Notes under the pieces: generated by a model
What the model was told of the DNA's origin: nothing
Seen by the model: only the letters and a program-made list of their open reading frames with translations
The model's database searches: none
Part shown: one piece after another, positions 1-64,000 of the stretch
Numbering within the stretch: the first letter of the stretch is position 1
Layout of the letters: each line of letters opens with the position of its first letter
Translations under genes and position numbers: made by a program
Assembly (NCBI GenBank): GCA_000002445.1
Contig: CP000069.1
Location: 1,088,001 to 1,152,000 of the forward strand
DNA: 64,000 nucleotides
DNA from: Trypanosoma brucei
Taxonomy: Eukaryota
Reading direction: 5' to 3'

Positions 1-369
1 GAGCACCTTCAATGCCCTTTAGAACATCCACAAATGCAGCGTGAGATTCTTCGAGTCGGCGGTGGTCAGAAGAATCCACCACGTACATAATGCAGTCCGT
101 GTTGCTGTAGTAATCCTGCCAATAGTCTCGCAGCGCCCGCTGGCCACCGAGATCACATAACTTAGCCCGTTTATTCCCACGTGTGAGTGTTTTGATATTA
201 AACCCTTGCGTTGGTCCCTCAGGTGCGGCGTGGGAAACTTTTCCCTCCACAGGCACCTCGTCTTCTCCCAATGCATTCAGTACGGTAGTCTTTCCAGCGT
301 TGTCAAGTCCCACTATCAGTACACGCGGCTCATTATCACGTTTCGCACGGCTACGGATCCCCTTAAGCA
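1..369 (-). CDS. ARF-like small GTPase (ARL family), 3' end (C-terminus) truncated by the window edge
   Basis: Reverse-complement translation from the ATG at 367-369 reads MLKGIRSRAKRDNEPRVLIVGLDNAGKTTVLNALGEDEV...KLCDLGGQRALRDYWQDYYSNTDCIMYVVDSSD. The P-loop GLDNAGKTT and switch II DLGGQ are characteristic of the Arf/Arl family. The ORF runs off the window start, so it is not in the ORF track. Confidence 0.75.
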
Positions 370-448
370 TTATCAAATAGATTACCCTTATTCCTCTTTC
401 TTTTTTCTTCTTTTTTATTGTTACCTTGGTGCTCCTCACAGACACAAG

Positions 449-478
449 CACACACACACACACACACACACACGCACA
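449..478. repeat. (CA)n dinucleotide microsatellite in the spacer just upstream of the ARL gene
   Basis: Direct reading: cacacacacacacacacacacacgcaca. Confidence 0.9.
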
Positions 479-1106
479 AAGACAGAGAGGCACAAACAAA
501 CAGTAAAACAGATACACAATTAAGCGGGACTACCTTTGAGAATACGATGCCCCCTGTAATGTTCTTTCTCCTTGTTCTCATCATCACATCTGTGAGTCTT
601 CTTCACGCTGTGCAGAAGAAAGTGTTCGATCTTCACACAGTCAAAAATGCTTCACAAATATTAGTAACTGTAACGTTCGAATAGGAGATCAAACAATAAA
701 TACAAAAAAATTAAAAAATAAAAGAATGAAACACCAACACACGAAATACGGTAGAGAAGAAAAAAAACATAAAATCAAATTTAAAAAAGACGATAAAACA
801 CAAAAGTATTTTCCGGAAACCAGAGTAAACAAGTCGACAATTTTTTGCGACCAGTTAAGAGAAAAAGGTCATTATAATGTGATGTGCAGCTTCACTTTCC
901 AAAAAAAAAAAGATCAGAATGCTGCAAGCATTTCTCCTTCGGATAGAAGCGCTTGTGTTCTGTAATGACACGCAAATGTCGGATGTACTGAATAATAAAG
1001 GAGCCAGTGATGCAAAAATATCCTCACTCCATTTAATATCCTCTTTGTCCTGGCGGGCAAAATCAGGAGGAAATGGAAGTACAATTGTTATAAAGCATTG
1101 AGTTAC

Positions 1107-1937
1107 TCAAGAATTGCTGCTACACGACACACACAGTTTGTTCTTGAGACACGTTGGCAATAACTCAATGCTGGAAAGTGTTTGATCCCTTGCACCGATG
1201 GTATCAGTCAGCCACTGCTCCAACTCAGTGGAACGTCCCACAAGATCTGCTACCTCACGGTCGAGAACGGCTATTTGGCGGGCGTTTTGTGCCCCCAGTT
1301 CCTCCAAATCGCGTTGCTCCAATTCAAGTTGCTCTCTTAGTTGCGCAACTGCGGCAGCGTATTCCTCCTCCTCCTCGCATCTTTCTGTTGGTGGCCCGGG
1401 GACCACAACGGCGGGGTTCAGCGCCCCTGCACCCCGGATCATGCTGGCTTCGAGGGCTTTCTTAACATCCTTCTCGAGTCTCTCTTTCTCGCTGTGAAGT
1501 TTTACGATATCCTCCTTAAGAGCATTAATGCGTATCTGAAGGGAAGTTGCGGCATTATCGCTCTCCCACAATTTTTGTAAGTTATCTAACTCCTGCAAGT
1601 GGCACACCCACTCGGCAACTAGGGTTTCCGATTTACTCACCTGTTTCTGTACATGCTCAGTAAGCAAAGTCTCTTCCACCTCACTTTGACGAATAGTGTC
1701 CGCACCAGACATTAGTTGCAACTGAGCTTGACGCTGCTCTTCCAATAGATGATCGAGTTCCTTTTTCAGTTCAACCTCACGTGCCTCACTCAACACCCGC
1801 TGCTGTTCCAGCTGTTGGTGCTCCTCTGTGACAAACGACAGTCGTGTTTCGGCTTCCTTCCGTTTCATCATCACCACACGCCGGCGAGTTTCGACAGCAT
1901 TGAGATGCTCCATCAGTGAAGCAACAGACGACTCCAT
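1107..1937 (-). CDS. Coiled-coil protein, hypothetical (about 277 aa from the internal Met MESSVASLMEHL)
   Basis: A 312-aa minus-strand ORF. It is E/L/Q/R-rich with a heptad-like composition (LEQQRVLSEAREVELKKELDHLLEEQRQAQLQL). The first 36 codons of the ORF derive from low-complexity upstream sequence, so the ATG at 1935-1937 is the preferred start. No catalytic motifs were recognised. Confidence 0.5.
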   Translation of the reverse strand: MESSVASLMEHLNAVETRRRVVMMKRKEAETRLSFVTEEHQQLEQQRVLSEAREVELKKELDHLLEEQRQAQLQLMSGADTIRQSEVEETLLTEHVQKQVSKSETLVAEWVCHLQELDNLQKLWESDNAATSLQIRINALKEDIVKLHSEKERLEKDVKKALEASMIRGAGALNPAVVVPGPPTERCEEEEEYAAAVAQLREQLELEQRDLEELGAQNARQIAVLDREVADLVGRSTELEQWLTDTIGARDQTLSSIELLPTCLKNKLCVSCSSNS

Positions 1938-2476
1938 AATTACAGTACAGCGAAATATATGTATATGTGTGTTGTTGGTTTCTTTCTGGTATGATATTCT
2001 CCTTCTTCTATAAACTGTTCTTTTTTCGTTCCGTATGTCAACCACGCCCCCCCCTCACAACGTGAAAAAGAAACAAAATAGGGTAGAGGAAACAAAAAAA
2101 AATGAATTATACGACAACGAAGACACTGTTTAGTGTCACACGTTCACTCATTATTACAAAGAGGATGCGAGGAGAAGGAAGAAAGCCACCAGTAAGTCAC
2201 TTCCCACACACACTTATGGAAGCGAAAAATTTTAAAAAACATGTGAGTGGCCACAAGCACCACTATCAAACAAGGAATTAAGGGGATGCGCCCCGTGTAT
2301 GTCTTTTGTACATAAACAGCACCAAACAATAATATTGAGTGCCCACAAAGACACAAACCATTTGCACCACGTGATACCAACAGAAACCAAGCACGAATAA
2401 GAATTTAGACCTACCCGCGGACACAAAAAACTCGGTGGCACATCACAAGAACAAAGAAATGAGGTATTTGTCAGCT

Positions 2477-5400
2477 CTACAACCCCTCCTCGAATACGCC
2501 GCGCTCTTGCTGGATCCACCGAGAAAGAAACACACCATCACACTGCCTTCTGGATGTGTCACCCCGCTGGGGACGAGAAGCGCTTCCCTCCACAGACAAA
2601 TTCGTGCCGTCACTGTTGTTATCATCAGCATCACCGCCCTCCCCACCTGAAGCCGCAGACCCGCACCTTTCAACGCAACCAACGAACATGTGGTAAAGTG
2701 CCCATAGCGGCATGTCACATTGCTCTATAACCCGCGGTAGAAGTTCCTTGCTTATTTTCTTCGCCTCCTCCACGGTGTTATCAGGTTGTGTTACGGGAAC
2801 CGTAACATCGAAGTAACACCCCATCAGCACTCCCCTCACGGTAATAAACACAAGTTGCCGCTCTAGCATGCACTGGGGTGCAAACACATCATCTACCACA
2901 AAAGAGAACTCCACGCCTTTCGCCAAGAGTGCCGTGATCAACGGTATCTCACGCAACTCCTCTTCAAGACATTTGGAAAAGAGATCTTTCGATAGAAGAA
3001 CGTTGGCGTATTTTTTTGACGGGAAAATAGAATCTTCCTCAATGCAAACATCATAAAAGACCCCTGTTGAGATACACACCACGCCCCTCTGCGATATCTC
3101 CACTCTCGTTGGATACGGGCGTGGTGCGAACAAATAACTGTAGCCATCCAACCGCACACTCAAGTGCCCGTTAGCTAAGGAAGCCACATTTACAAGGACT
3201 TGATGTCTTTCATCTTTTCCCTGCAAGCAAACAGCACCAATGCGCACTGTATTGAAATTACCCGTAGCACCAAAACCTTGAGTTGATAAAGTGACTAAGA
3301 CGTCCCCTTCGATTCCATCCAACGTGAAGGTACCCCGTCCTGTCAGCCGACGCTCAACATACTCCAACTGGAGCTCAAGAGAGAAGTACATAGGAATACC
3401 TTCCATCCAGCTCACATCAACACCTTTTTGCAATGACCCAACAAGTTTGTCGCTCAGTGTAACAAGACTTGCAAGCGGCATTTCAGACACTTCCATGGAT
3501 AGCGACTCAAAATTCCGGTTTAGTGCAACACGCTGAAGGCGACAAACAAAACTACCGCAGGCTGGCACCACCAATGTACCACTCAAGTTAACAGTCGGTT
3601 GTAGGAAAGACTGTGGCTGGTGTCCTAGCACGGCGTTAAAGTTAATGCTTAAATCACTGATAAAGGCATCAGGAAAGACATCCCCGATATCATATCGCGC
3701 ACTGGGTGACATTCCCGAGATCAAAATCTGTTCATCAGGGTAACCAATGCTGCCGGCCAACGTCAATTCAATAATGGGTTCCGTCCCCTCACCACTATCA
3801 AATTGCGTGTCATACGATACAAAGTTTATTCTCTTATGCTCCGTTACTGGCAATGCCATTTCCGATGGATCAACATTCGTAGCTTTCATACAAAGCTCAA
3901 TCTCAAACACCATATATCCAATCACCAAACCTCGTAAGCCAAAGTTGATATCATTCCCTGGTAACGTGAACCGAACGGTTGCATTAGGGCTATCCATCGT
4001 TGGCGCAGAAAGAATTATTTCCGTTTTCGTATTTTCCAAAAACTGCAGGGTGTACAGCAGTAGCAGTTTGTCGAAAATGGGACATGGGCAAGTTGCGAGG
4101 GAGGTGCGGCGGATAAAATTCACGCCAGGAAACAGCTGCATTTGGTGGTTGAGGGGTAATGGAGAGCACCCAGGAAACGTCAGTCGGTACCTCGGCGTGA
4201 ACACTAACGTATTGAGTGTAAACGCAATGAGTACCGGTTGACCGGAGAACCCGACATGATAGAGTAGAGGTAGTCTAGGGAAGTGTTCAATGGCCAGCCA
4301 GTTGATTTCCTTGATTTCCACTAATACCATCACCGACGCAACGTGCTCATTTAATGCATTGATTTTTTTTGTAACCAGCAAGTCCGTGTTTCTCTGTACG
4401 TGCAGAGACATGCTCCACAAAATGATTACGAAAGCACGAGCATTATGGAATCCGTAAAAGCTCTCTGCTAGCGTACCACCCTCCACAATCTTTGGATAAA
4501 ACCACGAAACGCTTTCCTTTTCGATGGAAAAATCACGAGACACCAACATTGGATTAGCAATTAACATGTTCAGCTTATCCACGCCACAGGAGTACCTTTC
4601 TGCTACCGCATGCAGTAAATACATGAAATCGTTTCCGGAGCGCCTTTCCGTGGATATGTACTTGTTGTCCGGAAGGTTCTTTGCCTTGGACGCATTCCTA
4701 AACACTTTACTCTGAAACGCAATATATTCTGATTTAAACCGCATGAAGTATTGGGCGATACGCCCATGGTGTTCAATGTCCTCAGGCTCACGGAGGCCAC
4801 TAACAACGCTCCTTGCTTGATCGTAGCCTGCACGGCACTGTTGACAAAATTCGTCTTCATGGCTATAGGCAGCATTTTTCCACGTCTCGTACATGCTGTC
4901 ACTGAGTGGACACCGTAAAAGGGATGATAATTTTGTCCTTGCGCCTTTCTCGAGTGACCAAAACACTTCAAAAAGCTCAAGAAATGACGCTTTGGGGATC
5001 CCCTTGAATCTCACTCGCCAGTATGATGTTGGAGTGTCTACAAAGAAGGACAATGAGTTTCCTTTTGGCGAGAAGGGTCTCTCCGCCACGGGGACGTAAT
5101 CTACTCCATTGTTACTTGTCTCAACAACTATAACCAACACCTCTTCTTCCATCTCTATAGCTTTAACGATCTCCTCCTGTTGAGCAGTTGAAGCCTTACT
5201 GATTTTCTTCCCGGTTTTCTTGGGAGCTCGTGGAGAAGAAGCGGAAGTCACCTCCAATGCTGCTAATTTTTCTAATTCCGCCTCTGCGTCGGGATTGGTT
5301 TCAACACGGCCGTTGACAAACACCTGCTTGAAATGTGGAGATGTATCGCTGTCAAAAAACCATGAAACAGAGGCTTCCGTTTCCATCCCACGCGAACGCA

Positions 5401-8400
5401 ATACAACAGTTTTTGCATTGTTATCAGACAAAAATATCGGCAACCGCACTTCATCGAATTTTTCTACTGCCATTTTCACATCGGGCGCCTTGGAGAAGTC
5501 GTAGCGAACGAATGCTTTACCGATAAAAGAATACCATTCAGCTTGGACATCGCACTCCTTTTTCCAACTTATAAAAGGCCCTGATTTAGAACTGAAACAC
5601 GTTTCCTCCAGATTATCTTCTGCAAGAACGGGTCGAAGCCGCCAGTGCGACGACATTCCTCGTGGTTTCCACCCTTGGCGCACCTTCCGAGAATCTGCAC
5701 TGTCATCGTTCCTCAGCGTAGCAACCGCTTGCCACGAGGAACCGTCAACAGAACGCTTTTCAACTACAAATGAAGAAAGTGGCGGCAACTCCGCCTCAAC
5801 AGCAACTACCTCGGTACAATTTCCCCTCAGGTTCAGGTCCTTTCCACTTGAGCCGGCTGCAATATCTCCCTTTGAGTCCACATGGTGGTAAAGGGTTGGT
5901 TTTGGGGTGTCGAATCGTATGCTACATATTCTTAGCGGCGAAGTTCCCACACGCTGTGTGACCCGAAGTCGCCAATACTGACAACAATCGCTTACATCCC
6001 ATGCTGCCTGCGCTAAGTTACCCCGAAGATTAAACGTTACCCCAACACCTCGCCACTCTACCGCATCGGAGCTACACTCAACCACGAACGCAGTGTAGGG
6101 ACTTTTGTTTTCATGGCATATCATGCAGACACCAACAACTTGCGTGGCGTCTTGCTTGCTGTCAAGAACTATTGACGACCCAACTTCTGCCGGCACAACC
6201 ACGTTTGCCACAGTATCACCGGAGGACCCCACTTCACACAGTACGAAGGGATCCAATAAACAGCTTAGATACAAAGAGTCCTCCAAATAAACGGACGGAC
6301 CCGTATACTCGAAGAAAGTTAAGTTTTCGTATATCGTGCTTTGTTCCCGTGCCTCCAGTTCTACGCTCCAGAATCGACGGGGTCCCCTGGGATGCCATGC
6401 AGCTCTGAAATAGTGGTCATGACTGTGCCACGTGCCGCATACCTCCCACTGTTCACCATTTGAACTGCAGGATATGATCCACATCACAGGTCGCGGTTTT
6501 CCAACACAAATACATGAAAACTCCATGACGTCAGACGGTTCCCTTTCCCCATAGTCTACTATGAGGTGCTGTCTGACAACCTTAGTAGCCCCGCTCTCGT
6601 CGACGGGGTTTTCGAACGCAACTGTGACCTTATCATCAACGAATAGCGAAGACATGGGTCCATTCAATGTACCGCTGCAAGCAACTCTTACCGGCAAAAC
6701 TCTGGAAGAAACCGAAGAAACTGTAAGAAGCAACATATGGAAATACAATACGGGATATTCGTGCCGACTGTCCACCTCCTCACATTCCAAACTGAAACGC
6801 CAGAACCTCCGTGAATGGTGTCCAACCCTCTCACTCCCCCAAATTGTCCGACACCGACTAGTTATTTGATGATGTCTTCCCACCGTTTGCCATAGAACAC
6901 CATCATCGCTGCACTCCACCACCCAGTTATCGTCGCATGGTTCTGAGCTCTGCATAGTCACCCCAACCAACAGCTTTTGGTAATTTTTAAAGTCAAGATT
7001 GATGACACAGTCGTGCCGCCTTATTCCCCATCTCAAATACCACGTAACGGGGAAAAATACTTCTGATTGAGAGACAGGCTTAGCCTCCGTTAGGTTAGTT
7101 ATCCCTTGTGTCTCCACGTCAAGCGCTGCCACAAGGTCCTCACAAAATGTATAAAAACGGGTTGGATATTTCGGGAACGAAGCGGCGCAGAGAATCTTTT
7201 TACCCTCAAAGGCAGGATGACGGAAATAGGTTGAGTTGCTCAACCTCATTGGTCCCTCCACAAGTTCCGATGTTACGATGTTCCAGCGAAGAACATGAGG
7301 GGACTTGATAACAAAGACCTCCTCCGGTTGGCTCCATATCTGGACAATATTCTCCACTTCCTCCATCTTCCATGGCAAATCTTTAAACATCGTCGCAGCG
7401 CTTTGAACACCACCACCCCCAGATGCGAATGCCCCCTTCTCAATGTCCCATAAAATAACATGACTTCCGCTAATGAACGCGACGATGTTGGGGGTCCTCA
7501 CGTTGGGATAAAATGCCGCGTTAACCCCTCTCAGGAATGGTGCAGGCAGTGTATCAAATGCAGGATGGGCTGCTATCGGTACCGCACGATGGCCAACCAC
7601 AACACCATTGGAACAATCTAATTCAACAAAGTGAGGGCCGCAGAACAACAGGCAGAAATCCCCATTTGGAAGAAGAGGAAGTATGCAATGCCGCTCGAAC
7701 CAACCTGCACTTGTCGACGTTGTGAAAACGGCACCAGGTGTCAAACAGTTTAATATATCCCTTGCTGGCGAAAGGAGACAGGGTGCATCGATTGTCACCA
7801 ACGTAGACTCCAATGGCGGTAGTGCAACGGTGGGATCGACAGGTATAGTTCCAACAACGTGCATTACCTCGTACAGAAGAAGACGCACAACGCCCGTGCC
7901 AACAGGCAGTTTGCTGACGAAGCGCACACGCCAAACGCACCCTACATGCGATACGCCCCAACAAACAGGTGTGATTGATGATGTAATAAAGAAATGTGCG
8001 TGTCTTACATACGCGATCCCGTCATCACTACTCTCGAGAAGGACTTCAACGGGCGCGACCTGAAGAACTCGGGGTTCTATGCACGACAGATTCAGTACAA
8101 TCACGAGCGCGCCGAAGGCGCAGGGATTCATAGGATCGTACCGAACCTCGATAGTCTGGGAAGGTTCTCCCAACAAACTCTCCTCAGTTTGTACAAACAC
8201 CGCACTTTCACACAGGAGCGGTGCGACCGTGGTAAAGTTATGGGGTAACACAACTGACAGAAGGTTTTCTGCGCACTCCGCACTCTGAGTAAGAGTACTT
8301 GTAACTGTACACTCCCTGTGAACGCTTCGATGAGCATCACATAAAATAACATCGTGAACACTGCACTCTGTTTCCAGCACCGTTCTACATATACTGCCAA

Positions 8401-11400
8401 GTGCTGTCATCGTATTTTGTCGAAACGCCATCGGCAGTCTCGACAAAACGGAAGAAGGAATGGTCTCAAACCGAACCTCGCACTTCGCGTCAGGGGAGTA
8501 AATGAAGTTTTTTACGGTTGCAACACGTCCACAGCGACCAATAAGCATCACCACCATCTCCTTCTCATGTGTAATGGAGCTCCCCTTTCCGTCACCGTTA
8601 TTGTTGTTTGCACTGATCTTTGCCGTTGTCCCCACCAAACTCTCTTCCCTTGTAGACCTAATACTCCCCATGCTCGCCCAATTATTGTTATTATTATCCT
8701 CTTGCTCTTGGCTCTCTTCCGTTTCACCACTTTTCTCCCACATCAGCATCGTCGCCATTGGGCCGTGAGGAAACACTTTCGACAGTGACGGTCCGAATAT
8801 GGTTTCACCTGCGTTACCCTTCCCATGATCCCCAACTCGCATCGGTCCTCCAACAAGGCACCTTTCCGTGATGTTGAACACAACGTATTCAAGCTGACAG
8901 AAGAAAAACACGAGCGGCGTGTTTGCCACCGGAACAGCGGCATTAATTCCTGAAAGAAACTTTTCTGGTAGCGATCGAAACTGTTTGTGACACCTCAATT
9001 TGAATAAACCACCACTACACCTCTGGCGGTAGCTATCCCACTCCAACCACTCCTCACCACAAAAAAAATATGCAGTTCGTGGGTTGACTGGGGAATTGAA
9101 GGCACAATCAAATCCACCCATAAAAGGAAAACTGTTCAGCCCCAACGTCTTGGACATGGGTTGTAAGGGAATATTCATGGAACGATTCTCCACGTTGAAA
9201 CAACACACGTGGTCTTTGATAAAAAACAGAGCATATTCGGTCAAATTTCCATCCTTTGTGCAAAGACAAATGGAATGCCATGTTTCACCGATGAGTGATG
9301 GCGGAACAACCTCAGGTTCCTGTGCTAACGCCCGTGCAGTAATCCCTTTTTCCATTTGTGCTGACAAGGGAAGCACCAACCGACCTCCGTTGGGTTTAGA
9401 ACGTCCCCCAGACTTCCTTTGCGATTCCGCCTCTTTCCTCATAAAGGACCACATACCCAACAAATCCTCATGAAATGGATCTTGTGTTATGATAGGGGCA
9501 TCTTTCTTGCGGTTCGCCGGCCTGGACACACGCTTAGTCAAACGTTTTTTTTCCACACGATCTACGGGAAGAGACGAAGACAAGGTGAGCATAGTTGTAG
9601 ACTCTGAGAGTAACCCCATAACTTGATTCCACTCAATATCACCGCTGCGTTCCCGGACATGTTCACGAGTCGCCGTCCCACTGCCCATCTGTAGACGTGC
9701 TGGATAGGGTGGAAGATTCACCAAATCATGTAGAAGCCGAGCAACCCATTCCACTGCGTTAGGACCAAGTACCTCGCTCAGGTAAAAGAGAACAAGGGAG
9801 CGAGTACTTTCAGTGAGACAAAGCTGTCGCAGCGTTCGCAGAAGTTTCCATTGACTTTGCGAAATATGGCACTCACCCGTGCGGTATGCAAAGAAAAGTA
9901 ACGCAGGTGGAAACCGAATAGCTTCCGAGAAAACTCTCGAGCCTTCAAGCCCCCCACCGTCGGTTGACAGGCAAATATCGCTCATGTAGTTGAAAGCTTC
10001 ATGGAGCACTTGACAGTTCTCCACTATGCCAATAACTTTCTTCGGAAGGTACCGCGAGGCGTGCAGTGAAATCTTCTCACCGTTGCTCAAAGCAAAGACA
10101 TTGGAATCAACAAAAATACACGCGTCACTGGATACATAGAGGTTAAAAACACTGCGGGGCACGTAAAAGAATCCACGATTCCCCACATTCTCCCCGAAGT
10201 TGCTTTGGCAGATAACATAGATGGTGTTGTGTATGTTTGTCTGCCCAACGACCTTAAGGGTCGTGTGAAATGAACGACCCATGGGCGATTCATTTGGTAT
10301 CACACCGTTCGGCAGTGCGAGCCACTCTACGCAAAAGCGCATGACGATAAGTATTGATCGCCGCATTTTACGAAACGCCCACAAAACAGCCCGTGTGTTG
10401 TCAAACAAGTTCGAGTGAGGGCCATCGACAATAAACAACCCTTGACGACGTCGCGAAAATGCAGCTCGAACCAAAGTCTCCATGTCAGCTACCTTACACC
10501 ACTTTTCCCATAGATAATAAAAGTCTCGTGTGGGTCTTTCTTTTCGACGGTTAAACGGTGCCGATTCCACAGGAAGGCAACCGACCATCAGCGCCACTTC
10601 ACACGCATGCCGCAACTCCATTCCCAAAGAAGTGGGAGGTATCTTAGCTAAGAAACGACCAACCGCATAGATCATATATGGATCAATAGCCACACCCTCG
10701 ATATCCGTCATCGCGCTCGCAACAGTAAGTGCACAACAGGTGTCTTCCCCAGCCGCATCGTCAATGTAGGCAGAAGCGAAGTTGATAATAGAAAAATCGT
10801 CATTTGATAACTGGGTCAACGGAATATCCAGCGAGGATAAAAGACTTATGCCGGTCATACTGTTCGTAACCTGCACACCGCCATAGCTATACAACCCAAA
10901 TCGTACAAGATGCTGCACGCACAGTTGAGAGCAAGGTTTGAACCTTTGGTGTTTTATCATTACTCTTGACAAGTGAAGAAGCGCCGACGGTCGCAGATAA
11001 CAGTCCACCGTTACGTCATCATGGAGTTGAGATAAGAATCTATACGCACCATTGGACAAACATAGAGTGTGATTTCCACATACGCTACACGCATCCGCAT
11101 CGTCATGGTTCTTCCTATGCATCTCCTCAGCGTCACTGCTGTCAGCTGACGAGCTGTCGAAACACCGTGTGGCTCCCGATGAGGCAGACGATAACGGGTT
11201 TACCACTTTCGTACTGCCCTCAGCGTTCAATTTTTCTGAATTTACGCGCTTTCTCTCCAGTCTAGCGACATTGTCTACCAGACAGCGCTGCAACGTTGTA
11301 TTCCGAGGACAAGTGCCCTTAACACCGTGGAGGTGCTCGCTCAACACACTCTCAATCATGATCACGATATCATCGCTCAGTTTATTCTTGCATTCATAAG

Positions 11401-12145
11401 AGCATATGAATAACACACCATTGTTCGTATCACAGCATACGAGCAAGGTCCGAAACAAAACTCCCAGCGCAACCTCGCAGTAACTCTCTCCACGATTCAT
11501 GAGTGCCTTCGAAAGCGCCAGGAGAATCTGTCCTTCAACCCTTTGGTCAGGGGAATAGATGACAGCCCTGTTGCAAACCAAACAACGGGAAGCCACTAAC
11601 TTCATGTTCGCATTGGAAAAGCACTGCCGTTGTATAGACAGGTACTTGGGTGTGTCCTTGTCCAATAGGATTTCCGTCAAGCAATTGTTTTTTAATGCGA
11701 GGGCGAAGAGCTTACGTCCACTGCTCACACTCAATGGAACGTCACGTAGGTCAATCTTTTGCAATGTTTCGTGAAAACCAAGGTACTGCAACATTTGAGC
11801 GATATCTTCCGCAGTCAACTTACATCCTCTCATGGACAAACTCGCAACGGAAAGGCGCTGTAGTGTTGTGAGAATAGGGATGATACCGCGTTCACCCAAG
11901 TAGCCGTTATCAAAGTTGAAAACTGTCGACCCGGCTCGTAATTGCTTTACAAACGCGTTGTTTACATTTATTCCAATGCGCGCACACTCCGAACGGTAAA
12001 ACCTCTCAGCTTCACTGACTGAATGGATCCGATTCGAAGTGGTTGAGCTTGAAGGCGAAGGTGGAGCTAAGGGATCCACTGTCTCCTCACTGGGGGACGC
12101 GGCCAAACACTTAGTGGCCCCTTTCAAGTTTTCTTCCCCTTGCAT
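2477..12145 (-). CDS. Giant (3222 aa) multidomain protein with an LRR-like N-terminal region and repeated beta-sandwich (discoidin/F5-8 type C / galactose-binding-like) modules; function unknown
   Basis: An uninterrupted 9.67 kb minus-strand ORF. The N-terminal region has leucine-rich-repeat-like periodicity (LQRLSVASLSMRGCKLTAEDIAQMLQYLGFHETLQKIDLRDVPLS...NNCLTEILL). The central part carries at least three recurrences of a motif typical of galactose-binding-like beta-sandwiches (VVECSDDGVLWQTVG, VVECSSDAVEWRGVGV, VVEKRSVDGSSWQAVATL). An ORF this long is far beyond chance at this base composition. Confidence 0.8.
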   Translation of the reverse strand: MQGEENLKGATKCLAASPSEETVDPLAPPSPSSSTTSNRIHSVSEAERFYRSECARIGINVNNAFVKQLRAGSTVFNFDNGYLGERGIIPILTTLQRLSVASLSMRGCKLTAEDIAQMLQYLGFHETLQKIDLRDVPLSVSSGRKLFALALKNNCLTEILLDKDTPKYLSIQRQCFSNANMKLVASRCLVCNRAVIYSPDQRVEGQILLALSKALMNRGESYCEVALGVLFRTLLVCCDTNNGVLFICSYECKNKLSDDIVIMIESVLSEHLHGVKGTCPRNTTLQRCLVDNVARLERKRVNSEKLNAEGSTKVVNPLSSASSGATRCFDSSSADSSDAEEMHRKNHDDADACSVCGNHTLCLSNGAYRFLSQLHDDVTVDCYLRPSALLHLSRVMIKHQRFKPCSQLCVQHLVRFGLYSYGGVQVTNSMTGISLLSSLDIPLTQLSNDDFSIINFASAYIDDAAGEDTCCALTVASAMTDIEGVAIDPYMIYAVGRFLAKIPPTSLGMELRHACEVALMVGCLPVESAPFNRRKERPTRDFYYLWEKWCKVADMETLVRAAFSRRRQGLFIVDGPHSNLFDNTRAVLWAFRKMRRSILIVMRFCVEWLALPNGVIPNESPMGRSFHTTLKVVGQTNIHNTIYVICQSNFGENVGNRGFFYVPRSVFNLYVSSDACIFVDSNVFALSNGEKISLHASRYLPKKVIGIVENCQVLHEAFNYMSDICLSTDGGGLEGSRVFSEAIRFPPALLFFAYRTGECHISQSQWKLLRTLRQLCLTESTRSLVLFYLSEVLGPNAVEWVARLLHDLVNLPPYPARLQMGSGTATREHVRERSGDIEWNQVMGLLSESTTMLTLSSSLPVDRVEKKRLTKRVSRPANRKKDAPIITQDPFHEDLLGMWSFMRKEAESQRKSGGRSKPNGGRLVLPLSAQMEKGITARALAQEPEVVPPSLIGETWHSICLCTKDGNLTEYALFFIKDHVCCFNVENRSMNIPLQPMSKTLGLNSFPFMGGFDCAFNSPVNPRTAYFFCGEEWLEWDSYRQRCSGGLFKLRCHKQFRSLPEKFLSGINAAVPVANTPLVFFFCQLEYVVFNITERCLVGGPMRVGDHGKGNAGETIFGPSLSKVFPHGPMATMLMWEKSGETEESQEQEDNNNNNWASMGSIRSTREESLVGTTAKISANNNNGDGKGSSITHEKEMVVMLIGRCGRVATVKNFIYSPDAKCEVRFETIPSSVLSRLPMAFRQNTMTALGSICRTVLETECSVHDVILCDAHRSVHRECTVTSTLTQSAECAENLLSVVLPHNFTTVAPLLCESAVFVQTEESLLGEPSQTIEVRYDPMNPCAFGALVIVLNLSCIEPRVLQVAPVEVLLESSDDGIAYVRHAHFFITSSITPVCWGVSHVGCVWRVRFVSKLPVGTGVVRLLLYEVMHVVGTIPVDPTVALPPLESTLVTIDAPCLLSPARDILNCLTPGAVFTTSTSAGWFERHCILPLLPNGDFCLLFCGPHFVELDCSNGVVVGHRAVPIAAHPAFDTLPAPFLRGVNAAFYPNVRTPNIVAFISGSHVILWDIEKGAFASGGGGVQSAATMFKDLPWKMEEVENIVQIWSQPEEVFVIKSPHVLRWNIVTSELVEGPMRLSNSTYFRHPAFEGKKILCAASFPKYPTRFYTFCEDLVAALDVETQGITNLTEAKPVSQSEVFFPVTWYLRWGIRRHDCVINLDFKNYQKLLVGVTMQSSEPCDDNWVVECSDDGVLWQTVGRHHQITSRCRTIWGSERVGHHSRRFWRFSLECEEVDSRHEYPVLYFHMLLLTVSSVSSRVLPVRVACSGTLNGPMSSLFVDDKVTVAFENPVDESGATKVVRQHLIVDYGEREPSDVMEFSCICVGKPRPVMWIISCSSNGEQWEVCGTWHSHDHYFRAAWHPRGPRRFWSVELEAREQSTIYENLTFFEYTGPSVYLEDSLYLSCLLDPFVLCEVGSSGDTVANVVVPAEVGSSIVLDSKQDATQVVGVCMICHENKSPYTAFVVECSSDAVEWRGVGVTFNLRGNLAQAAWDVSDCCQYWRLRVTQRVGTSPLRICSIRFDTPKPTLYHHVDSKGDIAAGSSGKDLNLRGNCTEVVAVEAELPPLSSFVVEKRSVDGSSWQAVATLRNDDSADSRKVRQGWKPRGMSSHWRLRPVLAEDNLEETCFSSKSGPFISWKKECDVQAEWYSFIGKAFVRYDFSKAPDVKMAVEKFDEVRLPIFLSDNNAKTVVLRSRGMETEASVSWFFDSDTSPHFKQVFVNGRVETNPDAEAELEKLAALEVTSASSPRAPKKTGKKISKASTAQQEEIVKAIEMEEEVLVIVVETSNNGVDYVPVAERPFSPKGNSLSFFVDTPTSYWRVRFKGIPKASFLELFEVFWSLEKGARTKLSSLLRCPLSDSMYETWKNAAYSHEDEFCQQCRAGYDQARSVVSGLREPEDIEHHGRIAQYFMRFKSEYIAFQSKVFRNASKAKNLPDNKYISTERRSGNDFMYLLHAVAERYSCGVDKLNMLIANPMLVSRDFSIEKESVSWFYPKIVEGGTLAESFYGFHNARAFVIILWSMSLHVQRNTDLLVTKKINALNEHVASVMVLVEIKEINWLAIEHFPRLPLLYHVGFSGQPVLIAFTLNTLVFTPRYRLTFPGCSPLPLNHQMQLFPGVNFIRRTSLATCPCPIFDKLLLLYTLQFLENTKTEIILSAPTMDSPNATVRFTLPGNDINFGLRGLVIGYMVFEIELCMKATNVDPSEMALPVTEHKRINFVSYDTQFDSGEGTEPIIELTLAGSIGYPDEQILISGMSPSARYDIGDVFPDAFISDLSINFNAVLGHQPQSFLQPTVNLSGTLVVPACGSFVCRLQRVALNRNFESLSMEVSEMPLASLVTLSDKLVGSLQKGVDVSWMEGIPMYFSLELQLEYVERRLTGRGTFTLDGIEGDVLVTLSTQGFGATGNFNTVRIGAVCLQGKDERHQVLVNVASLANGHLSVRLDGYSYLFAPRPYPTRVEISQRGVVCISTGVFYDVCIEEDSIFPSKKYANVLLSKDLFSKCLEEELREIPLITALLAKGVEFSFVVDDVFAPQCMLERQLVFITVRGVLMGCYFDVTVPVTQPDNTVEEAKKISKELLPRVIEQCDMPLWALYHMFVGCVERCGSAASGGEGGDADDNNSDGTNLSVEGSASRPQRGDTSRRQCDGVFLSRWIQQERGVFEEGL

Positions 12146-12409
12146 TAATGACTCTTTTCGCCTCTTCTTTTTGTTTTTATCGTTTTTTCCTTCTTCCCCT
12201 TCTACTTCCTTCCTCCACTTTAAAAATAGATCTAACCTTTATATTAACCCTTCGGTGGTCTCTAAATGGTAAGGGACTGTGTGCACCTTGTTTTATTATT
12301 TTACCTTCTGTTTCAATTTATGTGGTCCTTTTCGGCAGCACGCGGCCGTGCAGACGTACGGACTTTAATATTTAGTTACCGACGTAAGTGAGCACGCGGA
12401 ACCCCCGTC

Positions 12410-12470
12410 ACAAAATAATGAGGAAATAATAAAAAGAAATTAACCAGGAGAATATAACATAAAACCCTCA
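12410..12470 (-). promoter_or_regulatory. Candidate polypyrimidine tract (minus strand) with a downstream AG; possible trans-splice acceptor signal for the giant gene
   Basis: The plus strand is purine-rich here (aaaataatgaggaaataataaaaagaaattaaccaggagaatataacataaaa), so the minus strand is T/C-rich. It lies 265-325 nt upstream of the ATG at 12145. This is inference from kinetoplastid mRNA-processing rules, not from any recognisable consensus. Confidence 0.3.
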
Positions 12471-12711
12471 CTACCATGACAGTGCGACCCCTCTCCTCCT
12501 CCTGGTACGAGGAATAATTATGTTGAATTAGTAAATAGAGAGCGGCTCACAAAACAAATGCTTTTTCCTTCGTTCAATACCAACCTTCAAAAAAAAAGCG
12601 TGGCAATTAATTTACCCTTGCCAACTTCGCACACGACAATCACATTGCCTCTGGTGCCAACAGTTACACCTGATTGATGGATATGGTGCTGTCAAAGCTA
12701 TTTTTCCTTTT

Positions 12712-13452
12712 TTATTCTTGCTTTTTATTTGCGTCTTCCCTTTCCCCAGCCTGAGAACCTATCGAGTGGTGTTTTAAGGTTCCGACTAGGCGCAGTTTAT
12801 TATTCTCCTCTACGAAAGGGGAAGTGTTGCGGATTATATAAGCCGACACGCCAGCCTCCAACCCAGCAGAGACGATAGCCTCCAATAGTTCCTCGCCACA
12901 TTCAGGAATCATAACGGAAAATGAAGAAAGGTACGCCCGCAAAAGTATTTGAAGGGGAAGCATTAGTAAAACACGTGTGGTGCAGCATTTTTTGGTCCCG
13001 AGATGGCGGCGACGGTACCATAGTTTTGCAAGTGTGAGCGCCACTGAGGGCATTTGCCACACGAAAAAGTCCAAATCCCACTCCGATGTAGACGAGAAGG
13101 CATAAACGGCGTACGATGCAAAGCGTCCCGGAGAAAAGAGGTCCAACGTTCGCAAAATCTCCGACCAGCCAGTGAGCGTGTAATCAAAAAGGAAACGTGG
13201 GGTTGTCACCGCAGCAAGGTACCGCACTGGGCAAATAATCACTGAAACACCAATTTCTAGTCCCTGGGAAGCCACATACGAAATCATTGACTGCTTCGAC
13301 TGTGAAACAGAACCTCTACGACGTAGCACATACTGCGAAAACAGGCCTCGTCCCGTGTAGTAAGTGACAGAATAAATAATGAGACGTAAAAAAGATCCAA
13401 AGACCAGCCGGAGTGTCTCTACACGCGAGTCGATAGTTGGTAGATGCTCCAT
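12712..13452 (-). CDS. Hypothetical multi-pass membrane protein (about 246 aa from the internal Met MEHLPTIDS)
   Basis: A 294-aa minus-strand ORF with several hydrophobic stretches (LRLVFGSFLRLIIYSVTYY; GLEIGVSVIICPVRYLAAV; VLLMLPLQILLRAYLSSF). The first 48 codons come from low-complexity sequence, so the ATG at 13450-13452 is preferred. No family was recognised. Confidence 0.45.
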   Translation of the reverse strand: MEHLPTIDSRVETLRLVFGSFLRLIIYSVTYYTGRGLFSQYVLRRRGSVSQSKQSMISYVASQGLEIGVSVIICPVRYLAAVTTPRFLFDYTLTGWSEILRTLDLFSPGRFASYAVYAFSSTSEWDLDFFVWQMPSVALTLAKLWYRRRHLGTKKCCTTRVLLMLPLQILLRAYLSSFSVMIPECGEELLEAIVSAGLEAGVSAYIIRNTSPFVEENNKLRLVGTLKHHSIGSQAGEREDANKKQE

Positions 13453-13786
13453 AACATCTATGCACAAGACTAAAAATTGACACTGCCAAGTGGAATCCTT
13501 TTGTGTCTTCAAAACATCAAATAACAAGAAGAAAAGCAAAAAGCAATGAAATTGGAAATTGGAAGGGAAGTGCGGCAACAAACTTGTGCAACACACAAAC
13601 TAAAAGAGATCAGCGTTGCAGTTCGTAAATCGGAATGAAAAGCAGACGAGAAATGAAGCAGCGTGCACATGCGCGGACAGAAGAAAATAAAAAATTATAG
13701 TGGTTGAACGGGACACAGTTACAACAGAACAACACAGAACATGAAGTTTTTCGCACCGACAAGTATGAAAGAAAGAACTGAAATTT

Positions 13787-15082
13787 TCATGGGGCTTGTA
13801 AAGGTGGCACTTTATCCCGTGGAAGCCTGATAGTCGGCGAAACCAAAATGAAAGGTTTGGGAAGCGTACCCGCTACCGGGGAGAGAAACGAAAAGAATGT
13901 TTCCCCTACCTCCAGAAGAACAATAAACCCGGCAACATTTATATCGTTGACTGCTTCTAGGGAATCTGTCCAAGAAACAGCAGCTAAACTAAGAGGTTCA
14001 ACGTCCTTCCAGGAAAGAGGTTCCAACTTTAAAGCGTGGATGAAGTGAACGTCCTTTACGTAACAAACAGCTCTGTAAGACAATAAAGGGGTACGTTTCG
14101 TCCCTTGAAAGTAACTTACAATTTGCTCTGCACGCCAGCTGTCGCGAACGTTACCCTTGCGCTTGAACACTCCCGTTTGCTTTGGGTATTTGAGAAAAAT
14201 GATTTTCTCGTCGATCACTGCATTACGCAAGGTTTCTGTAAGTTTGTTACCTGAACCACAGACTACAACATGCGTGATACTGAACACGGAAAGTAGCTGA
14301 AAAAGGAGGTCAAGCCCCATGTCAGTTACCCACCCCATAGTATTCACAATAACGCCACCGGCAGCAAATTTTGGGGTGGCCAAACTAAAAGATATAATTC
14401 CCCGTGCCAACGATGCACATAGATCCAAATATCGTCCTCGAGTGGAAGCATTTACGGTTTTATCACCAAAGAAGGCCGTTAATGGCATCACCGTATTAAA
14501 CCCCTCATCAATCGGTAAATAGTTATCAACAAACGCTGTTGCAACACTTCCTGGGCAGGTAATACCTTGTTGCCCAACATCCACGTCCACAAGGGCAACC
14601 CCATGAACCTGCGATGCGACTGCCATATTCGCAAGTGAGCGGCACAAACTACTCTTCCCGGTATTCACGTCACCAACTACGAGGACACGTGGGCCCCATG
14701 GCCCCTCCTTCAAAGAGTTTGATGACGTGCCTCCAGGATTGGTGTCGTTTAAAGACGGTACACCGCGTTTGCTGGCTTCATGGCGCGCGAAATCAAGCAC
14801 AGCATGGATGTCATACACATCAGTACGAATATATGTTACCACGCTGGTGAAATCCCCTCCCACGTGAAGTCGACACGCCACAGGAGATACCACTGGTATG
14901 CTACACATGGAAAAGTCGTAGCGGGTATTTTTTTTTAGAGGTGCACCAAAAATGGTCGCTGCTCCATCCGTAAGTACAACATACCCCGAACTACGAAAGC
15001 GGATTTTTAGTTCTTTGCGCTCCAAATTGAATTCTTCAGTGCGACAATTAGAAGACATGCCGCTGCTATTCACCACGGCCAA
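13787..15082 (-). CDS. CLP1: CLP1-family polynucleotide 5'-kinase (pre-mRNA cleavage factor / tRNA-splicing kinase homologue)
   Basis: A 431-aa ORF. N-terminal FNLERKELKIRF, the P-loop RVLVVGDVNTGKSSLCRSLANMAV followed by LVDVDVGQQGITCPGS, and a later NTMGW motif match the three-domain CLP1/Grc3 architecture. Compare human CLP1 FELERETELRF and RVMVVGPTDVGKSTVCR...ELDVGQGSVSIPG. Confidence 0.8.
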   Translation of the reverse strand: MAVVNSSGMSSNCRTEEFNLERKELKIRFRSSGYVVLTDGAATIFGAPLKKNTRYDFSMCSIPVVSPVACRLHVGGDFTSVVTYIRTDVYDIHAVLDFARHEASKRGVPSLNDTNPGGTSSNSLKEGPWGPRVLVVGDVNTGKSSLCRSLANMAVASQVHGVALVDVDVGQQGITCPGSVATAFVDNYLPIDEGFNTVMPLTAFFGDKTVNASTRGRYLDLCASLARGIISFSLATPKFAAGGVIVNTMGWVTDMGLDLLFQLLSVFSITHVVVCGSGNKLTETLRNAVIDEKIIFLKYPKQTGVFKRKGNVRDSWRAEQIVSYFQGTKRTPLLSYRAVCYVKDVHFIHALKLEPLSWKDVEPLSLAAVSWTDSLEAVNDINVAGFIVLLEVGETFFSFLSPVAGTLPKPFILVSPTIRLPRDKVPPLQAP

Positions 15083-15088
15083 CGAAAG

Positions 15089-15111
15089 ATAATAATAATA
15101 ATAATAATAAT
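15089..15111. repeat. (AAT)n trinucleotide microsatellite immediately 5' of the CLP1 start codon
   Basis: Direct reading: ataataataataataataataat. Confidence 0.9.
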
Positions 15112-15442
15112 CTATCTCCGGTCTCCCTTCAACCGTTTGTTTCTTCCCTCGTACTGTGCTGGTAATCGCGGTGCTTGTGTGTGTTACGGAAAAGGGGAGC
15201 GCGAAAGTAATCCAAAGTTATTCGATGTTTTCGAAAACGAAGCCCCTACCTTCACTTTGAACCGAAAGAGGAAAGCGAAACGACCCACGCACCATCATAC
15301 CGAAGTGCCAATTGGGCCGAAAAGAGAAACATAAATACCCTCGCAACAACACATGGAAATAAGTAGTGAAACCCATAAATGGGGGTATAAACGAGGACGA
15401 AACAACCAATTCATAGTCCAAAGCACACTGACGAGCGCAGCT

Positions 15443-16213
15443 TCAGGGGAAAAGTTTCAAATTCCCAGTAATGGGATTAACTTCACTCGAGGGAACAGGT
15501 CCAACAGCCACAACTACTAAATCCTCCTCAATATCTCTCACCGCACTTGGAGGATTCCCCACAGGAACACCAGGAGCATCACCACGGCTTCTGCTGCAGC
15601 ACGGCAATCCACGCTCCTGTGCACTCACCAAGACACGTCGCAATGTTTCCACATCGGGACCTTTCAGTGCTATTTTTGCGCAACCAACCATGTTCCACCA
15701 CAGATACCATCTTTTCCACTGTACGCATGCCCCATCACTTTGTATAGTTTGAGCGAGATGCATAGCTGCACCAGCGGCGTGCGTGGCCACCTCACTGGCA
15801 GGTGTCTTCTTACCGTCACAACGGATGACAAGAACCATTTTGAGACCAAGCTCCTCCATTCTCTCAAACCCGCTGCTTCCAGAAGAATATGAAGTCTCCT
15901 CCTCGTCTCCCTCGCTGGACTCGGCACTGTCGCTGCTATCACTATGCAAACATTGCTCTTGAGATTCGTCAGCTGATTGCTGCCCCAGTTTAGATAAAGT
16001 AGCCGCACGTTCCTTTTTCAACAGTTCTTTCAACGCCTCGCTAGCACGATCGATCCGCGGAGGCAAAGGCTTCTGTTTTCTAGTTTTCATTTGCCACACC
16101 CCAAGTTGCGCGACAACCCCAGGGAGAATGAAGCCGAGGAAGAAACCAGCCAAACAGGATAGCAAGGTTTGTATGCTGGTTCCTGTATCCCCCAACACGT
16201 TTCCCTCCAACAT
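15443..16213 (-). CDS. Peptidyl-tRNA hydrolase PTH2 family with N-terminal transmembrane anchor and acidic Ser-rich linker
   Basis: The C-terminal 130 aa (MVLVIRCDGKK...AGAAMHLA...AKIALKGPDVETLRRVLVSAQERGLP...LVVVAVGPVPSSEVNPITGNLKLFP) align by eye with the PTH2 domain (KMVLVVRTDLGMGKGK...KVVLKV...ELLEL...LGLP...VLAIGPAP...VTGHLKLL). The ORF's first ATG at 16273 abuts a (TA)n repeat. The Met at 16211-16213 (MLEGNVLGDTG...) is the preferred start, and 16273 is the alternative. Confidence 0.7.
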   Translation of the reverse strand: MLEGNVLGDTGTSIQTLLSCLAGFFLGFILPGVVAQLGVWQMKTRKQKPLPPRIDRASEALKELLKKERAATLSKLGQQSADESQEQCLHSDSSDSAESSEGDEEETSYSSGSSGFERMEELGLKMVLVIRCDGKKTPASEVATHAAGAAMHLAQTIQSDGACVQWKRWYLWWNMVGCAKIALKGPDVETLRRVLVSAQERGLPCCSRSRGDAPGVPVGNPPSAVRDIEEDLVVVAVGPVPSSEVNPITGNLKLFP

Positions 16214-16267
16214 ACACCACTTTAAACAAGCGAAAACACCAAACAAGCAAGTGAAAAAGGAAGGGAT

Positions 16268-16271
<4 letters not shown>

Positions 16272-16298
<27 letters not shown>

Positions 16299-16317
16299 GA
16301 TAGATAGATAGATATAG
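16272..16317. repeat. Compound (TA)n(TAGA)n microsatellite
   Basis: Direct reading: atatatatatatatatatatatatagatagatagatagatatagatg. Confidence 0.9.
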
Positions 16318-17607
16318 ATGGACATAACGATTGTACAAGCGCTCATCTACAGTTTCAAATCAAGCATGTGGCTGAAGGCATGAGCACGCGTTTTAAGTGC
16401 TTATGCCCTCATGTGGCTGTGTAGTAGTGAATGTATAAAGGTTTGAATGACAAGGTGTATATTAGTTCACAAAGGAACATGCGCCAAAAGAAATCAGGTA
16501 ATATACTTCAATGCACGACCGCAATGCCTTGAAAAGCTAATGTGTTTATTCTACAGATATACATACGTCGCACCAGACCACAACACATGAACTCACATAC
16601 ACACTTCGTCCCTCTTTCGATCCGCTTAACACAATTTGCCGCACCCACAACAATACATATTAACATATATAAATATATTTATGCATATTTGTATATATGT
16701 ATTATTTCTTTGATTATTTGATTATTTTTTTTCTTTTAAAAGTAGAAAGTGAAAGGAATGATTAGCAGGAGGAAAGTTGCTGCTACCAACCACGTAACGC
16801 TGACTGTGTTTATGTGTGAAACCGCACACCAGATGAGCTGGGTAGCATAGTAGGCCGCAAAAAAAAAAAATGGTGATTGTAAAAAAAAAAAGGTAAACAA
16901 AGCGATTGATAAACGATGGACAAGGTAAGCGAGGGAAAGAATGCCACAAACAAAACAACAGAGAAAACGAAGGGAAAAAACATGAATGTTCAGAAATAAA
17001 CAAACTAAACGCTTTAGAGAACGCATCGGGTTGACGCTGGCAAATGCAGCCAGAAGAGATATACATCGTGTGCTATATATCTGCATTCACATGCTTGTTT
17101 GCTTGCTCGCGCTCGCCAGTGCGAACTCTGTTTTTTTCCCCCCTTCTCCCTCCATGTGGCATAACGGTAAAATACAATTCTTCTGCTTTCTTTTTGCGGC
17201 TCCTTTGTGGATGAAACCCGGGGAACACGCAGCGTATCGTCCACCGCCCCTTTTCCGACATACCGGTATCTCACCGTTGTCGATATGCATTATCCAATAG
17301 CATAAACAAACCAAATTATTTCTCTCTCTCTCTCTTAAGAAAACAAAAAGTAAGGAGTCAGAACGATGACTGTTCTCGCTCATTAACCCCAACACAATAA
17401 CTGTTCTATAAATAAGCATAACAAAAAAGGTAAGCACTGAAACTTCCGTCCCAGGGAGGGTGTAGTCGTAATTCCCTGAACTTCATAACACCGACCAAAA
17501 ATGAAACAAACTTGTTCACACAACACCTTACCCAATGTGCCTTATAAAGTAAAAAAAGACAACGTACCGTATGAAAATAGACACAGATACACGTACACAT
17601 ATGTACC

Positions 17608-19764
17608 TTAAGACACGCGGGTCCGGACAGTGCCGCCACAACTTCGCGTCCGGCGAGAGTTGCTGACACGACCAGGTGCGTTCGCGGAGATTCTTTCAAA
17701 CCCGTTGAGTCTCGAGTTGCCCATTTGAGTGGGTTTGTTGGATCTTGCCGTTTGCGCAGGTGTGGGAACGAACGTTCGCCGCCCCGAGGCTGCTTTCTTG
17801 AGATTTATCGCAGGAGGTTTGCATGCGGGTGCTGCACGCGGCGTTGCAACAGGCCTGACGGGACGAAGAAAGGATGGACGTTCCCTCGCAGATGTTGCAG
17901 TAGCGAAAGTCCTTACCGATTGCGTCACTGACGACTCCACTCGCTTGTTGGCGCCATTCGTATTGTGGCTAGTTACAGTATTGACGGCGGTATTGCTAAG
18001 CTGATGTCCCCGTTGCCTCGGTTTATTTGGTGAAACATTGTTTATAACACTAGCGATTCGCGAAGCTGAATGGGGTGCCTGCTTTTGTGAAGGGGGTAAA
18101 TCCTTGGGGAACGTTGGGGACGAAAAGCGCGGAACGACCTGCCTTGTCCGCGGAGACGAACACTTCGCTAATGGCGGTGTCGCTTCAATAAACGACGGTA
18201 CAGCGGCTGGACCACCATTTCCCGCAGAGCCGCGCACCGCTTTCAGCGTTGCCTTTTCACCTGCGCTTGTAGACGCAGCGGGGTAGCGGCTCGAAAGTAA
18301 CGGTTGCGAACCCGACGATGGTGACCTTACCCCATTAGATGATTTCCACCGTCGCGCAAGACCAAAAGAAGACCGCAAAAGCATAGAATAGAGTGCGTCA
18401 CGGTGAATTTTGCTAGCAACGTCCTCGTTTCGGCGATTCTCAGCATCACGCTGTGAAGCAGTGTCAATCAACTCCGCTAGCCTTGTCAAAACGCAAAGTT
18501 TGTTCTCTTGCATCTCTGGTGACTGCCATCCTCTTCCGGGAGTTGGGGAAATTTTAGTAAGTGCCTCACTTGCCGTAACAGAGTTCCCAAAATCTGGAAA
18601 GTACATGGGCCTCTCCGAGTCCTCGAGGTCCTGGTCGTTCGCGCGCCGAGCTGAAGACACGCTTACACTCAATCCCTCCACGCTCTTTCCACTACTGCTG
18701 CTTCTGAGACCGCTCCCACTGGCGGAAACCACCTTTTGCTTCCGACTGTTATGAATAATCCGCTGCTCTCTCCGTAGACTTTGCTGATGCTTGGAAACCA
18801 AATCAACTAAGTGGGTGGGCGCATCTGTACTCTCCACATGGGGAGACGGCTCCTCCTCAGCCGCCAACGGAGAACTGCAAACTGAAGAGTTATAAATTTG
18901 GGAATTAACAACCAACGCACGACTTCTGCACCACACGCCTGTCGCCAGACCTAACCTAATGCGTTCAATAGTATCGTTTATCCGAGACTCCAGTACATCT
19001 TCCCGCAAAACAGTACCATCGGCCTCACACAATACATTTAACTTTGAGAAGGTTGAATGAAGCAACCATTCCAAGTCACTGACCACTTCTTCAGGTTGAC
19101 GTTGCTCACCGCTGTGTGGCGCCAGTAACCAATCCCCAATAACCCACCGAGACCTATGGTTAGTTTCCGCCGCACCTGTTCGAACGTTTAGTTGCCTAAG
19201 AATTGAACTAAAACTCAAGTTACAATGAGGTGGCAACTGCATACATACAGATCCGTACTCCTCTACGCAGCTGAGAATATCCTCAAAGTCAGCCTCCTCA
19301 ATGAGTCGCCAGCCGGAACGTATGACATCTCCTAAAGATAAACCGGTGAAAGCTGAAAGAGACACGACAAAGCGCTCTCCACTGGATGGCAACTGACGCA
19401 CGTACGCGTCGACAGGAAGAGCTATTGACAGCGGTAAATCGCGTCGATGTGAGGCTGACACCAATGCTTCCAGCCTCTCCTGTTGTGCAAGCAGAAACGC
19501 ATCGTTAGTATTTGTGTCTTCCTCTGTTCGTGCACCTCGGTCCGTGGATGACGGCGCAATCTTTCTTGGTTCTTTCTGTGCCAGTGGAAGGCAGCGCAGC
19601 TCGTACATGCATTTAGTGTATTTATCTTTCGCACAGTAACGTGGTCCGTTTGCACTCTCCGCCGCGTCACTAATGCAGTTGCAGATGGTGAACATGGGGA
19701 AAAGCTCCGCAGTGTTTACCGACGGTGAGAGTAGCGAAAACGATGCTACTTCGGGCTCCTGCAT
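17608..19764 (-). CDS. Hypothetical protein with a Ser/Pro/Arg-rich, low-complexity C-terminal third
   Basis: A 718-aa minus-strand ORF with no recognisable catalytic motif. The C-terminal region is S/P/R/T-rich (SPSSGSQPLLSSRYPAASTSAGEK...PRFSSPTFPKDLPPSQKQAPHSASR), suggesting a disordered or RNA-associated tail. Its length argues for a real gene. Confidence 0.55.
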   Translation of the reverse strand: MQEPEVASFSLLSPSVNTAELFPMFTICNCISDAAESANGPRYCAKDKYTKCMYELRCLPLAQKEPRKIAPSSTDRGARTEEDTNTNDAFLLAQQERLEALVSASHRRDLPLSIALPVDAYVRQLPSSGERFVVSLSAFTGLSLGDVIRSGWRLIEEADFEDILSCVEEYGSVCMQLPPHCNLSFSSILRQLNVRTGAAETNHRSRWVIGDWLLAPHSGEQRQPEEVVSDLEWLLHSTFSKLNVLCEADGTVLREDVLESRINDTIERIRLGLATGVWCRSRALVVNSQIYNSSVCSSPLAAEEEPSPHVESTDAPTHLVDLVSKHQQSLRREQRIIHNSRKQKVVSASGSGLRSSSSGKSVEGLSVSVSSARRANDQDLEDSERPMYFPDFGNSVTASEALTKISPTPGRGWQSPEMQENKLCVLTRLAELIDTASQRDAENRRNEDVASKIHRDALYSMLLRSSFGLARRWKSSNGVRSPSSGSQPLLSSRYPAASTSAGEKATLKAVRGSAGNGGPAAVPSFIEATPPLAKCSSPRTRQVVPRFSSPTFPKDLPPSQKQAPHSASRIASVINNVSPNKPRQRGHQLSNTAVNTVTSHNTNGANKRVESSVTQSVRTFATATSARERPSFLRPVRPVATPRAAPACKPPAINLKKAASGRRTFVPTPAQTARSNKPTQMGNSRLNGFERISANAPGRVSNSRRTRSCGGTVRTRVS

Positions 19765-20868
19765 GCTACCAGCGTATGGGAACTAGAGAATAACGATAAC
19801 TGGTTAAAGAACACCCTTCCGCTACGCTTTCCAAAAGTGGCGATTGAACCACTTCCGGCACTAACTTTGAGTGGGTAAACAAGGAAATACACCACCTATA
19901 GATTTCTTTTTTAAAAAAAAGGAGCGGGAACAGGTTTGAATAGTAGTAACAGCCGAATAGGCATAAGAGACATTAAGAAATAGAAAGACAATATCACGGA
20001 AATGAGTTCAAGCTGATGTAAAGAGGATTCCGGCAAAAACTCTTATTGCAGAGCGCCTCCGATGAGCCCGTTGGCAGCTGCTATGCCGCATTTTCTCCAG
20101 TGCGCACCTTTTCTACTAATCCTTTAGTGGATTCTAGTTGCCGAAAAGTGAGTCTGGGGGTCATGCGACCGCCGCTGAGGGAGTTCACCGCCACCGCTTG
20201 CACTTAAAAAGGAGGAAAGGAAGAATCCCTTAAATCTTTCACCAACCCACCAAAGAAGCAACTGACGAAGTAAGGAAGTGGAAAGAGCAACGACCAAACT
20301 TAAAACTAAGAGACAAATATATATATAAATATATACTTGAATAAATCTTTAACCCTCAGTAACAACAAAGACAAACAAAACAGCTTTATTCAAGAAATTA
20401 AAGAGAGATCAAAAAGAAAGTCAAATACGGAGCATGAAACACAAAAAAGATATTATTAGTAAGCAGAGCAGCGGTAGTGTAAGAGAAAAAGTAAAGATAA
20501 GGCAAATGATAATGTGTGCAAAGCGAAACGAACACCAACGCATACAAAACAAACAGAAAAAGAAAAAAAAACATACACAAAAGTGTGAAAAAAAAACATG
20601 GAAGGTAAACACGTTCTTTGGCTATGAAGTAATAAAATTTACAGCTTTGATGCCTCCAGTGGCCATCCAAGGATGAACTTCATCACAAAAATTACGGAAG
20701 CTGAATATAGTTAACGACACCAAAAAGTATATTGTATTAATCGCGCATGACAAGCGAAGGGATGAATTGTTTTTGTTTTTCTCTCATTTTTTTCGTTCCT
20801 ACCCTCCTTTTGATCCCAATCACCTTTAAGTAAGTAAATGTGAGGTGTCCTTCACTTCCCTGTTTGGT

Positions 20869-22881
20869 TCACAAATGTGGAGCAACATCCCATGAAGGAA
20901 TCGACAAGTCTTCGTTAGCACCGATATCTCTTAAGGCGACAAGTTTAACAGACGAACTTGTCTCATCGACGACTACTTTACAGTTTGCTTCATTGAGTGA
21001 TACACGGCGCACCGCACCAAGCAGTTGGGGAAGATAATACAAGACCGAGCCGTTTTCGCAGTTTGAACCCTTTACCCCAACCGCAAAAACCGAGACGTAT
21101 TCGTATAGCGCGTAAAACAAGTGAAGCGAGAACATCTCTTTTTCGTCTTTTGTAAAGAAGGTAGTTAGGTTATCATACACCATATACACTTTCTTATTTA
21201 TGTTGCCTTGTGGATCCGCGTTAACCAATGGAAAGACACCAAGCTGCTGCAAAGCTGATTGCAAAGGTAAAACCCCATCGTTTCCCGACACACGTGGTTC
21301 GGAGAAACCTTCGTAGGAAGATACTGAATCTTGTTGCTCATCTTCACGCGAATTGTCCTGCTGGGCGCGTAGTCGTCCGTACGTGACGTAGACCATAAGG
21401 AACAACCGCGTTGCCATATACGTCAAATCAAACAATGTGCGTTTCTCCCCAGGGGCAGAGTTGACACCAATAAGATCACGTGCCCGGTCAACAGCAGCGC
21501 GGTGACGCCCGTATTCTATGCTAAAGAAAAGCGACGAGCGTTGACGGCATTCCTCGCTACAGAAGAGTGCTATGCGCTTACCCGGAAGAGGTGAACACTC
21601 CGCGGACACGGGCGTCAGACTAGAGGCAGGTTTGAGGCACACGCAACATCTATCAGACGGCTCTGACCAAGGGGACTCCATGGCGAGAATTATGCTGGCC
21701 TCAGCATAAACAATTTCCGATGCTCGGAAATAGCGACGGGCGACAAGTTGCTTCCTATACTGTCCATCAATGTAGAGTCCCAAACTGTCGACTGGCAGAG
21801 TTCCTTGGAGGGAAAGCATGAACGAATTCAGTTCCTCTACTGCGTGCAGCTCTTGCGAGTTCGGAAGCATCCGCAACGCGCACTTGACGTTGTCACATGC
21901 TTCCTTAAACTTTCCCATTCCACTTAAAGCACGTGCAGCACAGAGATACCCCTTTACCCAAAGTGGTTCAAGGGCTATAATCCGCTGAGCATCCGCCATC
22001 GCCTCTTCGTAGCGTCCAAGAGACACCTTGGCGCGGGAACGTAGAATCAATGAGCTCACCGTGACACTAGACTCATTCTCAAAGGTCTCTAAAAGGTGCA
22101 GTGCTTCTTCACCCCTTCCGCCGACGATATGATCCCGTATCTCCACTAACCGCGGAGATTGTACCTCTAAAATGTATAGAGACTCGTAATACTGACTGAC
22201 ACAGCGAAGCACTTCACAATTATTAGGACCATCTTGACAGCATCCAGGTTGGCTGGCAAAGTTTCCAAAAACCCGCAACAGTGGACCTGATCTGCTACTA
22301 TAACTTCCAGATTCCTCATACGCCTCTATAGGCTCAGTCGATAGACATATCCGTGGGAACGTCAGAGCATAGTCCAACTCGGCGTGATCATTGCGAAAAG
22401 CGACGAGTGTCATTTTACCGGAGTGCCGGACCACTGTCCCTCGTGACCTGCCATTACAAACAACGCGGTGTGACTCGCTCCAGTATTCCCGCAACAAATG
22501 GCAGACATCGTACTCATCCACAATCCACACAGAGGACCCTGCAGGAAGGGATTCCACTGGAAGTCGGGGAAGTTTCGGCCTCTTTCTGCGGCTAAACGTG
22601 AAGGCTGATTCGGGAATATAAAGTTGCGTTTTATCATCCCACTCCTCCTCACGCCCCTCATCATTATCCGCATGCTTGCCATCCAATTTTTCCCCTGTGC
22701 CGTTCATAATCTCCTCAATTGAAAAATTTTCCTTCACGGTACCCCAAACAGATTCGTCAAATGAGGTTTCAGCAGCCGCAGTCAATTTTTCATCACCAAC
22801 GTTAAGTAGTGAAAAGGGCTGCAAATCGGCCTCTTCCTCATCAATCGCTTCTTCCAAGTCAGGACACCCAGTGTGGGACAT
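20869..22881 (-). CDS. SET-domain-like protein with MYND-type zinc finger and TPR repeats (SMYD-like architecture), putative
   Basis: TPR-like repeats (VSLGRYEEAMADAQRIIALEPLWVKGYLCAARALSGMGKFKEACDNVKCALRM). A Cys cluster CCVCLKPASS...CSEEC resembles MYND. The C-terminal ...LNEANCKVVVDETSSSVKLVALRDIGANEDLSIPSWD resembles the SET post-core region (compare NHSCxPN...RAIRDIxxGEELxxSY). The first ATG of the ORF at 22929 lies inside a (CA)n tract, so the Met at 22879-22881 (MSHTGCPDLEE) is preferred. Confidence 0.5.
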   Translation of the reverse strand: MSHTGCPDLEEAIDEEEADLQPFSLLNVGDEKLTAAAETSFDESVWGTVKENFSIEEIMNGTGEKLDGKHADNDEGREEEWDDKTQLYIPESAFTFSRRKRPKLPRLPVESLPAGSSVWIVDEYDVCHLLREYWSESHRVVCNGRSRGTVVRHSGKMTLVAFRNDHAELDYALTFPRICLSTEPIEAYEESGSYSSRSGPLLRVFGNFASQPGCCQDGPNNCEVLRCVSQYYESLYILEVQSPRLVEIRDHIVGGRGEEALHLLETFENESSVTVSSLILRSRAKVSLGRYEEAMADAQRIIALEPLWVKGYLCAARALSGMGKFKEACDNVKCALRMLPNSQELHAVEELNSFMLSLQGTLPVDSLGLYIDGQYRKQLVARRYFRASEIVYAEASIILAMESPWSEPSDRCCVCLKPASSLTPVSAECSPLPGKRIALFCSEECRQRSSLFFSIEYGRHRAAVDRARDLIGVNSAPGEKRTLFDLTYMATRLFLMVYVTYGRLRAQQDNSREDEQQDSVSSYEGFSEPRVSGNDGVLPLQSALQQLGVFPLVNADPQGNINKKVYMVYDNLTTFFTKDEKEMFSLHLFYALYEYVSVFAVGVKGSNCENGSVLYYLPQLLGAVRRVSLNEANCKVVVDETSSSVKLVALRDIGANEDLSIPSWDVAPHL

Positions 22882-22894
22882 CACCAATGGTGGA

Positions 22895-22925
22895 GTAAAT
22901 ACACACAAACACAACACACACACAC
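22895..22925. repeat. (CA)n-like microsatellite at the 5' end of the SET/TPR gene
   Basis: Direct reading: cacacaaacacaacacacacacacacaagc. Confidence 0.8.
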
Positions 22926-23467
22926 ACAAGCAGTGGGTCCCTTTTCCAACCCAACGTAAATTAGTACCTAAAACGAAATAAAATAATAACCACTTTTATC
23001 TATTTTTATCTTTTTTTTCCGTTTTAAAGATAAATATATTTGTATGTATATATGCGTTAAATAAATGTGTAAAGAAAGAAAAAAAAGGTAAAAAAGAAAA
23101 CGGGGTAGATAGAGAGGTGACCTCCAACTCCTACCCTTGATACCTCACTGTTAAGCACCCGTCCTTCTTTCCCACGTCCTTAAGAATACCTCCACTACCA
23201 AAAGAAGATGTTTTCCACCACAAGAGGTACCTTAAGTGAGACCTTCGGGAACGGCGAGTCACCTTTGCCTATCAATGAATGTCCCCTAACACTACGTTAA
23301 AGAGAGAATAGAAACAATCAAAGCAGCAGAAGAAACAAAATATGACAGAGCATTCCTAACATGACAATAGCAACACAGTAAAACAATAAGAGCAATGGTT
23401 CCAAATTAATAATTGTATGGAAACAGCAATTTGGAAAACTCACAAACCTCTAACAACACGCAGTCAC

Positions 23468-24436
23468 CTAACCACCAGCCACAATGCTGAAATGATCTTT
23501 CGGCGGCTGCACAGTCCTAAAGTGTCTCCCCGGTTTGACTGGTACAACAGGGTCCGACTCAACCTTTCCCTCGCTGGCGGCAATCAAAACAATCGCCGCA
23601 GCGACAACAGAAGTTTCCACCACTTTTCGATGACGCATGTACGTTTCCATCAATTCCTCCCGCTTTTCCACCAGAGATTCATAGAACCATGTACGATTGC
23701 GATGGTGCTTCCCCCACGCAAATGCACGCTGGTACATGAAGTAGATACTTACTAGTGCTAAAACCAAATACAAGCGCAAAAACGTCGGACTTCGAGACGG
23801 TAGGTCACCGCTATCACTCAAACGGTCGACTCCACGTTGAAACACTGTCTTTGCGTTGTCTTCTTTCTCGAGGTCCAACGACCGCCTTCGTAACTCCTCC
23901 GTCATCTCTGATTTCGCAGAGAAAGAAGCGTAGCGCGGCTGTTGTGCGCGCACTAATGGCCTGTCGAGCTCTACCCACTTGCCATCATCACGGTTTTGGT
24001 AAATATACTTCCCAGTAGGTGTCACACGCTCAGTAGAGGGATCAAGAGCGCTTAACTTGGCACATTCTTCTTCTGACAAGGTGGCACTCACATGTTCTTC
24101 CGATTGTTGTAACTGTTCAGTGGAGATGGGACTCGGCCAACGCGTCTCAGCATTAGGTTTTTGGCCAACTAACTTCGAGCGCAGCTGCTCATACGCTCCC
24201 TCTTTTAGTAAGAAATTATAAGCCTTATTTATTCGCTCCATTTTTTCACTGTCACCAGTTCCTGAGTCTGGATGGTGAAGTCGAGCCAACTCTCGATAAC
24301 GCATCTTCACCTCCGCCTTCGTAGCTGTGCGGGCAAGACCCAAAACCGCAAAAGGGTCTTTTGAAAGCAAAAAAAACGACGAGCGCATACTATCAAATAC
24401 GAAGGCACTCACCGCGAGCACAACACAAGCGGTCAC
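23468..24436 (-). CDS. J-domain (DnaJ/HSP40-like) membrane protein
   Basis: J domain with the HPD tripeptide: DPFAVLGLARTATKAEVKMRYRELARLHHPDSGTGDSEKMERINKAYNFLL. It has a hydrophobic N-terminus (MTACVVLAVSAFVF) and a C-terminal TM segment (FLRLYLVLALVSIYFMY), with none of the G/F or zinc-finger regions found in type I/II J-proteins. Confidence 0.75.
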   Translation of the reverse strand: MTACVVLAVSAFVFDSMRSSFFLLSKDPFAVLGLARTATKAEVKMRYRELARLHHPDSGTGDSEKMERINKAYNFLLKEGAYEQLRSKLVGQKPNAETRWPSPISTEQLQQSEEHVSATLSEEECAKLSALDPSTERVTPTGKYIYQNRDDGKWVELDRPLVRAQQPRYASFSAKSEMTEELRRRSLDLEKEDNAKTVFQRGVDRLSDSGDLPSRSPTFLRLYLVLALVSIYFMYQRAFAWGKHHRNRTWFYESLVEKREELMETYMRHRKVVETSVVAAAIVLIAASEGKVESDPVVPVKPGRHFRTVQPPKDHFSIVAGG

Positions 24437-24830
24437 AAAGCAACCCTAAGAGTGTACTTTCAATACAATCAAAAAGTAATATTGTGCTTTCAGCTGGAGT
24501 ACAGCGGAAACACACTATAGAAAGAAAACAATAATAATAAGAGTAATTTCTTTTTTAAAGAATTGTTTCACGGGGGAAACCAATAATAGTAAAATATAAA
24601 CAAATTTAAAAATCTTATAAAATTACTTATCAAAACCCCTTCAAACACTTTTAAAAAAGTCAATATCATTATATATTTGCCTAAAATTATAATAGCGAAA
24701 AAAAACGCTCAAAGTACAATAATAAAAAACCTTAAACCACAAATATTATGCCGTCAATTCGACCGACCGGCACAATCATTGAAGAAAAAACGACCGAAGA
24801 TAACACACACACAAAAAAAAATTACACCTC

Positions 24831-26910
24831 CATAAAATAGGCGTAAACATTTTTTTAAAAATGACTCAGTAATGCATCCACCAACATTTCACTTACTCCT
24901 TCTTTTCACCAGATGCCTGCTGCTGTTGTTGCTCACCCTGACCTTCTGTGCTGCTGCTACCAGAGCTACCGCTGTTCGCTGCTGCCGCCTGTTGGTACTC
25001 CGTGCGACCACATTCCATCACTGCCTTTTGCAGTTTGTCAGTAGAAGCCGACAGTTCATCCTTCGTCACGTTTGGATTCTCCATCACCTTGCGAAGTTCA
25101 GCCAAAAGGGTACGCACATTCTCCTTCTCAGCGTCCGTCACGTACTTCCATTCCGTCAGTTGTCGCTCAGCAGTGTTAGCCTGAGTCTCAGCATTGTTAC
25201 GCACTTCCACAAGCTCCCGCTTCACACGGTCAGCTTCAGCGTGCATCTCAGAGTCGCGGATCATGTTCTCGATCTGCTCCTTCGTCAACCCACCATGAGC
25301 AGTAATGGTGATGTTCTGTGTTTTCCCAGTTGCCTTGTCCTTCGCAGTTACGTGACAAATACCATTAGCATCAATGTCAAATGTCACCTCAATTTGTGGT
25401 ACACCGCGTGGTGCAGGAGGAATTCCAACGAGGTCAAACTGACCCATCATTTGGTTGTCAGATGCCATTTCTCGTTCCCCTTGGAACACTTTGATTCCGA
25501 CCTGTGTTTGGTTGTCCGCAGCAGTTGAGAAGGTTTGACTCTTCTTCGTCGGGATTGTTGTGTTCTTGGGAATCATACGTGTGAAGACACCACCAAGTGT
25601 TTCGATTCCAAGTGATAGTGGTGTAACGTCAAGCAATACAAGACCCTTCACATCACCACGGAGAACACCACCAAGTGTTGCAGCACCCAGTGCAACGGCC
25701 TCGTCAGGGTTCACACCACGGAACGGTTCGCGACCGAAGAACTGCTTCACAGCCTCCACAACCTTTGGCATACGCGTCATACCACCAACAAGCACAACCT
25801 CAGAGATTTCCTTCAGGTCAACAGCAGCGTCCTTGATGCATTGCTTGCACGGTCCAAGTGAACGTTGTACGAGCTTATCAGCAAGGGACTCAAACTTGCT
25901 GCGGCTCACCATCATCTGCACGTGCTGCGCTCCGTCCTGGTTAGCTGTGATAAACGGAAGGTTTACCTCCGTCTCCATCGTCGTCGAAAGTTCACACTTC
26001 GCCTTTTCTGCAGCCTCACGAATACGCTGCAGTGCCATCCGCTCCTTGCTCAAGTCAATTCCAGATGTCTTGCGGAATTCCTCCAGAATGTGATCAGAGA
26101 GGCAGAGATCAAAGTCTTCTCCACCAAGGTGAGTGTCGCCATTCGTTGCCTTTACCTCAAAAACACCTCCGGCAATTTCAAGTACGGAGATATCAAATGT
26201 TCCACCACCAAGATCATACACGGCAATTAAGCTGTCCTTCGTTTTGTCCAAGCCATATGCCAGTGCAGCAGCAGTCGGTTCATTCACAACACGGATCACA
26301 TTCAGTCCAGCAATCGTACCGGCATCCTTCGTTGCCTGACGTTGCGCGTCATTGAAGTACGCGGGGCACGTCACCACAGCGTTAGATACTTTGCGTCCCA
26401 GGAAGTTTTCTGCCGTTTCCTTCATCTTCTCAAGTACGAATGCACCAACTTGTGAAGGTGAGTATTGCTTCCCATTCCCATCTTGCACCCACGCATCACC
26501 ATTATTGCTCCGAATAATCTTGTAGGGCACATTCTTGATGTCGTGTTGGATGTGCTCATCATCGAAGCGACGACCAATCAGCCGTTTCACCGCGAAGAAT
26601 GTCGACTGTGGGTTCGTAATCGCCTGACGTTTCGCTGCAAGGCCAACAAGTTTTTCCTGTCCTTTGAACGCAACCACAGACGGTGTCGTCCTGAAACCCT
26701 CTGTATTCTCAAGTACGCGTGGCCGGTCACCTTCCATTACTGCAACACAACTGTATGTCGTACCCAAATCAATACCAATCACGTCACCAGTTACCTTCGA
26801 TGACTGCCACCGCGCAAACGGGGCAGACGCCAGGCACATGGGTGCGCATACACGACGGGCCAACATTTTATTACTTCACAAACTACTTCTTACCTTAGAA
26901 ATACTTTACC
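24831..26910 (-). repeat. mtHSP70 repeat unit, copy 1 (CDS plus about 60 bp shared 3' flank and about 45 bp shared 5' flank)
   Basis: Its 3' flank cataaaataggcgtaaacatttttttaaaaatgactcagtaatgcatcc is shared with copy 3 (38346-38407). Its 5' flank ttttattacttcacaaactacttcttaccttagaaatactttacc is shared with copies 2 and 3, then diverges after 26910. Confidence 0.85.
24893..26866 (-). CDS. Mitochondrial-type HSP70 (DnaK-like, HSPA9/mortalin homologue), copy 1 of 3
   Basis: 657 aa, with an N-terminal presequence-like [24 protein letters not shown]70 signatures are present: [25 protein letters not shown] and [19 protein letters not shown]-terminal substrate-binding domain and a Gly/Gln-rich tail ...[14 protein letters not shown] follow. 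Organellar/DnaK-type traits include the gap pattern and GDAWV. The protein sequence is identical in copies 2 and 3. Confidence 0.95.
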
Positions 26911-27424
26911 TCCGAGAAAATATCTAAGAAGTATGCATGTCATATGATATAGAATAAAAAGGAATATCTCATATATTGAAATCAATGAATCTCTTCTATA
27001 ATTGAAGACGTTACAACTGCGTTTCAGATATGAGTGTATATGTAATAATAAAATTCGTAGTGATGTAATAATAATGTTGTATGGATCGGCTCCCTTCACG
27101 CTCAAAAATCACCAGGTACAGTTGAACTTTGTCGCAGCACCCAACAACAATCAACAAGGATTCGTTTATAACCCTCCAGTTTTCGTTCCTCAATTGTGCA
27201 GATAAACATATAGTGAAACGATAAAACTGAAGCACCCCACACTTCACTAGAAGAAATGAGGACAATAACTTAATAATACCCCATTATCCAAATTCGTTGC
27301 ACCATTTATCAAGTAGATCACAAGCCGGTCAAATTAAAGAAACAAAAAAAGCAATAAAACATAATAGTAATGATAATAATACTCCTTGATAGTAAAAAAC
27401 GTTAAAAAATCAGTTAGAAAAAAA

Positions 27425-29562
27425 TCAGTAATGCATCCACCAACATTTCACTTACTCCTTCTTTTCACCAGATGCCTGCTGCTGTTGTTGCTCACCCTGA
27501 CCTTCTGTGCTGCTGCTACCAGAGCTACCGCTGTTCGCTGCTGCCGCCTGTTGGTACTCCGTGCGACCACATTCCATCACTGCCTTTTGCAGTTTGTCAG
27601 TAGAAGCCGACAGTTCATCCTTCGTCACATTTGGATTCTCCATCACCTTGCGAAGTTCAGCCAAAAGGGTACGCACATTCTCCTTCTCAGCGTCCGTCAC
27701 GTACTTCCATTCCGTCAGTTGTCGCTCAGCAGTGTTAGCCTGAGTCTCAGCATTGTTACGCACTTCCACAAGCTCCCGCTTCACACGGTCAGCTTCAGCG
27801 TGCATCTCAGAGTCGCGGATCATGTTCTCGATCTGCTCCTTCGTCAACCCACCATGAGCAGTAATGGTGATGTTCTGTGTTTTCCCAGTTGCCTTGTCCT
27901 TCGCAGTTACGTGGCAAATACCATTAGCATCAATGTCAAATGTCACCTCAATTTGTGGTACACCGCGTGGTGCAGGAGGAATTCCAACGAGGTCAAACTG
28001 ACCCATCATTTGGTTGTCAGATGCCATTTCTCGTTCCCCTTGGAACACTTTGATTCCGACCTGTGTTTGGTTGTCCGCAGCAGTTGAGAAGGTTTGACTC
28101 TTCTTCGTCGGGATTGTTGTGTTCTTGGGAATCATACGTGTGAAGACACCACCAAGTGTTTCGATTCCAAGTGATAGTGGTGTAACGTCAAGCAATACAA
28201 GACCCTTCACATCACCACGGAGAACACCACCAAGTGTTGCAGCACCCAGTGCAACGGCCTCGTCAGGGTTCACACCACGGAACGGTTCGCGACCGAAGAA
28301 CTGCTTCACAGCCTCCACAACCTTTGGCATACGCGTCATACCACCAACAAGCACAACCTCAGAGATTTCCTTCAGGTCAACAGCAGCGTCCTTGATGCAT
28401 TGCTTGCACGGTCCAAGTGAACGTTGTACGAGCTTATCAGCAAGGGACTCAAACTTGCTGCGGCTCACCATCATCTGCACGTGCTGCGCTCCGTCCTGGT
28501 TAGCTGTGATAAACGGAAGGTTTACCTCCGTCTCCATCGTCGTCGAAAGTTCACACTTCGCCTTTTCTGCAGCCTCACGAATACGCTGCAGTGCCATCCG
28601 CTCCTTGCTCAAGTCAATTCCAGATGTCTTGCGGAATTCCTCCAGAATGTGATCAGAGAGGCAGAGATCAAAGTCTTCTCCACCAAGGTGAGTGTCGCCA
28701 TTCGTTGCCTTTACCTCAAAAACACCTCCGGCAATTTCAAGTACGGAGATATCAAATGTTCCACCACCAAGATCATACACGGCAATTAAGCTGTCCTTCG
28801 TTTTGTCCAAGCCATATGCCAGTGCAGCAGCAGTCGGTTCATTCACAACACGGATCACATTCAGTCCAGCAATCGTACCGGCATCCTTCGTTGCCTGACG
28901 TTGCGCGTCATTGAAGTACGCGGGGCACGTCACCACAGCGTTAGATACTTTGCGTCCCAGGAAGTTTTCTGCCGTTTCCTTCATCTTCTCAAGTACGAAT
29001 GCACCAACTTGTGAAGGTGAGTATTGCTTCCCATTCCCATCTTGCACCCACGCATCACCATTATTGCTCCGAATAATCTTGTAGGGCACATTCTTGATGT
29101 CGTGTTGGATGTGCTCATCATCGAAGCGACGACCAATCAGCCGTTTCACCGCGAAGAATGTCGACTGTGGGTTCGTAATCGCCTGACGTTTCGCTGCAAG
29201 GCCAACAAGTTTTTCCTGTCCTTTGAACGCAACCACAGACGGTGTCGTCCTGAAACCCTCTGTATTCTCAAGTACGCGTGGCCGGTCACCTTCCATTACT
29301 GCAACACAACTGTATGTCGTACCCAAATCAATACCAATCACGTCACCAGTTACCTTCGATGACTGCCACCGCGCAAACGGGGCAGACGCCAGGCACATGG
29401 GTGCGCATACACGGCGGGCCAACATTTTATTACTTCACAAACTACTTCTTACCTTAGAAATACTTTACCACTTACCAACTTGTCTATTAAACCGATAAGA
29501 AGAAGCATTGAGTGGGAGAATGTTTTTTTTTTTAAACAGCTTTAGAACTTTGTTCAATAGTT
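27425..29562 (-). repeat. mtHSP70 repeat unit, copy 2 (CDS plus about 135 bp extended 5' flank shared with copy 3; 3' homology to copy 1 limited to about 27 bp)
   Basis: Its 5' flank, through ...gggagaatgtttttttttttaaacagctttagaactttgttcaatagtt, matches 40382-40518 apart from one g/a SNP (ccaacttgtc versus ccaacttatc). Its 3' flank diverges from copies 1 and 3 upstream of tcagtaatgcatcc. Confidence 0.85.
27452..29425 (-). CDS. Mitochondrial-type HSP70 (DnaK-like), copy 2 of 3
   Basis: A 657-aa protein identical to copy 1. Its nucleotide sequence differs from copy 1 at 3 positions (27629 A versus G; 27914 G versus A; 29414 G versus A), all synonymous. Confidence 0.95.
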
Positions 29563-30855
29563 TTTGCTTATTGCTTTGGTTTTAGAGTCTTCGTATCTAT
29601 GTTATTTAACTGTGTACGTCGCTTGTTTTTAATATCGTACGTTGACGCTCTCTGTCGACAGGTTGACACGATAATAAAATATTATATTGTTGAAGTGGAA
29701 GGAAAGCTTCTTCGCAACATTTCATTTCTATCTTATGTTATTACAGTTACCAGTGTGCTTTGGCTGTTGAAAGAAATGCATTATCCTTTTTTTAAAAAAA
29801 GGGTGGTGTCTTTACAACATTCTCATCAGTTTTGCGAGGGAAGCGGCGACACACATGTCTTTTTCACAACGGCGGATGTCCCGTTGTTCCTTTTCCATAC
29901 CTTGGGCTGGATAAAGAATAATTTAAACAGATTTCATAATTTGCTGATAGGTCCCCCTTGTCATAAGGGTTGTGTGTTATCCAGGCAGCTATCGTGAGGT
30001 AACTGTAGCAATTAAGGCGGCGCGAGCGTGTATTGTAAACATAACGAATACCTCTTTCGCAATATGCCCGCGCATCCCTTAGAAAATTTGCGTGGTTTGC
30101 GAAGGCTGGAGCATCATTATACATTCTTCCTGGCGGCTTCCTTAAATTAATGTCCGTGATATCTCTTTGAGTGTCATTGTGCGACTCACTACAATTAGTA
30201 AGTGAGAGTAGCTGCAGTAAGTCATGAGGGCATCCTTTTTACCATTCCGGTACCTTCCCCTTGCATTGAAGTTTTAGGTTATCCTGTCATCCTGCACACA
30301 AACGAAACCCCCAAACCAAACGCCTTCGCCGTAGCCGTCGCATCTGCGTAGGAATATATTTACCCGCATTACTACGAAAACGATAAGAAGAAAATGGGAT
30401 ATGAACACGACACACAGGAAGAGAACCACTGATATTTCGTAGACGGTGTTACACGAATAACCAGTTGTATTCAGTGGCATAATTCGGAGACTTGCCACGA
30501 AGCACATGAAGAGGCCATTGACCAAATGTACAGAGTCTATTGGCATGTCGTAAACTTGCATGAGAATAAGAGAATGCTTTCTAATTAACGTGAAAATGTG
30601 AAAACGCTGGACTTACTGGACCCGCGCTGCACACTCGTGAAAAGTCACACAACTCTACTCGGCACGCGTATCTTGTTTTCTTAATTATTCTACGGCTCGC
30701 CAAGAATTCAGATAACGAGCGCAGTTTCTACCATTGATGCCGTCGTTTCGTGGAAAAGGCAGAAACAAGTCGATGCTCTCGTCGCAAAACAATACAAAAT
30801 AAACCCACAATCGCCTGCGACAGATTCACAAGAACGCACCACAGAGAACAAAACC

Positions 30856-31872
30856 TCAAATAGGAATGGCTAGTATGTGTGAAACACCGTATTTAGTCGA
30901 GGAGAGAGCAGCCCATAAATCACTCTGTTGCAACATAACGGCAGGCAGAGACCATGATTCGGTATCAGGGACCGTTACGGATGAGAGCTTCTCCGCTCCG
31001 CTTGAGGGTGGCCCAGACTCATTCGTAAGTAACGAATGCAAATCCCAGTACCTCGTGGGTTTGGGGTCCTCCTTCAAATCGAGACACGTCAGCTTCGCAG
31101 AGGTGTCTCCTGCCGCTATGTAGCCATTCCGCATCGCCACAGACCTGATAGGGGCCCGCTCTTTACCGGTTGAAAATGCTTCTTCCCTAACATTCCCCTC
31201 TAAGCACCTCAATACAAACACTCGACCACTAACAGTGCCGGTTGCCACCGCGCCAGTATCCGGGGAGGAGGTAATACTGATAATCTGGTCAGGAACGGCT
31301 AGAATCACCACGGGTTCGTGTCCACGTCTCACGTCATACAACATGGCTTTACCATCGTAAGCGGCAACAACAAGTGTGTTCTGAGTGAGTGCGGTACCAC
31401 CGACGACGCAGGGCTTTGGAATGTGGAGGTTGATTCGCGCGGTCGATGTCTCCAAGTCAATTATCTGTGCATCAGTGGGAGAGCAGGCCAGAAGAAGTGA
31501 AGGTTCATTCGGTACCTCCTTGAGTGAGAGCACAGCAGCTTTGTTCTGAAATGAATAGTGTTGCACCACATTCTTCGAGTGACGGGAGACAAGTACAATA
31601 TCGCCACTTGACGATCCAGTAGCAAAGCACGAATCATAAGAAACGAAACTCGAGGAAATGACGGCACCCTCACCAAAATTACCATGAGGAAAAGTTTCTA
31701 CATGCGTAACTGCTTGTCTTGCTCCGCATTGGGCGTGTTGTAAGTCTCCCATGTGAAATATGTGAGCCCCATTCATCATTGTGCTTGCAAGGCAGGCGTC
31801 CTCATTGCTTGCTTGCGTTAGGCACGATATACAGCCTTGCACCTCAAAGCAGGACGATCTCTCTAGCTTCAT
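30856..31872 (-). CDS. Hypothetical protein, possibly a beta-propeller (WD-repeat-like)
   Basis: A 338-aa ORF. Weakly repeated motifs of the kind seen in WD-like blades (GDIVLVSRHSKNVVQHYSF; TLVVAAYDGKAMLYDVRRG; VATGTVSGRVFVLRC; YIAAGDTSAKLTCLDL) recur at roughly 40-50 aa intervals. There is no canonical GH...WD, so the call is tentative. Confidence 0.45.
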   Translation of the reverse strand: MKLERSSCFEVQGCISCLTQASNEDACLASTMMNGAHIFHMGDLQHAQCGARQAVTHVETFPHGNFGEGAVISSSFVSYDSCFATGSSSGDIVLVSRHSKNVVQHYSFQNKAAVLSLKEVPNEPSLLLACSPTDAQIIDLETSTARINLHIPKPCVVGGTALTQNTLVVAAYDGKAMLYDVRRGHEPVVILAVPDQIISITSSPDTGAVATGTVSGRVFVLRCLEGNVREEAFSTGKERAPIRSVAMRNGYIAAGDTSAKLTCLDLKEDPKPTRYWDLHSLLTNESGPPSSGAEKLSSVTVPDTESWSLPAVMLQQSDLWAALSSTKYGVSHILAIPI

Positions 31873-32230
31873 TGTTTCCGGTTGCGGCTACCGGTTACTG
31901 CTTACAGCCAAACAGCAATACCTAGTAGTAGAAAGAATATCACAGCTATGCCGCTTTCGTGATGGGCCAAGAAAACTGGAGGGGAGAAATAGAAAATACG
32001 CAGTGGGAAGGAATTGAGATAAGCAACAGAACATATCGGTAACGCGCAACCTCCGCAACACTGAGGAAAGAAACGGAAAACGCACTCGCACACACGCACG
32101 AACATGATACTCTCACATAGTCCTCATTCGGCTCGGACATTCAACACAACCGCAGGCATACTATTCTTAAGCCAGGAGCCTCTTCACACCACCCCAATGG
32201 AGAGTTTCCAGCAACATACTTCGCTACTTA

Positions 32231-32917
32231 TTAACAGTGTTCTTTGTCTAATGGGGCCCTGCCACACGAACGCTTTTTGAAAAACTTGAATGGGTAAAAG
32301 ACAATCCCGATAATCGAACCTATTGCAACGGCTGCAGGAAGGTGAATGGGGGAGTAAGCGAGTGCACATTTGGTGTTGAGTCGCACAAACTCGCGGATCC
32401 GTTCTCCCCATGTACGCTCGTTGAACAGCGCCCACATGCCTGGATAGAAAAGATGGGAAGCTAAAAGACACGACAACCCCGGGACCTGCGCACTGATAGG
32501 TCCGAGCCAAGGCATAAAACCATGCATCGCCTTCTCATTTATTACACCAGGCTCAATAATGTAGTAGTAGGAGAGCCAACTGGCAATAAAGTTTACGTAA
32601 AAGAAATCGCTCATCATGCGCGGGATCAGTGTCTTCTTCGTGTCCTGTGTCTGCGACAGCTTCAGCAATGGAGAAGAGGGGGCGGAAACACAAAATGGAA
32701 CCGCAAAGACCGTTGCACAAATGGTTGTGCGTATGATGCGTTTAAATGTCAAATAGCCAGCAACCTCCTGGCGTTGTGCCGGCTCATCGTATTTCGTCTC
32801 TTTTCCTCTCGGAAGCCTAATGTACGGAATATCGCCTTCAGTCTTAACTATGAGCATCGTCACGTTGCGGTTTCGACAGACGGCATTCACCCTTTGATGC
32901 CATGGAAAGAAAAGCAA
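32231..32917 (-). CDS. Hypothetical small multi-pass membrane protein
   Basis: An ORF of 228 aa, or 208 aa from the internal MLIVKTEGD. Hydrophobic segments are TTICATVFAVPFCV, FFYVNFIASWLSYYYII and LPAAVAIGSIIGIVFYPF. No family was assigned. Confidence 0.4.
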   Translation of the reverse strand: MLFFPWHQRVNAVCRNRNVTMLIVKTEGDIPYIRLPRGKETKYDEPAQRQEVAGYLTFKRIIRTTICATVFAVPFCVSAPSSPLLKLSQTQDTKKTLIPRMMSDFFYVNFIASWLSYYYIIEPGVINEKAMHGFMPWLGPISAQVPGLSCLLASHLFYPGMWALFNERTWGERIREFVRLNTKCALAYSPIHLPAAVAIGSIIGIVFYPFKFFKKRSCGRAPLDKEHC

Positions 32918-33337
32918 ACAAGCAAAAAAAAAGGTGGAATGTACTCAGAGATGGAGAGAAACATGAAGAGGAGCGGAACAGAAATGGGGTCGATAATATC
33001 AAAGAGAGTAAAGGGAAGAAAGAAGAGAGGCAACTGACTAACAGGTGAGAGGAAAATTGTCGCACCGTCTTTTCATTAACAACGGAGACAGCAAACGCAC
33101 AGACAAACCGTCAGCCCTTTCTTTCACACCGACACACACACACAAATATATGTATATATATGTATATATCATTTTCTGCATTTCATCGTACCATAATAAA
33201 GTAGCAAATGTTTACAAAATATAAATTACAGCAATAAATAACTAGCGATTAAAGAACAAATACACCTACTCATGACGACTGCACAGTGACATTCACACGC
33301 GGCTATACAGCAGTAAACCCGAAAACACAAGTTAAGC

Positions 33338-34777
33338 TTAATCCACTTCCTCCATACGCAGCACCTTGCACCAGTGGGTAGCCTGCCCAGCCCGTCGCTG
33401 AATTTTATCAGTGTCAAGAAGTTTGGGGTCTACATCGATTAGCTCACTGGTTTCTTCCGTGCATAACTCAAGTTGACGGACTCTGTAATGGAAAGTTTCA
33501 TCCACAGACTTGGTGAAAAAGAGGGAAACGCACGCGTTCATCAGCACACCTCTACAGTCGCGTAATATCCTCTGCGCCTCCTGAAGAACAGTGAGCGTTC
33601 TGTCAAACGACTCCTTCCGGTCTCGAAGTTGGGCGAGTTCGCGCGCTCGCTCCAAACCTTTTCCCAGTGATTGTTCCTCAAGGACGAGGCTCCTCTTGTG
33701 GTTGGTCCATCTTGTGTAATAACTGAGAAAGATCTTTTCAGCGGTGACTTCTCCCACTGATTCACCCCTCTGACACTGATAATACATGTTGTTATGCTGC
33801 ACCCAGGGACCAAGACAAACCCAACAGTATTCGTGGCGGCACCTTGTGCACGTCATATGATTGCAGCCCTTGTCCTTTTCGATCGGGACATGACAATTTG
33901 GACACTCTTTGGTATTCGACTGAATGTACACTAATGAAGGTTCGTACTCTTTAATCAACTTCCTCCACTTCTCTAGCATCTCACAGGTTGCGGGGGCATG
34001 GGGCTTCCCAGTGCATTTGAAACAGAACTGCAGATCACACCTCGCACAACAAACGTCCGGTCCGGACCGCCGAGGGACAGCGACTCGAACGATTCCTTCA
34101 CACGGCAATTCGTTGGGGCAACAACGCATGCTTGGGTGGTTGCTAAGGTACTCGGTGAGAAACCGTTGCTGGGCACGCTTTAATTCCTGCGGCGGCAGCA
34201 ACAATTCCAAAGCGCTCATTGTTACGAGACTACAGCACCCTTGTTTGGGACACCGTCTCTCCAGTAAGTCCTGAGATTTGTTGACGGCGTACACAAGATT
34301 TCTTCTCAAACATTCCGCGCAGAAAAAGTGATGGCACCTCGCGAGCGCCACTCCGTCACCAACACTAACACTTTCCTCGCATACAGGGCACACAATTGGT
34401 TCAGTATTTTTTACCAATGGCGGACCCTGTCCAACACCATAAGTAATACCTGTGGTTGAGTAGTCTGTTATATTCAGTTGACAGTTGATGCTACTTTGTG
34501 AATTCATGTAGTTCTCAAGCGTGTCGTCATCCAATTTCCAGTTATAGTGTCGAAGAACCAAAAACGCAGCCTCTTCTGGGAGGTCAAGGATTTCACTAGC
34601 CTTCTCCACGTCATCGTGGAGTTCCTTCATAGCATCACGAGCCGAAACCGTAGTAAAGATGGTTAAAATAGTGGACATGCCTTCCGGTTGCCCCGCCATA
34701 CCAAAGTGGGCCACGTCAAACGACTGATCGTCGTGATCACAAACATCATCGATATTGCCACACGAATTAACGTTCAT
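33338..34777 (-). CDS. RBR (RING-between-RING) E3 ubiquitin ligase, Ariadne-like
   Basis: Acidic N-terminus with a UBA-like stretch EEAAFLVLRHYNWKLDD. RING1: CPVCEESVSVGDGVALARCHHFFCAECLRRNL. IBR: RCPKQGCCSLVT...CCPNELPCEGIV...CARCDLQFCFKCTGKPHAPATC. RING2/Rcat, which holds the catalytic Cys: KECPNCHVPIEKDKGCNHMTCTRCRHEYCWVCLGPW. A C-terminal helical Ariadne-like domain follows. Confidence 0.8.
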   Translation of the reverse strand: MNVNSCGNIDDVCDHDDQSFDVAHFGMAGQPEGMSTILTIFTTVSARDAMKELHDDVEKASEILDLPEEAAFLVLRHYNWKLDDDTLENYMNSQSSINCQLNITDYSTTGITYGVGQGPPLVKNTEPIVCPVCEESVSVGDGVALARCHHFFCAECLRRNLVYAVNKSQDLLERRCPKQGCCSLVTMSALELLLPPQELKRAQQRFLTEYLSNHPSMRCCPNELPCEGIVRVAVPRRSGPDVCCARCDLQFCFKCTGKPHAPATCEMLEKWRKLIKEYEPSLVYIQSNTKECPNCHVPIEKDKGCNHMTCTRCRHEYCWVCLGPWVQHNNMYYQCQRGESVGEVTAEKIFLSYYTRWTNHKRSLVLEEQSLGKGLERARELAQLRDRKESFDRTLTVLQEAQRILRDCRGVLMNACVSLFFTKSVDETFHYRVRQLELCTEETSELIDVDPKLLDTDKIQRRAGQATHWCKVLRMEEVD

Positions 34778-35076
34778 AAATTTTTTAAAAAATTAAACAC
34801 TGGGTGACCGAGTACTCTTACCCTCCACACACTAATTTTGCTCTTACGAAGTCCTAAGGGGTGTAAAAGAGTTACAAAATGGATTTTCTACATGTTAAAA
34901 CTAAAAGTAGGAACACATAACAACCTCATTAAATGCCCTCATACTGGTAAGCAAGGGTAAATGCAAATAGACCCCAACATGCAGATGAATAATACAAAGA
35001 TAGCGACGCGTTCTCTTAAACGTATTCGTTAAAGAGGTGGTGGAGGGGGCTGTTAATATAAGATAACAAAAACTGC

Positions 35077-37464
35077 TTACTTCATCGACACACTTTGCCC
35101 AAGTGCCCATCGTTTATACCATTCCACGTCCATGGGGCTGACGCGGGGCCTCACCTTCTGCAACGCGGCATCAACGTTTTCGGTAGAAATGTACGGACTC
35201 TTTACCCCAGCCGTCACACACTGAAAGGCTGCTTCCTTGATAACTGCAACAACCTCGGCGCCAGTGTAACCCTCCGTCCGAGCAGCCACATAATCCGCAT
35301 CGAGTTCCGGCGATAAAGGTATATTTCGAAATTGAATGCTGGCAATCATCTTCCGCTCATTGATGTCCGGCAGCCCAACATAAACCTTTCGGTCTATGCG
35401 ACCAGGACGTAGAACCGCCGGGTCTATGTTATCAGGGCGATTTGTGGCGGCGACAAACACCAATGCATCTGTACCCTCGTTGAGAGCAGCAGGAAGACCG
35501 TCTAGTTCGGTTAAAAATTGAGAAATAACACGATCTGCCACACCACCACGACCACGATGTCCGCACATACCATCAAGCTCATCGATGAAGACAACACATG
35601 GTGCGGCGGCACGAGCACGCGCAAAAATGTCACGAACTGCCTTCTCGCTGTCACCGACCCACTTTGAGAATACCTCAGGCCCTTTAACCGAAACGAAATT
35701 CATTTTAGACTCATTGGCGAGCGCCTTCGCCAACATTGTTTTGCTGCACCCCGGGGGACCGTACAAGAGGACTCCTTTCGGTGGTGAAAGATTGAACTTA
35801 CGAAACACCCACTGCTGCTTTCCGAGGCACCATGCCACACAGTCCTGCAGCGTCTTTTTGGCCACTTCGCTACCCCCAATATCACTCCATTTTACGGACG
35901 GAATAGAAACCTGAAACTGTCTAAGAGCAGATGGAGGCACAATCTTTATCGCCTCTGTTATAGAGGAATCGGTTATTTCAGTCTTCCCAGTTTCCTTAAA
36001 TGCTTCAATGGATGCCACGTCAAGTAATCGAACGAGGTCCCGCTGAGTGAAGCCATTCGTCGACTCAGCCGCTAGAGAAACAAAACTTGCCGTAACTTTC
36101 GCTTGCCCCCCAAATGTTTTCAGACGGTTTTGAAGGAACTCGCGACGCTCCTCTGCGGACCCAGGTGCCAGTAATTTTACCTGCTCACCAAAACGGTCGT
36201 ATGTTAGTAGTGACCGTGGTAAAGACTCCACAGAAGCAGCAGAACCCACAACGCGTACATCCAACTGACGAATCCGAATGTCATCTAGTTCACTAGCCAG
36301 AGTGGACGCTAACAGTCCCTTTGCCCACCCAGATTCAACAACTCCATTGTCTCCAGTGGCACAGACAAGATGAAGGTCATCAATGATTACCGTGGACGGG
36401 GCGCCAGCTTTCGCGCGAACAAATACTTCTCGAAGAACGGTCGAAGAGGAGATATCACACATGTTTCCCTGAGACAACACCTCAACACTCACCGTTTCCA
36501 CCTGCCGTGAGTGAAGAGTTGCAGCCTCATGCGCCTCCCTCCTCAAAAAGTAACTCTTACCGGTGCCTGTATCCCCCAACACGAGTAAGTGAGATTGCTT
36601 TTTTTCCACCCCAACCGGCACAGGTTCGCCATCAAACAACTCAGTTTCACAGACTGTACCGCGCCCAATATACCTAATCTTCGACCCATCGATAAGAATC
36701 CCCAAATCGATTTGTCGGACATCCGTATCGCCCTCAACGCATCCCTCAGCTACGGATTTACAACAACATTCCAACACATCAACGTAATATGGAACCGTGC
36801 CAACATGCAAGGCAGCTCGCATCCCGCGGAACACCAGCCGCCGTTGATACCGCCGGCGAAATGCAGAACACACTTGAAGGAATGGAATGTCGGTGGAGCT
36901 TGTCAACCCATCTGCACCAACAGCGATTCGTGCTTCCTTTGTTATTTCCAAAACCAGAGACGAGAGCGGTATTAGAGGACAGATGTCCTTAGCAACAGAT
37001 ACAGTCACCTGTTTCCCACTGAATGCAGCAGCCACTTCATCAGCAAGCATAATGGTCTGTGAAGCACATGAAGAGGAACAAAATGCCTCTACGAATGCCC
37101 GAACAGATCCATCACCTTCCACACACAACACCGCTCCACTAATGATTCCTAACTCCTTTAAAGAGTGAGGCGAAAGCCGTGCCTCATTGGAGGGCAAACA
37201 ACTATCTGAACGGACATTCAGGGAAACTGCCACGAAGCTTTTACTTCCTTCACTGCCACAATTAACGTCGGCAACCTTCGCCCCGGACAACACTGAGGTA
37301 GTGGATTTCATGTCATTGTGTCGCATATGTTCACCGCGTTGATTAGGGATTTTTAAGCGCGCATCTCCACCAGCACCGCCACCGGAACCATCATGATGGT
37401 TATTTTCATTGTTGCTACCACGCCGCCCTTCACGGTGGTTCGGCCGCCTTGCTTTGGCGCCCAT
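35077..37464 (-). CDS. Type II AAA+ ATPase with degenerate D1 and canonical D2 (CDC48/NVL/AFG2/PEX1-6 family)
   Basis: The D1 P-loop is degenerate (LLVLGDTGTGKSYFLRREAH). D2 is canonical: Walker A GVLLYGPPGCSKTMLAKALANE, Walker B CVVFIDELDG, SKWVGDSEKAVRDIFARAR, and second region of homology/Arg-finger ATNRPDNIDPAVLRPGRIDR. A basic Gly-rich N-terminus (MGAKARRPNHREGRRGSNNENNHHDGSGGGAGGD) precedes D1. Confidence 0.85.
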   Translation of the reverse strand: MGAKARRPNHREGRRGSNNENNHHDGSGGGAGGDARLKIPNQRGEHMRHNDMKSTTSVLSGAKVADVNCGSEGSKSFVAVSLNVRSDSCLPSNEARLSPHSLKELGIISGAVLCVEGDGSVRAFVEAFCSSSCASQTIMLADEVAAAFSGKQVTVSVAKDICPLIPLSSLVLEITKEARIAVGADGLTSSTDIPFLQVCSAFRRRYQRRLVFRGMRAALHVGTVPYYVDVLECCCKSVAEGCVEGDTDVRQIDLGILIDGSKIRYIGRGTVCETELFDGEPVPVGVEKKQSHLLVLGDTGTGKSYFLRREAHEAATLHSRQVETVSVEVLSQGNMCDISSSTVLREVFVRAKAGAPSTVIIDDLHLVCATGDNGVVESGWAKGLLASTLASELDDIRIRQLDVRVVGSAASVESLPRSLLTYDRFGEQVKLLAPGSAEERREFLQNRLKTFGGQAKVTASFVSLAAESTNGFTQRDLVRLLDVASIEAFKETGKTEITDSSITEAIKIVPPSALRQFQVSIPSVKWSDIGGSEVAKKTLQDCVAWCLGKQQWVFRKFNLSPPKGVLLYGPPGCSKTMLAKALANESKMNFVSVKGPEVFSKWVGDSEKAVRDIFARARAAAPCVVFIDELDGMCGHRGRGGVADRVISQFLTELDGLPAALNEGTDALVFVAATNRPDNIDPAVLRPGRIDRKVYVGLPDINERKMIASIQFRNIPLSPELDADYVAARTEGYTGAEVVAVIKEAAFQCVTAGVKSPYISTENVDAALQKVRPRVSPMDVEWYKRWALGQSVSMK

Positions 37465-38345
37465 GTCGCTGTTATGCGTGACTTAACCCTTGCACGCAAC
37501 TAATGGTACGTACTGGGTTTAACACGCTCTACACCACAAAGGCGATTACACACAGGCACCAAAAAAAAAGGTACAAACAACGAAAAAAAACATATATGGA
37601 GAAAATTTGAGATGAAAAACACAGAAATATATAACAATACCTGTCTAAAGCAACGCATAAGAACATGGCAAAGGCGAAAGTAAACAACCACATCCCAATT
37701 TATCAAAGAAAAAAAATTATACTTTAGTTCTTTATTTACGACCGGTGGTTTCTCTTCTCTTCAATTTTTATAATGTCAAAAACATGAGTGACAATAATAT
37801 TTAAAATAATGGTAATAATATGAACGACAGTAATAATAGGACGTTGAGAACAATCTCAGCTTCCTTTCCCTCCCTAGACAATCTCACATGCTCACAAAAA
37901 TCATGAACACCAAACAAAATCCAATCACACATTCTGCGTGTCTCTTTTCTATTTTATCGGCTGAAACACCGAACAAAATCAAAAAAATAATAATAATAAT
38001 CAACCTCTTTCCTTCTTTTTAACCGCCACCTCTGGACAAAAAAATTATTATCTCAAAAACTTTCAACAAACATAGCTTTAACACAAAGCTACCAAACATC
38101 ATACCAAACAACAACACAACCACGAATATACTGGGAAAAATTAAACCCTCAACACAGCACATAAAAAAAATTCAAAAACAAAAAACACACCAAATAATAC
38201 CGAACATCGAAAGGAGAAAAAACATTTGTTCTTACCAACAAGAAAAGAATAAAATAAAACACAAAAATCAGCATGTGTTTTTAAAAACAAAAAAATAAAA
38301 ATAAAAAAAGAACAAAATCAAAAGTAAAAAATATATAGAATCCTG

Positions 38346-40518
38346 CATAAAATAGGCGTAAACATTTTTTTAAAAATGACTCAGTAATGCATCCACCAAC
38401 ATTTCACTTACTCCTTCTTTTCACCAGATGCCTGCTGCTGTTGTTGCTCACCCTGACCTTCTGTGCTGCTGCTACCAGAGCTACCGCTGTTCGCTGCTGC
38501 CGCCTGTTGGTACTCCGTGCGACCACATTCCATCACTGCCTTTTGCAGTTTGTCAGTAGAAGCCGACAGTTCATCCTTCGTCACGTTTGGATTCTCCATC
38601 ACCTTGCGAAGTTCAGCCAAAAGGGTACGCACATTCTCCTTCTCAGCGTCCGTCACGTACTTCCATTCCGTCAGTTGTCGCTCAGCAGTGTTAGCCTGAG
38701 TCTCAGCATTGTTACGCACTTCCACAAGCTCCCGCTTCACACGGTCAGCTTCAGCGTGCATCTCAGAGTCGCGGATCATGTTCTCGATCTGCTCCTTCGT
38801 CAACCCACCATGAGCAGTAATGGTGATGTTCTGTGTTTTCCCAGTTGCCTTGTCCTTCGCAGTTACGTGGCAAATACCATTAGCATCAATGTCAAATGTC
38901 ACCTCAATTTGTGGTACACCGCGTGGTGCAGGAGGAATTCCAACGAGGTCAAACTGACCCATCATTTGGTTGTCAGATGCCATTTCTCGTTCCCCTTGGA
39001 ACACTTTGATTCCGACCTGTGTTTGGTTGTCCGCAGCAGTTGAGAAGGTTTGACTCTTCTTCGTCGGGATTGTTGTGTTCTTGGGAATCATACGTGTGAA
39101 GACACCACCAAGTGTTTCGATTCCAAGTGATAGTGGTGTAACGTCAAGCAATACAAGACCCTTCACATCACCACGGAGAACACCACCAAGTGTTGCAGCA
39201 CCCAGTGCAACGGCCTCGTCAGGGTTCACACCACGGAACGGTTCGCGACCGAAGAACTGCTTCACAGCCTCCACAACCTTTGGCATACGCGTCATACCAC
39301 CAACAAGCACAACCTCAGAGATTTCCTTCAGGTCAACAGCAGCGTCCTTGATGCATTGCTTGCACGGTCCAAGTGAACGTTGTACGAGCTTATCAGCAAG
39401 GGACTCAAACTTGCTGCGGCTCACCATCATCTGCACGTGCTGCGCTCCGTCCTGGTTAGCTGTGATAAACGGAAGGTTTACCTCCGTCTCCATCGTCGTC
39501 GAAAGTTCACACTTCGCCTTTTCTGCAGCCTCACGAATACGCTGCAGTGCCATCCGCTCCTTGCTCAAGTCAATTCCAGATGTCTTGCGGAATTCCTCCA
39601 GAATGTGATCAGAGAGGCAGAGATCAAAGTCTTCTCCACCAAGGTGAGTGTCGCCATTCGTTGCCTTTACCTCAAAAACACCTCCGGCAATTTCAAGTAC
39701 GGAGATATCAAATGTTCCACCACCAAGATCATACACGGCAATTAAGCTGTCCTTCGTTTTGTCCAAGCCATATGCCAGTGCAGCAGCAGTCGGTTCATTC
39801 ACAACACGGATCACATTCAGTCCAGCAATCGTACCGGCATCCTTCGTTGCCTGACGTTGCGCGTCATTGAAGTACGCGGGGCACGTCACCACAGCGTTAG
39901 ATACTTTGCGTCCCAGGAAGTTTTCTGCCGTTTCCTTCATCTTCTCAAGTACGAATGCACCAACTTGTGAAGGTGAGTATTGCTTCCCATTCCCATCTTG
40001 CACCCACGCATCACCATTATTGCTCCGAATAATCTTGTAGGGCACATTCTTGATGTCGTGTTGGATGTGCTCATCATCGAAGCGACGACCAATCAGCCGT
40101 TTCACCGCGAAGAATGTCGACTGTGGGTTCGTAATCGCCTGACGTTTCGCTGCAAGGCCAACAAGTTTTTCCTGTCCTTTGAACGCAACCACAGACGGTG
40201 TCGTCCTGAAACCCTCTGTATTCTCAAGTACGCGTGGCCGGTCACCTTCCATTACTGCAACACAACTGTATGTCGTACCCAAATCAATACCAATCACGTC
40301 ACCAGTTACCTTCGATGACTGCCACCGCGCAAACGGGGCAGACGCCAGGCACATGGGTGCGCATACACGACGGGCCAACATTTTATTACTTCACAAACTA
40401 CTTCTTACCTTAGAAATACTTTACCACTTACCAACTTATCTATTAAACCGATAAGAAGAAGCATTGAGTGGGAGAATGTTTTTTTTTTTAAACAGCTTTA
40501 GAACTTTGTTCAATAGTT
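38346..40518 (-). repeat. mtHSP70 repeat unit, copy 3 (dispersed copy carrying both the copy-1-type 3' flank and the copy-2-type extended 5' flank)
   Basis: Its 3' flank at 38346-38407 matches 24831-24892 of copy 1. Its 5' flank at 40382-40518 matches 29426-29562 of copy 2. It is separated from the tandem pair by four unrelated genes. Confidence 0.85.
38408..40381 (-). CDS. Mitochondrial-type HSP70 (DnaK-like), copy 3 of 3
   Basis: A 657-aa protein identical to copies 1 and 2. At the three polymorphic sites it carries G (38585), G (38870) and A (40370). It therefore matches copy 1 at two sites and copy 2 at one. Confidence 0.95.
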
Positions 40519-40948
40519 GTTGATATATGTTATTGCTTTCTGTTGTTTTTTTTTAATTTAGTTGTGTAGATAAAAAAATTGTGACACATACTTGGAAAAT
40601 AGTATCTTATTTGTTTTCCTTGGCAGTCACTAGTGTAACGTTGTTTTTCTTGTTAAGCTTAACAGGTTTTAACGTTATACTGTGTTACTGCACGAACAAG
40701 CATTGAAAGAATAATTCTTTTTTTTCTAAGTGACTGAATTTTTTCTTTTTCCAACTGCCTTACCATTCATAAAGAGGTTGTGGAAACTTTTTGTTCGTCT
40801 CTTTGTGGCGGTGTGTTTCGGTACAAAATTGTTTCAAGCACCCCACTTCTGACCTGTGAGCAACTGTTGTATTAAACGCTCCTTTACTTGTAATTGTTTC
40901 ACCTGTTTTGGTGACATCACTTGCTCTTCAAACTCTTTGTTGTTATTT

Positions 40949-42319
40949 TCACAACGCTCGAATAAGGAAGATTTTCTTCTCGTTTACCACTTCAAAATAT
41001 GGGGAAATTCCTTCATGGTAGAGCTGCAGCACGCGGCTCCAATACGACTCACCTCCTATGATAGTTGAGAGAACAGACTGTGCACGTAGCTGCCTTTCTT
41101 CCACCTGCGCAAATTGAGAGATCGCCGTATAGCAGTAATTAAAAACAGCCTGCAAGTGGGCCGCCTTTTCCAACCGATAAGTGAGATTATGTCCCTCGTT
41201 ACTGGGATCCAAGACGCTTATTTGCGCATTGGGGTGCACCTTACTCGTTGGTTCTCTCAAGCCACGTGCTGTTACAGAGTGAGAAAACATGTCAAAATTT
41301 GCACAGAACCCATACGTGAGGAAAAAATCCATCAGCAACCTGCCAGTGTCAGGTGTGTCGTTGGCATCGTATGAATTAAAAATAGCTACAAGCATTGTGG
41401 CAACTGCTTCGCTATTCAGTGCTTCCGGATTCGTGCCTGTGTCATCGAGGATTTTGTTTTGTCTAAGTAAAGCGTCGAGGAGGAGAAACGTCTGCCGACA
41501 TGCCTCGTTCGACGCGACAGCGGAGGCGAAAAGCCTTGATGCCACTTCCACCCTGCATGCCTCAGCTCCATATCGTACGTTCATTCGCAGACCGGACCGA
41601 CTGTCAGTAAGTAGTAGACACATCACATTCCGATAGTCATAGCAAAATTCCAACTGGAACCCTGCGTTATTGGTGATACTCTGCAGGTGCATCTGCGTGT
41701 ACTGTTTTGCATCGGGTGTCACAACCGTGTTTTTGGCATAAAAATGAAGTGTCATGTCCTTCAGCGGGGGTAACCCAGCAGCCGTTGTTGACATCGGATG
41801 CAGCTCCGCGGTCGGCCATAGCTCCCGCAACATAGCCGTGACTGAGGTGACGACAGCCTCGTAACAGTAGAGTTCCAATGCTGTTGGACGTAAGAATGAT
41901 GAAAATAGCCTCACTTCCTCAGTTACTGTATCTGGCACACTCATGCCGATACACCATGGGGGATGCGGCCGGCAGGTGCGGGCCAGTGTCTTTAATAATG
42001 GTCTGGTCGCAACCAGCACCACATTTGTTGTGTCTATGGCCTGCTCATGAGACACTGTACAGGCTGGGGTGGAACGCAAGGTGGAGCGGCGCGAGCTCGT
42101 TGAGCTGGAGGGGCGGCGCATTTTGCGGAACATATTCGGCGTTCCAAGACTTCCAATATTAGCCTGAGACCCGCCAAACGACACCGGAGTAAACTGTTCC
42201 CTACGGTCACTTGGTTGAGCATAACCTGAAGGTACTGGTGACGATATTGAAGCCTGCCTCCCGTGTTGCTGGGAGCCGCTGTTGGCAACTCTCTCAGCAT
42301 CGTCTACAGGACCAAACAT
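40949..42319 (-). CDS. Nucleotidyltransferase-fold protein (Cid1/TUTase/non-canonical poly(A) polymerase-like) with an apparently degenerate catalytic motif; putative pseudo-enzyme
   Basis: MSTTAAGLPPLKDMTLHF aligns with the pol-beta NTase signature FGSxxTGLxLPxSDIDL, but the second Asp of DxD is replaced (DMT). A PAP/OAS1 substrate-binding-like segment LLMDFFLTYGFCANFDMFSHSV matches the PAP-associated consensus (compare LLLGFFEYYGxxFDYxxxVISI). The first 55 codons of the ORF, from 42484, are hydrophobic and low-complexity, so the Met at 42317-42319 (MFGPVDDAERV) is preferred. Confidence 0.45.
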   Translation of the reverse strand: MFGPVDDAERVANSGSQQHGRQASISSPVPSGYAQPSDRREQFTPVSFGGSQANIGSLGTPNMFRKMRRPSSSTSSRRSTLRSTPACTVSHEQAIDTTNVVLVATRPLLKTLARTCRPHPPWCIGMSVPDTVTEEVRLFSSFLRPTALELYCYEAVVTSVTAMLRELWPTAELHPMSTTAAGLPPLKDMTLHFYAKNTVVTPDAKQYTQMHLQSITNNAGFQLEFCYDYRNVMCLLLTDSRSGLRMNVRYGAEACRVEVASRLFASAVASNEACRQTFLLLDALLRQNKILDDTGTNPEALNSEAVATMLVAIFNSYDANDTPDTGRLLMDFFLTYGFCANFDMFSHSVTARGLREPTSKVHPNAQISVLDPSNEGHNLTYRLEKAAHLQAVFNYCYTAISQFAQVEERQLRAQSVLSTIIGGESYWSRVLQLYHEGISPYFEVVNEKKIFLIRAL

Positions 42320-43401
42320 CCGCACAAGTGCAACTCCGGGTGCTTCCAGTATCCGATGTATATTTCCAAACAGCGCGAGAGAAATGCAGATATAGAAAGC
42401 GGAGAAGAAAAGGCAAGCATTCAGACAGATCACCAATTGTACGTGTTTATGTTGCGAAAAAGAAAAGAAGACGGAATTAACCATTGTGATGTTAAACAGA
42501 GGAAGTGAACAAATTTATTATCTGCTGTTGCTTAATATTGATATTTGCAATCATAATAAAAGGGGTTTCCACTTCATTAGAGTATCGCATCACGATGTGC
42601 TTCACCTACTTCGCGTCCCCTTCATTTTGTGTACTCCCAACGTGCGCCAACCATCACCAAACCCCTTCATGAGGAAACTGCAGTGGAGGCTCACTAATGT
42701 CCAAAGTGTATCCTACAATAAACGAAACAAACAAACAAACATAATAGTAGGAGTAAACGCCTCTTCAGTATTTAGTTTGTACACCAACATAATGAGACAA
42801 GGAATTGCGTGCCGGATACCTCCTCCCACAACCATTCCATTCACTCAATCACACATAAATGAACACAAATACTTTTGCATCCGATTAATACTCTACTCTA
42901 CTACAACTCTTTATTGCCTCACCAACTGTGATGTTGAATCGATGGCGACGAAAGTTGATGACGGCTAAACCGTGTTAACGACAAAATCATCAGCTTCATT
43001 GAAATAACCTTCAGTGAAATGAGAGATGAATGGTGAAGAAAAGAAGCACATATACATTTTCTGTAGCGGCACGCAAATATGTTAACCGGAAGGACGCTCA
43101 TCTCTGCAAGACAACGAAAAAAGAAATGAAAAGTAACATACAAAAATAGACAGCACATTAACTCGCTTCTTCCTTCATTGTCCCAATAACTAATTGACAG
43201 AAAGCAACCTGTTAATGCAAACACCAAGGGTATGGAAAAAAAAAATTGTATAAATCATACATGTACATAACCAACAAGACGAACTGCTGCACGAAAACTC
43301 CGAAGAGAAAATACAGGGGAGACAACAACGCAAGGACTTCATTTTTACTCTCTCTTTTTTTTGTCTAACTAAAAAAATAAAACATAAAACATCTGCTATC
43401 A

Positions 43402-45945
43402 CTATAGCGTACATCCCTCCGGTTGCAGTGGCGACCGACGGATCACCGGCGCTGAACCCAAAACGCTAATGATGTCACGAAGTCGTGCGGCATGTATGTC
43501 TGCGAACGTGCTTTTGCTCATTGACTTTTCGGACAGTTCCCTCAACACTGGCCTCGGTGTAAGCGGCTCGACTTCCATGATCGCTTTGTTAACATTGTCA
43601 TATGTAATTACATTCACTCCGCCTTCCTGGTCCACACGCTCCGAGTACAATGTGAGGCGCTCAATTAAGTTGCAGTAGAATAAAATGGCGGATGCACATT
43701 CCTGATCGAAGAAGGTGGACATGAACTTCCCACTCAAACTAATTAGACCTCCCACATCGTGAGTTGTGTCGACACCCAAAGCCTCCTTTAAAAGGGCTAC
43801 ATCCTTCTCTGTTTTCAATTGTAAAACAGGTGCAATGCAGTCAGCGACAGCAGTGCGACGCAGCCGTGACCGTTTCTGCGCCGTAGCAAGTTCCTTCAAT
43901 TCCGTTCGCACATTTTCAATGATAGCTATTACATCACACGCCAGTCGACTCGGGTATATGCCATCCAAAATTCCCGTCAACAATTTAAGTGAAGGTCGGC
44001 ACCGCTCTCTGCTACGCGCAATGTAATCCATGTTGATGGCGAGGTGCTCCGGTTGCGTGAACTTTTCCAACCCAGGCCTTGTTTCAATAACAGAATTAAG
44101 GTAGTGCAAGTAGATTTTTGGGACGTCGATTGTGGGAAGGAGAACGTCCGGGTGCTCAACCAGTGTGCTGGAGAAGAAGTCGTGAACAATTGAAAGCACT
44201 GTCATCTGATCCAACTCAACGTAGGGCACGACGCCGGCTGCGCACAGATGTACCGGATTGTTTTTATTCTGACACCGACCTATCATGGGGGGATGAGGTG
44301 TTTCTACTTTCATGGGAACCATTGCCCGTCTGTCCACTTCATTCGAAAGGGAGTGGATCTGTTCAACAAGGAAGTCTACCTGAAGCACCGTTTCAGTCAT
44401 ACCTGGAACCACAGATGTTATAGCCTCGTCACCTTCAAGCGGGAGAGCTCGGACAGATTTGACGTATTCCTTCAACGCAGGGACCTTTTCATGGACTTCA
44501 TCCCACTTGGGCCGAGGAGTCATTACATCGCGCTGAATGTCTGCATTAAGAAGTTGCGCATTTTCCTCCTTTATGGCTTTAAACTTCCTTCCCATAACAT
44601 CCACCTGCATTCCCCTAACAGCGGCAGCCCGACGGTTGTGACGACCAGCGGCTTGGGCTGCTTGCAGTTCAGCCATCAGTTGTTCCTTCACGATGTTGTG
44701 ATCGGTAATGGAGATAAACTGGCTGTATTTTTCCTTGAACTCCTCAAGCTCACTTTGAGCTTCACCCGCCATGATTTTGAACTCACTCAGTTCGTCAACC
44801 TTGCTCACCAGGTCCTGATACTCCTTCTCTACCTTTTTCGCTCGCTTGTCACTTTCCCGCAAGGCGGCAATCAGCACAAGCACCTTCTCAAGGTGATCCT
44901 TGTTGGTTTCTTCTAATTTCTGTATCGTTGCATTGGCGCGAAGAAGATTCCTTTCCATTTTCTTGAAACCTTTCAATGAGCGGCGACCTGGTTGAGGCAC
45001 CACAATAGGTGCCGTATCTCCTTCCTCTGTTACCTCGTCGTCACCGTCATCTTCGAGTTCATCACGTACCTCTTTTAGTTCTGCAGTAAGCCGAGTGATG
45101 GTTGAGTTCAATTCTTGCACCTCCATCCCTCGCTGAGCAACCACACGCTCCTGTCTCTGTCGCTCATTCATAGACTCAATTAGCATTGCGGCCTGTTCTT
45201 GAATAACACCATCGTAAGCCGACATAATATCGTTCAAGATTTGGCTATACGCGGGGAACGCATCAATGAGTACAAAAAGTGCCTCACGAAAAGGTCGAAG
45301 GCGACTTTGGGCTGTGCAAACGCCTCCTTCATCAACGGCCACACTTACTTCTTTCTGTAGGTACTGCGCCAGCGTTGTAGCAAGAGGCGGTGGATCTCGT
45401 CCAGAAGACATAAAGGAGTTCATTGTTTGTGCCATGCCGCCGCCAGTCTCTAGAAAAGATGTAGTTGCTGCCCCCCACTTAGTGTCCGTAGACTTTGACA
45501 GCATACTTTTAAGGGATTTGAAACTTTCAACGCTCCCTTGAACGGGTTTCCGAGGGCTGCAGCGATTACTCGAACTTTCACCAGGGAGCGGCTGAACAAT
45601 TTTTCTCCCCGTCCTTCCCCTGACGGGTTCTTTTATCGGGATGCCCTTGCGGCTGCCGGTGTTACCCGATGCGGCCGCTGCGTCGTTGGTACCAGTGTCT
45701 GCTCCTTCTGCCGTCTTTTGGCGATTTAAAGCACTTTTAGTGTCCTTAAGCCCACCTTGCAGCACTCCTAAGTTGTTTGGATTTGCGGGCCAGGCTGCGG
45801 TTCCTCGTTTGGATTGAAGAAGCGGGTTATATGGTAAGGTGGGCAAATGCATTCCACTGTTCAGTGCCGCTGACGGCATGCAGGGTGATGTCATGTACAA
45901 CACCCCCTTAACTGGCATTGTACCAGAATAAACGGAGGATTCCAT
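43402..45945 (-). CDS. Hypothetical protein with a central coiled-coil region
   Basis: A long minus-strand ORF, 896 aa in total and 847 aa from MESSVYSGTMPVKG at 45943-45945. The central part (ITRLTAELKEVRDELEDDGDD...LLRANATIQKLEETNKDHLEKVLVLIAALRESDKRAKKVEKEYQDLVSKVDELSEFKIMAGEAQSELEEFKEKY) is coiled-coil-like. No enzymatic motif was recognised. Confidence 0.55.
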   Translation of the reverse strand: MESSVYSGTMPVKGVLYMTSPCMPSAALNSGMHLPTLPYNPLLQSKRGTAAWPANPNNLGVLQGGLKDTKSALNRQKTAEGADTGTNDAAAASGNTGSRKGIPIKEPVRGRTGRKIVQPLPGESSSNRCSPRKPVQGSVESFKSLKSMLSKSTDTKWGAATTSFLETGGGMAQTMNSFMSSGRDPPPLATTLAQYLQKEVSVAVDEGGVCTAQSRLRPFREALFVLIDAFPAYSQILNDIMSAYDGVIQEQAAMLIESMNERQRQERVVAQRGMEVQELNSTITRLTAELKEVRDELEDDGDDEVTEEGDTAPIVVPQPGRRSLKGFKKMERNLLRANATIQKLEETNKDHLEKVLVLIAALRESDKRAKKVEKEYQDLVSKVDELSEFKIMAGEAQSELEEFKEKYSQFISITDHNIVKEQLMAELQAAQAAGRHNRRAAAVRGMQVDVMGRKFKAIKEENAQLLNADIQRDVMTPRPKWDEVHEKVPALKEYVKSVRALPLEGDEAITSVVPGMTETVLQVDFLVEQIHSLSNEVDRRAMVPMKVETPHPPMIGRCQNKNNPVHLCAAGVVPYVELDQMTVLSIVHDFFSSTLVEHPDVLLPTIDVPKIYLHYLNSVIETRPGLEKFTQPEHLAINMDYIARSRERCRPSLKLLTGILDGIYPSRLACDVIAIIENVRTELKELATAQKRSRLRRTAVADCIAPVLQLKTEKDVALLKEALGVDTTHDVGGLISLSGKFMSTFFDQECASAILFYCNLIERLTLYSERVDQEGGVNVITYDNVNKAIMEVEPLTPRPVLRELSEKSMSKSTFADIHAARLRDIISVLGSAPVIRRSPLQPEGCTL

Positions 45946-47062
45946 GATGTTAACAGAAACGGCTTTTCCCGCACCTTCCTGTGCAATATTTCCTATGAAG
46001 AAAGTTTCAAGTTTAGCGGGTTGAGTAGGGAAAATAGGGAGGTAGAACGAATAAAGAAGAAAAGGATATTTCTTTCCCCCTTTTTTGCCCAAAAGCCCAG
46101 AGCGGAGTTACCCTCTGGAAGCGCCTTTCTCCTTCTATGCAACACTACATTTGTAATCATAATATGGGAACAAGAAGCAAACGGTATGAAAGCAAAGCGA
46201 GAAGGAAACGGTTAAGCATATGAATAAGAAACGAGACAAAGTAAAACAAGATTAAATAGCAACAAAAAATAATAAAAATAAAACACAGTGGTTACATGAT
46301 CTGCATTTTTTTTTCTGGATGGTATTAAGTGCACGTAATTTAAAAAAAAATAATACGATAGCACTACAGGATCATATTCGAAAAGAAGAAAAGGAAAATA
46401 AGCTCACCACCTTCTCAACGAAAGAAAGGGGTTTTAAATAATAATAATAGTTATTATTATTATTATAGTAACGGCGGGAGAGTTGTTCACGCTTACAAGA
46501 GCATATGTATACAAGAGAGAGGTGAAAAAAGGGAAAATATAAAATATTAAAAAATGGTAAGATAAAAATAAAGATAACGTATGGAGATGATGAGCATAAA
46601 AATGACGCGGACAATCCGAGAAAAAAGAAAAAAATAAGCGATGGGTTGTCATTTTAATATTATTTCAAAAGAAGCGTTATTTGTCATTATGCAACATCAT
46701 ATATACACTCAATGAAGCATATGTTTCGCTTACAGAAAGAATAAATAAAGAACTCACGTCAAAACGAGTCACTAATAAAGAACGGCATAGTTAAACCCTT
46801 TCCCACTAATATTTTTTTTCTTAAAAAAGAAAAAAATACACCCGACCGCTCTTTTTATTTTATTTTATTTTTTGCACCTATGGATCGTTTGTACCGAAGA
46901 AAAAAAAAAGAGGCAAATCCACAGATATTAGATTCTGGACACACCCTTTTGCATGAAACCACGCTGAAACGATTACAATTAGCCATTCGAATGCGTAAGC
47001 ACTTTATGTGCATCTATATGATGGACCTGAAGGTGACAACAAAAGTTAACCAACATTTAACG

Positions 47063-47082
47063 ATCTCTCTCTCTCTCTCTCT
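47063..47082. repeat. (TC)n microsatellite
   Basis: Direct reading: tctctctctctctctctctt. Confidence 0.9.
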
Positions 47083-47235
47083 TTGTGTAAGGAATAACCA
47101 ATAAATAAAACAAACGAGGATTATTACAAAAGTGTGCAATAAAAAGAAAGAAAGAATCAACCGTTTTCACTCAGGTAGCAAAAATAACAACAGCTGTAAC
47201 ACTGACAAAAAAACAGTGATGTCATAAATAGTTAC

Positions 47236-47255
47236 ATATATATATATATATATAG
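47236..47255. repeat. (AT)n microsatellite
   Basis: Direct reading: atatatatatatatatatat. Confidence 0.9.
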
Positions 47256-47394
47256 ACTTCAATGGCTTAATGCCCGTTAAGTTCGAAAAGGAATCTGTTT
47301 TTTTGACATCTTCATACAAATACACCGCACTTCCATAAAGTTTCGTTCATGCACGACACACCACAAAAGAAGCGCAAATGGAGAACTGTTGCCA

Positions 47395-48744
47395 TTACCG
47401 CACCTCAAATATTCCCCATATCAAACCTCCTTCATTCCTATTAATGAGTTTCAATGTTTCCTCGGCATCGTAGGCACCCTCCTCATGTTTGAGCGTAGTG
47501 GCTGAGTTTCCAGTGATCTCTCGAATCCTCAGTTTCCCTTCACGTACTTTTCCAACACGAGTGAAGACAAGCGGCTGATCCATTTGGTCCCTTTCCTCTT
47601 CCAGAATAGTACGGTACATCACACCCAGTTTTGCCTTTAGATGTTTTTCAGGTGTCGTTGCATCGTTTCCTACGTGCCGTAGTTCCTTCTTCGCCTCCTG
47701 CAATGCACTGCAGTTTATAAAGCCACCATAGTTAGAGAAATCCACAGGTTCTAAAGTTTCCTCTTGCATTTGATATTCAAAGGCGCGATAGCACCGCTCA
47801 ATAATGTCGTTGGGATTTAGATCCTGTGCACCAACAAGATACACTTCATGTTGGAATGGAGACAGAATGCTTTCGATGATTGGGCTCACCTTACTATACG
47901 AGTCACGCGGAACCGCCCCCAGCTGATCACCAATCCACTGAAAGGATACTACACGTGTCATCCGGTGGCCTTTAACACACAATGTAATGCGAAATAGGCC
48001 GAATAACCATAAGGTATGCGGTAGGTTGCGCACAAGTTCATACACACCACCATTTCCCGCATTCCTTAAGCACAACTCAACAGGGTTGGCTGCGAATGTC
48101 ACCCAATTCAGTGAACCAAGTCGGTTTCGCACTGCGTTAAGTACCCTCTCCACAGTCCCCGATACTACGCAAGTGGAAAAAGGTACGGAGTGCTCCATCA
48201 TTAATGAATCCGTACTCGTCATTCCATCATCACCATCACCATACTCCATATCAACGCTTCCTCTACTACCTCGACTAACTGACGAAAGTTCCACAGAACC
48301 GAGATGTGGTGGGAAACTAAAATAAAAGCTTCCTTCCTGTTCCTGAATCCGTTGCTGGAACTCCTTTATGATCTGTGCTATGGAAAAGTTCCCCAAATCA
48401 GAGACGAATACTGTCCGCATGCGCTCGACAAGATGATGAAGTGAAAGAGAAGATTTCTCCGTCACTGTTATACCCGCTGATCCCTTTAATTTATCGCGAA
48501 AGCTATTCATATATGTGAGGCACCGCCCACGCTTCACATTCCCACACTCGGGTCCGATGAACATCACTGAGATAAACTTGTTGCGCTTGAATGTCCCCTT
48601 TCCAATGGGAAAACGTGCATAAAGAAGTTGTACTTTCCTCTCATCCAATAATTCAAACCCCTTTTCAATATCTTCACCACTTCTAGCCACACATACGACA
48701 TTCGTCTCTATTCTACCACCGTTGCTATTGTTTTCCAGTGGCAT
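47395..48744 (-). CDS. ADF-H (coactosin/twinfilin-like actin-binding) domain protein with a long C-terminal extension
   Basis: The N-terminal about 110 aa from MPLENNSNGG... contain LLYARFPIGKGTFKRNKFISVMFIGPECGNVKRGRCLTYMNSFRDKL. This resembles the ADF-H core of coactosin (FAFVRFTTGDAMSKRSKFALITWIGENVSGLQRAKTGTDKTLVKE). The remaining about 340 aa have no recognised motif. An alternative upstream start lies at 48804. Confidence 0.45.
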   Translation of the reverse strand: MPLENNSNGGRIETNVVCVARSGEDIEKGFELLDERKVQLLYARFPIGKGTFKRNKFISVMFIGPECGNVKRGRCLTYMNSFRDKLKGSAGITVTEKSSLSLHHLVERMRTVFVSDLGNFSIAQIIKEFQQRIQEQEGSFYFSFPPHLGSVELSSVSRGSRGSVDMEYGDGDDGMTSTDSLMMEHSVPFSTCVVSGTVERVLNAVRNRLGSLNWVTFAANPVELCLRNAGNGGVYELVRNLPHTLWLFGLFRITLCVKGHRMTRVVSFQWIGDQLGAVPRDSYSKVSPIIESILSPFQHEVYLVGAQDLNPNDIIERCYRAFEYQMQEETLEPVDFSNYGGFINCSALQEAKKELRHVGNDATTPEKHLKAKLGVMYRTILEEERDQMDQPLVFTRVGKVREGKLRIREITGNSATTLKHEEGAYDAEETLKLINRNEGGLIWGIFEVR

Positions 48745-50092
48745 ATCGGGCCCAATACCACGCAAGGCAATGAATTTGCTCCTTACCGCGAAAAGAACAG
48801 GCAAATATTAACGATAATAATAACAATATCTTAACAATGGTTTTACTAATACGAACTTAGACTATGTGATACGACGGGAAAGAGGGGGGATTTTCTATTG
48901 CCTTGATCTTAAATCAAATCACTATCGTCAATAGTATCGGATAATGAAGAAGTTTTTAAATATATATATGTATGTATATATATCCTAATTTGCGTAAATG
49001 ACTTCCGCTACTCCTTTTTTGAAGTTACTTTGTCATTACAAACTAATTTTATTAAAACGTTGTGAAAAAAAATATAAAGAAGAAAAAAAAGAAGAAAACA
49101 CAAAAGAAAATAAGTAAATAATAAATAAATCGATAAATAAATAAAGATATGGAAAGAAACTAGAGCTCGCCCCCCACACGCACACACACGAAGGACAGCA
49201 CCAGAGCGAAAAAAAAAACACTCAACACATTCGGAATGAACAGGAGTAACTTGAATGAGGCGAAAGGACGTGGGAAGGTTATTTCATCTTATTGATTCCT
49301 CTTTATTTTTGTTTTGTTCTTGCTAACGAAAAAAAAAAAGAGTTCCTTCCCTCACTCTCTCTCTCTATTTATCCTTTTTTCTTCTTCGCCTCACCCCACA
49401 CATTATTCTCATCTGTTGTTTCTCCCTTTCCTTTCATTTGATTTCTTTGAAATTGTTTGGTCGTCTCTACATCGTTCCCTTCCCTTCATTCTTTTGACGC
49501 CTGATTCTTTTTTTTTCTTTTTTCATTCTTTCCTTCTTTATTTTTTGTTCATTTTTTTTGTTTTTTGTCCGCTCATCCCAATTTTTCCCCTCATTTCTCT
49601 CCTCTTGTGCATTTTATTGTTCTGTTTCATTTCTGTTTCACACTCCCTTCTCACCTTATTTCTCTGTTCATTCTGCTTATTATTATTATTTTATTTTTCC
49701 CTTCTTTATTCGTTTCAACCCTCCACCTTTTCTTTTCCAGTTCCTCCTCACATCGTCATCGTTTCGATCTTATGTTTCGGAAGGAACTCATTTGCCGGTA
49801 ATAAATGATAGTGACTATAAATGAGAATAACAATAATAATAATAATAGTAGTAGGGGTGACCACGATGGTTGCAGAATAGGAGGAAGGAGATAAGAGGGA
49901 AGGAAATTGTCGTGAAGAATAAAGAAAATAAAAGGAAAAGAAAGTCACACGGAGTAGTCAAAAAAAAATCAATAGGTCTCCCGTCAGTTTATTTTTGCAT
50001 ATAAGAAAAGGGGAAAAGGGGGAGGAAGTAACTGCCGTGTTGAAGTTATATCACAACTTTTCCGGATGATTCCCTTTCTTTTTCTCTTTTCT

Positions 50093-50122
50093 TTTTGCTT
50101 TCTCTCTCTCTCTATATATATA
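50093..50122. repeat. (CT)n(AT)n compound microsatellite
   Basis: Direct reading: tttctctctctctctatatatatat. Confidence 0.8.
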
Positions 50123-51326
50123 TCCTTTTTTTTCTCTTTTTTGGTACTTCACGACTACTACCTTTCCATTTCCACTCACTCTTCTACCGTTAAATCAATT
50201 CTGTTTTTCCCCACTTTCAACCTCACATATGGTAATCATAGAAATAATTCGAAAAGGAAATAAATGGGGACAAAAGGCACACCCCCCAAAAAAAAAAATC
50301 TTTCTGCCCACATGCAAAAGAACTCACGGACAAAAAGTATAATGAAGTAATAAATGTACTGCCATATACATATATGTATATATTCTTTTGTTCCATTCTA
50401 ATAGAACATGCTGCAGTCAGAGAAAGGGCCAGGCACTTCAAACGGAAAGAAATGGTTGGGTTAGAATGAAACAAAAAAGAAGAAAAAAAGAAAGACCCGG
50501 AACAAAATGAAAAGGGAGGGCTACACACACGAAAGAACCGTTGACAAAATTAAAAAAAAAGGAAAACGACTGGGAGATAGTTGAGGCTAAACCAACCGCC
50601 AACCAGTGATGAAACAGGAATTGAATGGATTACAAACACCAAAAAAGGGGGGAAATGTCACCCTTCCCGCTCCCCTTCAATACAGCAATCCTCTACAGGG
50701 AGATATGGGAATATAATATTTTGCCTTAAGGGAACTTGATGGAAGCAGAAAATCACAACAAAAGGGACGCTAAATGGCATTTCCAAACAGCGGGAAACCA
50801 CCGGACAGAAACGGCCATTCAAAATTGATATCAACTAACTTCACTATCAGAGCCCCATTGCTGTTGCCTCTCCAGTAACTTGAGAACACTCTCAATATAA
50901 CATCCACATTCTCATTTCTATTTCTTCCGTTTCCTCCTCTTCCTCTTACTCACTTTGCCACATCCACGCTAAAAAAGAAATAATTATCGCAAAGAATCAA
51001 CTTTGTATAATCCGCGCGCTGCTGAATGGTCCCCGCCCACCTGATACGACTCGCGAGTGGAGTGGAGTGGAAGGTGTGAAAGATGTCGAAATTAGAGGGA
51101 AGAGTTCAACCAAATAAACAAATTCACAAGGGAGCAAAAACAGTTATTATAACACATAATTGTGAAGCAATCCAATCATCTCTTGTTTGTAGAGACGGCA
51201 GTAAACCTCCTTTCCCCCTTCTTCTTCTCTTCCTTCTCCTCCTCCGCGCCAATTTTTCAATCAAAATTCCCTCATTTCCTTTTCCCTGTCGTTTTCCTAC
51301 ATTTTCAACGGCGATACCAGTCCTCT

Positions 51327-51887
51327 CTAATTGTTCTTCTTTGTCAACTGGTCCACTTTTGTGCGGAGGGCACCCAAATGCTCCTCAGCCATAGCCATGA
51401 TATCTGCAGTTGCATTATCAATAACCTCCTTGTTCTTCTCATACACCACAGGAGCAGTGAAGAGTAGTGTAACGATAAGACCAAGAACAGCCATATCAGA
51501 AAAGTAGTTCCCAACAATGGCCAACACAACAGTAAGTGCAGCAATTGCACCAGACTGCTTCCTGTCCCTCCATGTGACCAAATCGTAGATCTTTTGTAAC
51601 ACCAAAACGGCGTAGGGTGCGAAGCAATCGGCGAAACGGTCCACCATCATTTGAATATCATCATTGGTATAAGTTCCCCATTTCATGAATCCCATAAGCG
51701 GCATAGCAGCAAAAAGGACTTGCAAGAGGCGGCAGAGAAAAGTTACCACGGTATATTTCATGTACCAAAAGAATAAAATAGTGCTGAGTAGCACAGCAAA
51801 GAGGCTACCAGTTGCTGTGGGGCGGTGCCACGACAAAACCTCCCATGGAGTCAGTCCCTTTAGCTGGTTGCAAAGGAAACAGGACAT
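51327..51887 (-). CDS. Small membrane protein with two hydrophobic hairpins, reticulon/REEP-like (tentative)
   Basis: A 186-aa ORF. Two long hydrophobic blocks (SLFAVLLSTILFFWYMKYTVVTFLCRLLQVLFAAMPLMGF and AIAALTVVLAIVGNYFSDMAVLGLIVTLLFTAPVVY), each about 35 aa, are separated by a hydrophilic loop and followed by a short helical tail. This topology is typical of reticulon-homology domains. No sequence-level family match can be made by eye. Confidence 0.4.
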   Translation of the reverse strand: MSCFLCNQLKGLTPWEVLSWHRPTATGSLFAVLLSTILFFWYMKYTVVTFLCRLLQVLFAAMPLMGFMKWGTYTNDDIQMMVDRFADCFAPYAVLVLQKIYDLVTWRDRKQSGAIAALTVVLAIVGNYFSDMAVLGLIVTLLFTAPVVYEKNKEVIDNATADIMAMAEEHLGALRTKVDQLTKKNN

Positions 51888-52253
51888 GATTTCCTTTTCT
51901 GTGTTTTTTTTTTCCTTTTCCTTCTTTAATCTGCTGTTCAGACGCTCTTGTTCTTCACCTTTAAAAGGAAACCTTTTTATTTTTTTAAATAAAGCTCCGT
52001 ATTCCGCGTGCTTACCTTTAATTCTTTTTCCTTTTTCTTTGGATGCTTGAGAACCTAAACCCCAGTATGTTGCGTGGTTGAGCGTGTTTAGAACAGTTTA
52101 ACGAAAGGAGAGAAAACGCAAGCGGTTCAATGGAAACGAAACACGAGATGACAAGTATTACCGAAGCGAAGAAAAAAAAAAAGCAATGTATTGCATAGTT
52201 GTTTCAAACGCCCCTCTTCGACTCATCCATAACTTAGGAATAAAAAAATAAAT

Positions 52254-52298
52254 TATATATATATATATATATGGAGAGAGAGAGAGAGAGAAAGAAAG
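52254..52298. repeat. (TA)n(GA)n compound microsatellite
   Basis: Direct reading: tatatatatatatatatatggagagagagagagagagaaagaaag. Confidence 0.9.
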
Positions 52299-52488
52299 AT
52301 ACGGAAGGGGTGAATAGATAAAGAAAAAGTTGACATGGTAGGCGAAATGAGCCTACTTACTTCATTTGAAGTGCATTGAAGCACATCAGCATTCACAACT
52401 ATGATTCACTGGACATGAGTTCAAAAACATGCTGTAACAGTTCTCTGTCAAAGCTTTTTTGTTCCGTTTGTCGGTAACCCGCTAATTA

Positions 52489-52518
52489 CACACACACGTA
52501 TATATATATATATATATA
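52489..52518. repeat. (CA)n(TA)n compound microsatellite
   Basis: Direct reading: cacacacacgtatatatatatatatatata. Confidence 0.9.
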
Positions 52519-52865
52519 CAAAAATATATAAGCAACAAATATTCAGTTGTATATAGATACAAACAATAACCACTTGTAAAAAAATATATATATGTATATA
52601 GCAATGTCCGCATGCGCGCTAATCAATTCTGCGGTCCTCAGAAGGATGTCGATAACACAGACGATTTGCGCTGCCTTTCTTCCTTTTTTTTTCTTTAATG
52701 CGTGTGTTCGCGAGGACTAAAAGGGAGAAAGGATAACGGAAACTCATGCAACAGTACGTTAGTGTCTCATCTAATCTCAAATTTGGGAGATTCGATGAAT
52801 AACAACCTGAACAAATATATTCTCACTATTATTTATTTTTTTTCCATGTATTTACACTAATATTT

Positions 52866-53735
52866 TCACGTGGATGGATATGGACAAACACGGTACGCCT
52901 TGTGAGCTAATGTCAGTGACCAGTCATCATATTCAATACCCTTAACACACATCTGTTCCATTATGGCCTCTACGCCTTCACTAATAAGTTGAGCAGTTAG
53001 GCCTGGTTTCGGTCCATCTGTATAAAGTATTAACATTATATGATATTGTGTCACATCTGCACGCCGCTGTGTATATTCCTCCCAGTGTTCCATGGCTGCA
53101 AAACAACTGGTCAAATGATGCTCGCCATAACCCGTCACACGGTGATAATTCCTAAGAGATAATCGAAGGGGTTCACTCACGTCGATAGCATCAAAACAAT
53201 GACTGCGTAAAGCCTTAGAAAGTAAATTGTCAATATCGTTCCGTGTCTCCACTGAGGAAAAGAGATAATAAAACATCTGTCTCTGTTCATGATATCTTTC
53301 ATCCTTAGATTTATACCGGTAATAAGAATGGGTATAATCGCCCTCATCATCCTTTTGTTTTGATGACGATTCATGAGAGGAACCATCAAATTCACTGTTA
53401 GAGCGAGGGCCCGTCTTTACAAGTTTCTCACAGCACGACTCATACGCCCAGCGGATGCGACGAAACCCCTCTTCCGTTCCTCCAACATCCGGATGTTCCG
53501 TTTGGCATTTGCTTCGATACGCCGCTTTCACTGTTGTCATGTCACTATTGTTGCTAATACCCAATGCATCAAATGGACATGACTTCGATTTGGTGTTGTC
53601 ATCTGCCGTGAAACCACAGCTAATGTACCGCATTGATGAGGACACGAATGCAATAAAAGCAAAGCATTTCCATGTTTTAACCGCAGCACGTCGGACTTTC
53701 AACATGAAGGTGGTAGAACTACAAAACAATGGCAT
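52866..53735 (-). CDS. J-domain (DnaJ/HSP40-like) protein
   Basis: J domain with HPD: CPFDALGISNNSDMTTVKAAYRSKCQTEHPDVGGTEEGFRRIRWAYESC. The N-terminus is hydrophobic and basic (MPLFCSSTTFMLKVRRAAVKTWKCFAFIAFV), possibly a targeting or anchor sequence. No other domains were recognised. Confidence 0.7.
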   Translation of the reverse strand: MPLFCSSTTFMLKVRRAAVKTWKCFAFIAFVSSSMRYISCGFTADDNTKSKSCPFDALGISNNSDMTTVKAAYRSKCQTEHPDVGGTEEGFRRIRWAYESCCEKLVKTGPRSNSEFDGSSHESSSKQKDDEGDYTHSYYRYKSKDERYHEQRQMFYYLFSSVETRNDIDNLLSKALRSHCFDAIDVSEPLRLSLRNYHRVTGYGEHHLTSCFAAMEHWEEYTQRRADVTQYHIMLILYTDGPKPGLTAQLISEGVEAIMEQMCVKGIEYDDWSLTLAHKAYRVCPYPST

Positions 53736-54567
53736 ACATTCGCTTTAATATTAATAGAGGGGTTGGAACTAATCAACAACACTTCCTGAAGGACGTAATG
53801 TAAGATATGAAGGAAGAAATATGTGAGTAAAGAAAGAAGGAAAGAAACTCAAAACAGAATAAGGCAAAATAAAGCAAAATAAGAGAAACAGGGTTCGAGT
53901 AACAAAAACTGAAATAAAAATGAGTTAGAGGCGAGACTTTGTTGCTCTCGCACCTCTTTGGAAGGTCATTTACCATTTTTACTCAGGTCGAAGTGTGGCC
54001 ACCGACACATTTATGCTCAGGCTCACACATCAGAATCTCCATATTTTTATTTTGGTTACCATCCACCATAACAAGGAAGCAACAACTGTCGCGTAAGTTC
54101 ACTCGAATATTCGCATAATTATACATCCTCGCTTTCGTTCTTAGGATTGCATTCCTATCGAAGATAGGATACACACGCATTTATGTGTGCGAATAAAACT
54201 AGTACAAACATTTAAAAAAAACCAAGATAATAATAATAATAATAATCATCATCATCACCCAAACCATCCCTCTCCCTTCCCCACCCACTCTCTTTTCCCC
54301 TGGGTTTAAATGATTTAGCCTTCTTAGCCGAAACCTGGAGAGCGCAACACCATATAAATGACGACAGTGTAGAAACTAAATAATAAAAAGTAAAATCACA
54401 AGAAGCATGCAACAGCATGTCTCATCCACCGACGGTAGCATTGGAGTTATGGGAGCTACCTCTCAAGAAAAGAACAGCGAAATAATAATAATAATGATAA
54501 AGAAATAAATAAATACATACAATGAAGGGAAAATAAGGTCAAATCTATTGACACAAACCATAACGAC

Positions 54568-55743
54568 CTAACAGCGAACAACAGCATTGGAATCTGAAAG
54601 TGCTGCGCTCCAGCTCCTTAAGAGACCTTTCCCTGCACGAAGAAAATCGCCTACAAAATATTTTGGTTTTTTATCACGGTAAAGGGCCCACCGCCGCAGA
54701 AATTCTTCCCTTCCAAGGAACCGAGCACCATAACTCCCTTCGTATTGCTTCATATACTCAATTTTGTCCCCCCAGTACCACATGTTATACCCGCAAGCTT
54801 GCAATGCAGCACCCATAACTTTCGTGATGATGGTTCCATAACTCTCAGTGGTGCGTTGGCAAGTAAACATCGTGAAATCGTGAAATACCGAGCCGATGCC
54901 GAACCCCAAACAACCAGCAACAGCAGTGCCGGTGCTCTCCTCAATAAGTTCCACTGCCAGTATACCTACATTTAGTTGCTTATCATCACCCATATCAGTA
55001 AGTGCTTCTATGAAGTTATCATTAAGCCATGTGCTACCACATCGTTGTAAGTGATATTCCTGTGCTGTCCGCAACGAATTGCTGAGGTCGCGGTTTACCG
55101 CAACGGAGTAAAGGCCGGAAGATACAAGGCGCTTAACTTTTTTGTTCCTCAACCAGGGGTATTCTTCCCTTTCCAAATCCAAACAGTAACGACCCTGTCG
55201 GTAGTTGGGGAGTGAGCAAAGGCCAAGACTCTGGGACAGTGGAAGTGGGAAGAGGGTCTGATAGAAAAGTCTCGCAATTAACTCCTTTAGGCAATGCTTC
55301 GAAAGGTATATAAACATATAATCCTTGGGTTGCGCCAATAGACAGTCCAAAAAGTCGCTGCGACAAAGAATTGTGGCATCGTAGATAAATGATACGGGAT
55401 CTCGAATACCACATCCGAGCGGTAATGTGTTGTAAGAGAAGCAATATTTTGTAGATTCACTTCTTATCAAAGGGGATGTGCCCCTTGCATCACTCAAGTG
55501 TTCGTCACTATCGCCATTCAACGTTAAACATATGTCATAACTACGATTAGGAAACAGGGCCCACAGTGTTGCCCGATACTTCACTTTTTCCTCTTCATCG
55601 ATAAGTTGTTTCGCACTAACCGGGAACTGCTGCTGCGACGGTTCGTCGCAAACCCAACCGGAAGCACTGCAGCTACTAATGGAGAAAGGGACTGAAGCAA
55701 CAAAGTCGATGCAATTAGCATGCGACAAACCACACACATCCAT
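54568..55743 (-). CDS. Leucyl/phenylalanyl-tRNA--protein transferase (bacterial Aat-type, L/F-transferase family) homologue with N-terminal extension
   Basis: The C-terminal half reads ...LAVELIEESTGTAVAGCLGFGIGSVFHDFTMFTCQRTTESYGTIITKVMGAALQACGYNMWYWGDKIEYMKQYEGSYGARFLGREEFLRRW. It parallels the E. coli Aat core (...[69 protein letters not shown]) in motif order and spacing. Confidence 0.6.
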   Translation of the reverse strand: MDVCGLSHANCIDFVASVPFSISSCSASGWVCDEPSQQQFPVSAKQLIDEEEKVKYRATLWALFPNRSYDICLTLNGDSDEHLSDARGTSPLIRSESTKYCFSYNTLPLGCGIRDPVSFIYDATILCRSDFLDCLLAQPKDYMFIYLSKHCLKELIARLFYQTLFPLPLSQSLGLCSLPNYRQGRYCLDLEREEYPWLRNKKVKRLVSSGLYSVAVNRDLSNSLRTAQEYHLQRCGSTWLNDNFIEALTDMGDDKQLNVGILAVELIEESTGTAVAGCLGFGIGSVFHDFTMFTCQRTTESYGTIITKVMGAALQACGYNMWYWGDKIEYMKQYEGSYGARFLGREEFLRRWALYRDKKPKYFVGDFLRAGKGLLRSWSAALSDSNAVVRC

Positions 55744-56968
55744 TACCTAAAGAAGTCAAGCAGTAAGTCCCTCGCGCCTACCAAAACCAAAAAAAAAAAA
55801 ACAACAACAACTAAAATAACAACCCCACAGGGCCTGGTACAATATAAAACAAAGAGAGAAGGTTGTCGAATAAACCGCTGACAACGTGGAAGAGGCGGAA
55901 ACCGAAACACGACATACACATGCATGAAGACAAACATACACACACAAAAAAAAAACAAAAAGAAACGTTCGATGACATCAACACAAGTAAGAGCGACCTG
56001 ATGCAACAAACCACACGCAGCACAACGAACCAATACATATATATATTCAGTTATCCTTATGTGACAAGAGGTAAACGCACTTCCCATTTGACATCATCAG
56101 GTAAAACTGACGAAAAGAATCAACACCTCTTGCGGCACGGATGCGTTGAAAAATATATATATATTCCAACGTTACAGCAGGGACAACAAAAATAACAACA
56201 ACAACACAGAATAGTAGTAGCAATAATAATAATAATAATAGTGGCACGCCGTCACAACCAATATTCTGCCTCCTGTCGCCTCCATCTCGCGCAAAAGTCT
56301 ATGCAACCTTTCATCACTAGAAATTATGTAAGCGGAAAAAAGAGAACCTAGAGCAAAGAAAAAAATTAATTTTTGTACAGTTGCGAAAAAAGGGAAGAAA
56401 AAAAAAGGAACCCATAGCAGACGCGTTCGGCTGGTTAGGAACCAAACCCAACCAGTTGGAGCTCACATGACTTATTTGGTGGATTCCATCCCCTTTGTTT
56501 TTTTTGTTTTATTGTTATTAATTTTTGTTTCTTTCGACACCTGGTTATAACCAAAGTGTAATTCCCTTTTTGAGGAAGTCAAAACATCGTTTATGCGAGC
56601 GACTGTGCGTGGGCCTCTAAGGAGAAGAGAAACTCAAACCAGCGCGCAACATGTAGAACTAACAAAACAGAATGTTGGAAAGTCTTCTGCAGTACGCATT
56701 TCCGGTTACTGTTTTCCTCCCCTTCAACAACAACAACAACATAAGACAAAAAAGTGTGGGACTGGTCCTGAGGGTGCACGACTCACTTCCACAACGTAAA
56801 ATACATCGCCAATGTTTCAAAGACGGCGTAAAAAAGTGAGGAAGCGGTCCTTCGCAAATACGTATGTTTTGTTCTGCTTTCGTTTTATTTAGATTGTTTC
56901 CCCTCCTTTGATAACTTTGCTTTTGATTACTCCCTTCGGCCACTATTTCGTATCTTCGCCTTTTGTTT

Positions 56969-57613
56969 TCAATATGGCCCACCGCGTCCCCTGCCTCGAC
57001 CTCGGCCACGCACACCACCGCGGTACGGACTAAAGTTCATGCCAGCGGGGCCTCCCATCATCGTTGCCATCATTGTGGCTGCCATGGCCATTTGTTGTTG
57101 CATGGCGTTGGCTCCACCGCCTCGGAAACCACCTCGAGGGAAACCACCACCAGCTCCTCCACCTCTACCGCGTTGAAAAGCCGGAATATTGTCACGTTTC
57201 ATCGCCACCGTCAGAGGTTTTCCATGGAGGGATTGTCCATTCTTCACAATAGCAGCAGCAGCTTGCTCCACAGTTTCAAACTCAATATACGCTGTGCCCT
57301 TTTGCTGACCGGTGAATTTGTCGCGCAACATCGTGAGACGCTTAATGGTCCCGCATGCACTAAAAAAGACGCGAAGATCACTCTCCGTCGTGCGCGGGTC
57401 CATCCCGCCCACAAAAACCGACGTGTTTTTCGACGCCACAACGCCGGTAGTCTTACGCTGCCCCTCATCTTGGGCTGCCGTTTCCTGCAGCGTTTTCAAC
57501 CGAAGGTCCTCCTGAAGGTCATTTACTTGGCGCTGCATTTCTTGCAGCTCAAGCTCCGGATCAACTTCCGTGTTGAACAGTACGTTGTCTCCATCCGACG
57601 GGTCTGATGCCAT
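56969..57613 (-). CDS. Nuclear poly(A)-binding protein PABPN1/PABP2-like (coiled-coil + single RRM + RGG/Met-rich tail)
   Basis: N-terminal acidic coiled-coil (ELELQEMQRQVNDLQEDLRLKTLQE). A single RRM with RNP-1-like KGTAYIEF and RNP-2-like VFVGGMD. The C-terminal tail is RGGGAGGGFPRGGFRGGGANAMQQQMAMAATMMATMMGG...RGRGRGRGRGGPY. The preferred start is the Met at 57611-57613 (MASDPSDGDN). The 282-aa ORF extends further upstream into low-complexity sequence. Confidence 0.7.
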   Translation of the reverse strand: MASDPSDGDNVLFNTEVDPELELQEMQRQVNDLQEDLRLKTLQETAAQDEGQRKTTGVVASKNTSVFVGGMDPRTTESDLRVFFSACGTIKRLTMLRDKFTGQQKGTAYIEFETVEQAAAAIVKNGQSLHGKPLTVAMKRDNIPAFQRGRGGGAGGGFPRGGFRGGGANAMQQQMAMAATMMATMMGGPAGMNFSPYRGGVRGRGRGRGRGGPY

Positions 57614-59973
57614 ACTTAATGGTGAGGCGTGCGATTCGGCTTTTGCCTTGTGTATATAAATACAAATATATTTGTATAAATATATGCACACGTGTTTTCT
57701 TTTTTTGTGTGTGTGTCCGCCTCTTAATTGGCAACAACAAACAAACAGGGATGAACAAGCAAATAAATATAAATAAATACCCAGATTTTTTTTAAAAAAG
57801 AGGGGGAGGCAATCCAAAGAAAGCGAAAGCAGCTGCGGGTGAAAATTTGTTGGTGCAACGTTGGAAAGAATCTATAAAAATGCTGACAAAAAAATAAAAA
57901 CAAAAAAAAAGAGCAAGCACTACGTGCGGAGAAGCTCTCAAAGAACGAGGAGAGAAATGAGTGGAAAGATAAAAACGGGTTACAATTTTTCCAATGCCTT
58001 TCCCCCTCTCTCCCCCCCCCATTTTGTTTGTGAAGCGCCTTAATTTTCTGTTCTTTCCGTCACACAAGTCCTTTTTGTTGTTTAAACTAACAGACGCGAT
58101 ATCAGTTGTGTATCATTTCCTTTTTTTTCTTTCTTTCTTTTTTTTTCTCTTGGAGGATGAATTGCCGGTATTTTTTTTTTTTTTTCATTTTATTTCCGTG
58201 TGCATAAACAAACAAAGAGGAAAGGGAATAAAGGGGGTTTGCGTCGGTGTATCAAATGAACTTTCTGTTTGTAGTAATTTTTTTTGTTATTTTAAATTCT
58301 ATTTATTTGTTTGCCATTTTTTACTTTTACCTTTACAGTCTCTTCCACACTGCCTTTCTTCTGGCTTTGAGTTGTTTATATATCGCATTAGCGAGTTTCT
58401 ACGAGGAAAAAAAATATAAAAAAAACGGAGGAAGTTTGGTGGTGCTGTAGACCAAACAACAAGAAAAAAAAAAGTGAGGAAACGCAACAAAAAAAACTAA
58501 AAAAAAAAAGAATTAACTCTCTTTCATACCACAAACCAGTAACAAAATAAATAAAAACACGAACACTATTCATTTCTTTTTTTTTTTAAGTTTCCCTCAT
58601 TTTCTTCGCTGCTGCCTCACAGTTTTCCATTAAAATACTCTCACGGCTGTGTTTTGTTCAAACCACTGCAGACGACAAAAGGAAAAACAAAATGAGGGAT
58701 TAAAATGCTGCAAAAATACGCATTTTGTTGCATATGAGACACCCGCAGCTATGAAAAATAGAGGGAAAAAAATAAGAATTTATAATTCAAAACCACTGAA
58801 GAGTTTGACAAAAAAAAAAAAAAGAAAGACACAGAGAGCCAAAGAGAGCAACGAAGAACACAATAATACAAATGGAGGGGAAATAAGAATAACAAAAAAA
58901 AATATAAGAAAAAAAACAGAAATATATATTAAAGGCATAATATCACAAACCACGACATAATAATGATGATGATAATAACACGTACAACAACAACAAAAAA
59001 AAAGAAAATGCACACGGAAATGCCCGAGTGAGTAAAAATAAAAAGACGTAAAAAAAAAATAAGACGCGATAAATCAAACGGTGCTGCGTTAAACGTTTCA
59101 CCTCGACAGCTCCCTGAACCGAATGGTTCACATCTATCCGATCACTCATAGAATCAAAAAGTAAAAAAATAAAATAGAATAATGTTATAGTAAAAAACAA
59201 AAGTGGTGGAAAAAAATTAATAAAAATAGTGATACTAAAAATAACACACAATACAAGAGCATAAAAACAAGAAAAATATCCCACATTTTACTTTATTTAC
59301 TGGATTCACGTGCATGTGATAAGTGGAATTGAATGCGCAGCAGCAAGAAAACAAAAAAAAACGTGTTATGCAGCACTTTCAAAAAGGATTTAAAAAACGT
59401 ATATTGACAAAAAAAAACACAAACAACAAAAATGGGAAGAGGGAAAAAAAAGATATAAAACGTACCAAAGGATCAAACGACGGGGGAACGGAATAAAATT
59501 ATTATTATTGTTATTATGGTAGAATGATGGTACGAGCAACGTAACGATTAAACCAAAAGAAAAAAAAGTAAGGTAGTACACACTGCATCCCGCCACTTTT
59601 TCCGATACAAAAGCATCAGAAGGTTGAAACTGAGAGTGATTTATAAGCTGGAGAAGAAAAGGTAAAAATAACAAAACCAGTATCGAAAAGCACCAATAGA
59701 AAGGTTTTAAAAAAAAATAATAAGATAAAACGCAAACGCCCGTCCACACACATATTTATATTTATTTATATATGTGTGTGCACAAAGTCTGGGAGACAGT
59801 CCGTAAGCGAACAGTATCACTAAAATCACTACAGAAAAACAAAAAAGGGTTTTTTTTCGCAAAATGGTCCTCAGGAAAACCGCATCTCTTCTTTCCACAA
59901 CATAAAATTTCAATGAAGAAAAAAAAATGACAATATTAACACACAAACACAAGTATAACATGCGGCACACAGC

Positions 59974-61632
59974 TCATTTTGAACCATATATCTCTTTTAA
60001 TTTAGCGCATAACTCATCACCCCATGAACTTCTTTCATATTCTACCGAAGTGGATGCCAGAAGTGATAACTTAATGATGGGCACACCACAGGAAGTACCG
60101 CTGAGGAAACCTCTGCTCAGAGGACAAGATGAGTGATTGTGTCCTCCCATTACTCGTGACTTTGGTGGTTCCTTTCGACTCATTAACCGTCTTTTAGCTT
60201 CTGCTGCAGTCACCTTCGCTTTAGGACTTTTCTCCTCATTCCTCTCACGTGTCGCAACGTATTGAGTAGTAGTTTGCAAATCGGTACCAACAATTTCATT
60301 TTCCTTCACGCATTCGGTTGGTTGTAAAACGATGGGTTCCGCACGGGTTCTCCACCGCAGAGGTGTGTCGCCTCCAACTTGATCACCGCGGCAACAGACG
60401 TTCTGTTTGTGTGATGTCATCCCCAAAGTAGTGAAATCACCATCAGTACACGCCACGTATGGTTTTTCATCCGTATCGAACTTGATTGTTAGTGAGTCAA
60501 TAAAGCGTATTTCATATATTCGCATAGGGAGAGCAGACCGCCATTGTTTCCCTCCCGCTTGAGCGGCAGCAGCCTTCATGATGTGCTGTGTAAGTTTCAT
60601 TGCTGAATTTGGTAAAGGTTCCGGAAGCACTCGAGTGGCGATGCATAGGATTTTCTCCTCCGCGGTGAGAGAGGCAAACTTCCTGTAAGCAAATATACGG
60701 TCGCGCAATACCTCACCATATGTTAGAAAGTCTTGGAACGTCAGATCGGTCTTGCCATCACACGATTCCGTTAGAAAGTCAGATGCCTCACGTTCTGACA
60801 CGCCCGTAGGAGTGCAGAGTAAAAGATGATCGTGCACCACATCCGCATTAATGGAATTGGTCTGGTTGTCAGCAAGTGCATCGAATATCACTCGCACACT
60901 TTCCACATTGTCAGAATTTTTTGACCCCGCCTTCCAATCCTGCCGTGCCGCGGTGAGTTTCATCCTTTCAAATGATTCCATTAACGCACTCATGCCCTCT
61001 ACCCGCAATAAACGAGCACGGTACTGGTGATTTTTGTATCCTGTGGAGTGCTGGATAATGTAACGATCAAGAGGCGACCTTTTAGTGACGCGCCCAGCAC
61101 TTTCCCCCTTACATAAGTAATAATACTTGTTTTTCTTCATGGTCGTAATTAATGGAAGTTGTTCCTTCAGCGCCACCTCCGTGGCGGCACGATTGGTATT
61201 CCACCCAGGTCGCAATTTCCGTGGAGTTTCTCTGCAAACTACAGTTAGTTGGGTTGGAGGAGGAGGCGCTCCATCATCTGCAAGTGTGTACGATCTTGAA
61301 TATGTGCTGCCTGAGTGCGAGGCGTCGGGATATGTATCGGAGGACCGAATCGCCCTATATGTAACAGTGGAATCTGTTGTGGATACGTTGGGCGGTGGTC
61401 CACGAAAGGAAACATTAGAAGTGGCAACTGATATAATACCGTCATGAAAAGTCGGCCACGACTCGTGTATTGTCATTTTTAACCAGTCCACTACTCTAAC
61501 CTTTTCTTTATTTTGCGTTATTTTTTTTGTTGTTGTTGCTTTCAAGGGGAGATGATGGATAGCGTATGATTCTTTTTCCTCCCTGCGTATATTTCGTTTG
61601 TAGTATCTTGCGCGATCAGACGCTGCTGACAA
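59974..61632 (-). CDS. Hypothetical protein (552 aa) with a possible degenerate EF-hand-like pair
   Basis: A long minus-strand ORF. The segments FDALADNQTNSINADVVHDHLL and ESCDGKTDLTFQDFLTYGEVL loosely resemble EF-hand loops. No other motif was recognised. Confidence 0.45.
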   Translation of the reverse strand: MSAASDRARYYKRNIRREEKESYAIHHLPLKATTTKKITQNKEKVRVVDWLKMTIHESWPTFHDGIISVATSNVSFRGPPPNVSTTDSTVTYRAIRSSDTYPDASHSGSTYSRSYTLADDGAPPPPTQLTVVCRETPRKLRPGWNTNRAATEVALKEQLPLITTMKKNKYYYLCKGESAGRVTKRSPLDRYIIQHSTGYKNHQYRARLLRVEGMSALMESFERMKLTAARQDWKAGSKNSDNVESVRVIFDALADNQTNSINADVVHDHLLLCTPTGVSEREASDFLTESCDGKTDLTFQDFLTYGEVLRDRIFAYRKFASLTAEEKILCIATRVLPEPLPNSAMKLTQHIMKAAAAQAGGKQWRSALPMRIYEIRFIDSLTIKFDTDEKPYVACTDGDFTTLGMTSHKQNVCCRGDQVGGDTPLRWRTRAEPIVLQPTECVKENEIVGTDLQTTTQYVATRERNEEKSPKAKVTAAEAKRRLMSRKEPPKSRVMGGHNHSSCPLSRGFLSGTSCGVPIIKLSLLASTSVEYERSSWGDELCAKLKEIYGSK

Positions 61633-62644
61633 CAGGCGCCAACCTCCAGAAAGAATACCACCTGAAATAATGTAAGCACCCCGTATCCTTTCTTCCTGAG
61701 GGGAAAATCAAGCTTTCCGCTAAATGCTGGGAGGTATATTATGAAGCAGAAAAAAACGGTGAGAAGAAACAGCAAAAGCAACCAGGTAGTATCGGCAGTG
61801 TAAACAAAGCGTTACCGAGAAATAAATGTATACGGTGGGATGTTAACTTAGGCACAAATATTAGAGGAGACAAAAGAGGGACAAAAGGGAGAAAAAGAAC
61901 ACACAAGCCAATAACCCACTTCTGAACAGTTAAATCGCAAAATAACACCTCTCCCCACTGGGAGGCATATGTACTTCCCCGCGCGTCTTTGTTAAGGTAG
62001 AGGAAGTCATTTGCCCCACCATTGGTATAATGGAGAATAAATTGAAAGAAAAGAAAGTGAAAAGCAACTAAGCAACAAACATCCCACCCGAAAAACAAAA
62101 GTTCACCATGATTTCACCATCGTATGGTTAATGAGTCATTCCTTCCCAACAACCAACACTCCCTGCCTCCATCCGTCATCTTCCTCATCACCACACGCAA
62201 TCGGCAGGCGCCTTGGTGACGTTGATGTTGATCTTGCTTTCTCTTCGGCGCCAAACGGTAAATAGTCCTGAAGAAAAATAAGCGATCCACCACATCCGCT
62301 AAGCAGTTGCTGCCACAGAACAATCAGTCTTCCAACAACGAGGCATGAACCGAGTAAGAGCTGGGAATGGGCTCGTGGCTAGTGTGCTGGAAGGATGACA
62401 CGCGGTCCGGTAATTCAACGAATGAAACTGTCACATGGTTGATACAATTGCTGCCCCAAGACACATACAAATGAAGTTGTTTTTTTTTTTTAATCACGCG
62501 CAAACTCCATTAGGTAAGCGGCTTTTTCCCCCCACCCTCTCCCATTCTATCCCTTCTGCTATTTTCTCTTTCCATATTCTCCTCCACCCCCATCGCCACC
62601 GTCATTAGTTCTTGCGACGCAGTAGGCGCACGCGTCAGTTCAGA

Positions 62645-63703
62645 TTACACTGAGCATATGAAACTTCCTAATTCAAGAAGCTGCACAAAATCATCACATC
62701 CATCCGACAGACGCTTCTCAATGTCGCATAACTTTAGTGCAATTGATCCACGCTGAGCGGAATTAAGAGGACATGCAGCACTGACAATGTAATCCTGAAG
62801 CTGGGCAAGTATCTGACAAGCGGGGTAACCTTGCTGAACAAGTCGTTTTGTCACACTGCGCACCTCGTCGAAGCTTTTCATCATCAAAGCAGCAAGGTAC
62901 GTTTGCATCATGCTAGCAGGCACGGATCCCGACACTTCCACAAAATCCTCCTTCTGCAAGTCATTTCCATTTGCCCTCTGCGCATACTGAAGGTACATTA
63001 TCGCTAAGCGTAGGTCACCGCCACTCACATGATCCAACGCATCTATAGAAGACCTCGATATTTGGATGTTCTCTCTACTAGCAACTTCACTAATACGCTC
63101 ATATAGGGCCTCTTTTATGAGGGGTTTGAAGCGGTACTTGGCACAACGGCTCGCTATGGGATCGATGATGCGAGTTACGTAGTTACAGAGAATGCAAAAT
63201 CGTGTAACATCACTGAAGTCCTCCATCATACGACGAAGGGCAGCCTGCGCATCGGGTAGTAGGGCATCCGCTTCGTCCAATATGATAACTTTGAAGGGAG
63301 GCACCGGGTAAATCTTTCCGTCGGACTGCACCTTCTGCACAACATTCCCCACAGCCGTTTGTGCAAAGGACTTAACCTTCTCACGTATTACCTGAATACC
63401 ACGGTCGTCACTTGCGTTCAGCTCACGAACGCGACTCTTAATGTAATCGGGTCCAAACAACTCATGCGCGACGGCAAGTATGGCAGTTGTTTTTCCCGTC
63501 CCTGGTGGGCCGTGGAAAAGGAAATGAGGCATACTTGCGCCCTGTCGGAGGGTGGACCGCAACGCCTGCACAACTTCCTCCTGCGACTTGACCTCGTCCA
63601 AAGACTTTGGTCGATACTTCTCAATCCATGGGCGTAAATCAACACTCGGCTCCACACGATGTTTTTTAAGTGGTGGGTCTGGCAACATTTTCAACACCAA
63701 CAA
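62645..63703 (-). CDS. Replication factor C small subunit (RFC2/RFC4-like clamp-loader AAA+ subunit)
   Basis: RFC box II/III PWIEKYRPKSLDEV...QEEVV..L. Walker A HFLFHGPPGTGKTTAILAVAHEL. ELNASDDRGIQVIREKVKSFAQ. Walker B/DEAD KVIILDEADALLPDAQAALRRMME. Sensor-1 region CNYVTRIIDPIASRC followed by AKYRFKPL. This is the full length expected of a small RFC subunit, 352 aa. Confidence 0.85.
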   Translation of the reverse strand: MLVLKMLPDPPLKKHRVEPSVDLRPWIEKYRPKSLDEVKSQEEVVQALRSTLRQGASMPHFLFHGPPGTGKTTAILAVAHELFGPDYIKSRVRELNASDDRGIQVIREKVKSFAQTAVGNVVQKVQSDGKIYPVPPFKVIILDEADALLPDAQAALRRMMEDFSDVTRFCILCNYVTRIIDPIASRCAKYRFKPLIKEALYERISEVASRENIQISRSSIDALDHVSGGDLRLAIMYLQYAQRANGNDLQKEDFVEVSGSVPASMMQTYLAALMMKSFDEVRSVTKRLVQQGYPACQILAQLQDYIVSAACPLNSAQRGSIALKLCDIEKRLSDGCDDFVQLLELGSFICSV

Positions 63704-64000
63704 AACTCAGAAACAAATATACAAGAACGTATATATGTGTATATGAGAAGAAATGTGAATATGTCACCCGTGTATGATACGTATCACTTCTAATCACTCG
63801 CACCCTTTCTTCAAATGAAAGGCTTAACAAAAAAAAAAGTGAGAAAACAGAAGGAGGAAAAGTGCTGGTACTGCAAGTGGTTCACCACTTATACAAATAT
63901 CGGAGAGGTGGCCCAAAGGTCCGCAAAACAGAAACAAAAAAATGGTTCGAACAATACAACAATAAATGCGCGCAAACTGCCGCAAAGTAAACATTAGCAT

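What the first reader, a model, noticed from the sequence alone, without database searches (positions are those of the whole stretch)
24831..40518. Mitochondrial HSP70 as a split array: tandem pair plus a third identical copy 9 kb away with four unrelated genes inserted between
Three ORFs (24893-26866, 27452-29425, 38408-40381) encode an identical 657-aa DnaK-type HSP70 with a mitochondrial-style presequence. Copies 1 and 2 are head-to-tail, separated by about 585 bp. Copy 3 lies downstream on the plus-strand map, which is upstream in transcription. Between it and the pair sit a two-ring AAA+ ATPase, an RBR E3 ligase, a small membrane protein and a WD-like protein. Other chaperone arrays in this lineage are arranged as uninterrupted tandem runs, so a split arrangement implies either a segmental duplication of one unit or insertion of a 9-kb block into a triplet. 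The copy number and the unique junctions are also a common source of assembly collapse.
Basis: seen in the sequence. Interest (0 to 1): 0.55.

Follow-up and report, generated by a model that had tools for sequence, protein, structure and literature searches.

The report
Known split mitochondrial HSP70 gene cluster
The three identical mitochondrial HSP70 genes are real, but they are the annotated Trypanosoma brucei genes Tb927.6.3740, Tb927.6.3750 and Tb927.6.3800, and the split layout is an old, conserved trypanosomatid arrangement whose copies are most likely kept alike by gene conversion, so the finding is largely ordinary.

Summary
Three minus-strand ORFs (24893-26866, 27452-29425, 38408-40381) encode the same 657-aa mitochondrial HSP70 and differ at only 3 synonymous sites. 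A two-ring AAA ATPase, an RBR E3 ligase, a small hydrophobic protein and the WD-like kinetochore protein KKT15 lie between copy 3 and the tandem pair.

The window is T. brucei brucei TREU927 chromosome 6. The genes are Tb927.6.3740, Tb927.6.3750 and Tb927.6.3800, already annotated and cited as three identical copies.

The same block sits between mtHSP70 sites in T. b. gambiense, T. b. equiperdum, T. vivax, T. cruzi and T. melophagium. In L. braziliensis it does too, without the E3 gene. Copy number per site varies: 1|2, 1|1 or 2|1.

Copies cluster by species, not by position. Within a genome they are 99.5-100% identical, whereas 31-53% of same-amino-acid codons differ between species. Even between T. 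brucei subspecies, genome-specific changes are shared by both sites. The best explanation is an ancient two-site arrangement homogenised by continuing gene conversion that barely extends past the coding sequence.

The split is not an assembly artefact. Copy number at each site is variable or uncertain. Interest is low.

The parts
24827..26910 (-). mtHSP70 repeat unit, copy 1. It is the downstream site's second gene (D2). By gene order it is one of Tb927.6.3740/3750; the assignment of gene number to copy was not tested. CDS 24893-26866.
   Evidence: ORF. Identical 657-aa product. Repeat extent from self-BLAST. Exact match to AAZ11933/AAZ11934/AAZ11939. Full-length Pfam HSP70 hit, E = 1.6e-266.
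26911..27424 (-). Unique 514-bp core of the 585-bp intergenic spacer between the tandem pair. It is not repeated elsewhere in the window.
   Evidence: Self-BLAST boundaries. Local alignments of the flanks show only 27-44 nt shared next to the CDS. Exactly this spacer plus one CDS (2559 bp) is absent from the T. b. equiperdum assembly.
27425..29566 (-). mtHSP70 repeat unit, copy 2. It is the downstream site's first gene (D1). CDS 27452-29425. It shares 141 nt of 5' flank with copy 3.
30856..31872 (-). KKT15, a WD40/beta-propeller-like kinetoplastid kinetochore protein of 338 aa. It is the last gene of the intervening block.
   Evidence: Sub-threshold Pfam beta-propeller hits. Exact match to AAZ11935, which the T. 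equiperdum record names 'kinetoplastid kinetochore protein 15'.
32231..32857 (-). Small hydrophobic protein, 208 aa counted from the first ATG, with no Pfam family.
   Evidence: hydrophobic 19-mers at ORF residues 61-79 and 189-213. A 185-219-aa gene occupies the same position in the other species.
33338..34777 (-). RBR-type (Ariadne-like) E3 ubiquitin ligase, 479 aa.
   Evidence: Pfam IBR x2 plus RING. Exact match to AAZ11937. Orthologues at 44-53% identity were found only in Trypanosoma. The gene is absent from the Leishmania block.
35077..37464 (-). Two-ring AAA+ ATPase, annotated as a valosin-containing protein homologue, 795 aa. It is the first gene of the block.
   Evidence: Pfam AAA x2 plus AAA_lid_3. 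Exact match to AAZ11938.
38342..40522 (-). mtHSP70 repeat unit, copy 3, the upstream site (U1). By gene order this is Tb927.6.3800. CDS 38408-40381. It shares its 5' extension with copy 2 and its 3' extension with copy 1.
40949..42484 (-). Upstream flanking gene, a 511-aa PAP-associated-domain protein. It is the conserved 5' neighbour of the upstream HSP70 site in Trypanosoma.
   Evidence: Exact match to AAZ11940. A 431-511-aa gene occupies the same position in T. b. gambiense, T. b. equiperdum, T. vivax, T. cruzi and T. melophagium.
23468..24436 (-). Downstream flanking gene, a DnaJ-domain protein. The ORF is 322 aa from GTG; related records annotate 305-336 aa. It is the conserved 3' neighbour of the downstream HSP70 site.
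   Evidence: Pfam DnaJ. A DnaJ gene follows the array in every species examined.

Best explanation
This is the annotated mitochondrial HSP70 locus of Trypanosoma brucei brucei TREU927 chromosome 6 (Tb927.6.3740, Tb927.6.3750, Tb927.6.3800).

It is not one array that was interrupted. It is an ancient two-site arrangement inside a single polycistronic transcription unit. One mtHSP70 site lies between a PAP-associated-domain gene and an AAA ATPase gene. The second lies between KKT15 and a DnaJ gene. Each site carries one or more head-to-tail copies, and the number depends on lineage and strain.

The copies at both sites are kept almost identical by recurrent non-reciprocal homologous recombination (gene conversion). 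The conversion tracts cover the coding sequence plus only about 30-140 nt on either side in T. brucei. As a result the three genes make one protein from mRNAs with largely different untranslated regions.

Shown here: the identity of the locus, the conserved split, the varying copy number, clustering by species rather than by position, and the sharing of strain-specific substitutions between the two sites.

Inferred: that gene conversion is the mechanism, rather than repeated re-duplication. Also inferred: that the extra copies serve dosage for a highly expressed, essential chaperone in an organism without gene-specific promoters; that the different UTRs allow copy-specific post-transcriptional control; and that reciprocal crossover between the flanking copies, which would delete the block, is removed by selection.
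For: Identity of the locus. The HSP70, KKT15, E3, AAA and PAP-domain proteins match GenBank AAZ11933/34/39, AAZ11935, AAZ11937, AAZ11938 and AAZ11940 of T. b. brucei TREU927 exactly. The consecutive accession numbers reproduce the layout. The literature gives three copies, 100% identical at protein level, under these gene IDs (PMC4337576; PMC7064343).

Conserved split. The layout is HSP70 site, then AAA, E3, small protein, KKT15, then a second HSP70 site, then DnaJ. It occurs in:
- T. b. gambiense and T. b. equiperdum
- T. vivax, 2|1
- T. cruzi, 2|1 in two gap-free assemblies
- T. melophagium, 1|1
- L. braziliensis, as HSP70, AAA, small protein, KKT15-like, then about 24 kb not fetched, then HSP70 copies and DnaJ
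L. major is listed with LmjF.30.2460-90 plus LmjF.30.2550 (PMC4943205; PMC4488524).

Concerted evolution. Upstream and downstream copies within a genome are 99.5-100% identical at nucleotide level, and only 0-1.4% of same-amino-acid codons differ. Between species 31-53% of such codons differ, with the same values whether U is compared with U or with D. A neighbour-joining tree groups copies by species. In L. braziliensis the upstream copy and a downstream copy differ by K2P 0.0005.

Continuing exchange. Among TREU927, DAL972 and IVM-t1, 6 of the 11 variable CDS sites are genome-specific and shared by both sites. Site 1797 is shared by TREU927 U1 and D2 but not by D1, which lies between them.

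Tract limits. Identity stops 44 or 141 nt upstream and 27 or 66 nt downstream of the CDS, and the flanks beyond are unrelated. In the other species the first copy of each site shares 31-568 nt of 5' flank.

The gene is highly expressed and up-regulated in procyclic forms (PMC2926603; PMC2443814). It is essential (PMC4337576).
Against: - No conversion event was observed directly. The inference rests on sequence patterns in consensus assemblies of diploid genomes.
- DAL972 has N gaps inside both sites. From my own knowledge, not checked here, it was assembled with help from the TREU927 reference. Its copies are therefore weaker evidence.
- Copy number in TREU927 could not be checked against reads. 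A close relative's assembly has only one downstream copy.
- In Leptomonas pyrrhocoris a pyridoxal-dependent decarboxylase gene, not KKT15, lies directly upstream of a three-copy array. The arrangement is therefore not universal in the family, or the block has moved there.
- No bodonid or Paratrypanosoma locus was obtained, so the age of the split beyond the Trypanosoma/Leishmania ancestor is unknown (one search was uninformative).
Confidence: 0.85

Rival explanations
1. Recent event in the T. brucei lineage. Either one HSP70 unit was duplicated segmentally to a site 9 kb away, or a 9-kb four-gene block was inserted into an originally contiguous triplet.
For: Near-identity of the three copies is what a very recent duplication would give. 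The repeat unit is short and has sharp ends.
Against: The same block with the same flanking genes separates two HSP70 sites in five further Trypanosoma genomes and in L. braziliensis. Copy numbers per site are 1|1, 2|1 or 1|2, so no triplet is ancestral. The block genes themselves are diverged orthologues: E3 44-53% and AAA 56-60% identity between species. That fits old residence at this position.
Confidence: 0.03
2. Assembly artefact. The third copy, or the second copy of the pair, is a misplaced or duplicated repeat in the TREU927 assembly. The true locus is a simple tandem array or has a different copy number.
For: Repeats of 2 kb at 99.9% identity are hard to assemble. DAL972 and T. cruzi CL Brener have N gaps and truncated HSP70 models exactly here. 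DAL972 shows a partial second copy at the upstream site next to a gap. The T. b. equiperdum assembly has one downstream copy, exactly one 2559-bp unit fewer than TREU927.
Against: The split, with an HSP70 gene on both sides of the block, is present in gap-free assemblies of T. b. equiperdum, T. vivax, T. cruzi (two strains), T. melophagium and L. braziliensis. In TREU927 each copy has its own unique flanks joined to unique neighbouring genes, and each carries private synonymous variants. The stated confidence applies only to 'copy number at one site is wrong'. For 'the split is an artefact' it is below 0.02.
Confidence: 0.1
3. Birth-and-death rather than conversion. The two sites are old, but copies are repeatedly lost and re-created by duplicative transposition of a whole HSP70 unit from one site into the other. 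Similarity would then reflect recent re-seeding, not tract-wise conversion.
For: Copy number per site changes quickly, even between T. brucei subspecies. T. vivax carries a 130-bp 5' remnant of a further copy after its downstream gene. Whole units therefore do come and go.
Against: Replacement would have to land at exactly the same position relative to unique flanks in every lineage. The boundaries of identity differ between pairs in a mosaic way: copy 3 shares its 5' extension with copy 2 and its 3' extension with copy 1. Single substitutions are shared between non-adjacent copies only (site 1797). Both patterns are expected from conversion tracts. Mechanistically, homologous replacement of a resident copy is itself gene conversion.
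Confidence: 0.07

Closest known systems
T. brucei mtHsp70 genes Tb927.6.3740, Tb927.6.3750 and Tb927.6.3800 (Týč et al. 2015, PMC4337576; von Känel et al. 2020, PMC7064343)
   Same: It is the same locus. The protein sequences match the GenBank entries of TREU927 exactly. The literature reports three copies, 100% identical in protein, with somewhat different predicted 5' and 3' UTRs.
   Different: Nothing differs in the sequence. The paper calls them 'a single tandem array' and does not mention the four intervening genes. This analysis adds that the split is conserved across species.
Leishmania HSPA9 (mtHSP70) locus on chromosome 30, LmjF.30.2460-2490 plus LmjF.30.2550 (Drini et al. 2016, PMC4943205; Requena et al. 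2015, PMC4488524)
   Same: The family is the same and so is the two-site layout. One copy lies upstream of AAA, the small protein and the KKT15-like gene. An array lies downstream and ends next to a DnaJ gene. Copy number is variable. The upstream copy and most downstream copies are nearly identical.
   Different: The Leishmania block lacks the RBR E3 gene. The downstream array is larger; read depth suggests up to 17 copies in L. major. Its last copy (635-636 aa, no poly-Q tail) has diverged and keeps orthology across species (PMC4943205). T. brucei has only one protein form.
Tandem gene arrays of T. brucei under concerted evolution (Jackson 2007, PMC1855330)
   Same: The copies are same-strand in one polycistronic unit. 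Coding sequences are homogenised by gene conversion. Terminal copies have curtailed or different UTRs.
   Different: In Jackson's survey, copies separated from their array by unrelated genes (Tb24.4/5, Tb109c.4) had diverged and kept orthology across species. Here the separated copy stays homogenised with the others in every lineage examined. In addition, the intergenic spacer is not part of the repeat.
Human HSPA9 (mortalin), yeast Ssc1 and bacterial DnaK
   Same: The protein family is the same. The best solved-structure matches are human mitochondrial Stress-70 (E = 1.4e-250), then E. coli DnaK. The match to the Pfam HSP70 model is full length.
   Different: Those are single genes, or in yeast diverged paralogues. 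Here there are several identical genes.

Membership tests
Mitochondrial (DnaK-type) HSP70, HSPA9/Ssc1 group | Full-length HSP70 architecture: nucleotide-binding plus substrate-binding domains | tested here: met
   Pfam PF00012, residues 29-624 against profile positions 1-598 of 599, E = 1.6e-266.
Mitochondrial (DnaK-type) HSP70, HSPA9/Ssc1 group | Closer to mitochondrial/bacterial HSP70 than to cytosolic or ER forms | tested here: met
   PDB search: human mitochondrial Stress-70 scores 836 bits and E. coli DnaK about 726 bits, against BiP 590 and Hsc70/HSP70-1A about 581.
Mitochondrial (DnaK-type) HSP70, HSPA9/Ssc1 group | N-terminal mitochondrial presequence and mitochondrial location | tested here: inconclusive
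   The sequence has a 25-residue N-terminal extension before HSP70 homology starts, with 4 R/K and no D/E. No targeting predictor was available. PMC4337576 treats the protein as the mitochondrial HSP70 and reports mitochondrial phenotypes (kDNA loss, reduced aconitase activity) on its depletion; I did not read a localisation experiment for it.
Mitochondrial (DnaK-type) HSP70, HSPA9/Ssc1 group | [quoted passage not shown] | tested here: met
   The C-terminus reads ...[17 protein letters not shown]. The criterion is quoted.
Annotated genes Tb927.6.3740/3750/3800 | Exact identity of products and neighbours with the TREU927 record | tested here: met
   Exact-sequence look-up returns AAZ11933.1, AAZ11934.1 and AAZ11939.1 for the HSP70. 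It returns AAZ11935, AAZ11937, AAZ11938 and AAZ11940 for the neighbours, on a 1,618,915-bp contig. The link from accession to Tb927 gene number rests on the literature and on my own knowledge of gene order.
Trypanosomatid tandem gene array under concerted evolution (sensu Jackson 2007) | Same-strand copies whose coding sequences cluster by species, not by position | tested here: met
Trypanosomatid tandem gene array under concerted evolution (sensu Jackson 2007) | Copies contiguous, with no unrelated genes between them | tested here: not met
   Four unrelated genes (30856-37464) separate copy 3 from the pair. Only copies 1 and 2 are tandem.
Trypanosomatid tandem gene array under concerted evolution (sensu Jackson 2007) | Repeat unit includes the intergenic spacer, i.e. 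internal spacers match one another and the terminal UTRs | tested here: not met
   Only 27-141 nt next to the CDS are shared. The 514-bp core of the spacer is unique.
   The same layout occurs in T. vivax, T. cruzi, T. melophagium and L. braziliensis.
Assembly artefact | Split absent from independent gap-free assemblies | tested here: not met
   The split is present in N-free loci L001, L016, L004, L006, L007, L009 and L015. Copy number per site in TREU927 itself could not be tested against reads.

The most novel reading that the evidence does not exclude
The two-site layout may itself be under selection and not just tolerated. Two near-identical direct repeats have bracketed the same AAA, small-protein and KKT15 block (plus the E3 gene in Trypanosoma) since before Trypanosoma and Leishmania diverged. 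They could act as a built-in recombination cassette allowing reversible amplification or excision of the block, as direct repeats are said to do in Leishmania (from memory, not checked here). Alternatively, the distant copy could act as a protected donor that repairs the array by conversion. Either reading would explain why this separated copy escapes the divergence that Jackson (2007) saw for other separated array members.
Probability: 0.1. Interest if true: 0.45.

Novelty: already known. Interest (0 to 1): 0.18.

Why it matters
There are practical consequences. The three genes cannot be told apart by their coding sequence, so RNAi, tagging and knockouts hit all of them, as published work already assumes. 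Only the UTRs distinguish them. Copy number at each site differs between strains and assemblies, so read mapping and dosage estimates at this locus need care.

The modest new point concerns evolution. The split predates the Trypanosoma/Leishmania divergence, and the copies are still being homogenised across 9-11 kb of unrelated genes, even on the timescale of T. brucei subspecies. That makes this a clean natural example of gene conversion between nearby but separated sites, and a counter-example to the tendency of separated array members to diverge. It does not open a new question or reveal a new kind of system.

Tried and rejected
- Homologue searches with the RBR E3 and the AAA ATPase, meant to reach Leishmania and bodonids, returned only Trypanosoma orthologues. 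Leishmania was reached through the HSP70 search and a cluster member instead.
- The L. mexicana look-ups covered the block and the downstream array but not the region upstream of the AAA gene. They could not show the upstream copy there.
- The Leptomonas pyrrhocoris look-up showed three copies next to DnaJ, with a decarboxylase gene rather than the block directly upstream. I did not find where the block lies in that genome.
- An outgroup attempt with a 73%-identical HSP70 from an unidentified metagenome eukaryote gave unrelated neighbours and says nothing about the age of the split.
- The cluster listing for the Leishmania HSP70 contained 'AAA family ATPase-like' proteins. I suspected fused gene models. 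BLASTP showed no similarity to HSP70, so I treat this as a quirk of the listing.
- I looked for residual similarity between the 585-bp spacer and the other flanks to reconstruct how the tandem pair arose. Only the CDS-proximal 27-121 nt align, and weakly. The origin of the spacer stays open.
- The DAL972 second downstream copy (P0094, 91% protein identity) looked like a divergent paralogue. At DNA level it is 96% identical with many gaps and frameshifts next to an N run. I treat it as poor sequence.
- Jackson 2007 (PMC1855330) does not mention this locus in its main text. Its supplements were not searched.

Full report
**1. The observation**

They translate to the same 657-aa protein. At DNA level they differ only at CDS positions 12, 1512 and 1797, all synonymous.

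A self-BLAST of the window finds nothing else repeated at this level. It gives these unit boundaries:
- 24827-26910 = 38342-40425 (99.90%)
- 27425-29566 = 38381-40522 (99.81%)
- 24866-26910 = 27425-29469 (99.85%)

The two neighbouring copies are 585 bp apart, CDS to CDS. All 22 ORFs of at least 250 aa in the window are on the minus strand. The region is therefore one transcription direction, and copy 3 is upstream.

Between copy 3 and the pair lie four genes:
- a protein with two AAA domains and an AAA lid
- a RING-IBR-IBR (RBR) ligase
- a 208-aa protein with no Pfam match and at least two hydrophobic segments
- a WD40-like protein that the T. equiperdum record names kinetoplastid kinetochore protein 15

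The HSP70 matches the Pfam model end to end. Among solved structures it is closest to human mitochondrial Stress-70, then DnaK, ahead of BiP and the cytosolic forms. It has a basic, acid-free N-terminal extension. It also has the C-terminal poly-Q tail that PMC4943205 calls diagnostic of trypanosomatid mitochondrial HSP70.

**2. Where the window comes from**

An exact-sequence look-up places the HSP70 and four neighbouring proteins in T. brucei brucei TREU927 on a 1.62-Mb contig. AAZ11933, AAZ11934 and AAZ11939 are the HSP70 copies. AAZ11935, AAZ11937 and AAZ11938 are three of the four block genes (the small protein's ORF as queried had no exact match, presumably AAZ11936), and AAZ11940 is the upstream neighbour. 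The order of accession numbers reproduces the layout seen here.

The literature cites the genes as Tb927.6.3740, Tb927.6.3750 and Tb927.6.3800. It states that the three copies are 100% identical in protein and have somewhat different predicted UTRs (PMC4337576; PMC7064343). That paper calls them a single tandem array, which is loose wording given the four genes between them. The gene is essential, highly expressed, and higher in procyclic forms. The arrangement is therefore already in the reference annotation.

**3. Is the split real, and how old is it?**

I fetched the DNA around orthologues of the E3 ligase and of the HSP70 in other genomes. The same order recurs: PAP-domain gene, HSP70 site, AAA, E3, small protein, KKT15, HSP70 site, DnaJ gene.

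| Genome | Upstream \| downstream copies |
|---|---|
| T. b. gambiense DAL972 | 1 plus a fragment \| 2 |
| T. b. equiperdum IVM-t1 | 1 \| 1 |
| T. vivax | 2 \| 1 |
| T. cruzi, gap-free Berenice and TCC assemblies | 2 \| 1 |
| T. cruzi CL Brener | truncated models next to gaps |
| T. melophagium | 1 \| 1 |

In the L. braziliensis M2904 assembly LS997629.1 an HSP70 gene is followed by AAA, a small protein and a KKT15-like gene. About 24 kb of the record between the two fetched loci was not retrieved. After it come further HSP70 copies that end next to DnaJ. L. mexicana shows the block directly upstream of its downstream array. L. major is listed with LmjF.30.2460-90 plus LmjF.30.2550. The Leishmania block lacks the E3 gene, and the E3 search found orthologues only in Trypanosoma.

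The loci from T. b. equiperdum, T. vivax, T. cruzi Berenice and TCC, T. melophagium and L. braziliensis contain no N runs. The split is therefore neither an artefact nor a T. brucei novelty. It goes back at least to the common ancestor of Trypanosoma and Leishmania.

One exception was seen. In Leptomonas pyrrhocoris a decarboxylase gene, not the block, precedes a three-copy array.

**4. Why copies separated for so long are still identical**

Within each genome the upstream and downstream copies are 99.5-100% identical in nucleotides. T. vivax has no differences at all. Only 0-1.4% of codons for the same amino acid differ.

Between species 31-53% of such codons differ. The figure is the same whether upstream is compared with upstream or with downstream. 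A neighbour-joining tree of the codon alignment groups all copies by species. In L. braziliensis the upstream copy differs from a downstream copy by K2P 0.0005. Only the last Leishmania copy (635-636 aa) groups across species, in line with PMC4943205.

The pattern holds even inside T. brucei. Of 11 variable CDS sites among TREU927, DAL972 and IVM-t1, six are specific to one genome and present at both sites. Site 1797 carries the same state in TREU927 copies 3 and 1 but not in copy 2, which lies between them.

This is the signature of concerted evolution by gene conversion acting across the block and still continuing.

**5. Extent of the homogenised tract**

In T. brucei identity ends 44 nt (copy 1) or 141 nt (copies 2 and 3) upstream of the ATG. 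It ends 27 nt (copy 2) or 66 nt (copies 1 and 3) after the stop codon. Beyond that the flanks do not align. Copy 3 thus shares its 5' extension with the first gene of the pair and its 3' extension with the last.

In the other species the first gene of each site likewise shares 5' flank: 568 nt in T. cruzi, 88 in T. melophagium and 31 in T. vivax. The three T. brucei genes therefore give the same protein from mRNAs with mostly different UTRs. Whether this matters for regulation was not tested.

**6. Copy number**

The T. b. equiperdum assembly is collinear with the window, except that exactly one 2559-bp unit (CDS plus spacer) is missing at the downstream site. DAL972 has the downstream pair. 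Its second copy is of poor quality and lies beside an N gap. A partial second copy lies at the upstream site beside another gap. T. vivax keeps a 130-bp 5' remnant of a further copy after its downstream gene.

Copy number per site is therefore variable, mis-assembled in places, or both. Read data for TREU927 were not available to check the count of three.

**7. Explanation and rivals**

The best-supported account has three parts. The arrangement is an ancient two-site one within a single polycistronic unit. Tandem gain and loss occur at each site in a lineage-specific way. Recurrent gene conversion, limited essentially to the coding sequence, keeps all copies alike. Extra copies plausibly serve dosage where genes have no promoters of their own.

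Mis-assembly is excluded for the split but not for the copy number. Whole-unit loss and re-seeding cannot be fully separated from conversion. However, the mosaic boundaries and the single shared substitutions favour conversion tracts.

**8. Comparison with what is known, and verdict**

The locus is the annotated T. brucei mtHSP70 locus, and its Leishmania counterpart has been described with the same split gene numbering. Concerted evolution of trypanosome gene arrays is well documented (PMC1855330).

One mildly unusual point remains. In that survey, copies separated from their arrays by unrelated genes had diverged and kept orthology. Here the separated copy remains homogenised in every lineage examined. 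I found no paper that states this explicitly, but it is a small addition to known biology.

Novelty: already known. Interest: low.

Noticed in passing
window 23468-24436 (-); also L003 15551-16471, L004 18287-19204, L006 17583-18518, L009 16740-17675, L010 20587-21597, L012 12678-13688, L013 12903-13901: A DnaJ-domain gene (305-336 aa) lies immediately downstream of the mtHSP70 array in every trypanosomatid examined, including Leptomonas, where the upstream block is not adjacent. An HSP70 next to a J-protein could be a coincidence of conserved synteny or a functional pairing. It does not carry either of the two J-protein gene IDs seen in the papers read (mtHsp40 Tb927.9.12730, TbPam27 Tb927.10.13830).
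   Followed up: partly
L010 1823-7172; L015 13964-19780: The RBR E3 ligase gene of the intervening block is present in all Trypanosoma species examined. It is missing from the block in L. mexicana and L. braziliensis, where the order is AAA, small protein, KKT15-like. The homologue search also found no Leishmania orthologue.
   Followed up: partly
L004 17961-18090: In T. vivax the downstream HSP70 copy is followed, 600 bp later, by a 130-bp stretch 98.5% identical to the 5' end of the gene (15 nt of flank plus the first 115 nt of CDS). It is a remnant of a further tandem copy just before the DnaJ gene.
   Followed up: partly
L002 12517-13561; L003 12281-15129: T. b. gambiense DAL972 has 100-nt N gaps inside both HSP70 sites and a partial second copy at the upstream site. 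Its downstream second copy is only about 96% identical, with many indels; the gene model is 658 aa at 91% protein identity. This is probably poor sequence, not a divergent paralogue.
   Followed up: partly
L001 11975-15598: No gene was called for the AAA ATPase in the T. b. equiperdum assembly, although the DNA is collinear with the window at 98.9% identity with 32 gaps. This is probably indel errors breaking the frame.
   Followed up: no
L010 17995-19905; L012 10001-11908; L013 10001-11911: The last downstream mtHSP70 copy in Leishmania and Leptomonas (635-636 aa, no poly-Q tail) is diverged from the other copies: K2P 0.06-0.17 within a genome. The two Leishmania versions group together across species, so this copy seems to have escaped homogenisation. 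That agrees with Drini et al. 2016 and with the two Leishmania mtHSP70 forms described in PMC4488524.
   Followed up: partly
cluster listing (P0193, P0197, P0198): Leishmania 'AAA family ATPase-like' proteins of 807-1049 aa are listed as members of the 90%-identity HSP70 cluster, yet have no detectable similarity to HSP70. This looks like a quirk of the cluster table. Their lengths also vary widely against 795 aa in T. brucei.
   Followed up: partly
window 2477-12145 (-): There is a very long ORF of 3222 aa on the same strand. It was not examined.
   Followed up: no
L017 3578-5563; L018 3383-5368: In an unidentified metagenome eukaryote (ENA ERZ25074155) the same 661-aa mtHSP70 lies near the ends of two contigs of 279 and 360 kb. 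The same two upstream neighbours occur in a different order and orientation, and the downstream genes differ. This may be a duplicated or rearranged region.
   Followed up: no

Follow-up and report, generated by a model that had tools for sequence, protein, structure and literature searches.

Within the window analysed here, a 64-kb stretch of chromosome 6 of Trypanosoma brucei brucei TREU927, one heat-shock gene occurs three times, and the locus raises the question of how the copies have stayed nearly identical while the DNA around them has not. The ORF list gives three minus-strand CDSs of 1974 nt each, including the stop codon, with identical 657-aa translations (Table 1). Copies 1 and 2 lie head to tail with a spacing of 585 nt, and between copy 3 and copy 2 there are four unrelated genes, about 9 kb. 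The order of transcription is 511-aa gene, HSP70 copy 3, AAA, IBR, ~208-aa gene, WD40, copy 2, copy 1, DnaJ, and the placement of all genes here on one strand is consistent with a single polycistronic unit. Apart from the three HSP70 units, the window has no long repeats. The sequence-only reading from which this work started had assigned the feature to 25070-29414, a range that takes in no more than the SNP positions in copies 1 and 2; the feature itself reaches 40518.

Table 1. Features of the mtHSP70 locus (positions in the window)
Feature	Position	Strand	Basis or remark
DnaJ-domain gene, downstream anchor	23468..24436	-	Pfam DnaJ; 66% identity to same-position T. vivax gene
Homogenised 3' flank, copy 1	24831..24892	-	62 nt identical to copy 3 flank
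mtHSP70 copy 1	24893..26866	-	ORF; second member of downstream tandem pair; adjoins DnaJ-domain gene
Homogenised 5' flank, copy 1	26867..26910	-	44 nt identical in all three copies
Unique core (514 nt) of 585-nt copy 2/copy 1 spacer	26911..27424	-	blastn-short
Shared 3' flank, copy 2	27425-27451	-	27 nt common to all three copies
mtHSP70 copy 2	27452..29425	-	ORF; first member of downstream tandem pair
Homogenised 5' flank, copy 2	29426..29562	-	137 nt, 136/137 (99.27%) identical to copy 3 flank
Conserved four-gene block between the two HSP70 sites	30856..37464	-	ORFs and Pfam; single-copy
WD40 gene	30856-31872	-	Member of four-gene block
~208-aa protein gene	32231-32917	-	Member of four-gene block
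IBR/RING gene	33338-34777	-	Member of four-gene block
AAA ATPase gene	35077-37464	-	Member of four-gene block
Homogenised 3' flank, copy 3	38346..38407	-	62 nt as in copy 1; first 27 nt also as in copy 2
mtHSP70 copy 3	38408..40381	-	ORF; single copy at upstream site
Homogenised 5' flank, copy 3	40382..40518	-	137 nt common to copy 2
511-aa gene, upstream anchor	40949..42484	-	59% identity to T. vivax and 55% to T. cruzi same-position genes

The identity of the genes is clear. Their product matches exactly the proteins AAZ11933.1, AAZ11934.1, AAZ11939.1 and CBH11874.1, recorded as 'heat shock 70 kDa protein, mitochondrial precursor', and the Pfam HSP70 domain (PF00012) is full-length, with residues 29-624 aligned to positions 1-598 of the 599 in the model (E = 1.6e-266). 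The ORFs are those of the known mitochondrial HSP70 (mtHsp70, DnaK/HSPA9-type) genes Tb927.6.3740, Tb927.6.3750 and Tb927.6.3800; going by the order of the identifiers, these are probably copies 1, 2 and 3, respectively. The Arg-rich N-terminus looks like a putative mitochondrial presequence, and mitochondrial localisation of mtHsp70 has been reported (Tyc 2015). According to the same study, all three copies encode the same protein but have different UTRs, and kinetoplastids carry two to six mtHsp70 copies (Tyc et al. 2015, mBio 6:e02425-14). The supplementary table of Jackson (2007) holds array Tb46 on chromosome 6, with two copies of 1974 bp at 1112893-1117425, which corresponds to window positions 24893-29425 (both spans are 4533 bp). 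Copies 1 and 2 are thus a tandem array in Jackson's sense, and copy 3 falls outside the array as defined there.

Exactly three columns vary across the three CDSs, all at third codon positions and all synonymous, so that the initial count of three silent SNPs in 1974 bp stands, with the same coordinates and bases and an unchanged protein. Given for copies 1, 2 and 3 on the plus strand, they are G/A/G at 25070/27629/38585 (CDS position 1797, Asn AAC/AAT), A/G/G at 25355/27914/38870 (position 1512, Cys TGT/TGC) and A/G/A at 26855/29414/40370 (position 12, Arg CGT/CGC). Copy 3 differs from copy 1 at position 1512 alone and from copy 2 at positions 12 and 1797, and copies 1 and 2 differ at all three. 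These sites had been read as a mosaic with conflicting groupings, an argument that is invalid because singleton sites among three sequences cannot conflict: every variable site here is a singleton and fits a star tree. Once the remaining T. brucei copies are used for polarisation, all three sites agree with a single tree, ((copy 1, copy 3), copy 2), and none is incompatible with it. Allelic differences or the assembly consensus could also account for the three SNPs.

Outside the CDSs, identity falls from 100% to background at 44 or 137 nt on the 5' side and at 27 or 62 nt on the 3' side. The boundaries are therefore as sharp as had been claimed, but they lie 27-137 nt from the CDS rather than the 45-135 bp first given. 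Beyond the shared flanks, blastn-short searches (word 7) returned chance matches of 11-12 nt only, so the outer flanks are unalignable and not merely diverged; likewise, the spacer core between copies 2 and 1 gave only chance hits to other HSP70 flanks (blastn-short, word 7). Directly upstream of the 44 nt shared by copy 1 is an AG preceded by a pyrimidine-rich tract, and these 44 nt probably lie within the 5' UTR. More generally, the shared flanks would correspond to UTRs. The position of the boundary varies among strains and among species. Thus, the shared 5' stretch is 137 nt in TREU927 versus ~157 nt in T. b. equiperdum and T. b. gambiense, T. cruzi copies have 567 nt of 5' flank in common, and in T. 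vivax a tract of 2701 nt is common to both sites.

Identical CDSs between dissimilar flanks had been taken as a signature of gene conversion. The pattern does not suffice by itself: a recent duplication limited to the CDS produces it equally well, and it is because of the cross-species synteny alone that such a duplication is excluded. In T. vivax and T. cruzi, as in T. brucei, HSP70 copies flank both sides of the AAA-IBR-~200-aa-WD40 block in the same gene order, and the outer neighbours of the locus are orthologous across the three species. With HSP70 present at both sites, between orthologous neighbours, in each of the three species, the two-site layout is old and predates the divergence of T. 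brucei, T. vivax and T. cruzi.

In spite of this age, copies always cluster with others of their own species and not with those at the matching position. One-to-one pairing of copies by site was looked for, as an outcome that speaks against recent conversion; species clades received 100% bootstrap support and a positional clade of 'upstream' copies 0%. At four-fold degenerate sites, paralogues within a genome differ at 0-1/339 (T. brucei), 0/349 (T. vivax) or 2-4/343 (T. cruzi) positions, that is 0-1.2%, versus 141/318 to 216/312 (44-69%) between species. Paralogues are thus nearer to each other than to any orthologue, which is what the sister-species comparison proposed at the outset looks for in support of conversion. 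Nei-Gojobori dS agrees, with 0.002-0.007 in T. brucei, 0.000 in T. vivax and 0.009-0.018 in T. cruzi within genomes and 0.67 to >2 between species, a distance at which synonymous sites are saturated.

The same figures bear on whether selection on synonymous sites, for codon usage or mRNA structure, could keep old copies identical without any exchange. HSP70 genes are generally highly expressed, and constraint on this protein is very strong (dN between species 0.04-0.05 versus dS of at least 0.67). With 44-69% of four-fold sites different between species, however, synonymous sites are not frozen but free to change, and selection on them is rejected on this ground. It also fails to account for the strain comparison given below, in which non-coding flank and CDS variants change jointly in all copies of a strain, something that codon selection cannot explain; next to no credence is left for this account. 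The claim that conversion, rather than purifying selection alone, maintains the identity is accordingly supported by synteny, by clustering within species and by synonymous sites that are free to vary.

A recent lineage-specific duplication without conversion, by birth and death or unequal crossing-over, would make the copies alike simply because they are young. Copy number per site is indeed fluid: TREU927 has two downstream copies and T. b. equiperdum one in a gap-free assembly, T. vivax has two upstream copies and retains, at its downstream site, a remnant of a second copy ~115 nt long, and in T. cruzi the upstream copies number two or three. The abrupt loss of alignment in the flanks, in place of gradual divergence, is also what a CDS-limited duplication gives. 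Against this, the pair of sites is old, being occupied in three species, yet the copies of the layout share 99.6-100% identity. Any unequal crossover from one site to the other would also double or remove the four-gene block, but that block is single-copy everywhere, and precise reinsertion of a CDS-sized segment at a pre-existing site is mechanistically gene conversion. For the inter-site pair, recent duplication is therefore largely refuted by the conserved synteny. As to copies 1 and 2, their near-identity may owe something to a fairly recent tandem duplication, which counts against conversion as the sole cause; the 514-nt spacer core resembles neither parental flank, however, and so this duplication is not fresh either. 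As an account of the locus, recent duplication without conversion is considered unlikely.

Comparison among T. brucei strains addresses the timing of homogenisation. At CDS positions 381, 522, 840 and 1860, all TREU927 copies have one state and all T. b. equiperdum and T. b. gambiense copies another; position 1734 is specific to both T. b. equiperdum copies and position 9 to two T. b. gambiense copies. Flank variants, like those of the CDS, co-vary between the two sites by strain. Neighbouring single-copy genes have a pS of 0.020 between strains, 3-10x the paralogue dS of 0.002-0.007. In light of the low paralogue divergence and the strain-specific changes common to all copies of a strain, homogenisation postdates strain divergence and has continued within T. 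brucei, which bears out the description of conversion as ongoing. Inside the T. brucei CDS, with 11 variable sites in seven copies, there is no four-gamete incompatibility, and no tract or mosaic is demonstrable. Among the T. cruzi copies, 44 of 325 informative site pairs fail the four-gamete test, but allelic recombination and exchange between paralogues are inseparable there.

Because reads from near-identical genes can be collapsed or a consensus pasted, the three SNPs, or the identity itself, could stem from an assembly artefact. In the T. b. gambiense DAL972 assembly the HSP70 genes are plainly misassembled, with gaps of 100-201 N, a low-quality stretch (CDS 629-981) behind a spurious protein of 91% identity, a 223-aa fragment, and 3' flanks apparently swapped between the two sites. 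Given the gaps and the apparently swapped pieces, the site labels of the gambiense copies are unreliable. TREU927, moreover, is a diploid shown as one consensus, and its SNPs could be allelic. Near-identity nevertheless recurs in independent assemblies (TREU927, T. b. equiperdum, T. vivax and several T. cruzi strains), none of the loci used from these four contains N gaps, and unique flanks anchor each copy. Tyc 2015 also takes the three genes as real and aims RNAi at all of them. An artefact is thus very improbable.

In all, near-identity has very probably been kept by repeated gene conversion between copies at anciently shared sites. The process would be based on homologous recombination, by inference RAD51-type with non-crossover resolution, and through it the copies would repeatedly overwrite one another. 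Each tract would comprise the CDS and tens to hundreds of nucleotides of adjacent UTR and would halt where homology ends. Conversion would in this way spare the outer intergenic DNA, leaving it to drift beyond recognition while the CDSs stay near-identical. Unequal crossing-over or tandem duplication and loss would additionally alter copy number per site. There is no signal of GC-biased conversion, HSP70 GC3 being 0.511 versus 0.42-0.54 in 13 neighbouring genes. The likely benefit would be dosage of one uniform essential chaperone, a rationale that may be set beside the view that dosage replaces gene-specific promoters in T. brucei (Jackson 2007).

Concerted evolution of T. brucei arrays is documented (Jackson 2007; Jackson 2010, T. 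b. gambiense genome), and the present locus resembles those arrays closely. Their CDSs are identical or nearly so, with occasional silent changes only; tracts often cross start and stop codons into UTRs; terminal flanks are curtailed or wholly different; and variants are subspecies-specific. The array Tb46 itself is entered in Jackson 2007 with two copies, without the dispersed third, and is absent from the main text. Tyc 2015 treats the same three genes in a paper on function (kDNA maintenance), without analysis of nucleotide identity, synteny or mechanism. In Jackson's account, copies split off by unrelated genes or UTRs usually retain orthology across species and escape homogenisation, and ectopic conversion is very rare. 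Here, by contrast, the copy four genes away has not escaped, in all three Trypanosoma species examined. This is the sole nuance beyond published work; both the concerted evolution of arrays in T. brucei and the identity of the three mtHsp70 genes are already in print, and the locus opens no new question.

The homologous locus of Leishmania is the HSPA9 array on chromosome 30, LmjF.30.2460-2490 and LmjF.30.2550 (Drini et al. 2016, GBE 8:1980). Several copies there follow the WD40 gene and precede the DnaJ gene, in numbers that vary by species, and the 5' ~400 codons are identical in all copies within a species. In the final copy ahead of DnaJ, homogenisation is incomplete: over codons ~400-600, 33-44% of third positions and 27-34 residues per 100 codons are different, and the poly-Q tail has been lost. 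This copy is a diverged isoform; in T. brucei, by contrast, the copies are uniform over their whole length. In animals, Kudla et al. are said to have described, in 2004, gene conversion between neighbouring inducible HSP70 paralogues in which coding regions were homogenised and flanks differ; those genes are reportedly cytosolic and heat-inducible, with promoters of their own and a rise in GC. The T. brucei gene, in contrast, is of mitochondrial type, lies in a polycistronic unit and has no GC3 excess.

One further reading concerns why the separated copy is included. The identical 2-kb direct repeats kept on either side of the block in T. brucei, T. vivax and T. cruzi might not simply follow from dosage selection but be selected in their own right, as a substrate for reversible amplification or loss of the AAA-IBR-WD40 block, or conversion might be directed here by some property of the locus, for instance transcription-associated breaks in a gene with very high expression; taken jointly, these proposals are held to be improbable. 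Repeat-mediated amplification occurs in Leishmania and provides an analogy for the recombination-substrate idea. If true, such selection or targeting would explain why the separated copy does not escape, unlike the usual case of Jackson 2007.

With repeated conversion as the preferred reading, the locus is a clean example of interlocus conversion in a parasite, chiefly of teaching value. In practice, the three genes are indistinguishable by CDS-based probes, RNAi or short reads, and only UTR sequence beyond the 27-137 nt of shared flank is copy-specific. Short-read or draft assemblies mis-build the locus, as in the T. b. gambiense DAL972 record, and phylogenies of mtHSP70 mirror the history of the species, not that of the paralogues.

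Three mitochondrial HSP70 (mtHSP70) genes lie within this window, with translations that are one and the same 657-aa protein, and the sequence-only reading was right as to the presence of the three coding sequences, with the correction that all lie on the minus strand. This protein agrees exactly with the T. brucei "heat shock 70 kDa protein, mitochondrial precursor", which has three accessions in TREU927 (AAZ11933, AAZ11934, AAZ11939) and a further one in T. b. gambiense; the Pfam HSP70 match spans its full length, and it ends in a poly-Q acidic tail of the type described as typical of mitochondrial HSP70. Tyc et al. (2015) named the three genes Tb927.6.3740, Tb927.6.3750 and Tb927.6.3800 and described the proteins as 100% identical and the UTRs as somewhat different; the identity of the genes and the difference in their UTRs are thus already published. 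Array Tb46 of Jackson (2007) has a span of 4533 bp, exactly that of copies 1 and 2 here, which places the window on TREU927 chromosome 6, at roughly 1.088-1.152 Mb.

All genes of the region have the same orientation. In the order of transcription, the 511-aa gene is followed by copy 3 (the upstream site), a block of four genes encoding an AAA ATPase, an IBR/RING protein, a protein of ~208 aa and a WD40 protein, then copy 2, a 585-nt spacer and copy 1 (together the downstream site), and a DnaJ-domain protein. The HSP70 units are the only long repeats within the 64-kb window, in which a scan for RNA families gave no match. A very large ORF of unassigned type, transcribed in the same direction as its neighbours, has no Pfam match at E <= 0.01. 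Long ORFs also run antisense to each HSP70 copy, and a gene caller yields such a product at a T. cruzi locus (L009) as well. The one opposite copy 1 matches PF10712, "NAD-specific glutamate dehydrogenase" (E = 1.3e-23), a family regarded as spurious, translated from the strand opposite HSP70/DnaK; the match is not evidence of a gene.

Coordinates of the HSP70 genes, other features of the window and segments of the homologous loci (L-numbers) compared
Feature	Sequence	Position	Strand	Remark
mtHSP70 copy 1	window	24893-26866	minus	1974-nt ORF, 657 aa
mtHSP70 copy 2	window	27452-29425	minus	1974-nt ORF, 657 aa
mtHSP70 copy 3	window	38408-40381	minus	1974-nt ORF, 657 aa
Large ORF	window	2477-12145	minus	3222 aa
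ORF antisense to copy 1	window	24872-25528	plus	PF10712 match
ORF antisense to copy 2	window	27386-28087	plus
ORF antisense to copy 3	window	38387-39043	plus
5' flank used for end-points	window	40382-40540		compared with L001 and L002
T. b. equiperdum downstream copy	L014 (CM010677.1)	10001-11974		single copy
T. b. gambiense DAL972 segment	L002 (FN554969.1)	12561-13899		N gaps
T. b. gambiense DAL972 segment	L003 (FN554969.1)	12281-15045		N gaps
T. vivax stub	L004	12564-12693		shared tract ends at 12662
T. cruzi tandem upstream copies	L011 (MBSY01000159.1)	7463-14372		three copies
L. mexicana last copy before DnaJ	L015	17995-19905
L. braziliensis last copy before DnaJ	L017	10001-11908

Nucleotide alignment of copies 1-3 contains exactly three variable columns, at CDS positions 12 (Arg), 1512 (Cys) and 1797 (Asn), all third codon positions and all synonymous; the alignment confirmed the bases and coordinates given for these sites in the sequence-only reading, and that none alters the protein. 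The three differences could be allelic. Homology had been said to stop abruptly 45-135 bp outside the CDS, and identity does collapse there, at a distance of 27-137 nt: on the 5' side 44 nt are common to the three copies and 137 nt (with one mismatch) to copies 2 and 3, and on the 3' side 27 nt are common to the three and 62 nt to copies 1 and 3. Past these boundaries, a blastn-short comparison (word 7) of all five intergenic segments found only chance matches of 11-12 nt, and the outer flanks are unalignable, which is more than merely diverged. With flank similarity gone, the age of the duplication is unreadable from flank divergence, and synteny was used instead. Two other possibilities were tried and set aside: retroposition of copy 1 from an mRNA template, as inspection by eye found neither a spliced-leader remnant nor a poly(A) tract at the boundaries, and a signature of GC-biased conversion, as GC3 of the HSP70 genes is not raised.

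Homologous loci were compared in T. b. equiperdum, T. b. gambiense, T. vivax, several T. cruzi strains, L. mexicana and L. braziliensis. The layout of T. brucei recurs in T. vivax and T. cruzi, where HSP70 copies flank the AAA-IBR-~200-aa-WD40 block on both sides. The genes bordering the locus are orthologous: identity to the T. brucei 511-aa gene is 59% in T. vivax and 55% in T. cruzi, and the T. vivax DnaJ gene is 66% identical to that of T. brucei. The common layout and these neighbours imply that the two-site arrangement is older than the split of the three species. Recent independent duplication therefore fails to account for the near-identity, the more so as the 514-nt spacer core is unique, although duplication does contribute to changes in copy number: T. 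brucei has its extra tandem copy at the downstream site, T. vivax and T. cruzi at the upstream one.

Despite the age of the two sites, the copies group strictly by species. Values of dS (Nei-Gojobori) are 0.002-0.007 within T. brucei TREU927, 0.000 within T. vivax and 0.009-0.018 within T. cruzi, with 0-1/339, 0/349 and 2-4/343 four-fold sites differing, respectively; between species dS ranges from 0.67 to >2, with 141/318 to 216/312 four-fold sites differing. Paralogues are thus far closer to each other than to orthologues (0-1.2% versus 44-69% of four-fold sites), as had been anticipated for conversion. Selection on synonymous sites, which would preserve identity without exchange, is refuted by the near saturation of these sites between species. 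In a neighbour-joining bootstrap on third positions the species clades appear in 100% of replicates and a clade of all "upstream" copies in 0%, the opposite of the one-to-one pairing of positional orthologues that had been named as evidence against conversion. The protein of T. congolense, the closest sister species (P0003), is 96% identical. Grouping by species in an old two-site layout bears out gene conversion, beyond purifying selection alone.

Homogenisation is also evident between strains. Seven T. brucei copies, from TREU927, T. b. equiperdum and T. b. gambiense, vary at 11 CDS sites, and at none of the 11 do copies group by position. At positions 381, 522, 840 and 1860 one base is common to the three TREU927 copies and a different one to every equiperdum and gambiense copy; a variant at 1734 is confined to the two equiperdum copies, and one at position 9 to two gambiense copies. 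The homogenised flank reads CACTCAATG at both TREU927 sites versus CACTTAATG in the other strains, and the 3'-flank homopolymer variant is, within a strain, common to both sites. The shared 5' sequence, compared over ~160 nt upstream of the ATG, measures 137 nt in TREU927, against about 157 nt in the other two strains, which suggests separate conversion events with different end-points. Between strains, pS of neighbouring single-copy genes is 0.020. The TREU927 paralogues are 3-10 times less diverged from one another, which places exchange between the two sites after separation of the T. brucei lineages.

The sequence-only reading had further seen a mosaic in conflicting groupings of the three TREU927 sites. 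This argument does not hold, since any site that varies among three sequences is a singleton, and no two singletons can conflict. Polarised against the other T. brucei copies, the change at position 12 is private to copy 2 and that at 1512 to copy 1, whereas 1797 is C in copies 1 and 3 and T in copy 2 and all other strains; one tree, ((copy 1, copy 3), copy 2), accommodates all three. No four-gamete incompatibility was found among the seven copies at their 11 variable sites, and no internal mosaic is demonstrable in the T. brucei CDS. The flanks do group differently by side: the 5' flank unites copy 2 with copy 3, and the 3' flank copy 1 with copy 3. This is as expected for a homogenised tandem pair and a single copy, where the 5' flank of the site stays with the first member of the pair and the 3' flank of the site with the last.

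At the downstream site of T. b. equiperdum, in a locus with 0 N gaps, there is a single HSP70 copy, which combines the 5' flank of copy 2 with the 3' flank of copy 1. Either copy number is truly polymorphic within T. brucei, whether because a copy was deleted by unequal crossover or because the tandem duplication is absent, or the repeat is collapsed in this assembly. The E582G substitution of this copy (CDS position 1745) is the only non-synonymous difference seen. T. b. gambiense was dropped as a clean population sample for site-specific inference, the public DAL972 assembly being unreliable at the HSP70 genes: it has N gaps of 100 and 201, a 223-aa HSP70 "fragment" and 3' flanks apparently swapped between the two sites. 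The T. b. gambiense protein P0006 (658 aa) is 91% identical because of a low-quality stretch at CDS 629-981 of the second downstream copy, where all its differences cluster as mismatches and indels. Real as it is in this genome, assembly artefact cannot explain the identity of the copies, since the same pattern is present in several independent gap-free assemblies.

Tract ends differ among the other species. The downstream copy of T. vivax has a 2701-nt tract in common with the first of the upstream copies; this tract includes 39 nt of 5' flank, the CDS, a 616-nt inter-copy spacer and the start of a truncated second CDS. The tract terminates inside this ~115-nt stub of the HSP70 CDS 5' end, which lies between the downstream copy and the DnaJ gene and is preceded by the same spacer as separates the two upstream copies; the stub is either what remains of a second downstream copy or the place where a long (2.7-kb) conversion tract stopped. 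In T. cruzi the equivalent pair, first upstream and downstream, shares 567 nt of 5' flank. One T. cruzi contig carries three tandem upstream copies with identical 503-nt spacers, and other contigs carry two. The 13 T. cruzi copies, variable at 37 sites, cluster by contig or haplotype. The four-gamete test is failed by 44 of the 325 informative pairs, a result in which allelic recombination and paralogue exchange are inseparable. The Leishmania copy nearest to DnaJ, the last of its series, is identical to its same-species sister copies over codons 1-400, differs at 33-44% of third positions over codons ~400-600 (the substrate-binding region), with 27-34 residues changed in the most diverged 100-codon block, and is without the poly-Q tail. 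This last copy is a true mosaic in partial escape from conversion, and is possibly a specialised isoform. Gene numbering (LmjF.30.2550 in Drini 2016) suggests a Leishmania copy upstream of the AAA gene.

Simple unequal crossing-over between the two sites is excluded, since a gain or loss of the four-gene block would follow, and all genomes examined have this block in single copy. Exchange would instead proceed by non-crossover conversion or an equivalent double exchange, in tracts that would begin in the homologous CDS and end where homology ends; tracts of this kind would leave a sharp boundary and free the outer intergenic DNA to drift. The varying copy number at each site is accounted for by unequal crossing-over or by tandem duplication and loss, an example being the single downstream copy of T. 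b. equiperdum. The selective rationale, after the argument of Jackson (2007), may be one of dosage, for a uniform and essential chaperone encoded in a polycistronic genome that has no gene-specific promoters.

The observation is real and its interpretation correct, and the finding is an ordinary one. For tandem arrays of T. brucei, concerted evolution through gene conversion is the published general rule (Jackson 2007), and subspecies-specific mosaics were described with the T. b. gambiense genome (Jackson 2010); no such analysis of this locus specifically was found in the literature. Copies parted from an array by unrelated genes usually retain orthology across species, ectopic conversion being rare (Jackson 2007), whereas here homogenisation persists in a copy four genes away, in each of the three Trypanosoma species examined. 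This homogenised separated copy is the one nuance, and a small addition to the known picture.

Follow-up and report, generated by a model that had tools for sequence, protein, structure and literature searches.

The window analyzed here, a 64,000-nt stretch of Trypanosoma brucei TREU927 chromosome 6 (v4 1,088,001–1,152,000), carries three mitochondrial HSP70 (mtHSP70) genes, all on the minus strand and distributed over two positions, referred to below as site A and site B. Gene identifiers were derived from the offset between the window coordinates and those of Kolev 2010, Table S13.

24893–26866, minus strand: copy 1 (Tb927.6.3740), DnaJ-proximal member of the site B tandem pair, a 657-aa ORF
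27452–29425, minus strand: copy 2 (Tb927.6.3750), upstream member of the site B tandem pair
30856–37464, minus strand: ORFs of the four genes that separate the two sites, namely WD40 (338 aa), a protein of ~208–228 aa, IBR/RBR (479 aa) and AAA ATPase (795 aa)
38408–40381, minus strand: copy 3 (Tb927.6.3800), lone copy at site A, four genes away from the pair

Site B is bordered by the WD40 and DnaJ genes, and site A by a 511-aa gene and by the AAA ATPase gene, upstream of the latter; the Pfam families of the intervening genes were taken from the collinear T. b. gambiense and T. b. equiperdum loci. The coding sequences, of 1974 nt each, showed three nucleotide differences in all and gave identical 657-aa proteins. 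The copies carry distinct private SNPs. At none of the three variable coding sites does copy 3 depart from the consensus, and copies 1 and 2 each correspond to copy 3 with one or two private changes.

The protein encoded by copy 1 was 100% identical to the annotated mitochondrial HSP70 of T. b. gambiense, and the HSP70 domain PF00012 is recorded for a protein identical to that of the window. At the C-terminus a glutamine-rich acidic tail was found, a feature diagnostic of mitochondrial HSP70 (Drini 2016), and the N-terminus looks like a mitochondrial presequence. The mtHSP70 is reported to reside in the mitochondrion and is essential both for the import of proteins and for maintaining kinetoplast DNA (Týč 2015). 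The three genes belong to a single polycistronic unit and supply the same protein.

Shared flanks and the internal spacer

Flank identities were established by in-register comparison and by BLAST alignments, and the following elements were delimited.

26867–26910, 29426–29469 and 40382–40425, minus strand: proximal 5′ flank, 44 nt, identical in copies 1, 2 and 3
27425–27451, 24866–24892 and 38381–38407, minus strand: proximal 3′ flank, 27 nt, identical in copies 1, 2 and 3
29470–29566, minus strand: extended 5′ flank of copy 2, matching 40426–40522, common to copies 2 and 3 only
40426–40522, minus strand: extended 5′ flank of copy 3, counterpart of 29470–29566
24827–24865, minus strand: extended 3′ flank of copy 1, matching 38342–38380, common to copies 1 and 3 only
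38342–38380, minus strand: extended 3′ flank of copy 3, counterpart of 24827–24865
26911–27424, minus strand: AT-rich spacer between copies 2 and 1 (unique part from 26911 to 27413/27424), unrelated to the other flanks

Copy 3 thus possesses both long flanks, as the sequence-only reading of this DNA had described. The complete 5′ flank shared with copy 2 (29426–29566 and 40382–40522) measured 141 nt with two mismatches; its end had been placed at 29562, just short of the second mismatch, and the identity in fact reaches 29566. The 3′ flank shared with copy 1 was perfect across 24831–24892 and extended by BLAST to 24827 (62–66 nt). On the copy 1 side of the spacer the retained 5′ flank was recovered as expected, with a length of 44 nt instead of the 45 bp first given, and on the copy 2 side the anticipated ~27 bp of 3′ flank was perfect (27425–27451), followed by 7 of 11 matching positions in a BLAST span of 38 nt. 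Identities of 98–100% over 62–141 nt are far above chance, and neither comparison extended the homology much further than originally read. An apparent older homology between the flanks of the two sites at about −185 to −200 (TACACA..TAAA, in register) was not significant in a shuffle test and was discarded.

The spacer was correctly described as unique and AT-rich: its GC content was 0.319 versus 0.449 for the window, and Smith-Waterman comparison with the 3′ flanks of copies 1 and 3 and the 5′ flanks of copies 2 and 3 gave no alignment above shuffled sequences (z ≤ 2.7). A relaxed BLAST match to the flanks of ~68% over 120 nt was due to the 27–38 identical nucleotides and to T-richness. Searches of the whole window and of the loci in T. 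vivax, T. cruzi and Leishmania returned low-complexity matches only, with no homology, and no coding remnants or RNA genes were found within the spacer. The same spacer is present in T. b. gambiense with 97.8% identity. Its origin may lie in an ancient intergenic region that diverged freely, or in DNA that was imported.

mRNA ends of the three copies

The mapped 3′ ends and the signals found by inspection of the sequence are as follows.

24608–24892, minus strand: 3′UTR of copy 1, 285 nt predominant, 199 nt average (Kolev 2010, Table S13)
27025–27451, minus strand: 3′UTR of copy 2, 427 nt (Kolev 2010, Table S13)
37682–38407, minus strand: 3′UTR of copy 3, 726 nt predominant (Kolev 2010, Table S13)
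26924–26964, minus strand: predicted trans-splicing signal of copy 1, with a polypyrimidine tract at 26951–26964 and the first downstream AG at 26925/26924 (−59), by scripted sequence inspection

The three copies therefore have 3′UTRs of different lengths, in agreement with the difference between UTRs that had been anticipated; this is already in the literature, since the differing UTRs of the mtHSP70 copies have been remarked upon (Týč 2015). Polyadenylation of Tb927.6.3750 occurs predominantly at 1115025, which is position 27025 of the window and falls inside the spacer; the dispersion of this site is 9.6 nt (Kolev 2010, Table S13). The copy 1 polypyrimidine tract follows ~60 nt downstream of it and the first AG ~100 nt downstream, and the extended 5′ flank of copies 2 and 3 holds their own polypyrimidine tract and first downstream AG, at −60.

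In trypanosomatids, trans-splicing of a downstream gene is coupled to polyadenylation of the gene upstream. The spacer has the layout that corresponds to this coupling, with a poly(A) site shortly upstream of a tract and an AG, and the proposal that it serves both the 3′ end processing of copy 2 and the trans-splicing of copy 1 was borne out by the mapped site and the predicted signal. The spacer comprises the entire 427-nt 3′UTR of copy 2 together with the predicted polypyrimidine/AG signal for trans-splicing of copy 1 and, by coupling, for polyadenylation of copy 2. Each mRNA takes a 3′UTR of its own from its site-specific flank, and the 5′ ends may differ slightly as well.

A regulatory difference between the copies may follow from these ends. 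Repeats of (AUU)3 or longer occur in the 3′UTRs of copies 2 and 3 and are absent from that of copy 1, and Tb927.6.3750 is alone among the copies in appearing as a cluster marker in 3′-biased single-cell RNA-seq. Control by the heat-shock regulator ZC3H11 was set aside, since mtHSP70 mRNA was not enriched with this protein (Droll 2013, whose table gives only Tb927.6.3740).

The two sites in other trypanosomatids

The outgroups compared were T. vivax, T. cruzi and the Leishmaniinae, the nearest outgroup, T. congolense, being left out. T. brucei, T. vivax and T. cruzi share the order 896/843 aa – 511/452 aa – HSP70(A) – AAA – IBR – ~200 aa – WD40 – HSP70(B) – DnaJ, all neighbor genes having been confirmed via tblastn. 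The two-site synteny is thus conserved, with copy numbers at sites A and B of 1 + 2 in the window, 2 + 1 in T. vivax, 2–3 + 1 in T. cruzi and 1 + 1 in T. b. equiperdum. The tandem pair of T. vivax and T. cruzi occupies the site of copy 3, and a single copy the site of copies 1 and 2. On the DnaJ side (site B), two to three or more copies were found in L. mexicana, L. braziliensis and Leptomonas; the L. major genes are LmjF.30.2460-90 plus LmjF.30.2550 (Drini 2016).

These results bear directly on the origin proposed in the sequence-only reading, in which copy 3 is the original complete unit, copied into the pair of copies 2 and 1 with a junction formed by unequal exchange at micro-homologies. 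The presence of both long flanks on copy 3, the resemblance of copies 1 and 2 to a copy 3 with few private changes, and the lone equiperdum site B copy, which shares both long flanks with site A, would all fit such an origin. Site B, however, is filled in T. vivax, T. cruzi and the Leishmaniinae, in conserved synteny, so that it is not a recent derivative of site A, and no derived copies at a site empty in the outgroups were found. The proposed junction is equally at variance with the data: unequal exchange joins a 3′ flank directly to a 5′ flank, here a copy 1-type 3′ flank to a copy 2-type 5′ flank, giving an expected spacer of ~70–80 nt, but the internal junction contains only 27–38 nt and 44 nt of flank, separated by ~500 nt of unrelated DNA that matches neither, and no direct join of parental flanks was found. 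In addition, strain-specific substitutions common to the two sites (see below) indicate ongoing homogenization and not a single duplication. Descent of the pair from copy 3 is thus very unlikely.

The single site B copy of equiperdum has a copy 2-type 5′ flank and a copy 1-type 3′ flank. It may reflect a collapse of the assembly. Taken at face value, it means that part of the T. brucei lineages could have acquired the pair rather recently. Starting from an ancestor with one copy at each site, the TREU927/gambiense lineage would then have received an extra copy and its spacer by insertion at site B; a site A tandem pair like that of T. vivax and T. cruzi could, for example, have been moved by ectopic recombination. 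In agreement with such movement, the T. vivax spacer plus 115 nt of the next coding sequence is found at the other site with 99.8% identity, and the T. b. gambiense assembly places the same spacer after its site A copy too. The equiperdum state is nevertheless equally well explained by a deletion through crossing-over between copies 2 and 1, and the T. brucei spacer has no homology to those of T. vivax or T. cruzi. A recent gain, which we regard as improbable, would moreover differ from the explanation preferred below in the age of the pair only, conversion between the sites still being needed.

The unexpected joins in T. b. gambiense DAL972 all lie beside N gaps, and its contigs were ordered on TREU927, the authors terming the assembled number of repeat units arbitrary. 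The first 1.2 kb of its site A “spacer plus following copy” was identical to the matching stretch of site B, and this genome was rejected as a third arrangement. Coding repeats of 2 kb that are more than 99.6% identical are hard to assemble, and the gambiense locus is visibly broken, which raises the question of whether mis-joined repeats could have produced identical copies and sharp flank edges in the window itself. Against this stand the independent, gap-free equiperdum assembly, which is collinear with the window over site A, the four genes and the site B 5′ flank, the experimental poly(A) sites in all three 3′ flanks, one of them inside the spacer, and the private SNPs that distinguish the copies, and an artefact of this kind is extremely unlikely.

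Concerted evolution and comparison with known arrays

Within a genome the mtHSP70 coding sequences of the two sites were 99.6–100% identical, versus 79–86% between species at the same site. Between TREU927 (all copies) and equiperdum (both copies), eight fixed substitutions were common to both sites, at coding positions 381, 522, 840, 1734 and 1860, two 5′-flank positions and one 3′-flank position. Since substitutions that separate the strains are common to both sites, the near-identity arose by homogenization after the strains diverged, and the flank positions among them indicate that the flanks were homogenized too. A derived C at coding position 1797 was found in copies 1 and 3 only; together with the 99.9% identity of these copies and their common +66 flank, it points to exchange between sites A and B bypassing copy 2. 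At the flank edges near-identity dropped sharply to no similarity, at positions that vary by lineage: −158 to +86 for A/B in equiperdum, −39 to +731 for A1/B and −15 to +72 for A1/A2 in T. vivax, and −567 to +5 for A1/B and −6 to +5 for A1/A2 in T. cruzi. The mtHSP70 copies have thus evolved in concert.

Tandem arrays of T. brucei are known to evolve in concert through gene conversion (Jackson 2007, BMC Evol Biol 7:54), and the window very probably contains an old two-site family homogenized by intrachromosomal gene conversion, the flank edges being tract limits. Conversion between and within the sites would keep the coding sequences homogeneous, and unequal crossing-over between repeats would shift the copy number at each site. 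The mosaic would then consist of tract ends, where conversion stops because the homology runs out. Beside the internal spacer these would fall at −44 and +27, whereas at site A, and where the site B pair borders on its outer surroundings, they would fall at about −141 and +66. That arrays grow by crossing-over within repeats is indicated by T. cruzi haplotypes with two or three site A copies, in which the same ~503-nt spacer is used each time, and in the T. vivax and T. cruzi pairs the internal spacers are likewise unrelated to the outer flanks. We infer conversion as the mechanism, as well as the tract limits and the transfers, whose direction cannot be fixed. None of the copies can be singled out as the ancestor. 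Agreement with the consensus may weakly suggest copy 3 as a recent donor, a narrow point that does not concern ancestry.

Selection may have maintained the split layout in the genus Trypanosoma, and probably in Leishmania, as a source of one invariant protein from mRNAs with site-specific UTRs, conversion keeping the proteins identical and the unconverted flanks giving copy-specific stage or stress control. The cluster marker and the (AUU)3 repeats described above are two hints that fit this view, which we consider rather unlikely. Should the copies prove to differ in regulation, the locus would illustrate neatly how sub-functionalization can be regulatory while the protein stays the same.

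That flanks are shared in a patchwork is nothing unusual and for the most part already known, and the locus has little importance beyond trypanosome genomics. It does caution that, in families evolving in concert, the copy with the most complete flanks need not be the ancestral copy. In practice, the site-specific 3′UTRs are unique tags by which each copy can be measured or manipulated, whereas coding reads cannot separate the copies.

The cytosolic HSP70 array of Leishmania, as summarized from Folgueira et al. 2005 in Drini 2016, resembles the window in having identical or near-identical proteins and copies that differ mainly in the 3′UTR; in that summary, a unique 3′UTR confers temperature-dependent expression on one copy. 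Post-transcriptional control specific to a copy, as proposed in the sequence-only reading, is of this type. Differential regulation is experimental there, whereas for T. brucei mtHSP70 it is the UTR lengths alone that are known.

As in the T. brucei tandem arrays of Jackson 2007, the mtHSP70 copies hardly differ in coding sequence, the non-coding flanks are curtailed or different at the first and the last copy, paralogues group by genome and not by position, and tracts can cross start and stop codons. In most of those arrays the terminal UTRs are a shortened internal spacer, whereas the internal spacer of mtHSP70 is unrelated to the outer flanks. Separated copies usually escape, diverge and keep their orthology, ectopic conversion being rare (Jackson 2007); copy 3, four unrelated genes away and with unrelated UTRs, is still homogenized, and mtHSP70 would be an exception.

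A further parallel is HSPA9 on Leishmania chromosome 30 (Drini 2016), which belongs to the same family and has the same DnaJ neighbor, a split array and mostly species-wise clustering. There the DnaJ-proximal copy of the Leishmaniinae, unlike that of the window, escaped homogenization, with 635/636 aa, ~80% identity and orthology across species. The species-specific clustering of Leishmania mtHSP70 was read as independent amplification (Drini 2016). The present locus argues against such a reading, since in Trypanosoma conversion is indicated instead, by the conserved synteny of the two sites and by the strain-specific substitutions that they have in common.

Copies of mtHSP70 and their flanks

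Around the mitochondrial HSP70 (mtHSP70) locus every long ORF is on the minus strand, in keeping with the polycistronic organisation of trypanosomatid genes. Three of them, the tandem pair c2-c1 and the dispersed copy c3, encode an identical 657-aa protein, which is 100% identical to the T. brucei gambiense protein annotated as mitochondrial HSP70 precursor. Their coding sequences differ at three positions only, where c3 always has the majority base. One offset of 1,088,000 brings all three stop codons into agreement with the poly(A) coordinates and 3′UTR lengths listed by Kolev et al. 2010 (Table S13) for Tb927.6.3740, Tb927.6.3750 and Tb927.6.3800; this identifies the copies with these genes and places the window at 1,088,001-1,152,000 of TREU927 chromosome 6 (v4).

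mtHSP70 genes and shared flanks in the window
24893-26866, minus strand: c1 (Tb927.6.3740), 1974-nt ORF, 657 aa
27452-29425, minus strand: c2 (Tb927.6.3750), 1974-nt ORF, 657 aa
38408-40381, minus strand: c3 (Tb927.6.3800), 1974-nt ORF, 657 aa
26867-26910, minus strand: proximal 5′ flank common to c1, c2 and c3, 44 nt, identical
29426-29566 (= 40382-40522), minus strand: extended 5′ flank of c2 and c3, 141 nt, 2 mismatches
27425-27451, minus strand: proximal 3′ flank common to c1, c2 and c3, 27 nt identical, then 7/11 in c2
24831(24827)-24892, minus strand: extended 3′ flank of c1 and c3, 62-66 nt

Plus-strand antisense ORFs of 177-233 aa were observed at 24872-25528 and 25560-26093, and again at 27386-28087, 28119-28652, 38387-39043 and 39075-39608. 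They recur three times because the mtHSP70 coding sequence is repeated, which is no independent evidence of genes.

The flanks were compared by direct in-register matching, BLAST and MAFFT. The sequence-only reading had described a mosaic in which c3 carries both long flanks, c2 the 5′ one and c1 the 3′ one; this map was reproduced almost base for base, and flank homology ended close to where it had been read rather than extending much further. The AT-rich spacer between c2 and c1 has a GC content of 31.9%, versus 44.9% for the window. Beyond the shared flanks, the rest of it (26911-27413) scored no better than shuffled sequence against every other flank. Comparison of the spacer with the 64-kb window gave low-complexity matches only, and no remnant of the neighbouring coding sequences was found in it.

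Two mtHSP70 sites and homogenisation of the copies

Loci encoding the closest homologues were compared, every neighbour gene being checked by tblastn. T. brucei, T. vivax and T. cruzi have a common gene order: an 896/843-aa gene, a 511/452-aa gene, HSP70 (site A), an AAA ATPase, an IBR protein, a protein of ~200 aa, a WD40 protein, HSP70 (site B) and a DnaJ protein. Thus c3 occupies site A, and c1 and c2 occupy site B.

mtHSP70 copies at the two sites
T. brucei TREU927 (window): site A, 1; site B, 2
T. vivax: site A, 2; site B, 1
T. cruzi: site A, 2-3; site B, 1
T. b. equiperdum: site A, 1; site B, 1

Leishmania and Leptomonas have at least two or three mtHSP70 copies at site B adjoining the DnaJ gene; in L. 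major, LmjF.30.2460-90 and a separate LmjF.30.2550 have been reported (Drini et al. 2016). Since both gene order and occupancy are conserved across species, the two sites are older than the Trypanosoma radiation, and site B therefore cannot be a new site seeded by c3. The proposal that c3 is the ancestral unit and the tandem pair its duplicate does not agree with T. vivax and T. cruzi, where both sites are filled in conserved synteny.

In every trypanosomatid examined, a DnaJ gene directly follows the site B mtHSP70 on its 3′ side. In the window this DnaJ-domain gene is at 23468-24436 (minus strand), with counterparts in the homologous loci L004, L007, L012, L015 and L016; it is distinct from Tb927.9.12730, the mtHsp40 of Týč 2015. 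The DnaJ-adjacent mtHSP70 copy of Leishmaniinae is shorter (635/636 aa) and divergent, being ~80% identical to the window protein, and is kept across genera (L. mexicana, L014 10001-11911; L. braziliensis, L015 10001-11908; Leptomonas pyrrhocoris, L016 10001-11911); accordingly, one Leishmaniinae paralogue has escaped homogenisation.

Coding nucleotide identity was 99.6-100% between sites in one genome, versus 79-86% between species at the same site. Alignment of the three TREU927 and two equiperdum copies revealed eight positions (five coding, two in the 5′ flank and one in the 3′ flank) fixed differently by strain, each with one state in all TREU927 copies and another in both equiperdum copies. 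Parallel mutation, which would have to produce the same states at eight positions and at two sites, is not credible. As these strain-specific states are common to both sites, the copies and their short flanks were homogenised after the separation of TREU927 and equiperdum. The near-identity of the mtHSP70 copies is due to concerted evolution, most likely by gene conversion, a process for which T. brucei arrays provide well-documented cases (Jackson 2007). At coding position 1797, c1 and c3 alone have a derived C; these two are 99.9% identical and have the flank to +66 in common, which points to a putative recent exchange between site A and site B bypassing c2. The published reading of the species-specific clustering of mtHSP70 genes in Leishmania is independent amplification (Drini et al. 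2016). As a modest addition, the two-site synteny and the shared strain-specific substitutions argue for concerted evolution as the more probable explanation over repeated independent amplification.

Flank edges and origin of the spacer

Under gene conversion, the flank edges would be the limits of conversion tracts, set where homology ends: at -44 and +27 (nt from coding start and stop) beside the unrelated spacer, and at about -141 and +66 on the outer sides. The same kind of edges was found in other trypanosome genomes, but at different places.

Common flanks of mtHSP70 copies in other trypanosomes
T. vivax A1/A2: -15 to +72
T. vivax A1/B: -39 to +731
T. cruzi A1/A2: -6 to +5
T. cruzi A1/B: -567 to +5
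T. b. equiperdum A/B: -158 to +86

In the c3 5′ flank at 40523-40541 (-142 to -160), TREU927 differs from site A of gambiense and equiperdum by a 12-nt indel and substitutions. The site A flank of these two is site-B-like to about -160, so the boundary of the common flank has shifted within the T. brucei group.

Unequal exchange at micro-homology, the mechanism offered by the sequence-only reading, would within a single unit join the c1-type 3′ flank straight to the c2-type 5′ flank and predicts a spacer of ~70-80 nt made of flanks only, whereas ~500 nt of unrelated DNA was observed. The tandem pairs of T. vivax and T. cruzi likewise have an internal spacer unrelated to the outer flanks. The T. 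brucei spacer may be ancient intergenic DNA lying outside the reach of conversion, or it may have been brought in with an extra copy. The same ~503-nt spacer recurs in T. cruzi haplotypes whether site A has two copies or three, and arrays thus expand and contract by crossing-over within repeats. The three tandem copies lie on one contig (L011 7463-14372), and two are present on others (L008 7530-11968). In T. vivax, the whole 616-nt spacer of the site A pair lies downstream of the site B copy (L004 11963-12713), together with the opening ~115-135 nt of a further mtHSP70 coding sequence; this stretch is 99.8% identical to site A and breaks off ahead of the DnaJ gene. It is an example of a real truncated junction, either a truncated copy or the trace left by transfer between the sites.

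The gap-free equiperdum assembly GCA_003543875.1 has a single site B mtHSP70 (L013 10001-11974) with a c2-type 5′ flank, a c1-type 3′ flank and no spacer, which could mean that copy number varies within the T. brucei group or that a repeat was collapsed. The single copy is compatible with loss of one copy when c2 and c1 crossed over, and also with a gain at a later time in the lineage of TREU927 and gambiense. In the T. b. gambiense DAL972 assembly (L002 11975-13461, L003 12281-15045), the spacer and a partial copy also follow the site A gene, and a c3-type 3′ flank follows the first site B gene. This arrangement was set aside as evidence, since each odd join adjoins a 100-N gap and the duplicated stretch shows no difference between its two places over the first 1.2 kb; the authors of that genome described assembled repeat numbers as arbitrary. 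The DnaJ-proximal gambiense copy (P0006, 658 aa), with only 91% protein and 96% DNA identity, looks like low-quality sequence or misassembly.

mRNA ends and copy-specific 3′UTRs

Predominant poly(A) sites have been mapped for the three mtHSP70 genes (Kolev et al. 2010, Table S13), and the copies have no more than the initial 27-66 nt of their 3′UTRs in common.

Mapped 3′ ends (Kolev 2010)
24608, minus strand: poly(A) site of c1, 3′UTR of 285 nt
27025, minus strand: poly(A) site of c2, 3′UTR of 427 nt, dispersion 9.6
37682, minus strand: poly(A) site of c3, 3′UTR of 726 nt

A polypyrimidine tract precedes c1 at 26951-26964, with the first AG at 26925/26924 (-59), and the c2 poly(A) site lies ~60 nt upstream of this tract and ~100 nt upstream of the AG. 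In trypanosomes polyadenylation is coupled to downstream trans-splicing, and this layout is as expected from such coupling. Trypanosomes are not known to use a separate poly(A) signal, so that c2 3′ end processing and the c1 splice acceptor are really one signal. The suggestion that the spacer supplies both regions was thereby supported. For c2 and c3, a separate tract lies at -95 to -85 and the first AG at -60, within the flank common to both; if these AGs are used, the c1 5′UTR is predicted to differ from that of c2 and c3 only in its first ~14 nt. The inference that the copies have different UTRs is correct but already published (Kolev et al. 2010; Týč et al. 2015). That on ancestry and mechanism is not supported.

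Mitochondrial HSP70 mRNA was not enriched with the heat-shock regulator ZC3H11 (Droll et al. 2013), which binds motifs of the (AUU)/(UAU) repeat type. Exact repeats of at least three units were found at three sites in the c2 3′UTR (27373-27381, 27067-27075 and 27043-27051) and, as one five-unit site, in that of c3 (37986-38000); none was found in the c1 3′UTR. In a 3′-biased single-cell study, Tb927.6.3750 alone among the mtHSP70 copies was a cluster marker; unique 3′UTRs can yield such copy-specific signals, and the marker is a hint rather than proof of differential regulation. Control of expression by a copy-specific 3′UTR has its nearest parallel in the cytosolic HSP70 array of Leishmania (Folgueira 2005, as cited by Drini et al. 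2016).

What the first reader, a model, noticed from the sequence alone, without database searches (positions are those of the whole stretch)
40949..42319. Nucleotidyltransferase-fold (TUTase/ncPAP-like) protein with a broken catalytic DxD: candidate pseudo-enzyme
The segment MSTTAAGLPPLKDMTLHF aligns with the canonical pol-beta NTase signature (FGSxxTGLxLPxSDIDL), but DxD has become DMT. A PAP-associated-like segment (LLMDFFLTYGFCANFDMFSHSV) follows at the expected distance. Kinetoplastids rely heavily on TUTases and non-canonical PAPs for mitochondrial RNA editing and stability. Catalytically dead NTase paralogues in that system act as regulatory partners, so a new member with a degenerate active site is worth a look.
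Basis: partly seen in the sequence, partly recalled or inferred. Interest (0 to 1): 0.55.

Follow-up and report, generated by a model that had tools for sequence, protein, structure and literature searches.

The report
Dead Trf4-like poly(A) polymerase paralogue
This Trypanosoma brucei gene (Tb927.6.3810) encodes a well-conserved protein that keeps the full shape of a Trf4/Cid1-type RNA-tailing enzyme but has lost every residue needed for catalysis, so it most likely works as a non-enzymatic binding partner in RNA metabolism; nobody has studied it.

Summary

The mitochondrial RNA-editing context is not supported:
- The N-termini are P/Q/H-rich or acidic, not presequence-like.
- The protein is absent from the published mitochondrial importome lists that contain KPAP1.
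- The editing TUTases are more distant structurally than Trf4.
- The nearest sequence relatives are diplonemid Trf4/Cid14-like proteins that already carry Asn at the third carboxylate and often have PAM2 motifs or a PSP1 domain.

Best reading: an uncharacterised, kinetoplastid-wide pseudo-poly(A) polymerase that acts as a scaffold, probably in cytoplasmic or nuclear mRNA metabolism. It is a new member of a known kind and of moderate interest.

The parts
40949..42319 (-). Complete CDS of Tb927.6.3810 (456 aa, 50.7 kDa; stop codon at 40949-40951)
   Evidence: ORF list. 100% identical to T. brucei TREU927 XP_845499.1 / UniProt Q585X9. Calculated mass equals the value listed for Tb927.6.3810. Lies directly after the third mtHSP70 copy, and the T. 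congolense orthologue has the gene id consecutive with an mtHSP70 copy.
42320..42484 (-). GenBank-annotated 55-codon N-terminal extension, probably 5' UTR with the trans-splice acceptor region
   Evidence: Not matched by any orthologue N-terminus. Contains polypyrimidine tracts followed by AG dinucleotides just upstream of ATG 42319. Inference, not shown experimentally.
42026..42319 (-). Disordered N-terminal region (aa 1-98), low complexity, S/R-rich near its end
   Evidence: pLDDT about 40 for residues 1-92. Poorly conserved apart from one short motif. N-termini across orthologues are P/Q/H/Y-rich or acidic, not presequence-like.
42137..42154 (-). Conserved short linear motif GSLGTP (aa 56-61) inside the disordered region
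   Evidence: [GS]SLGTP is found in 26 of 28 orthologues, plus NSCGTP in one more, usually followed by an aromatic residue 6-8 positions after the Leu. Its function is unknown; a candidate partner-docking or proline-directed phosphorylation site (inference).
41945..42007 (-). Invariant pre-domain segment TRPLLKxLAxxCxPxPPWC[VI]G (aa 105-125)
   Evidence: T105, R106, P107, L109, K110, L112, P118, P120, P121, W122 and G125 are invariant in 28 sequences. Modelled as a helix plus turn with pLDDT above 90. The P-W pair is shared with diplonemid and canonical Trf4-like relatives.
41510..41938 (-). N-lobe: pol-beta-type 'catalytic' palm domain (aa 128-270), degenerate
   Evidence: Aligns to Trf4 residues 19-172 of chain 3nyb_A and to canonical Trf4-like profiles. 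The secondary-structure order matches the canonical model.
41741..41794 (-). Remnant of the hG[GS]...DxD motif (aa 176-193: MSTTAAGLPPLKDMTLHF)
   Evidence: Column counts:
- GS becomes G/S followed by T/I/A/L.
- D188 is D16/E8/G4.
- T190 is T22/V4/A/C.
- H192 is H25/Q2/N1.
The canonical tier has invariant G70, S71, D82 and D84. The favoured register puts T190 at Asp1 and H192 at Asp2.
41573..41587 (-). Strand that should carry the third catalytic carboxylate (aa 245-249, RMNVR)
   Evidence: N247 aligns with the invariant Asp of canonical VDISF and with the invariant Asn of the diplonemid clade. The column is C/T/A/N/V/F/S in kinetoplastids. R249 (26 of 28) replaces the invariant Ser of the canonical tier.
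40952..41509 (-). C-lobe: central / PAP-associated domain (aa 271-456)
41405..41470 (-). Former nucleotide-binding helix and loop (aa 284-305, LLRQNK...LNSEA)
   Evidence: The canonical K(x3)Q[RK]...GG[LI]SSY motif is replaced. The first Lys becomes D/L/V/E, and Ser-Tyr becomes the invariant E304-A305. Q287-N288 are invariant.
41273..41344 (-). PAP_assoc-like core segment (aa 326-349, GRLLMDFFLTYGFCANFDMFSHSV)
   Evidence: Aligns with LGxLLxDFFxLYG...F[ND]Y of canonical Trf4-like proteins. Sub-threshold Pfam PF03828 hits in 6 of 28 members and in the prokinetoplastid orthologue.
41030..41086 (-). C-terminal signature RAQSxLSTIIGGExYWxRV (aa 412-430)
   Evidence: Nearly invariant in kinetoplastids. 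It is homologous to GRTPLSxIIxHxxLWxR of the diplonemid clade but diverges in canonical Trf4-like proteins. It is a shared feature linking the two clades.

Best explanation
Tb927.6.3810 encodes a catalytically inert paralogue of the Trf4/Cid14-type non-canonical poly(A) polymerases, that is, a stand-alone pseudo-nucleotidyltransferase.

Shown here:
- It keeps the complete two-lobe fold.
- At the homologous positions it has no metal-binding carboxylates (T190, H192, N247).
- It has lost the Ser of the GS motif, the triphosphate-binding Lys and the base-stacking Ser-Tyr.
- The same degenerate state holds in every kinetoplastid orthologue examined. The protein is nevertheless under strong constraint (57 invariant columns in 17 sequences spanning bodonids to Trypanosoma) and is expressed as protein.

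Inferred:
- It descends from a Trf4-like enzyme through a lineage shared with diplonemids. In that lineage the third Asp had already become Asn.
- It works non-catalytically. The folded domain, whose former active-site cleft is re-lined with conserved H192, R245, R249, Q287-N288 and E304, would bind an RNA 3' end or a protein partner. The disordered N-terminus would recruit a partner through its conserved SLGTP motif.
- Its most likely arena is cytoplasmic or nuclear mRNA 3'-end or poly(A) metabolism, not the mitochondrion.
For: Fold:
- Foldseek E 7e-12 to 1e-9 with target-normalised TM mostly 0.63-0.71 for catalytic-module-sized targets.
- Model pLDDT about 97 over residues 100-456.

Homology:
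- Profile against PDB hits Trf4 at E 6.7e-5.
- hhalign against canonical Trf4-like proteins gives E 7e-27, and against the diplonemid clade E 5e-35.

Loss of catalytic and NTP-binding residues: column counts and three-tier alignments, set against the invariant G70, S71, D82, D84, D134 and S136 of canonical relatives.

Constraint and breadth:
- 33 homologues at E <= 1e-55 from Trypanosoma, Leptomonas, Lotmaria, Angomonas, Trypanoplasma and free-living kinetoplastid transcriptomes.
- An orthologue in the prokinetoplastid Apiculatamorpha.
- Kinetoplastid sequences group together in 50 of 50 crude NJ bootstraps. That tree was otherwise unusable: the distances were saturated and included undefined values.

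Expression: 3 peptides, 11.8% coverage.

Non-mitochondrial hints:
- N-termini are not presequence-like.
- Absent from the uncut importome lists that contain KPAP1.

mRNA and PABP link of the nearest relatives:
- LNPxAxxFxP PAM2 cores in 8 diplonemid relatives, with one (P0076) just above the Pfam PAM2 gathering cut-off (20.6 against 20 bits) and two weaker hits.
- A PSP1 domain at 8e-17 in P0064.
Against: - No biochemical test exists.
- The register of the DxD remnant is ambiguous between alignment methods.
- Localisation is inferred only from negative evidence. Absence from a proteomic list can reflect low abundance, and I could not retrieve TrypTag or hyperLOPIT assignments.
- Kinetoplastid members lack a recognisable PAM2 motif. 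The PABP link therefore rests on diplonemid relatives only.
- The protein was not significantly enriched in the one PABP-related dataset where it was seen.
Confidence: 0.72

Rival explanations
1. One reading: a mitochondrial, catalytically dead partner of the kinetoplastid TUTases or poly(A) polymerases (RET1, RET2, MEAT1, KPAP1/2). It would regulate RNA editing, gRNA processing or mitochondrial mRNA tailing.
Against: - The T. brucei N-terminus has 3 acidic residues in its first 10, and orthologue N-termini are P/Q/H/Y-rich.
- The gene is absent from the uncut mitochondrial importome tables that list KPAP1.
- It is not a chain in any solved structure: phmmer against all PDB sequences gave no hit better than E 0.018. 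This covers the kinetoplastid mitochondrial complexes I know to have been solved (my knowledge, not checked here).
- The nearest relatives carry PAM2 or PSP1 modules.
Confidence: 0.07
2. A nuclear pseudo-Trf4: a non-catalytic subunit or competitor within a TRAMP-like or exosome-cofactor system, binding MTR4, zinc-knuckle proteins or the active ncPAP1/NPAPL (Tb927.8.1090).
For: Trf4 is the top hit by sequence and structure. KEGG-style annotation of the prokinetoplastid orthologue is PAPD5_7/TRF4 and of the Diplonema relative is 'cid14'. T. brucei has an incompletely defined TRAMP-like complex (review PMC8311971). The S/R-rich basic stretch (RRPSSSTSSRRSTLRS) could act as a nuclear signal (inference).
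Against: The published ncPAP1 purification summarised in the review lists MTR4, NOP47, RRM1 and PUF10, and not this protein. The diplonemid relatives point to PABP and cytoplasmic mRNA instead. No localisation data were retrieved.
Confidence: 0.15
3. It is still an enzyme. The cleft would have been rebuilt with a different set of residues (for example D188/E, H192, E304, R249) and would catalyse nucleotidyl transfer or another phosphoryl chemistry.
For: The residues lining the former active site are not drifting but strongly conserved: H192 in 25 of 28, R249 in 26 of 28, E304, Q287 and N288 invariant. That pattern indicates a functional pocket.
Against: All three metal ligands, the GS Ser, the triphosphate Lys and the base-stacking Tyr are lost together. 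D188 is Gly in four orthologues, including Leptomonas and Lotmaria. To my knowledge (not checked here) no pol-beta-type NTase is known to work without at least two carboxylates. A conserved pocket is equally expected for a ligand- or RNA-binding pseudoenzyme.
Confidence: 0.05

Closest known systems
Yeast Trf4 / S. pombe Cid14 / human PAPD5 (TENT4), the TRAMP-type non-canonical poly(A) polymerases, and the active T. brucei orthologue ncPAP1/NPAPL (Tb927.8.1090)
   Different: None of the three catalytic carboxylates, no GS Ser, no triphosphate Lys and no Ser-Tyr nucleotide clamp. It has its own invariant N-terminal helix (TRPLLKALA) and C-terminal STIIGGExYW signature. Pfam models do not reach threshold.
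Diplonemid Trf4/Cid14-like clade (e.g. Diplonema papillatum KAJ9463487.1 'Poly(A) RNA polymerase cid14'; Sulcionema, Lacrimia, Artemidia and Namystynia transcripts)
   Same: Nearest non-kinetoplastid relatives (hmmsearch E 1e-28 to 1e-8; hhalign E 5e-35). They share the C-terminal [RK][TS]xLSxII...W.R motif, and Asn replaces the third Asp (T. brucei itself still has N247).
   Different: Diplonemid proteins keep YGS, the second Asp and GGLSSY. They are expanded into many paralogues, and several carry PAM2 motifs or a PSP1 domain. Kinetoplastids have usually one copy, fully degenerate, with an SLGTP motif instead of PAM2.
Known inactive NTase-fold modules: N-terminal Lin28-interacting module of TUT4/TUT7, the NF45/NF90 DZF domains, Utp22/NOL6, MiD49/51
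   Different: Not orthologous to any of them. It is a stand-alone protein rather than a domain of an active enzyme (TUT4/7), and it is closer to Trf4 than to the DZF, Utp22 or MiD families.
Kinetoplastid mitochondrial TUTases and PAPs (RET1, RET2, MEAT1, KPAP1)
   Different: Those are active enzymes with intact triads, UTP- or ATP-selective pockets and mitochondrial import. This protein has none of these and is structurally closer to Trf4, GLD-2 and TUT1.

Membership tests
Cid1/Trf4-type non-canonical NTases (ncPAP/TUTase; Pfam PF22600 or PF01909 plus PF03828) | Two-lobe fold: pol-beta palm plus central/PAP-associated domain | tested here: met
Cid1/Trf4-type non-canonical NTases | Pfam domain hits at the curated gathering score | tested here: not met
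   No NTase-related hit for the T. brucei protein even at E <= 10. Among 28 orthologues only sub-threshold PAP_assoc (6 members, best E 0.0022) and MTPAP-like_central (3 members).
Cid1/Trf4-type non-canonical NTases | Significant sequence homology by profile methods | tested here: met
   hmmsearch of the family profile against PDB hits Trf4 at E 6.7e-5. hhalign probability 99.7%, E 7e-27 against canonical Trf4-like proteins.
Cid1/Trf4-type non-canonical NTases (as active enzymes) | hG[GS] helix-turn motif | tested here: not met
   M-S-T in T. brucei. The family has G19/S7/A2 followed by T/I/A/L/V, so the Ser is lost.
Cid1/Trf4-type non-canonical NTases (as active enzymes) | DxD/E on strand 2 plus a third Asp/Glu on strand 5 (metal-binding triad) | tested here: not met
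   T190/H192/N247 in the favoured register, or D188/T190/N247 in the alternative. The third position is never acidic in 28 sequences.
Cid1/Trf4-type non-canonical NTases (as active enzymes) | NTP-binding Lys on the central-domain helix and the GG[LI]SSY nucleotide clamp | tested here: not met
   Lys is replaced by D/L/V/E, and SSY by [GS]-E-A with E304 and A305 invariant.
Cid1/Trf4-type non-canonical NTases (as active enzymes) | Template-independent nucleotidyl transfer to RNA 3' ends | not testable with these tools
   Needs recombinant protein and a primer-extension assay.
Kinetoplastid mitochondrial TUTase/PAP system (RET1, RET2, MEAT1, KPAP1 and partners) | Mitochondrial import | tested here: not met
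   The N-terminus is acidic or low-complexity. The gene is absent from the uncut importome tables that include KPAP1. This is negative evidence only, not decisive.
Kinetoplastid mitochondrial TUTase/PAP system | Closest similarity to RET1, RET2, MEAT1 or KPAP rather than to nuclear or cytoplasmic ncPAPs | tested here: not met
PAM2-containing PABP-binding proteins | PAM2 motif (LNPxAxEFxP) | tested here: not met
   No PAM2 hit in any of 28 kinetoplastid members at E <= 1 and none by regex. It is present only in the diplonemid relatives.
TRAMP complex subunit (Trf4-like) | Association with Mtr4 and an Air-type zinc-knuckle protein | not testable with these tools
   The review of the T. brucei ncPAP1 purification does not list this protein. 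No direct data exist.

The most novel reading that the evidence does not exclude
Diplonemids and kinetoplastids share a lineage of Trf4-derived pseudo-poly(A) polymerases that stopped tailing RNA and became readers or adaptors of mRNA 3' ends. The diplonemid members dock on PABP through PAM2. The single kinetoplastid descendant (Tb927.6.3810) would use a rebuilt, metal-free basic pocket (H192, R245, R249) to hold a poly(A) or other RNA 3' end, and its SLGTP motif to recruit an effector. That would make it an unrecognised post-transcriptional regulator in organisms that control genes almost entirely after transcription.
Probability: 0.15. Interest if true: 0.65.

Novelty: new member of a known kind. 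Interest (0 to 1): 0.4.

Why it matters
Trypanosomatids regulate gene expression almost entirely after transcription. A protein that is conserved across the whole class, expressed, and built on an RNA 3'-end-modifying fold is therefore a plausible missing component of mRNA tail or decay control. It also gives a clean, datable example of stepwise pseudoenzyme evolution: intact triad in canonical Trf4-like proteins, Asp3 to Asn in diplonemid relatives, and full loss in kinetoplastids. Practically, the result redirects experiments away from mitochondrial editing complexes and towards cytoplasmic or nuclear mRNP partners. It also corrects the GenBank start codon. It is not a surprise in kind, because inactive NTase-fold proteins are well known and UniProt already labels this protein 'PAP-associated domain-containing'.

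Tried and rejected
- Pfam on the T. brucei protein found nothing relevant. On all 28 orthologues it found only sub-threshold hits.
- Foldseek afdb50 was not available.
- Neighbour-joining tree of 64 sequences: the first attempt timed out. In the second the distances were saturated or undefined and the topology was uninformative except for kinetoplastid monophyly. I therefore do not claim a resolved sister relationship from a tree. The link to diplonemid proteins rests on scores and shared motifs.
- Literature: no paper mentions Tb927.6.3810 or the orthologue or accession ids in its main text. Searches for reviews of inactive NTases in trypanosomes gave nothing specific.
- Supplement searches in the TrypTag, EIF4E1-4EIP and cell-cycle phosphoproteome papers found no entry; some files were cut when stored. 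ZC3H28 paper: no supplements held. In the hyperLOPIT paper the gene appears only in the orthogroup table.
- Rfam and tandem-repeat scans of the window found nothing.
- Genomic neighbours are functionally unrelated, as expected for a trypanosome polycistron (AAA ATPase, RBR E3 ligase, cofilin-domain protein, DnaJ).
- A PAM2-like reading of the SLGTP motif was considered and not adopted, because the spacing to the aromatic residue varies and there is no HMM support.
- An MKT1-type HNPY motif was considered. N.PYG occurs in bodonid and monoxenous orthologues but not in Trypanosoma, so it is not a family feature.
Full report
**Where the window comes from and what the gene is**

The ORF at 40949-42484 on the minus strand is 100% identical to a T. 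brucei brucei TREU927 chromosome 6 protein. Its accessions are XP_845499.1 and UniProt Q585X9. NCBI calls it 'hypothetical protein, conserved' and UniRef calls it 'PAP-associated domain-containing protein'. The window holds three mitochondrial HSP70 copies at 24893-26866, 27452-29425 and 38408-40381. The target is the next gene after the third copy. An orthogroup table lists Tb927.6.3810 with orthologues TcIL3000.A.H_000473700, TvY486_0603290 and TcCLB.511743.30. The T. congolense orthologue has the gene id consecutive with one of that species' mtHSP70 copies. A proteomics supplement lists Tb927.6.3810 as 'hypothetical protein, conserved', 50.719 kDa, detected with 3 peptides.

The 165 nt between the two ATGs carry polypyrimidine tracts followed by AG, as expected for a trans-splice acceptor (inference).

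**Checking the observation**

Both quoted peptides are present, at residues 176-193 and 328-349. Pfam finds nothing relevant in the T. brucei protein, even at E <= 10. Across 28 orthologues it gives only sub-threshold PAP_assoc hits (6 members) and MTPAP-like_central hits (3 members). More sensitive methods are unambiguous:
- Single-sequence phmmer against all PDB chains finds yeast Trf4 (3nyb_A) at E 0.018. The alignment runs straight through the GS...DxD region.
- A profile of 28 orthologues raises that hit to E 6.7e-5 over 154 residues and adds Arabidopsis URT1.
- An AlphaFold2 model built on the family alignment has pLDDT of about 97 for residues 100-456 and a disordered N-terminus.
- Foldseek matches URT1, CutA, TUT1, GLD-2, Trf4, Cid1, TUT7 and mtPAP at E 7e-12 to 1e-9 over about 340 columns.

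The fold assignment covers both the palm and the central/PAP-associated lobe, and it is not a chance resemblance.

**The active site**

I searched 1.8 billion representative proteins with a trimmed family profile. The hits fall into three tiers.

*Tier 1, the kinetoplastid family (E < 1e-58).* It includes Trypanosoma, Leptomonas, Lotmaria, Angomonas, Trypanoplasma (Cryptobia) borreli, free-living kinetoplastid transcripts and the prokinetoplastid Apiculatamorpha spiralis.

*Tier 2, a large diplonemid set (E 1e-28 to 1e-8).* All 12 members that carry a source name are diplonemids: Diplonema, Sulcionema, Lacrimia, Artemidia and Namystynia.

*Tier 3, canonical Trf4-like proteins.*

The motifs differ between the tiers as follows.

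| Feature | Tier 3, canonical | Tier 2, diplonemid | Tier 1, kinetoplastid |
|---|---|---|---|
| GS motif | FGS invariant | YGS invariant | Ser replaced by T/I/A/L/V |
| First Asp | Invariant (SDxD) | Variable: A/S/E/D | Favoured register: T (22 of 28) |
| Second Asp | Invariant | Invariant | Favoured register: H (25 of 28) |
| Third Asp | Invariant, in VDISF | Invariant Asn | C/T/A/N/V/F/S; N247 in T. brucei |
| Triphosphate Lys | Invariant K | Mostly R (invariant R in the 23-sequence A5 set) | D/L/V/E |
| Nucleotide clamp | GGxxSY | GGLSSY mostly kept | [GS]-E-A, with E304 and A305 invariant |

The exact register of the DxD remnant differs between methods:
- phmmer and hhalign against canonical proteins put D188 and T190 on the two Asp positions.
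- The profile HMM, MAFFT and hhalign against the diplonemid clade put T190 and H192 there.

Two observations favour the second register. The prokinetoplastid orthologue still reads PGS-LMECVV, which aligns cleanly with PGSDIDCVV. In like-for-like AF2/DSSP models, the canonical strand ends four residues after the second Asp (L83-V88 with D84), and in the T. brucei model strand 190-196 ends four residues after H192.

Whichever register is right, the second and third carboxylates are absent in all 28 sequences. The only candidate first carboxylate, D188, is Gly in four orthologues, including Leptomonas and Lotmaria. I could not inspect the model coordinates, so I cannot exclude a relocated acidic cluster. 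The joint loss of metal ligands, the GS Ser, the Lys and the Tyr makes catalysis very unlikely.

**It is a maintained gene, not decay**

Seventeen sequences spanning bodonids to Trypanosoma share 57 invariant columns over about 355 residues. Several replaced positions in the former cleft are themselves conserved: H192 (25 of 28), R245 (R/K in all), R249 (26 of 28, at the position of the canonical invariant Ser), Q287-N288 and E304-A305 (invariant). This is the signature of a repurposed pocket. The disordered N-terminal 98 residues vary freely apart from one motif: [GS]SLGTP in 26 of 28 sequences, plus NSCGTP in one more.

**Where it acts**

There is no positive localisation evidence.
- The T. 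brucei N-terminus (MFGPVDDAER...) is acidic, and orthologue N-termini are P/Q/H/Y-rich low complexity.
- The gene is absent from the uncut mitochondrial importome tables of Peikert et al. 2017 (PMC5436138). My positive control KPAP1 is present there.
- It is not a chain in any PDB entry. This covers the solved kinetoplastid mitoribosome, assembly-intermediate and editing complexes that I know of (my knowledge, not checked here).
- The nearest relatives are annotated Trf4/PAPD5 or Cid14. Eight of them carry canonical PAM2 cores (LNPxAxxFxP), several in tandem. One of these (P0076) scores just above the Pfam PAM2 gathering cut-off, at 20.6 against 20 bits, and two others give weaker Pfam hits. 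One relative is fused to a PSP1 domain (E 8e-17). These modules belong to cytoplasmic PABP and mRNA biology.

Kinetoplastid members have no PAM2 motif. The protein was not significantly enriched in the PABP-related dataset where it was detected. The PABP connection is therefore a lead, not a finding. A nuclear TRAMP-like role remains possible. The review of T. brucei TRAMP components lists ncPAP1 (Tb927.8.1090), MTR4, NOP47, RRM1 and PUF10, but not this protein.

**Mechanism proposed**

Shown: an intact ncPAP fold, no catalytic or NTP-binding residues, strong constraint, and expression as protein.

Inferred: the protein acts as a non-catalytic scaffold. The folded module would bind an RNA 3' end or a partner protein through the rebuilt basic and polar cleft. 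The N-terminal SLGTP motif would recruit or be regulated by another factor; it could be a docking site or a proline-directed phosphosite. The inferred evolutionary path is Trf4-like enzyme, then Asp3 to Asn in the common ancestor with diplonemids, then complete loss in kinetoplastids. A resolved phylogeny is still needed, because my quick NJ tree was saturated and supports only kinetoplastid monophyly.

**Comparison with known systems and novelty**

In principle the protein works like other dead NTase-fold modules: the TUT4/7 Lin28-interacting module, the NF45/NF90 DZF domains, Utp22/NOL6 and MiD49/51. All of these appear as weaker structural hits. It is orthologous to none of them. It is a homologue of the Trf4/Cid1 family but fails every feature that defines an active member.

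No paper in the searchable library mentions the gene or its orthologues. UniProt already auto-labels it as PAP-associated, so the fold is not a discovery. The kinetoplastid-wide dead active site, the Trf4 rather than mitochondrial TUTase affinity, and the diplonemid PAM2/PSP1 relatives appear to be undescribed. I rate it a new member of a known kind, interest about 0.4. It is worth a tagging and pull-down experiment, but it is not a surprise to specialists.

Noticed in passing
window 42320-42484 (minus strand): The GenBank/RefSeq model (511 aa) starts 55 codons upstream of the likely true start. The extension is hydrophobic, is not shared by any orthologue, and overlaps polypyrimidine tracts plus AG that look like the trans-splice acceptor. 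The 456-aa form matches the 50.719 kDa mass used in a recent proteomics table.
   Followed up: partly
window 24893-26866, 27452-29425, 38408-40381 (all minus strand): Three 657-aa mitochondrial HSP70 ORFs (Tb927.6.3740, 3750 and 3800): two in tandem and a third about 9 kb away, separated by four unrelated genes. This is a known multi-copy locus.
   Followed up: no
proteins P0052, P0056, P0068, P0074, P0076, P0086, P0096 and P0064 (diplonemid relatives, not in the window): Diplonemids hold a large paralogous expansion of Trf4/Cid14-like proteins with an invariant Asn in place of the third catalytic Asp. Many have one or two canonical PAM2 motifs (LNPxAxxFxP) in the N-terminus, and one is fused to a PSP1 domain. 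Their catalytic competence is itself questionable.
   Followed up: partly
orthologues P0009-P0029 and P0033 (N-terminal 60 residues): Bodonid and monoxenous orthologues carry PPPxY-type stretches and an N.PYG motif upstream of SLGTP (one reads HNPYG, reminiscent of the trypanosome MKT1-binding HNPY motif). Trypanosoma orthologues lack both.
   Followed up: no
proteins P0026 and P0038 (Trypanoplasma/Cryptobia borreli): This fish parasite has two family members: a standard 487-aa one and a 673-aa one with a long N-terminal extension and insertions inside the fold. This suggests a lineage-specific duplication.
   Followed up: no
window 54568-55743 (minus strand): A 391-aa ORF has a near-threshold Pfam hit to leucyl/phenylalanyl-tRNA protein transferase (22.3 bits against a 22.7 cut-off, E 9.8e-5). 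To my knowledge that is a mainly bacterial N-end-rule enzyme family.
   Followed up: no
window 43402-46092 and 59974-61632 (minus strand): Two long ORFs (896 aa and 552 aa) next to the target have no Pfam hit at E <= 0.001.
   Followed up: no
window 46001-54000 and 58001-60000: G+C drops to 0.32-0.41 against about 0.46 elsewhere. All long ORFs remain on the minus strand, so these are probably long intergenic or UTR stretches rather than a strand-switch region.
   Followed up: no
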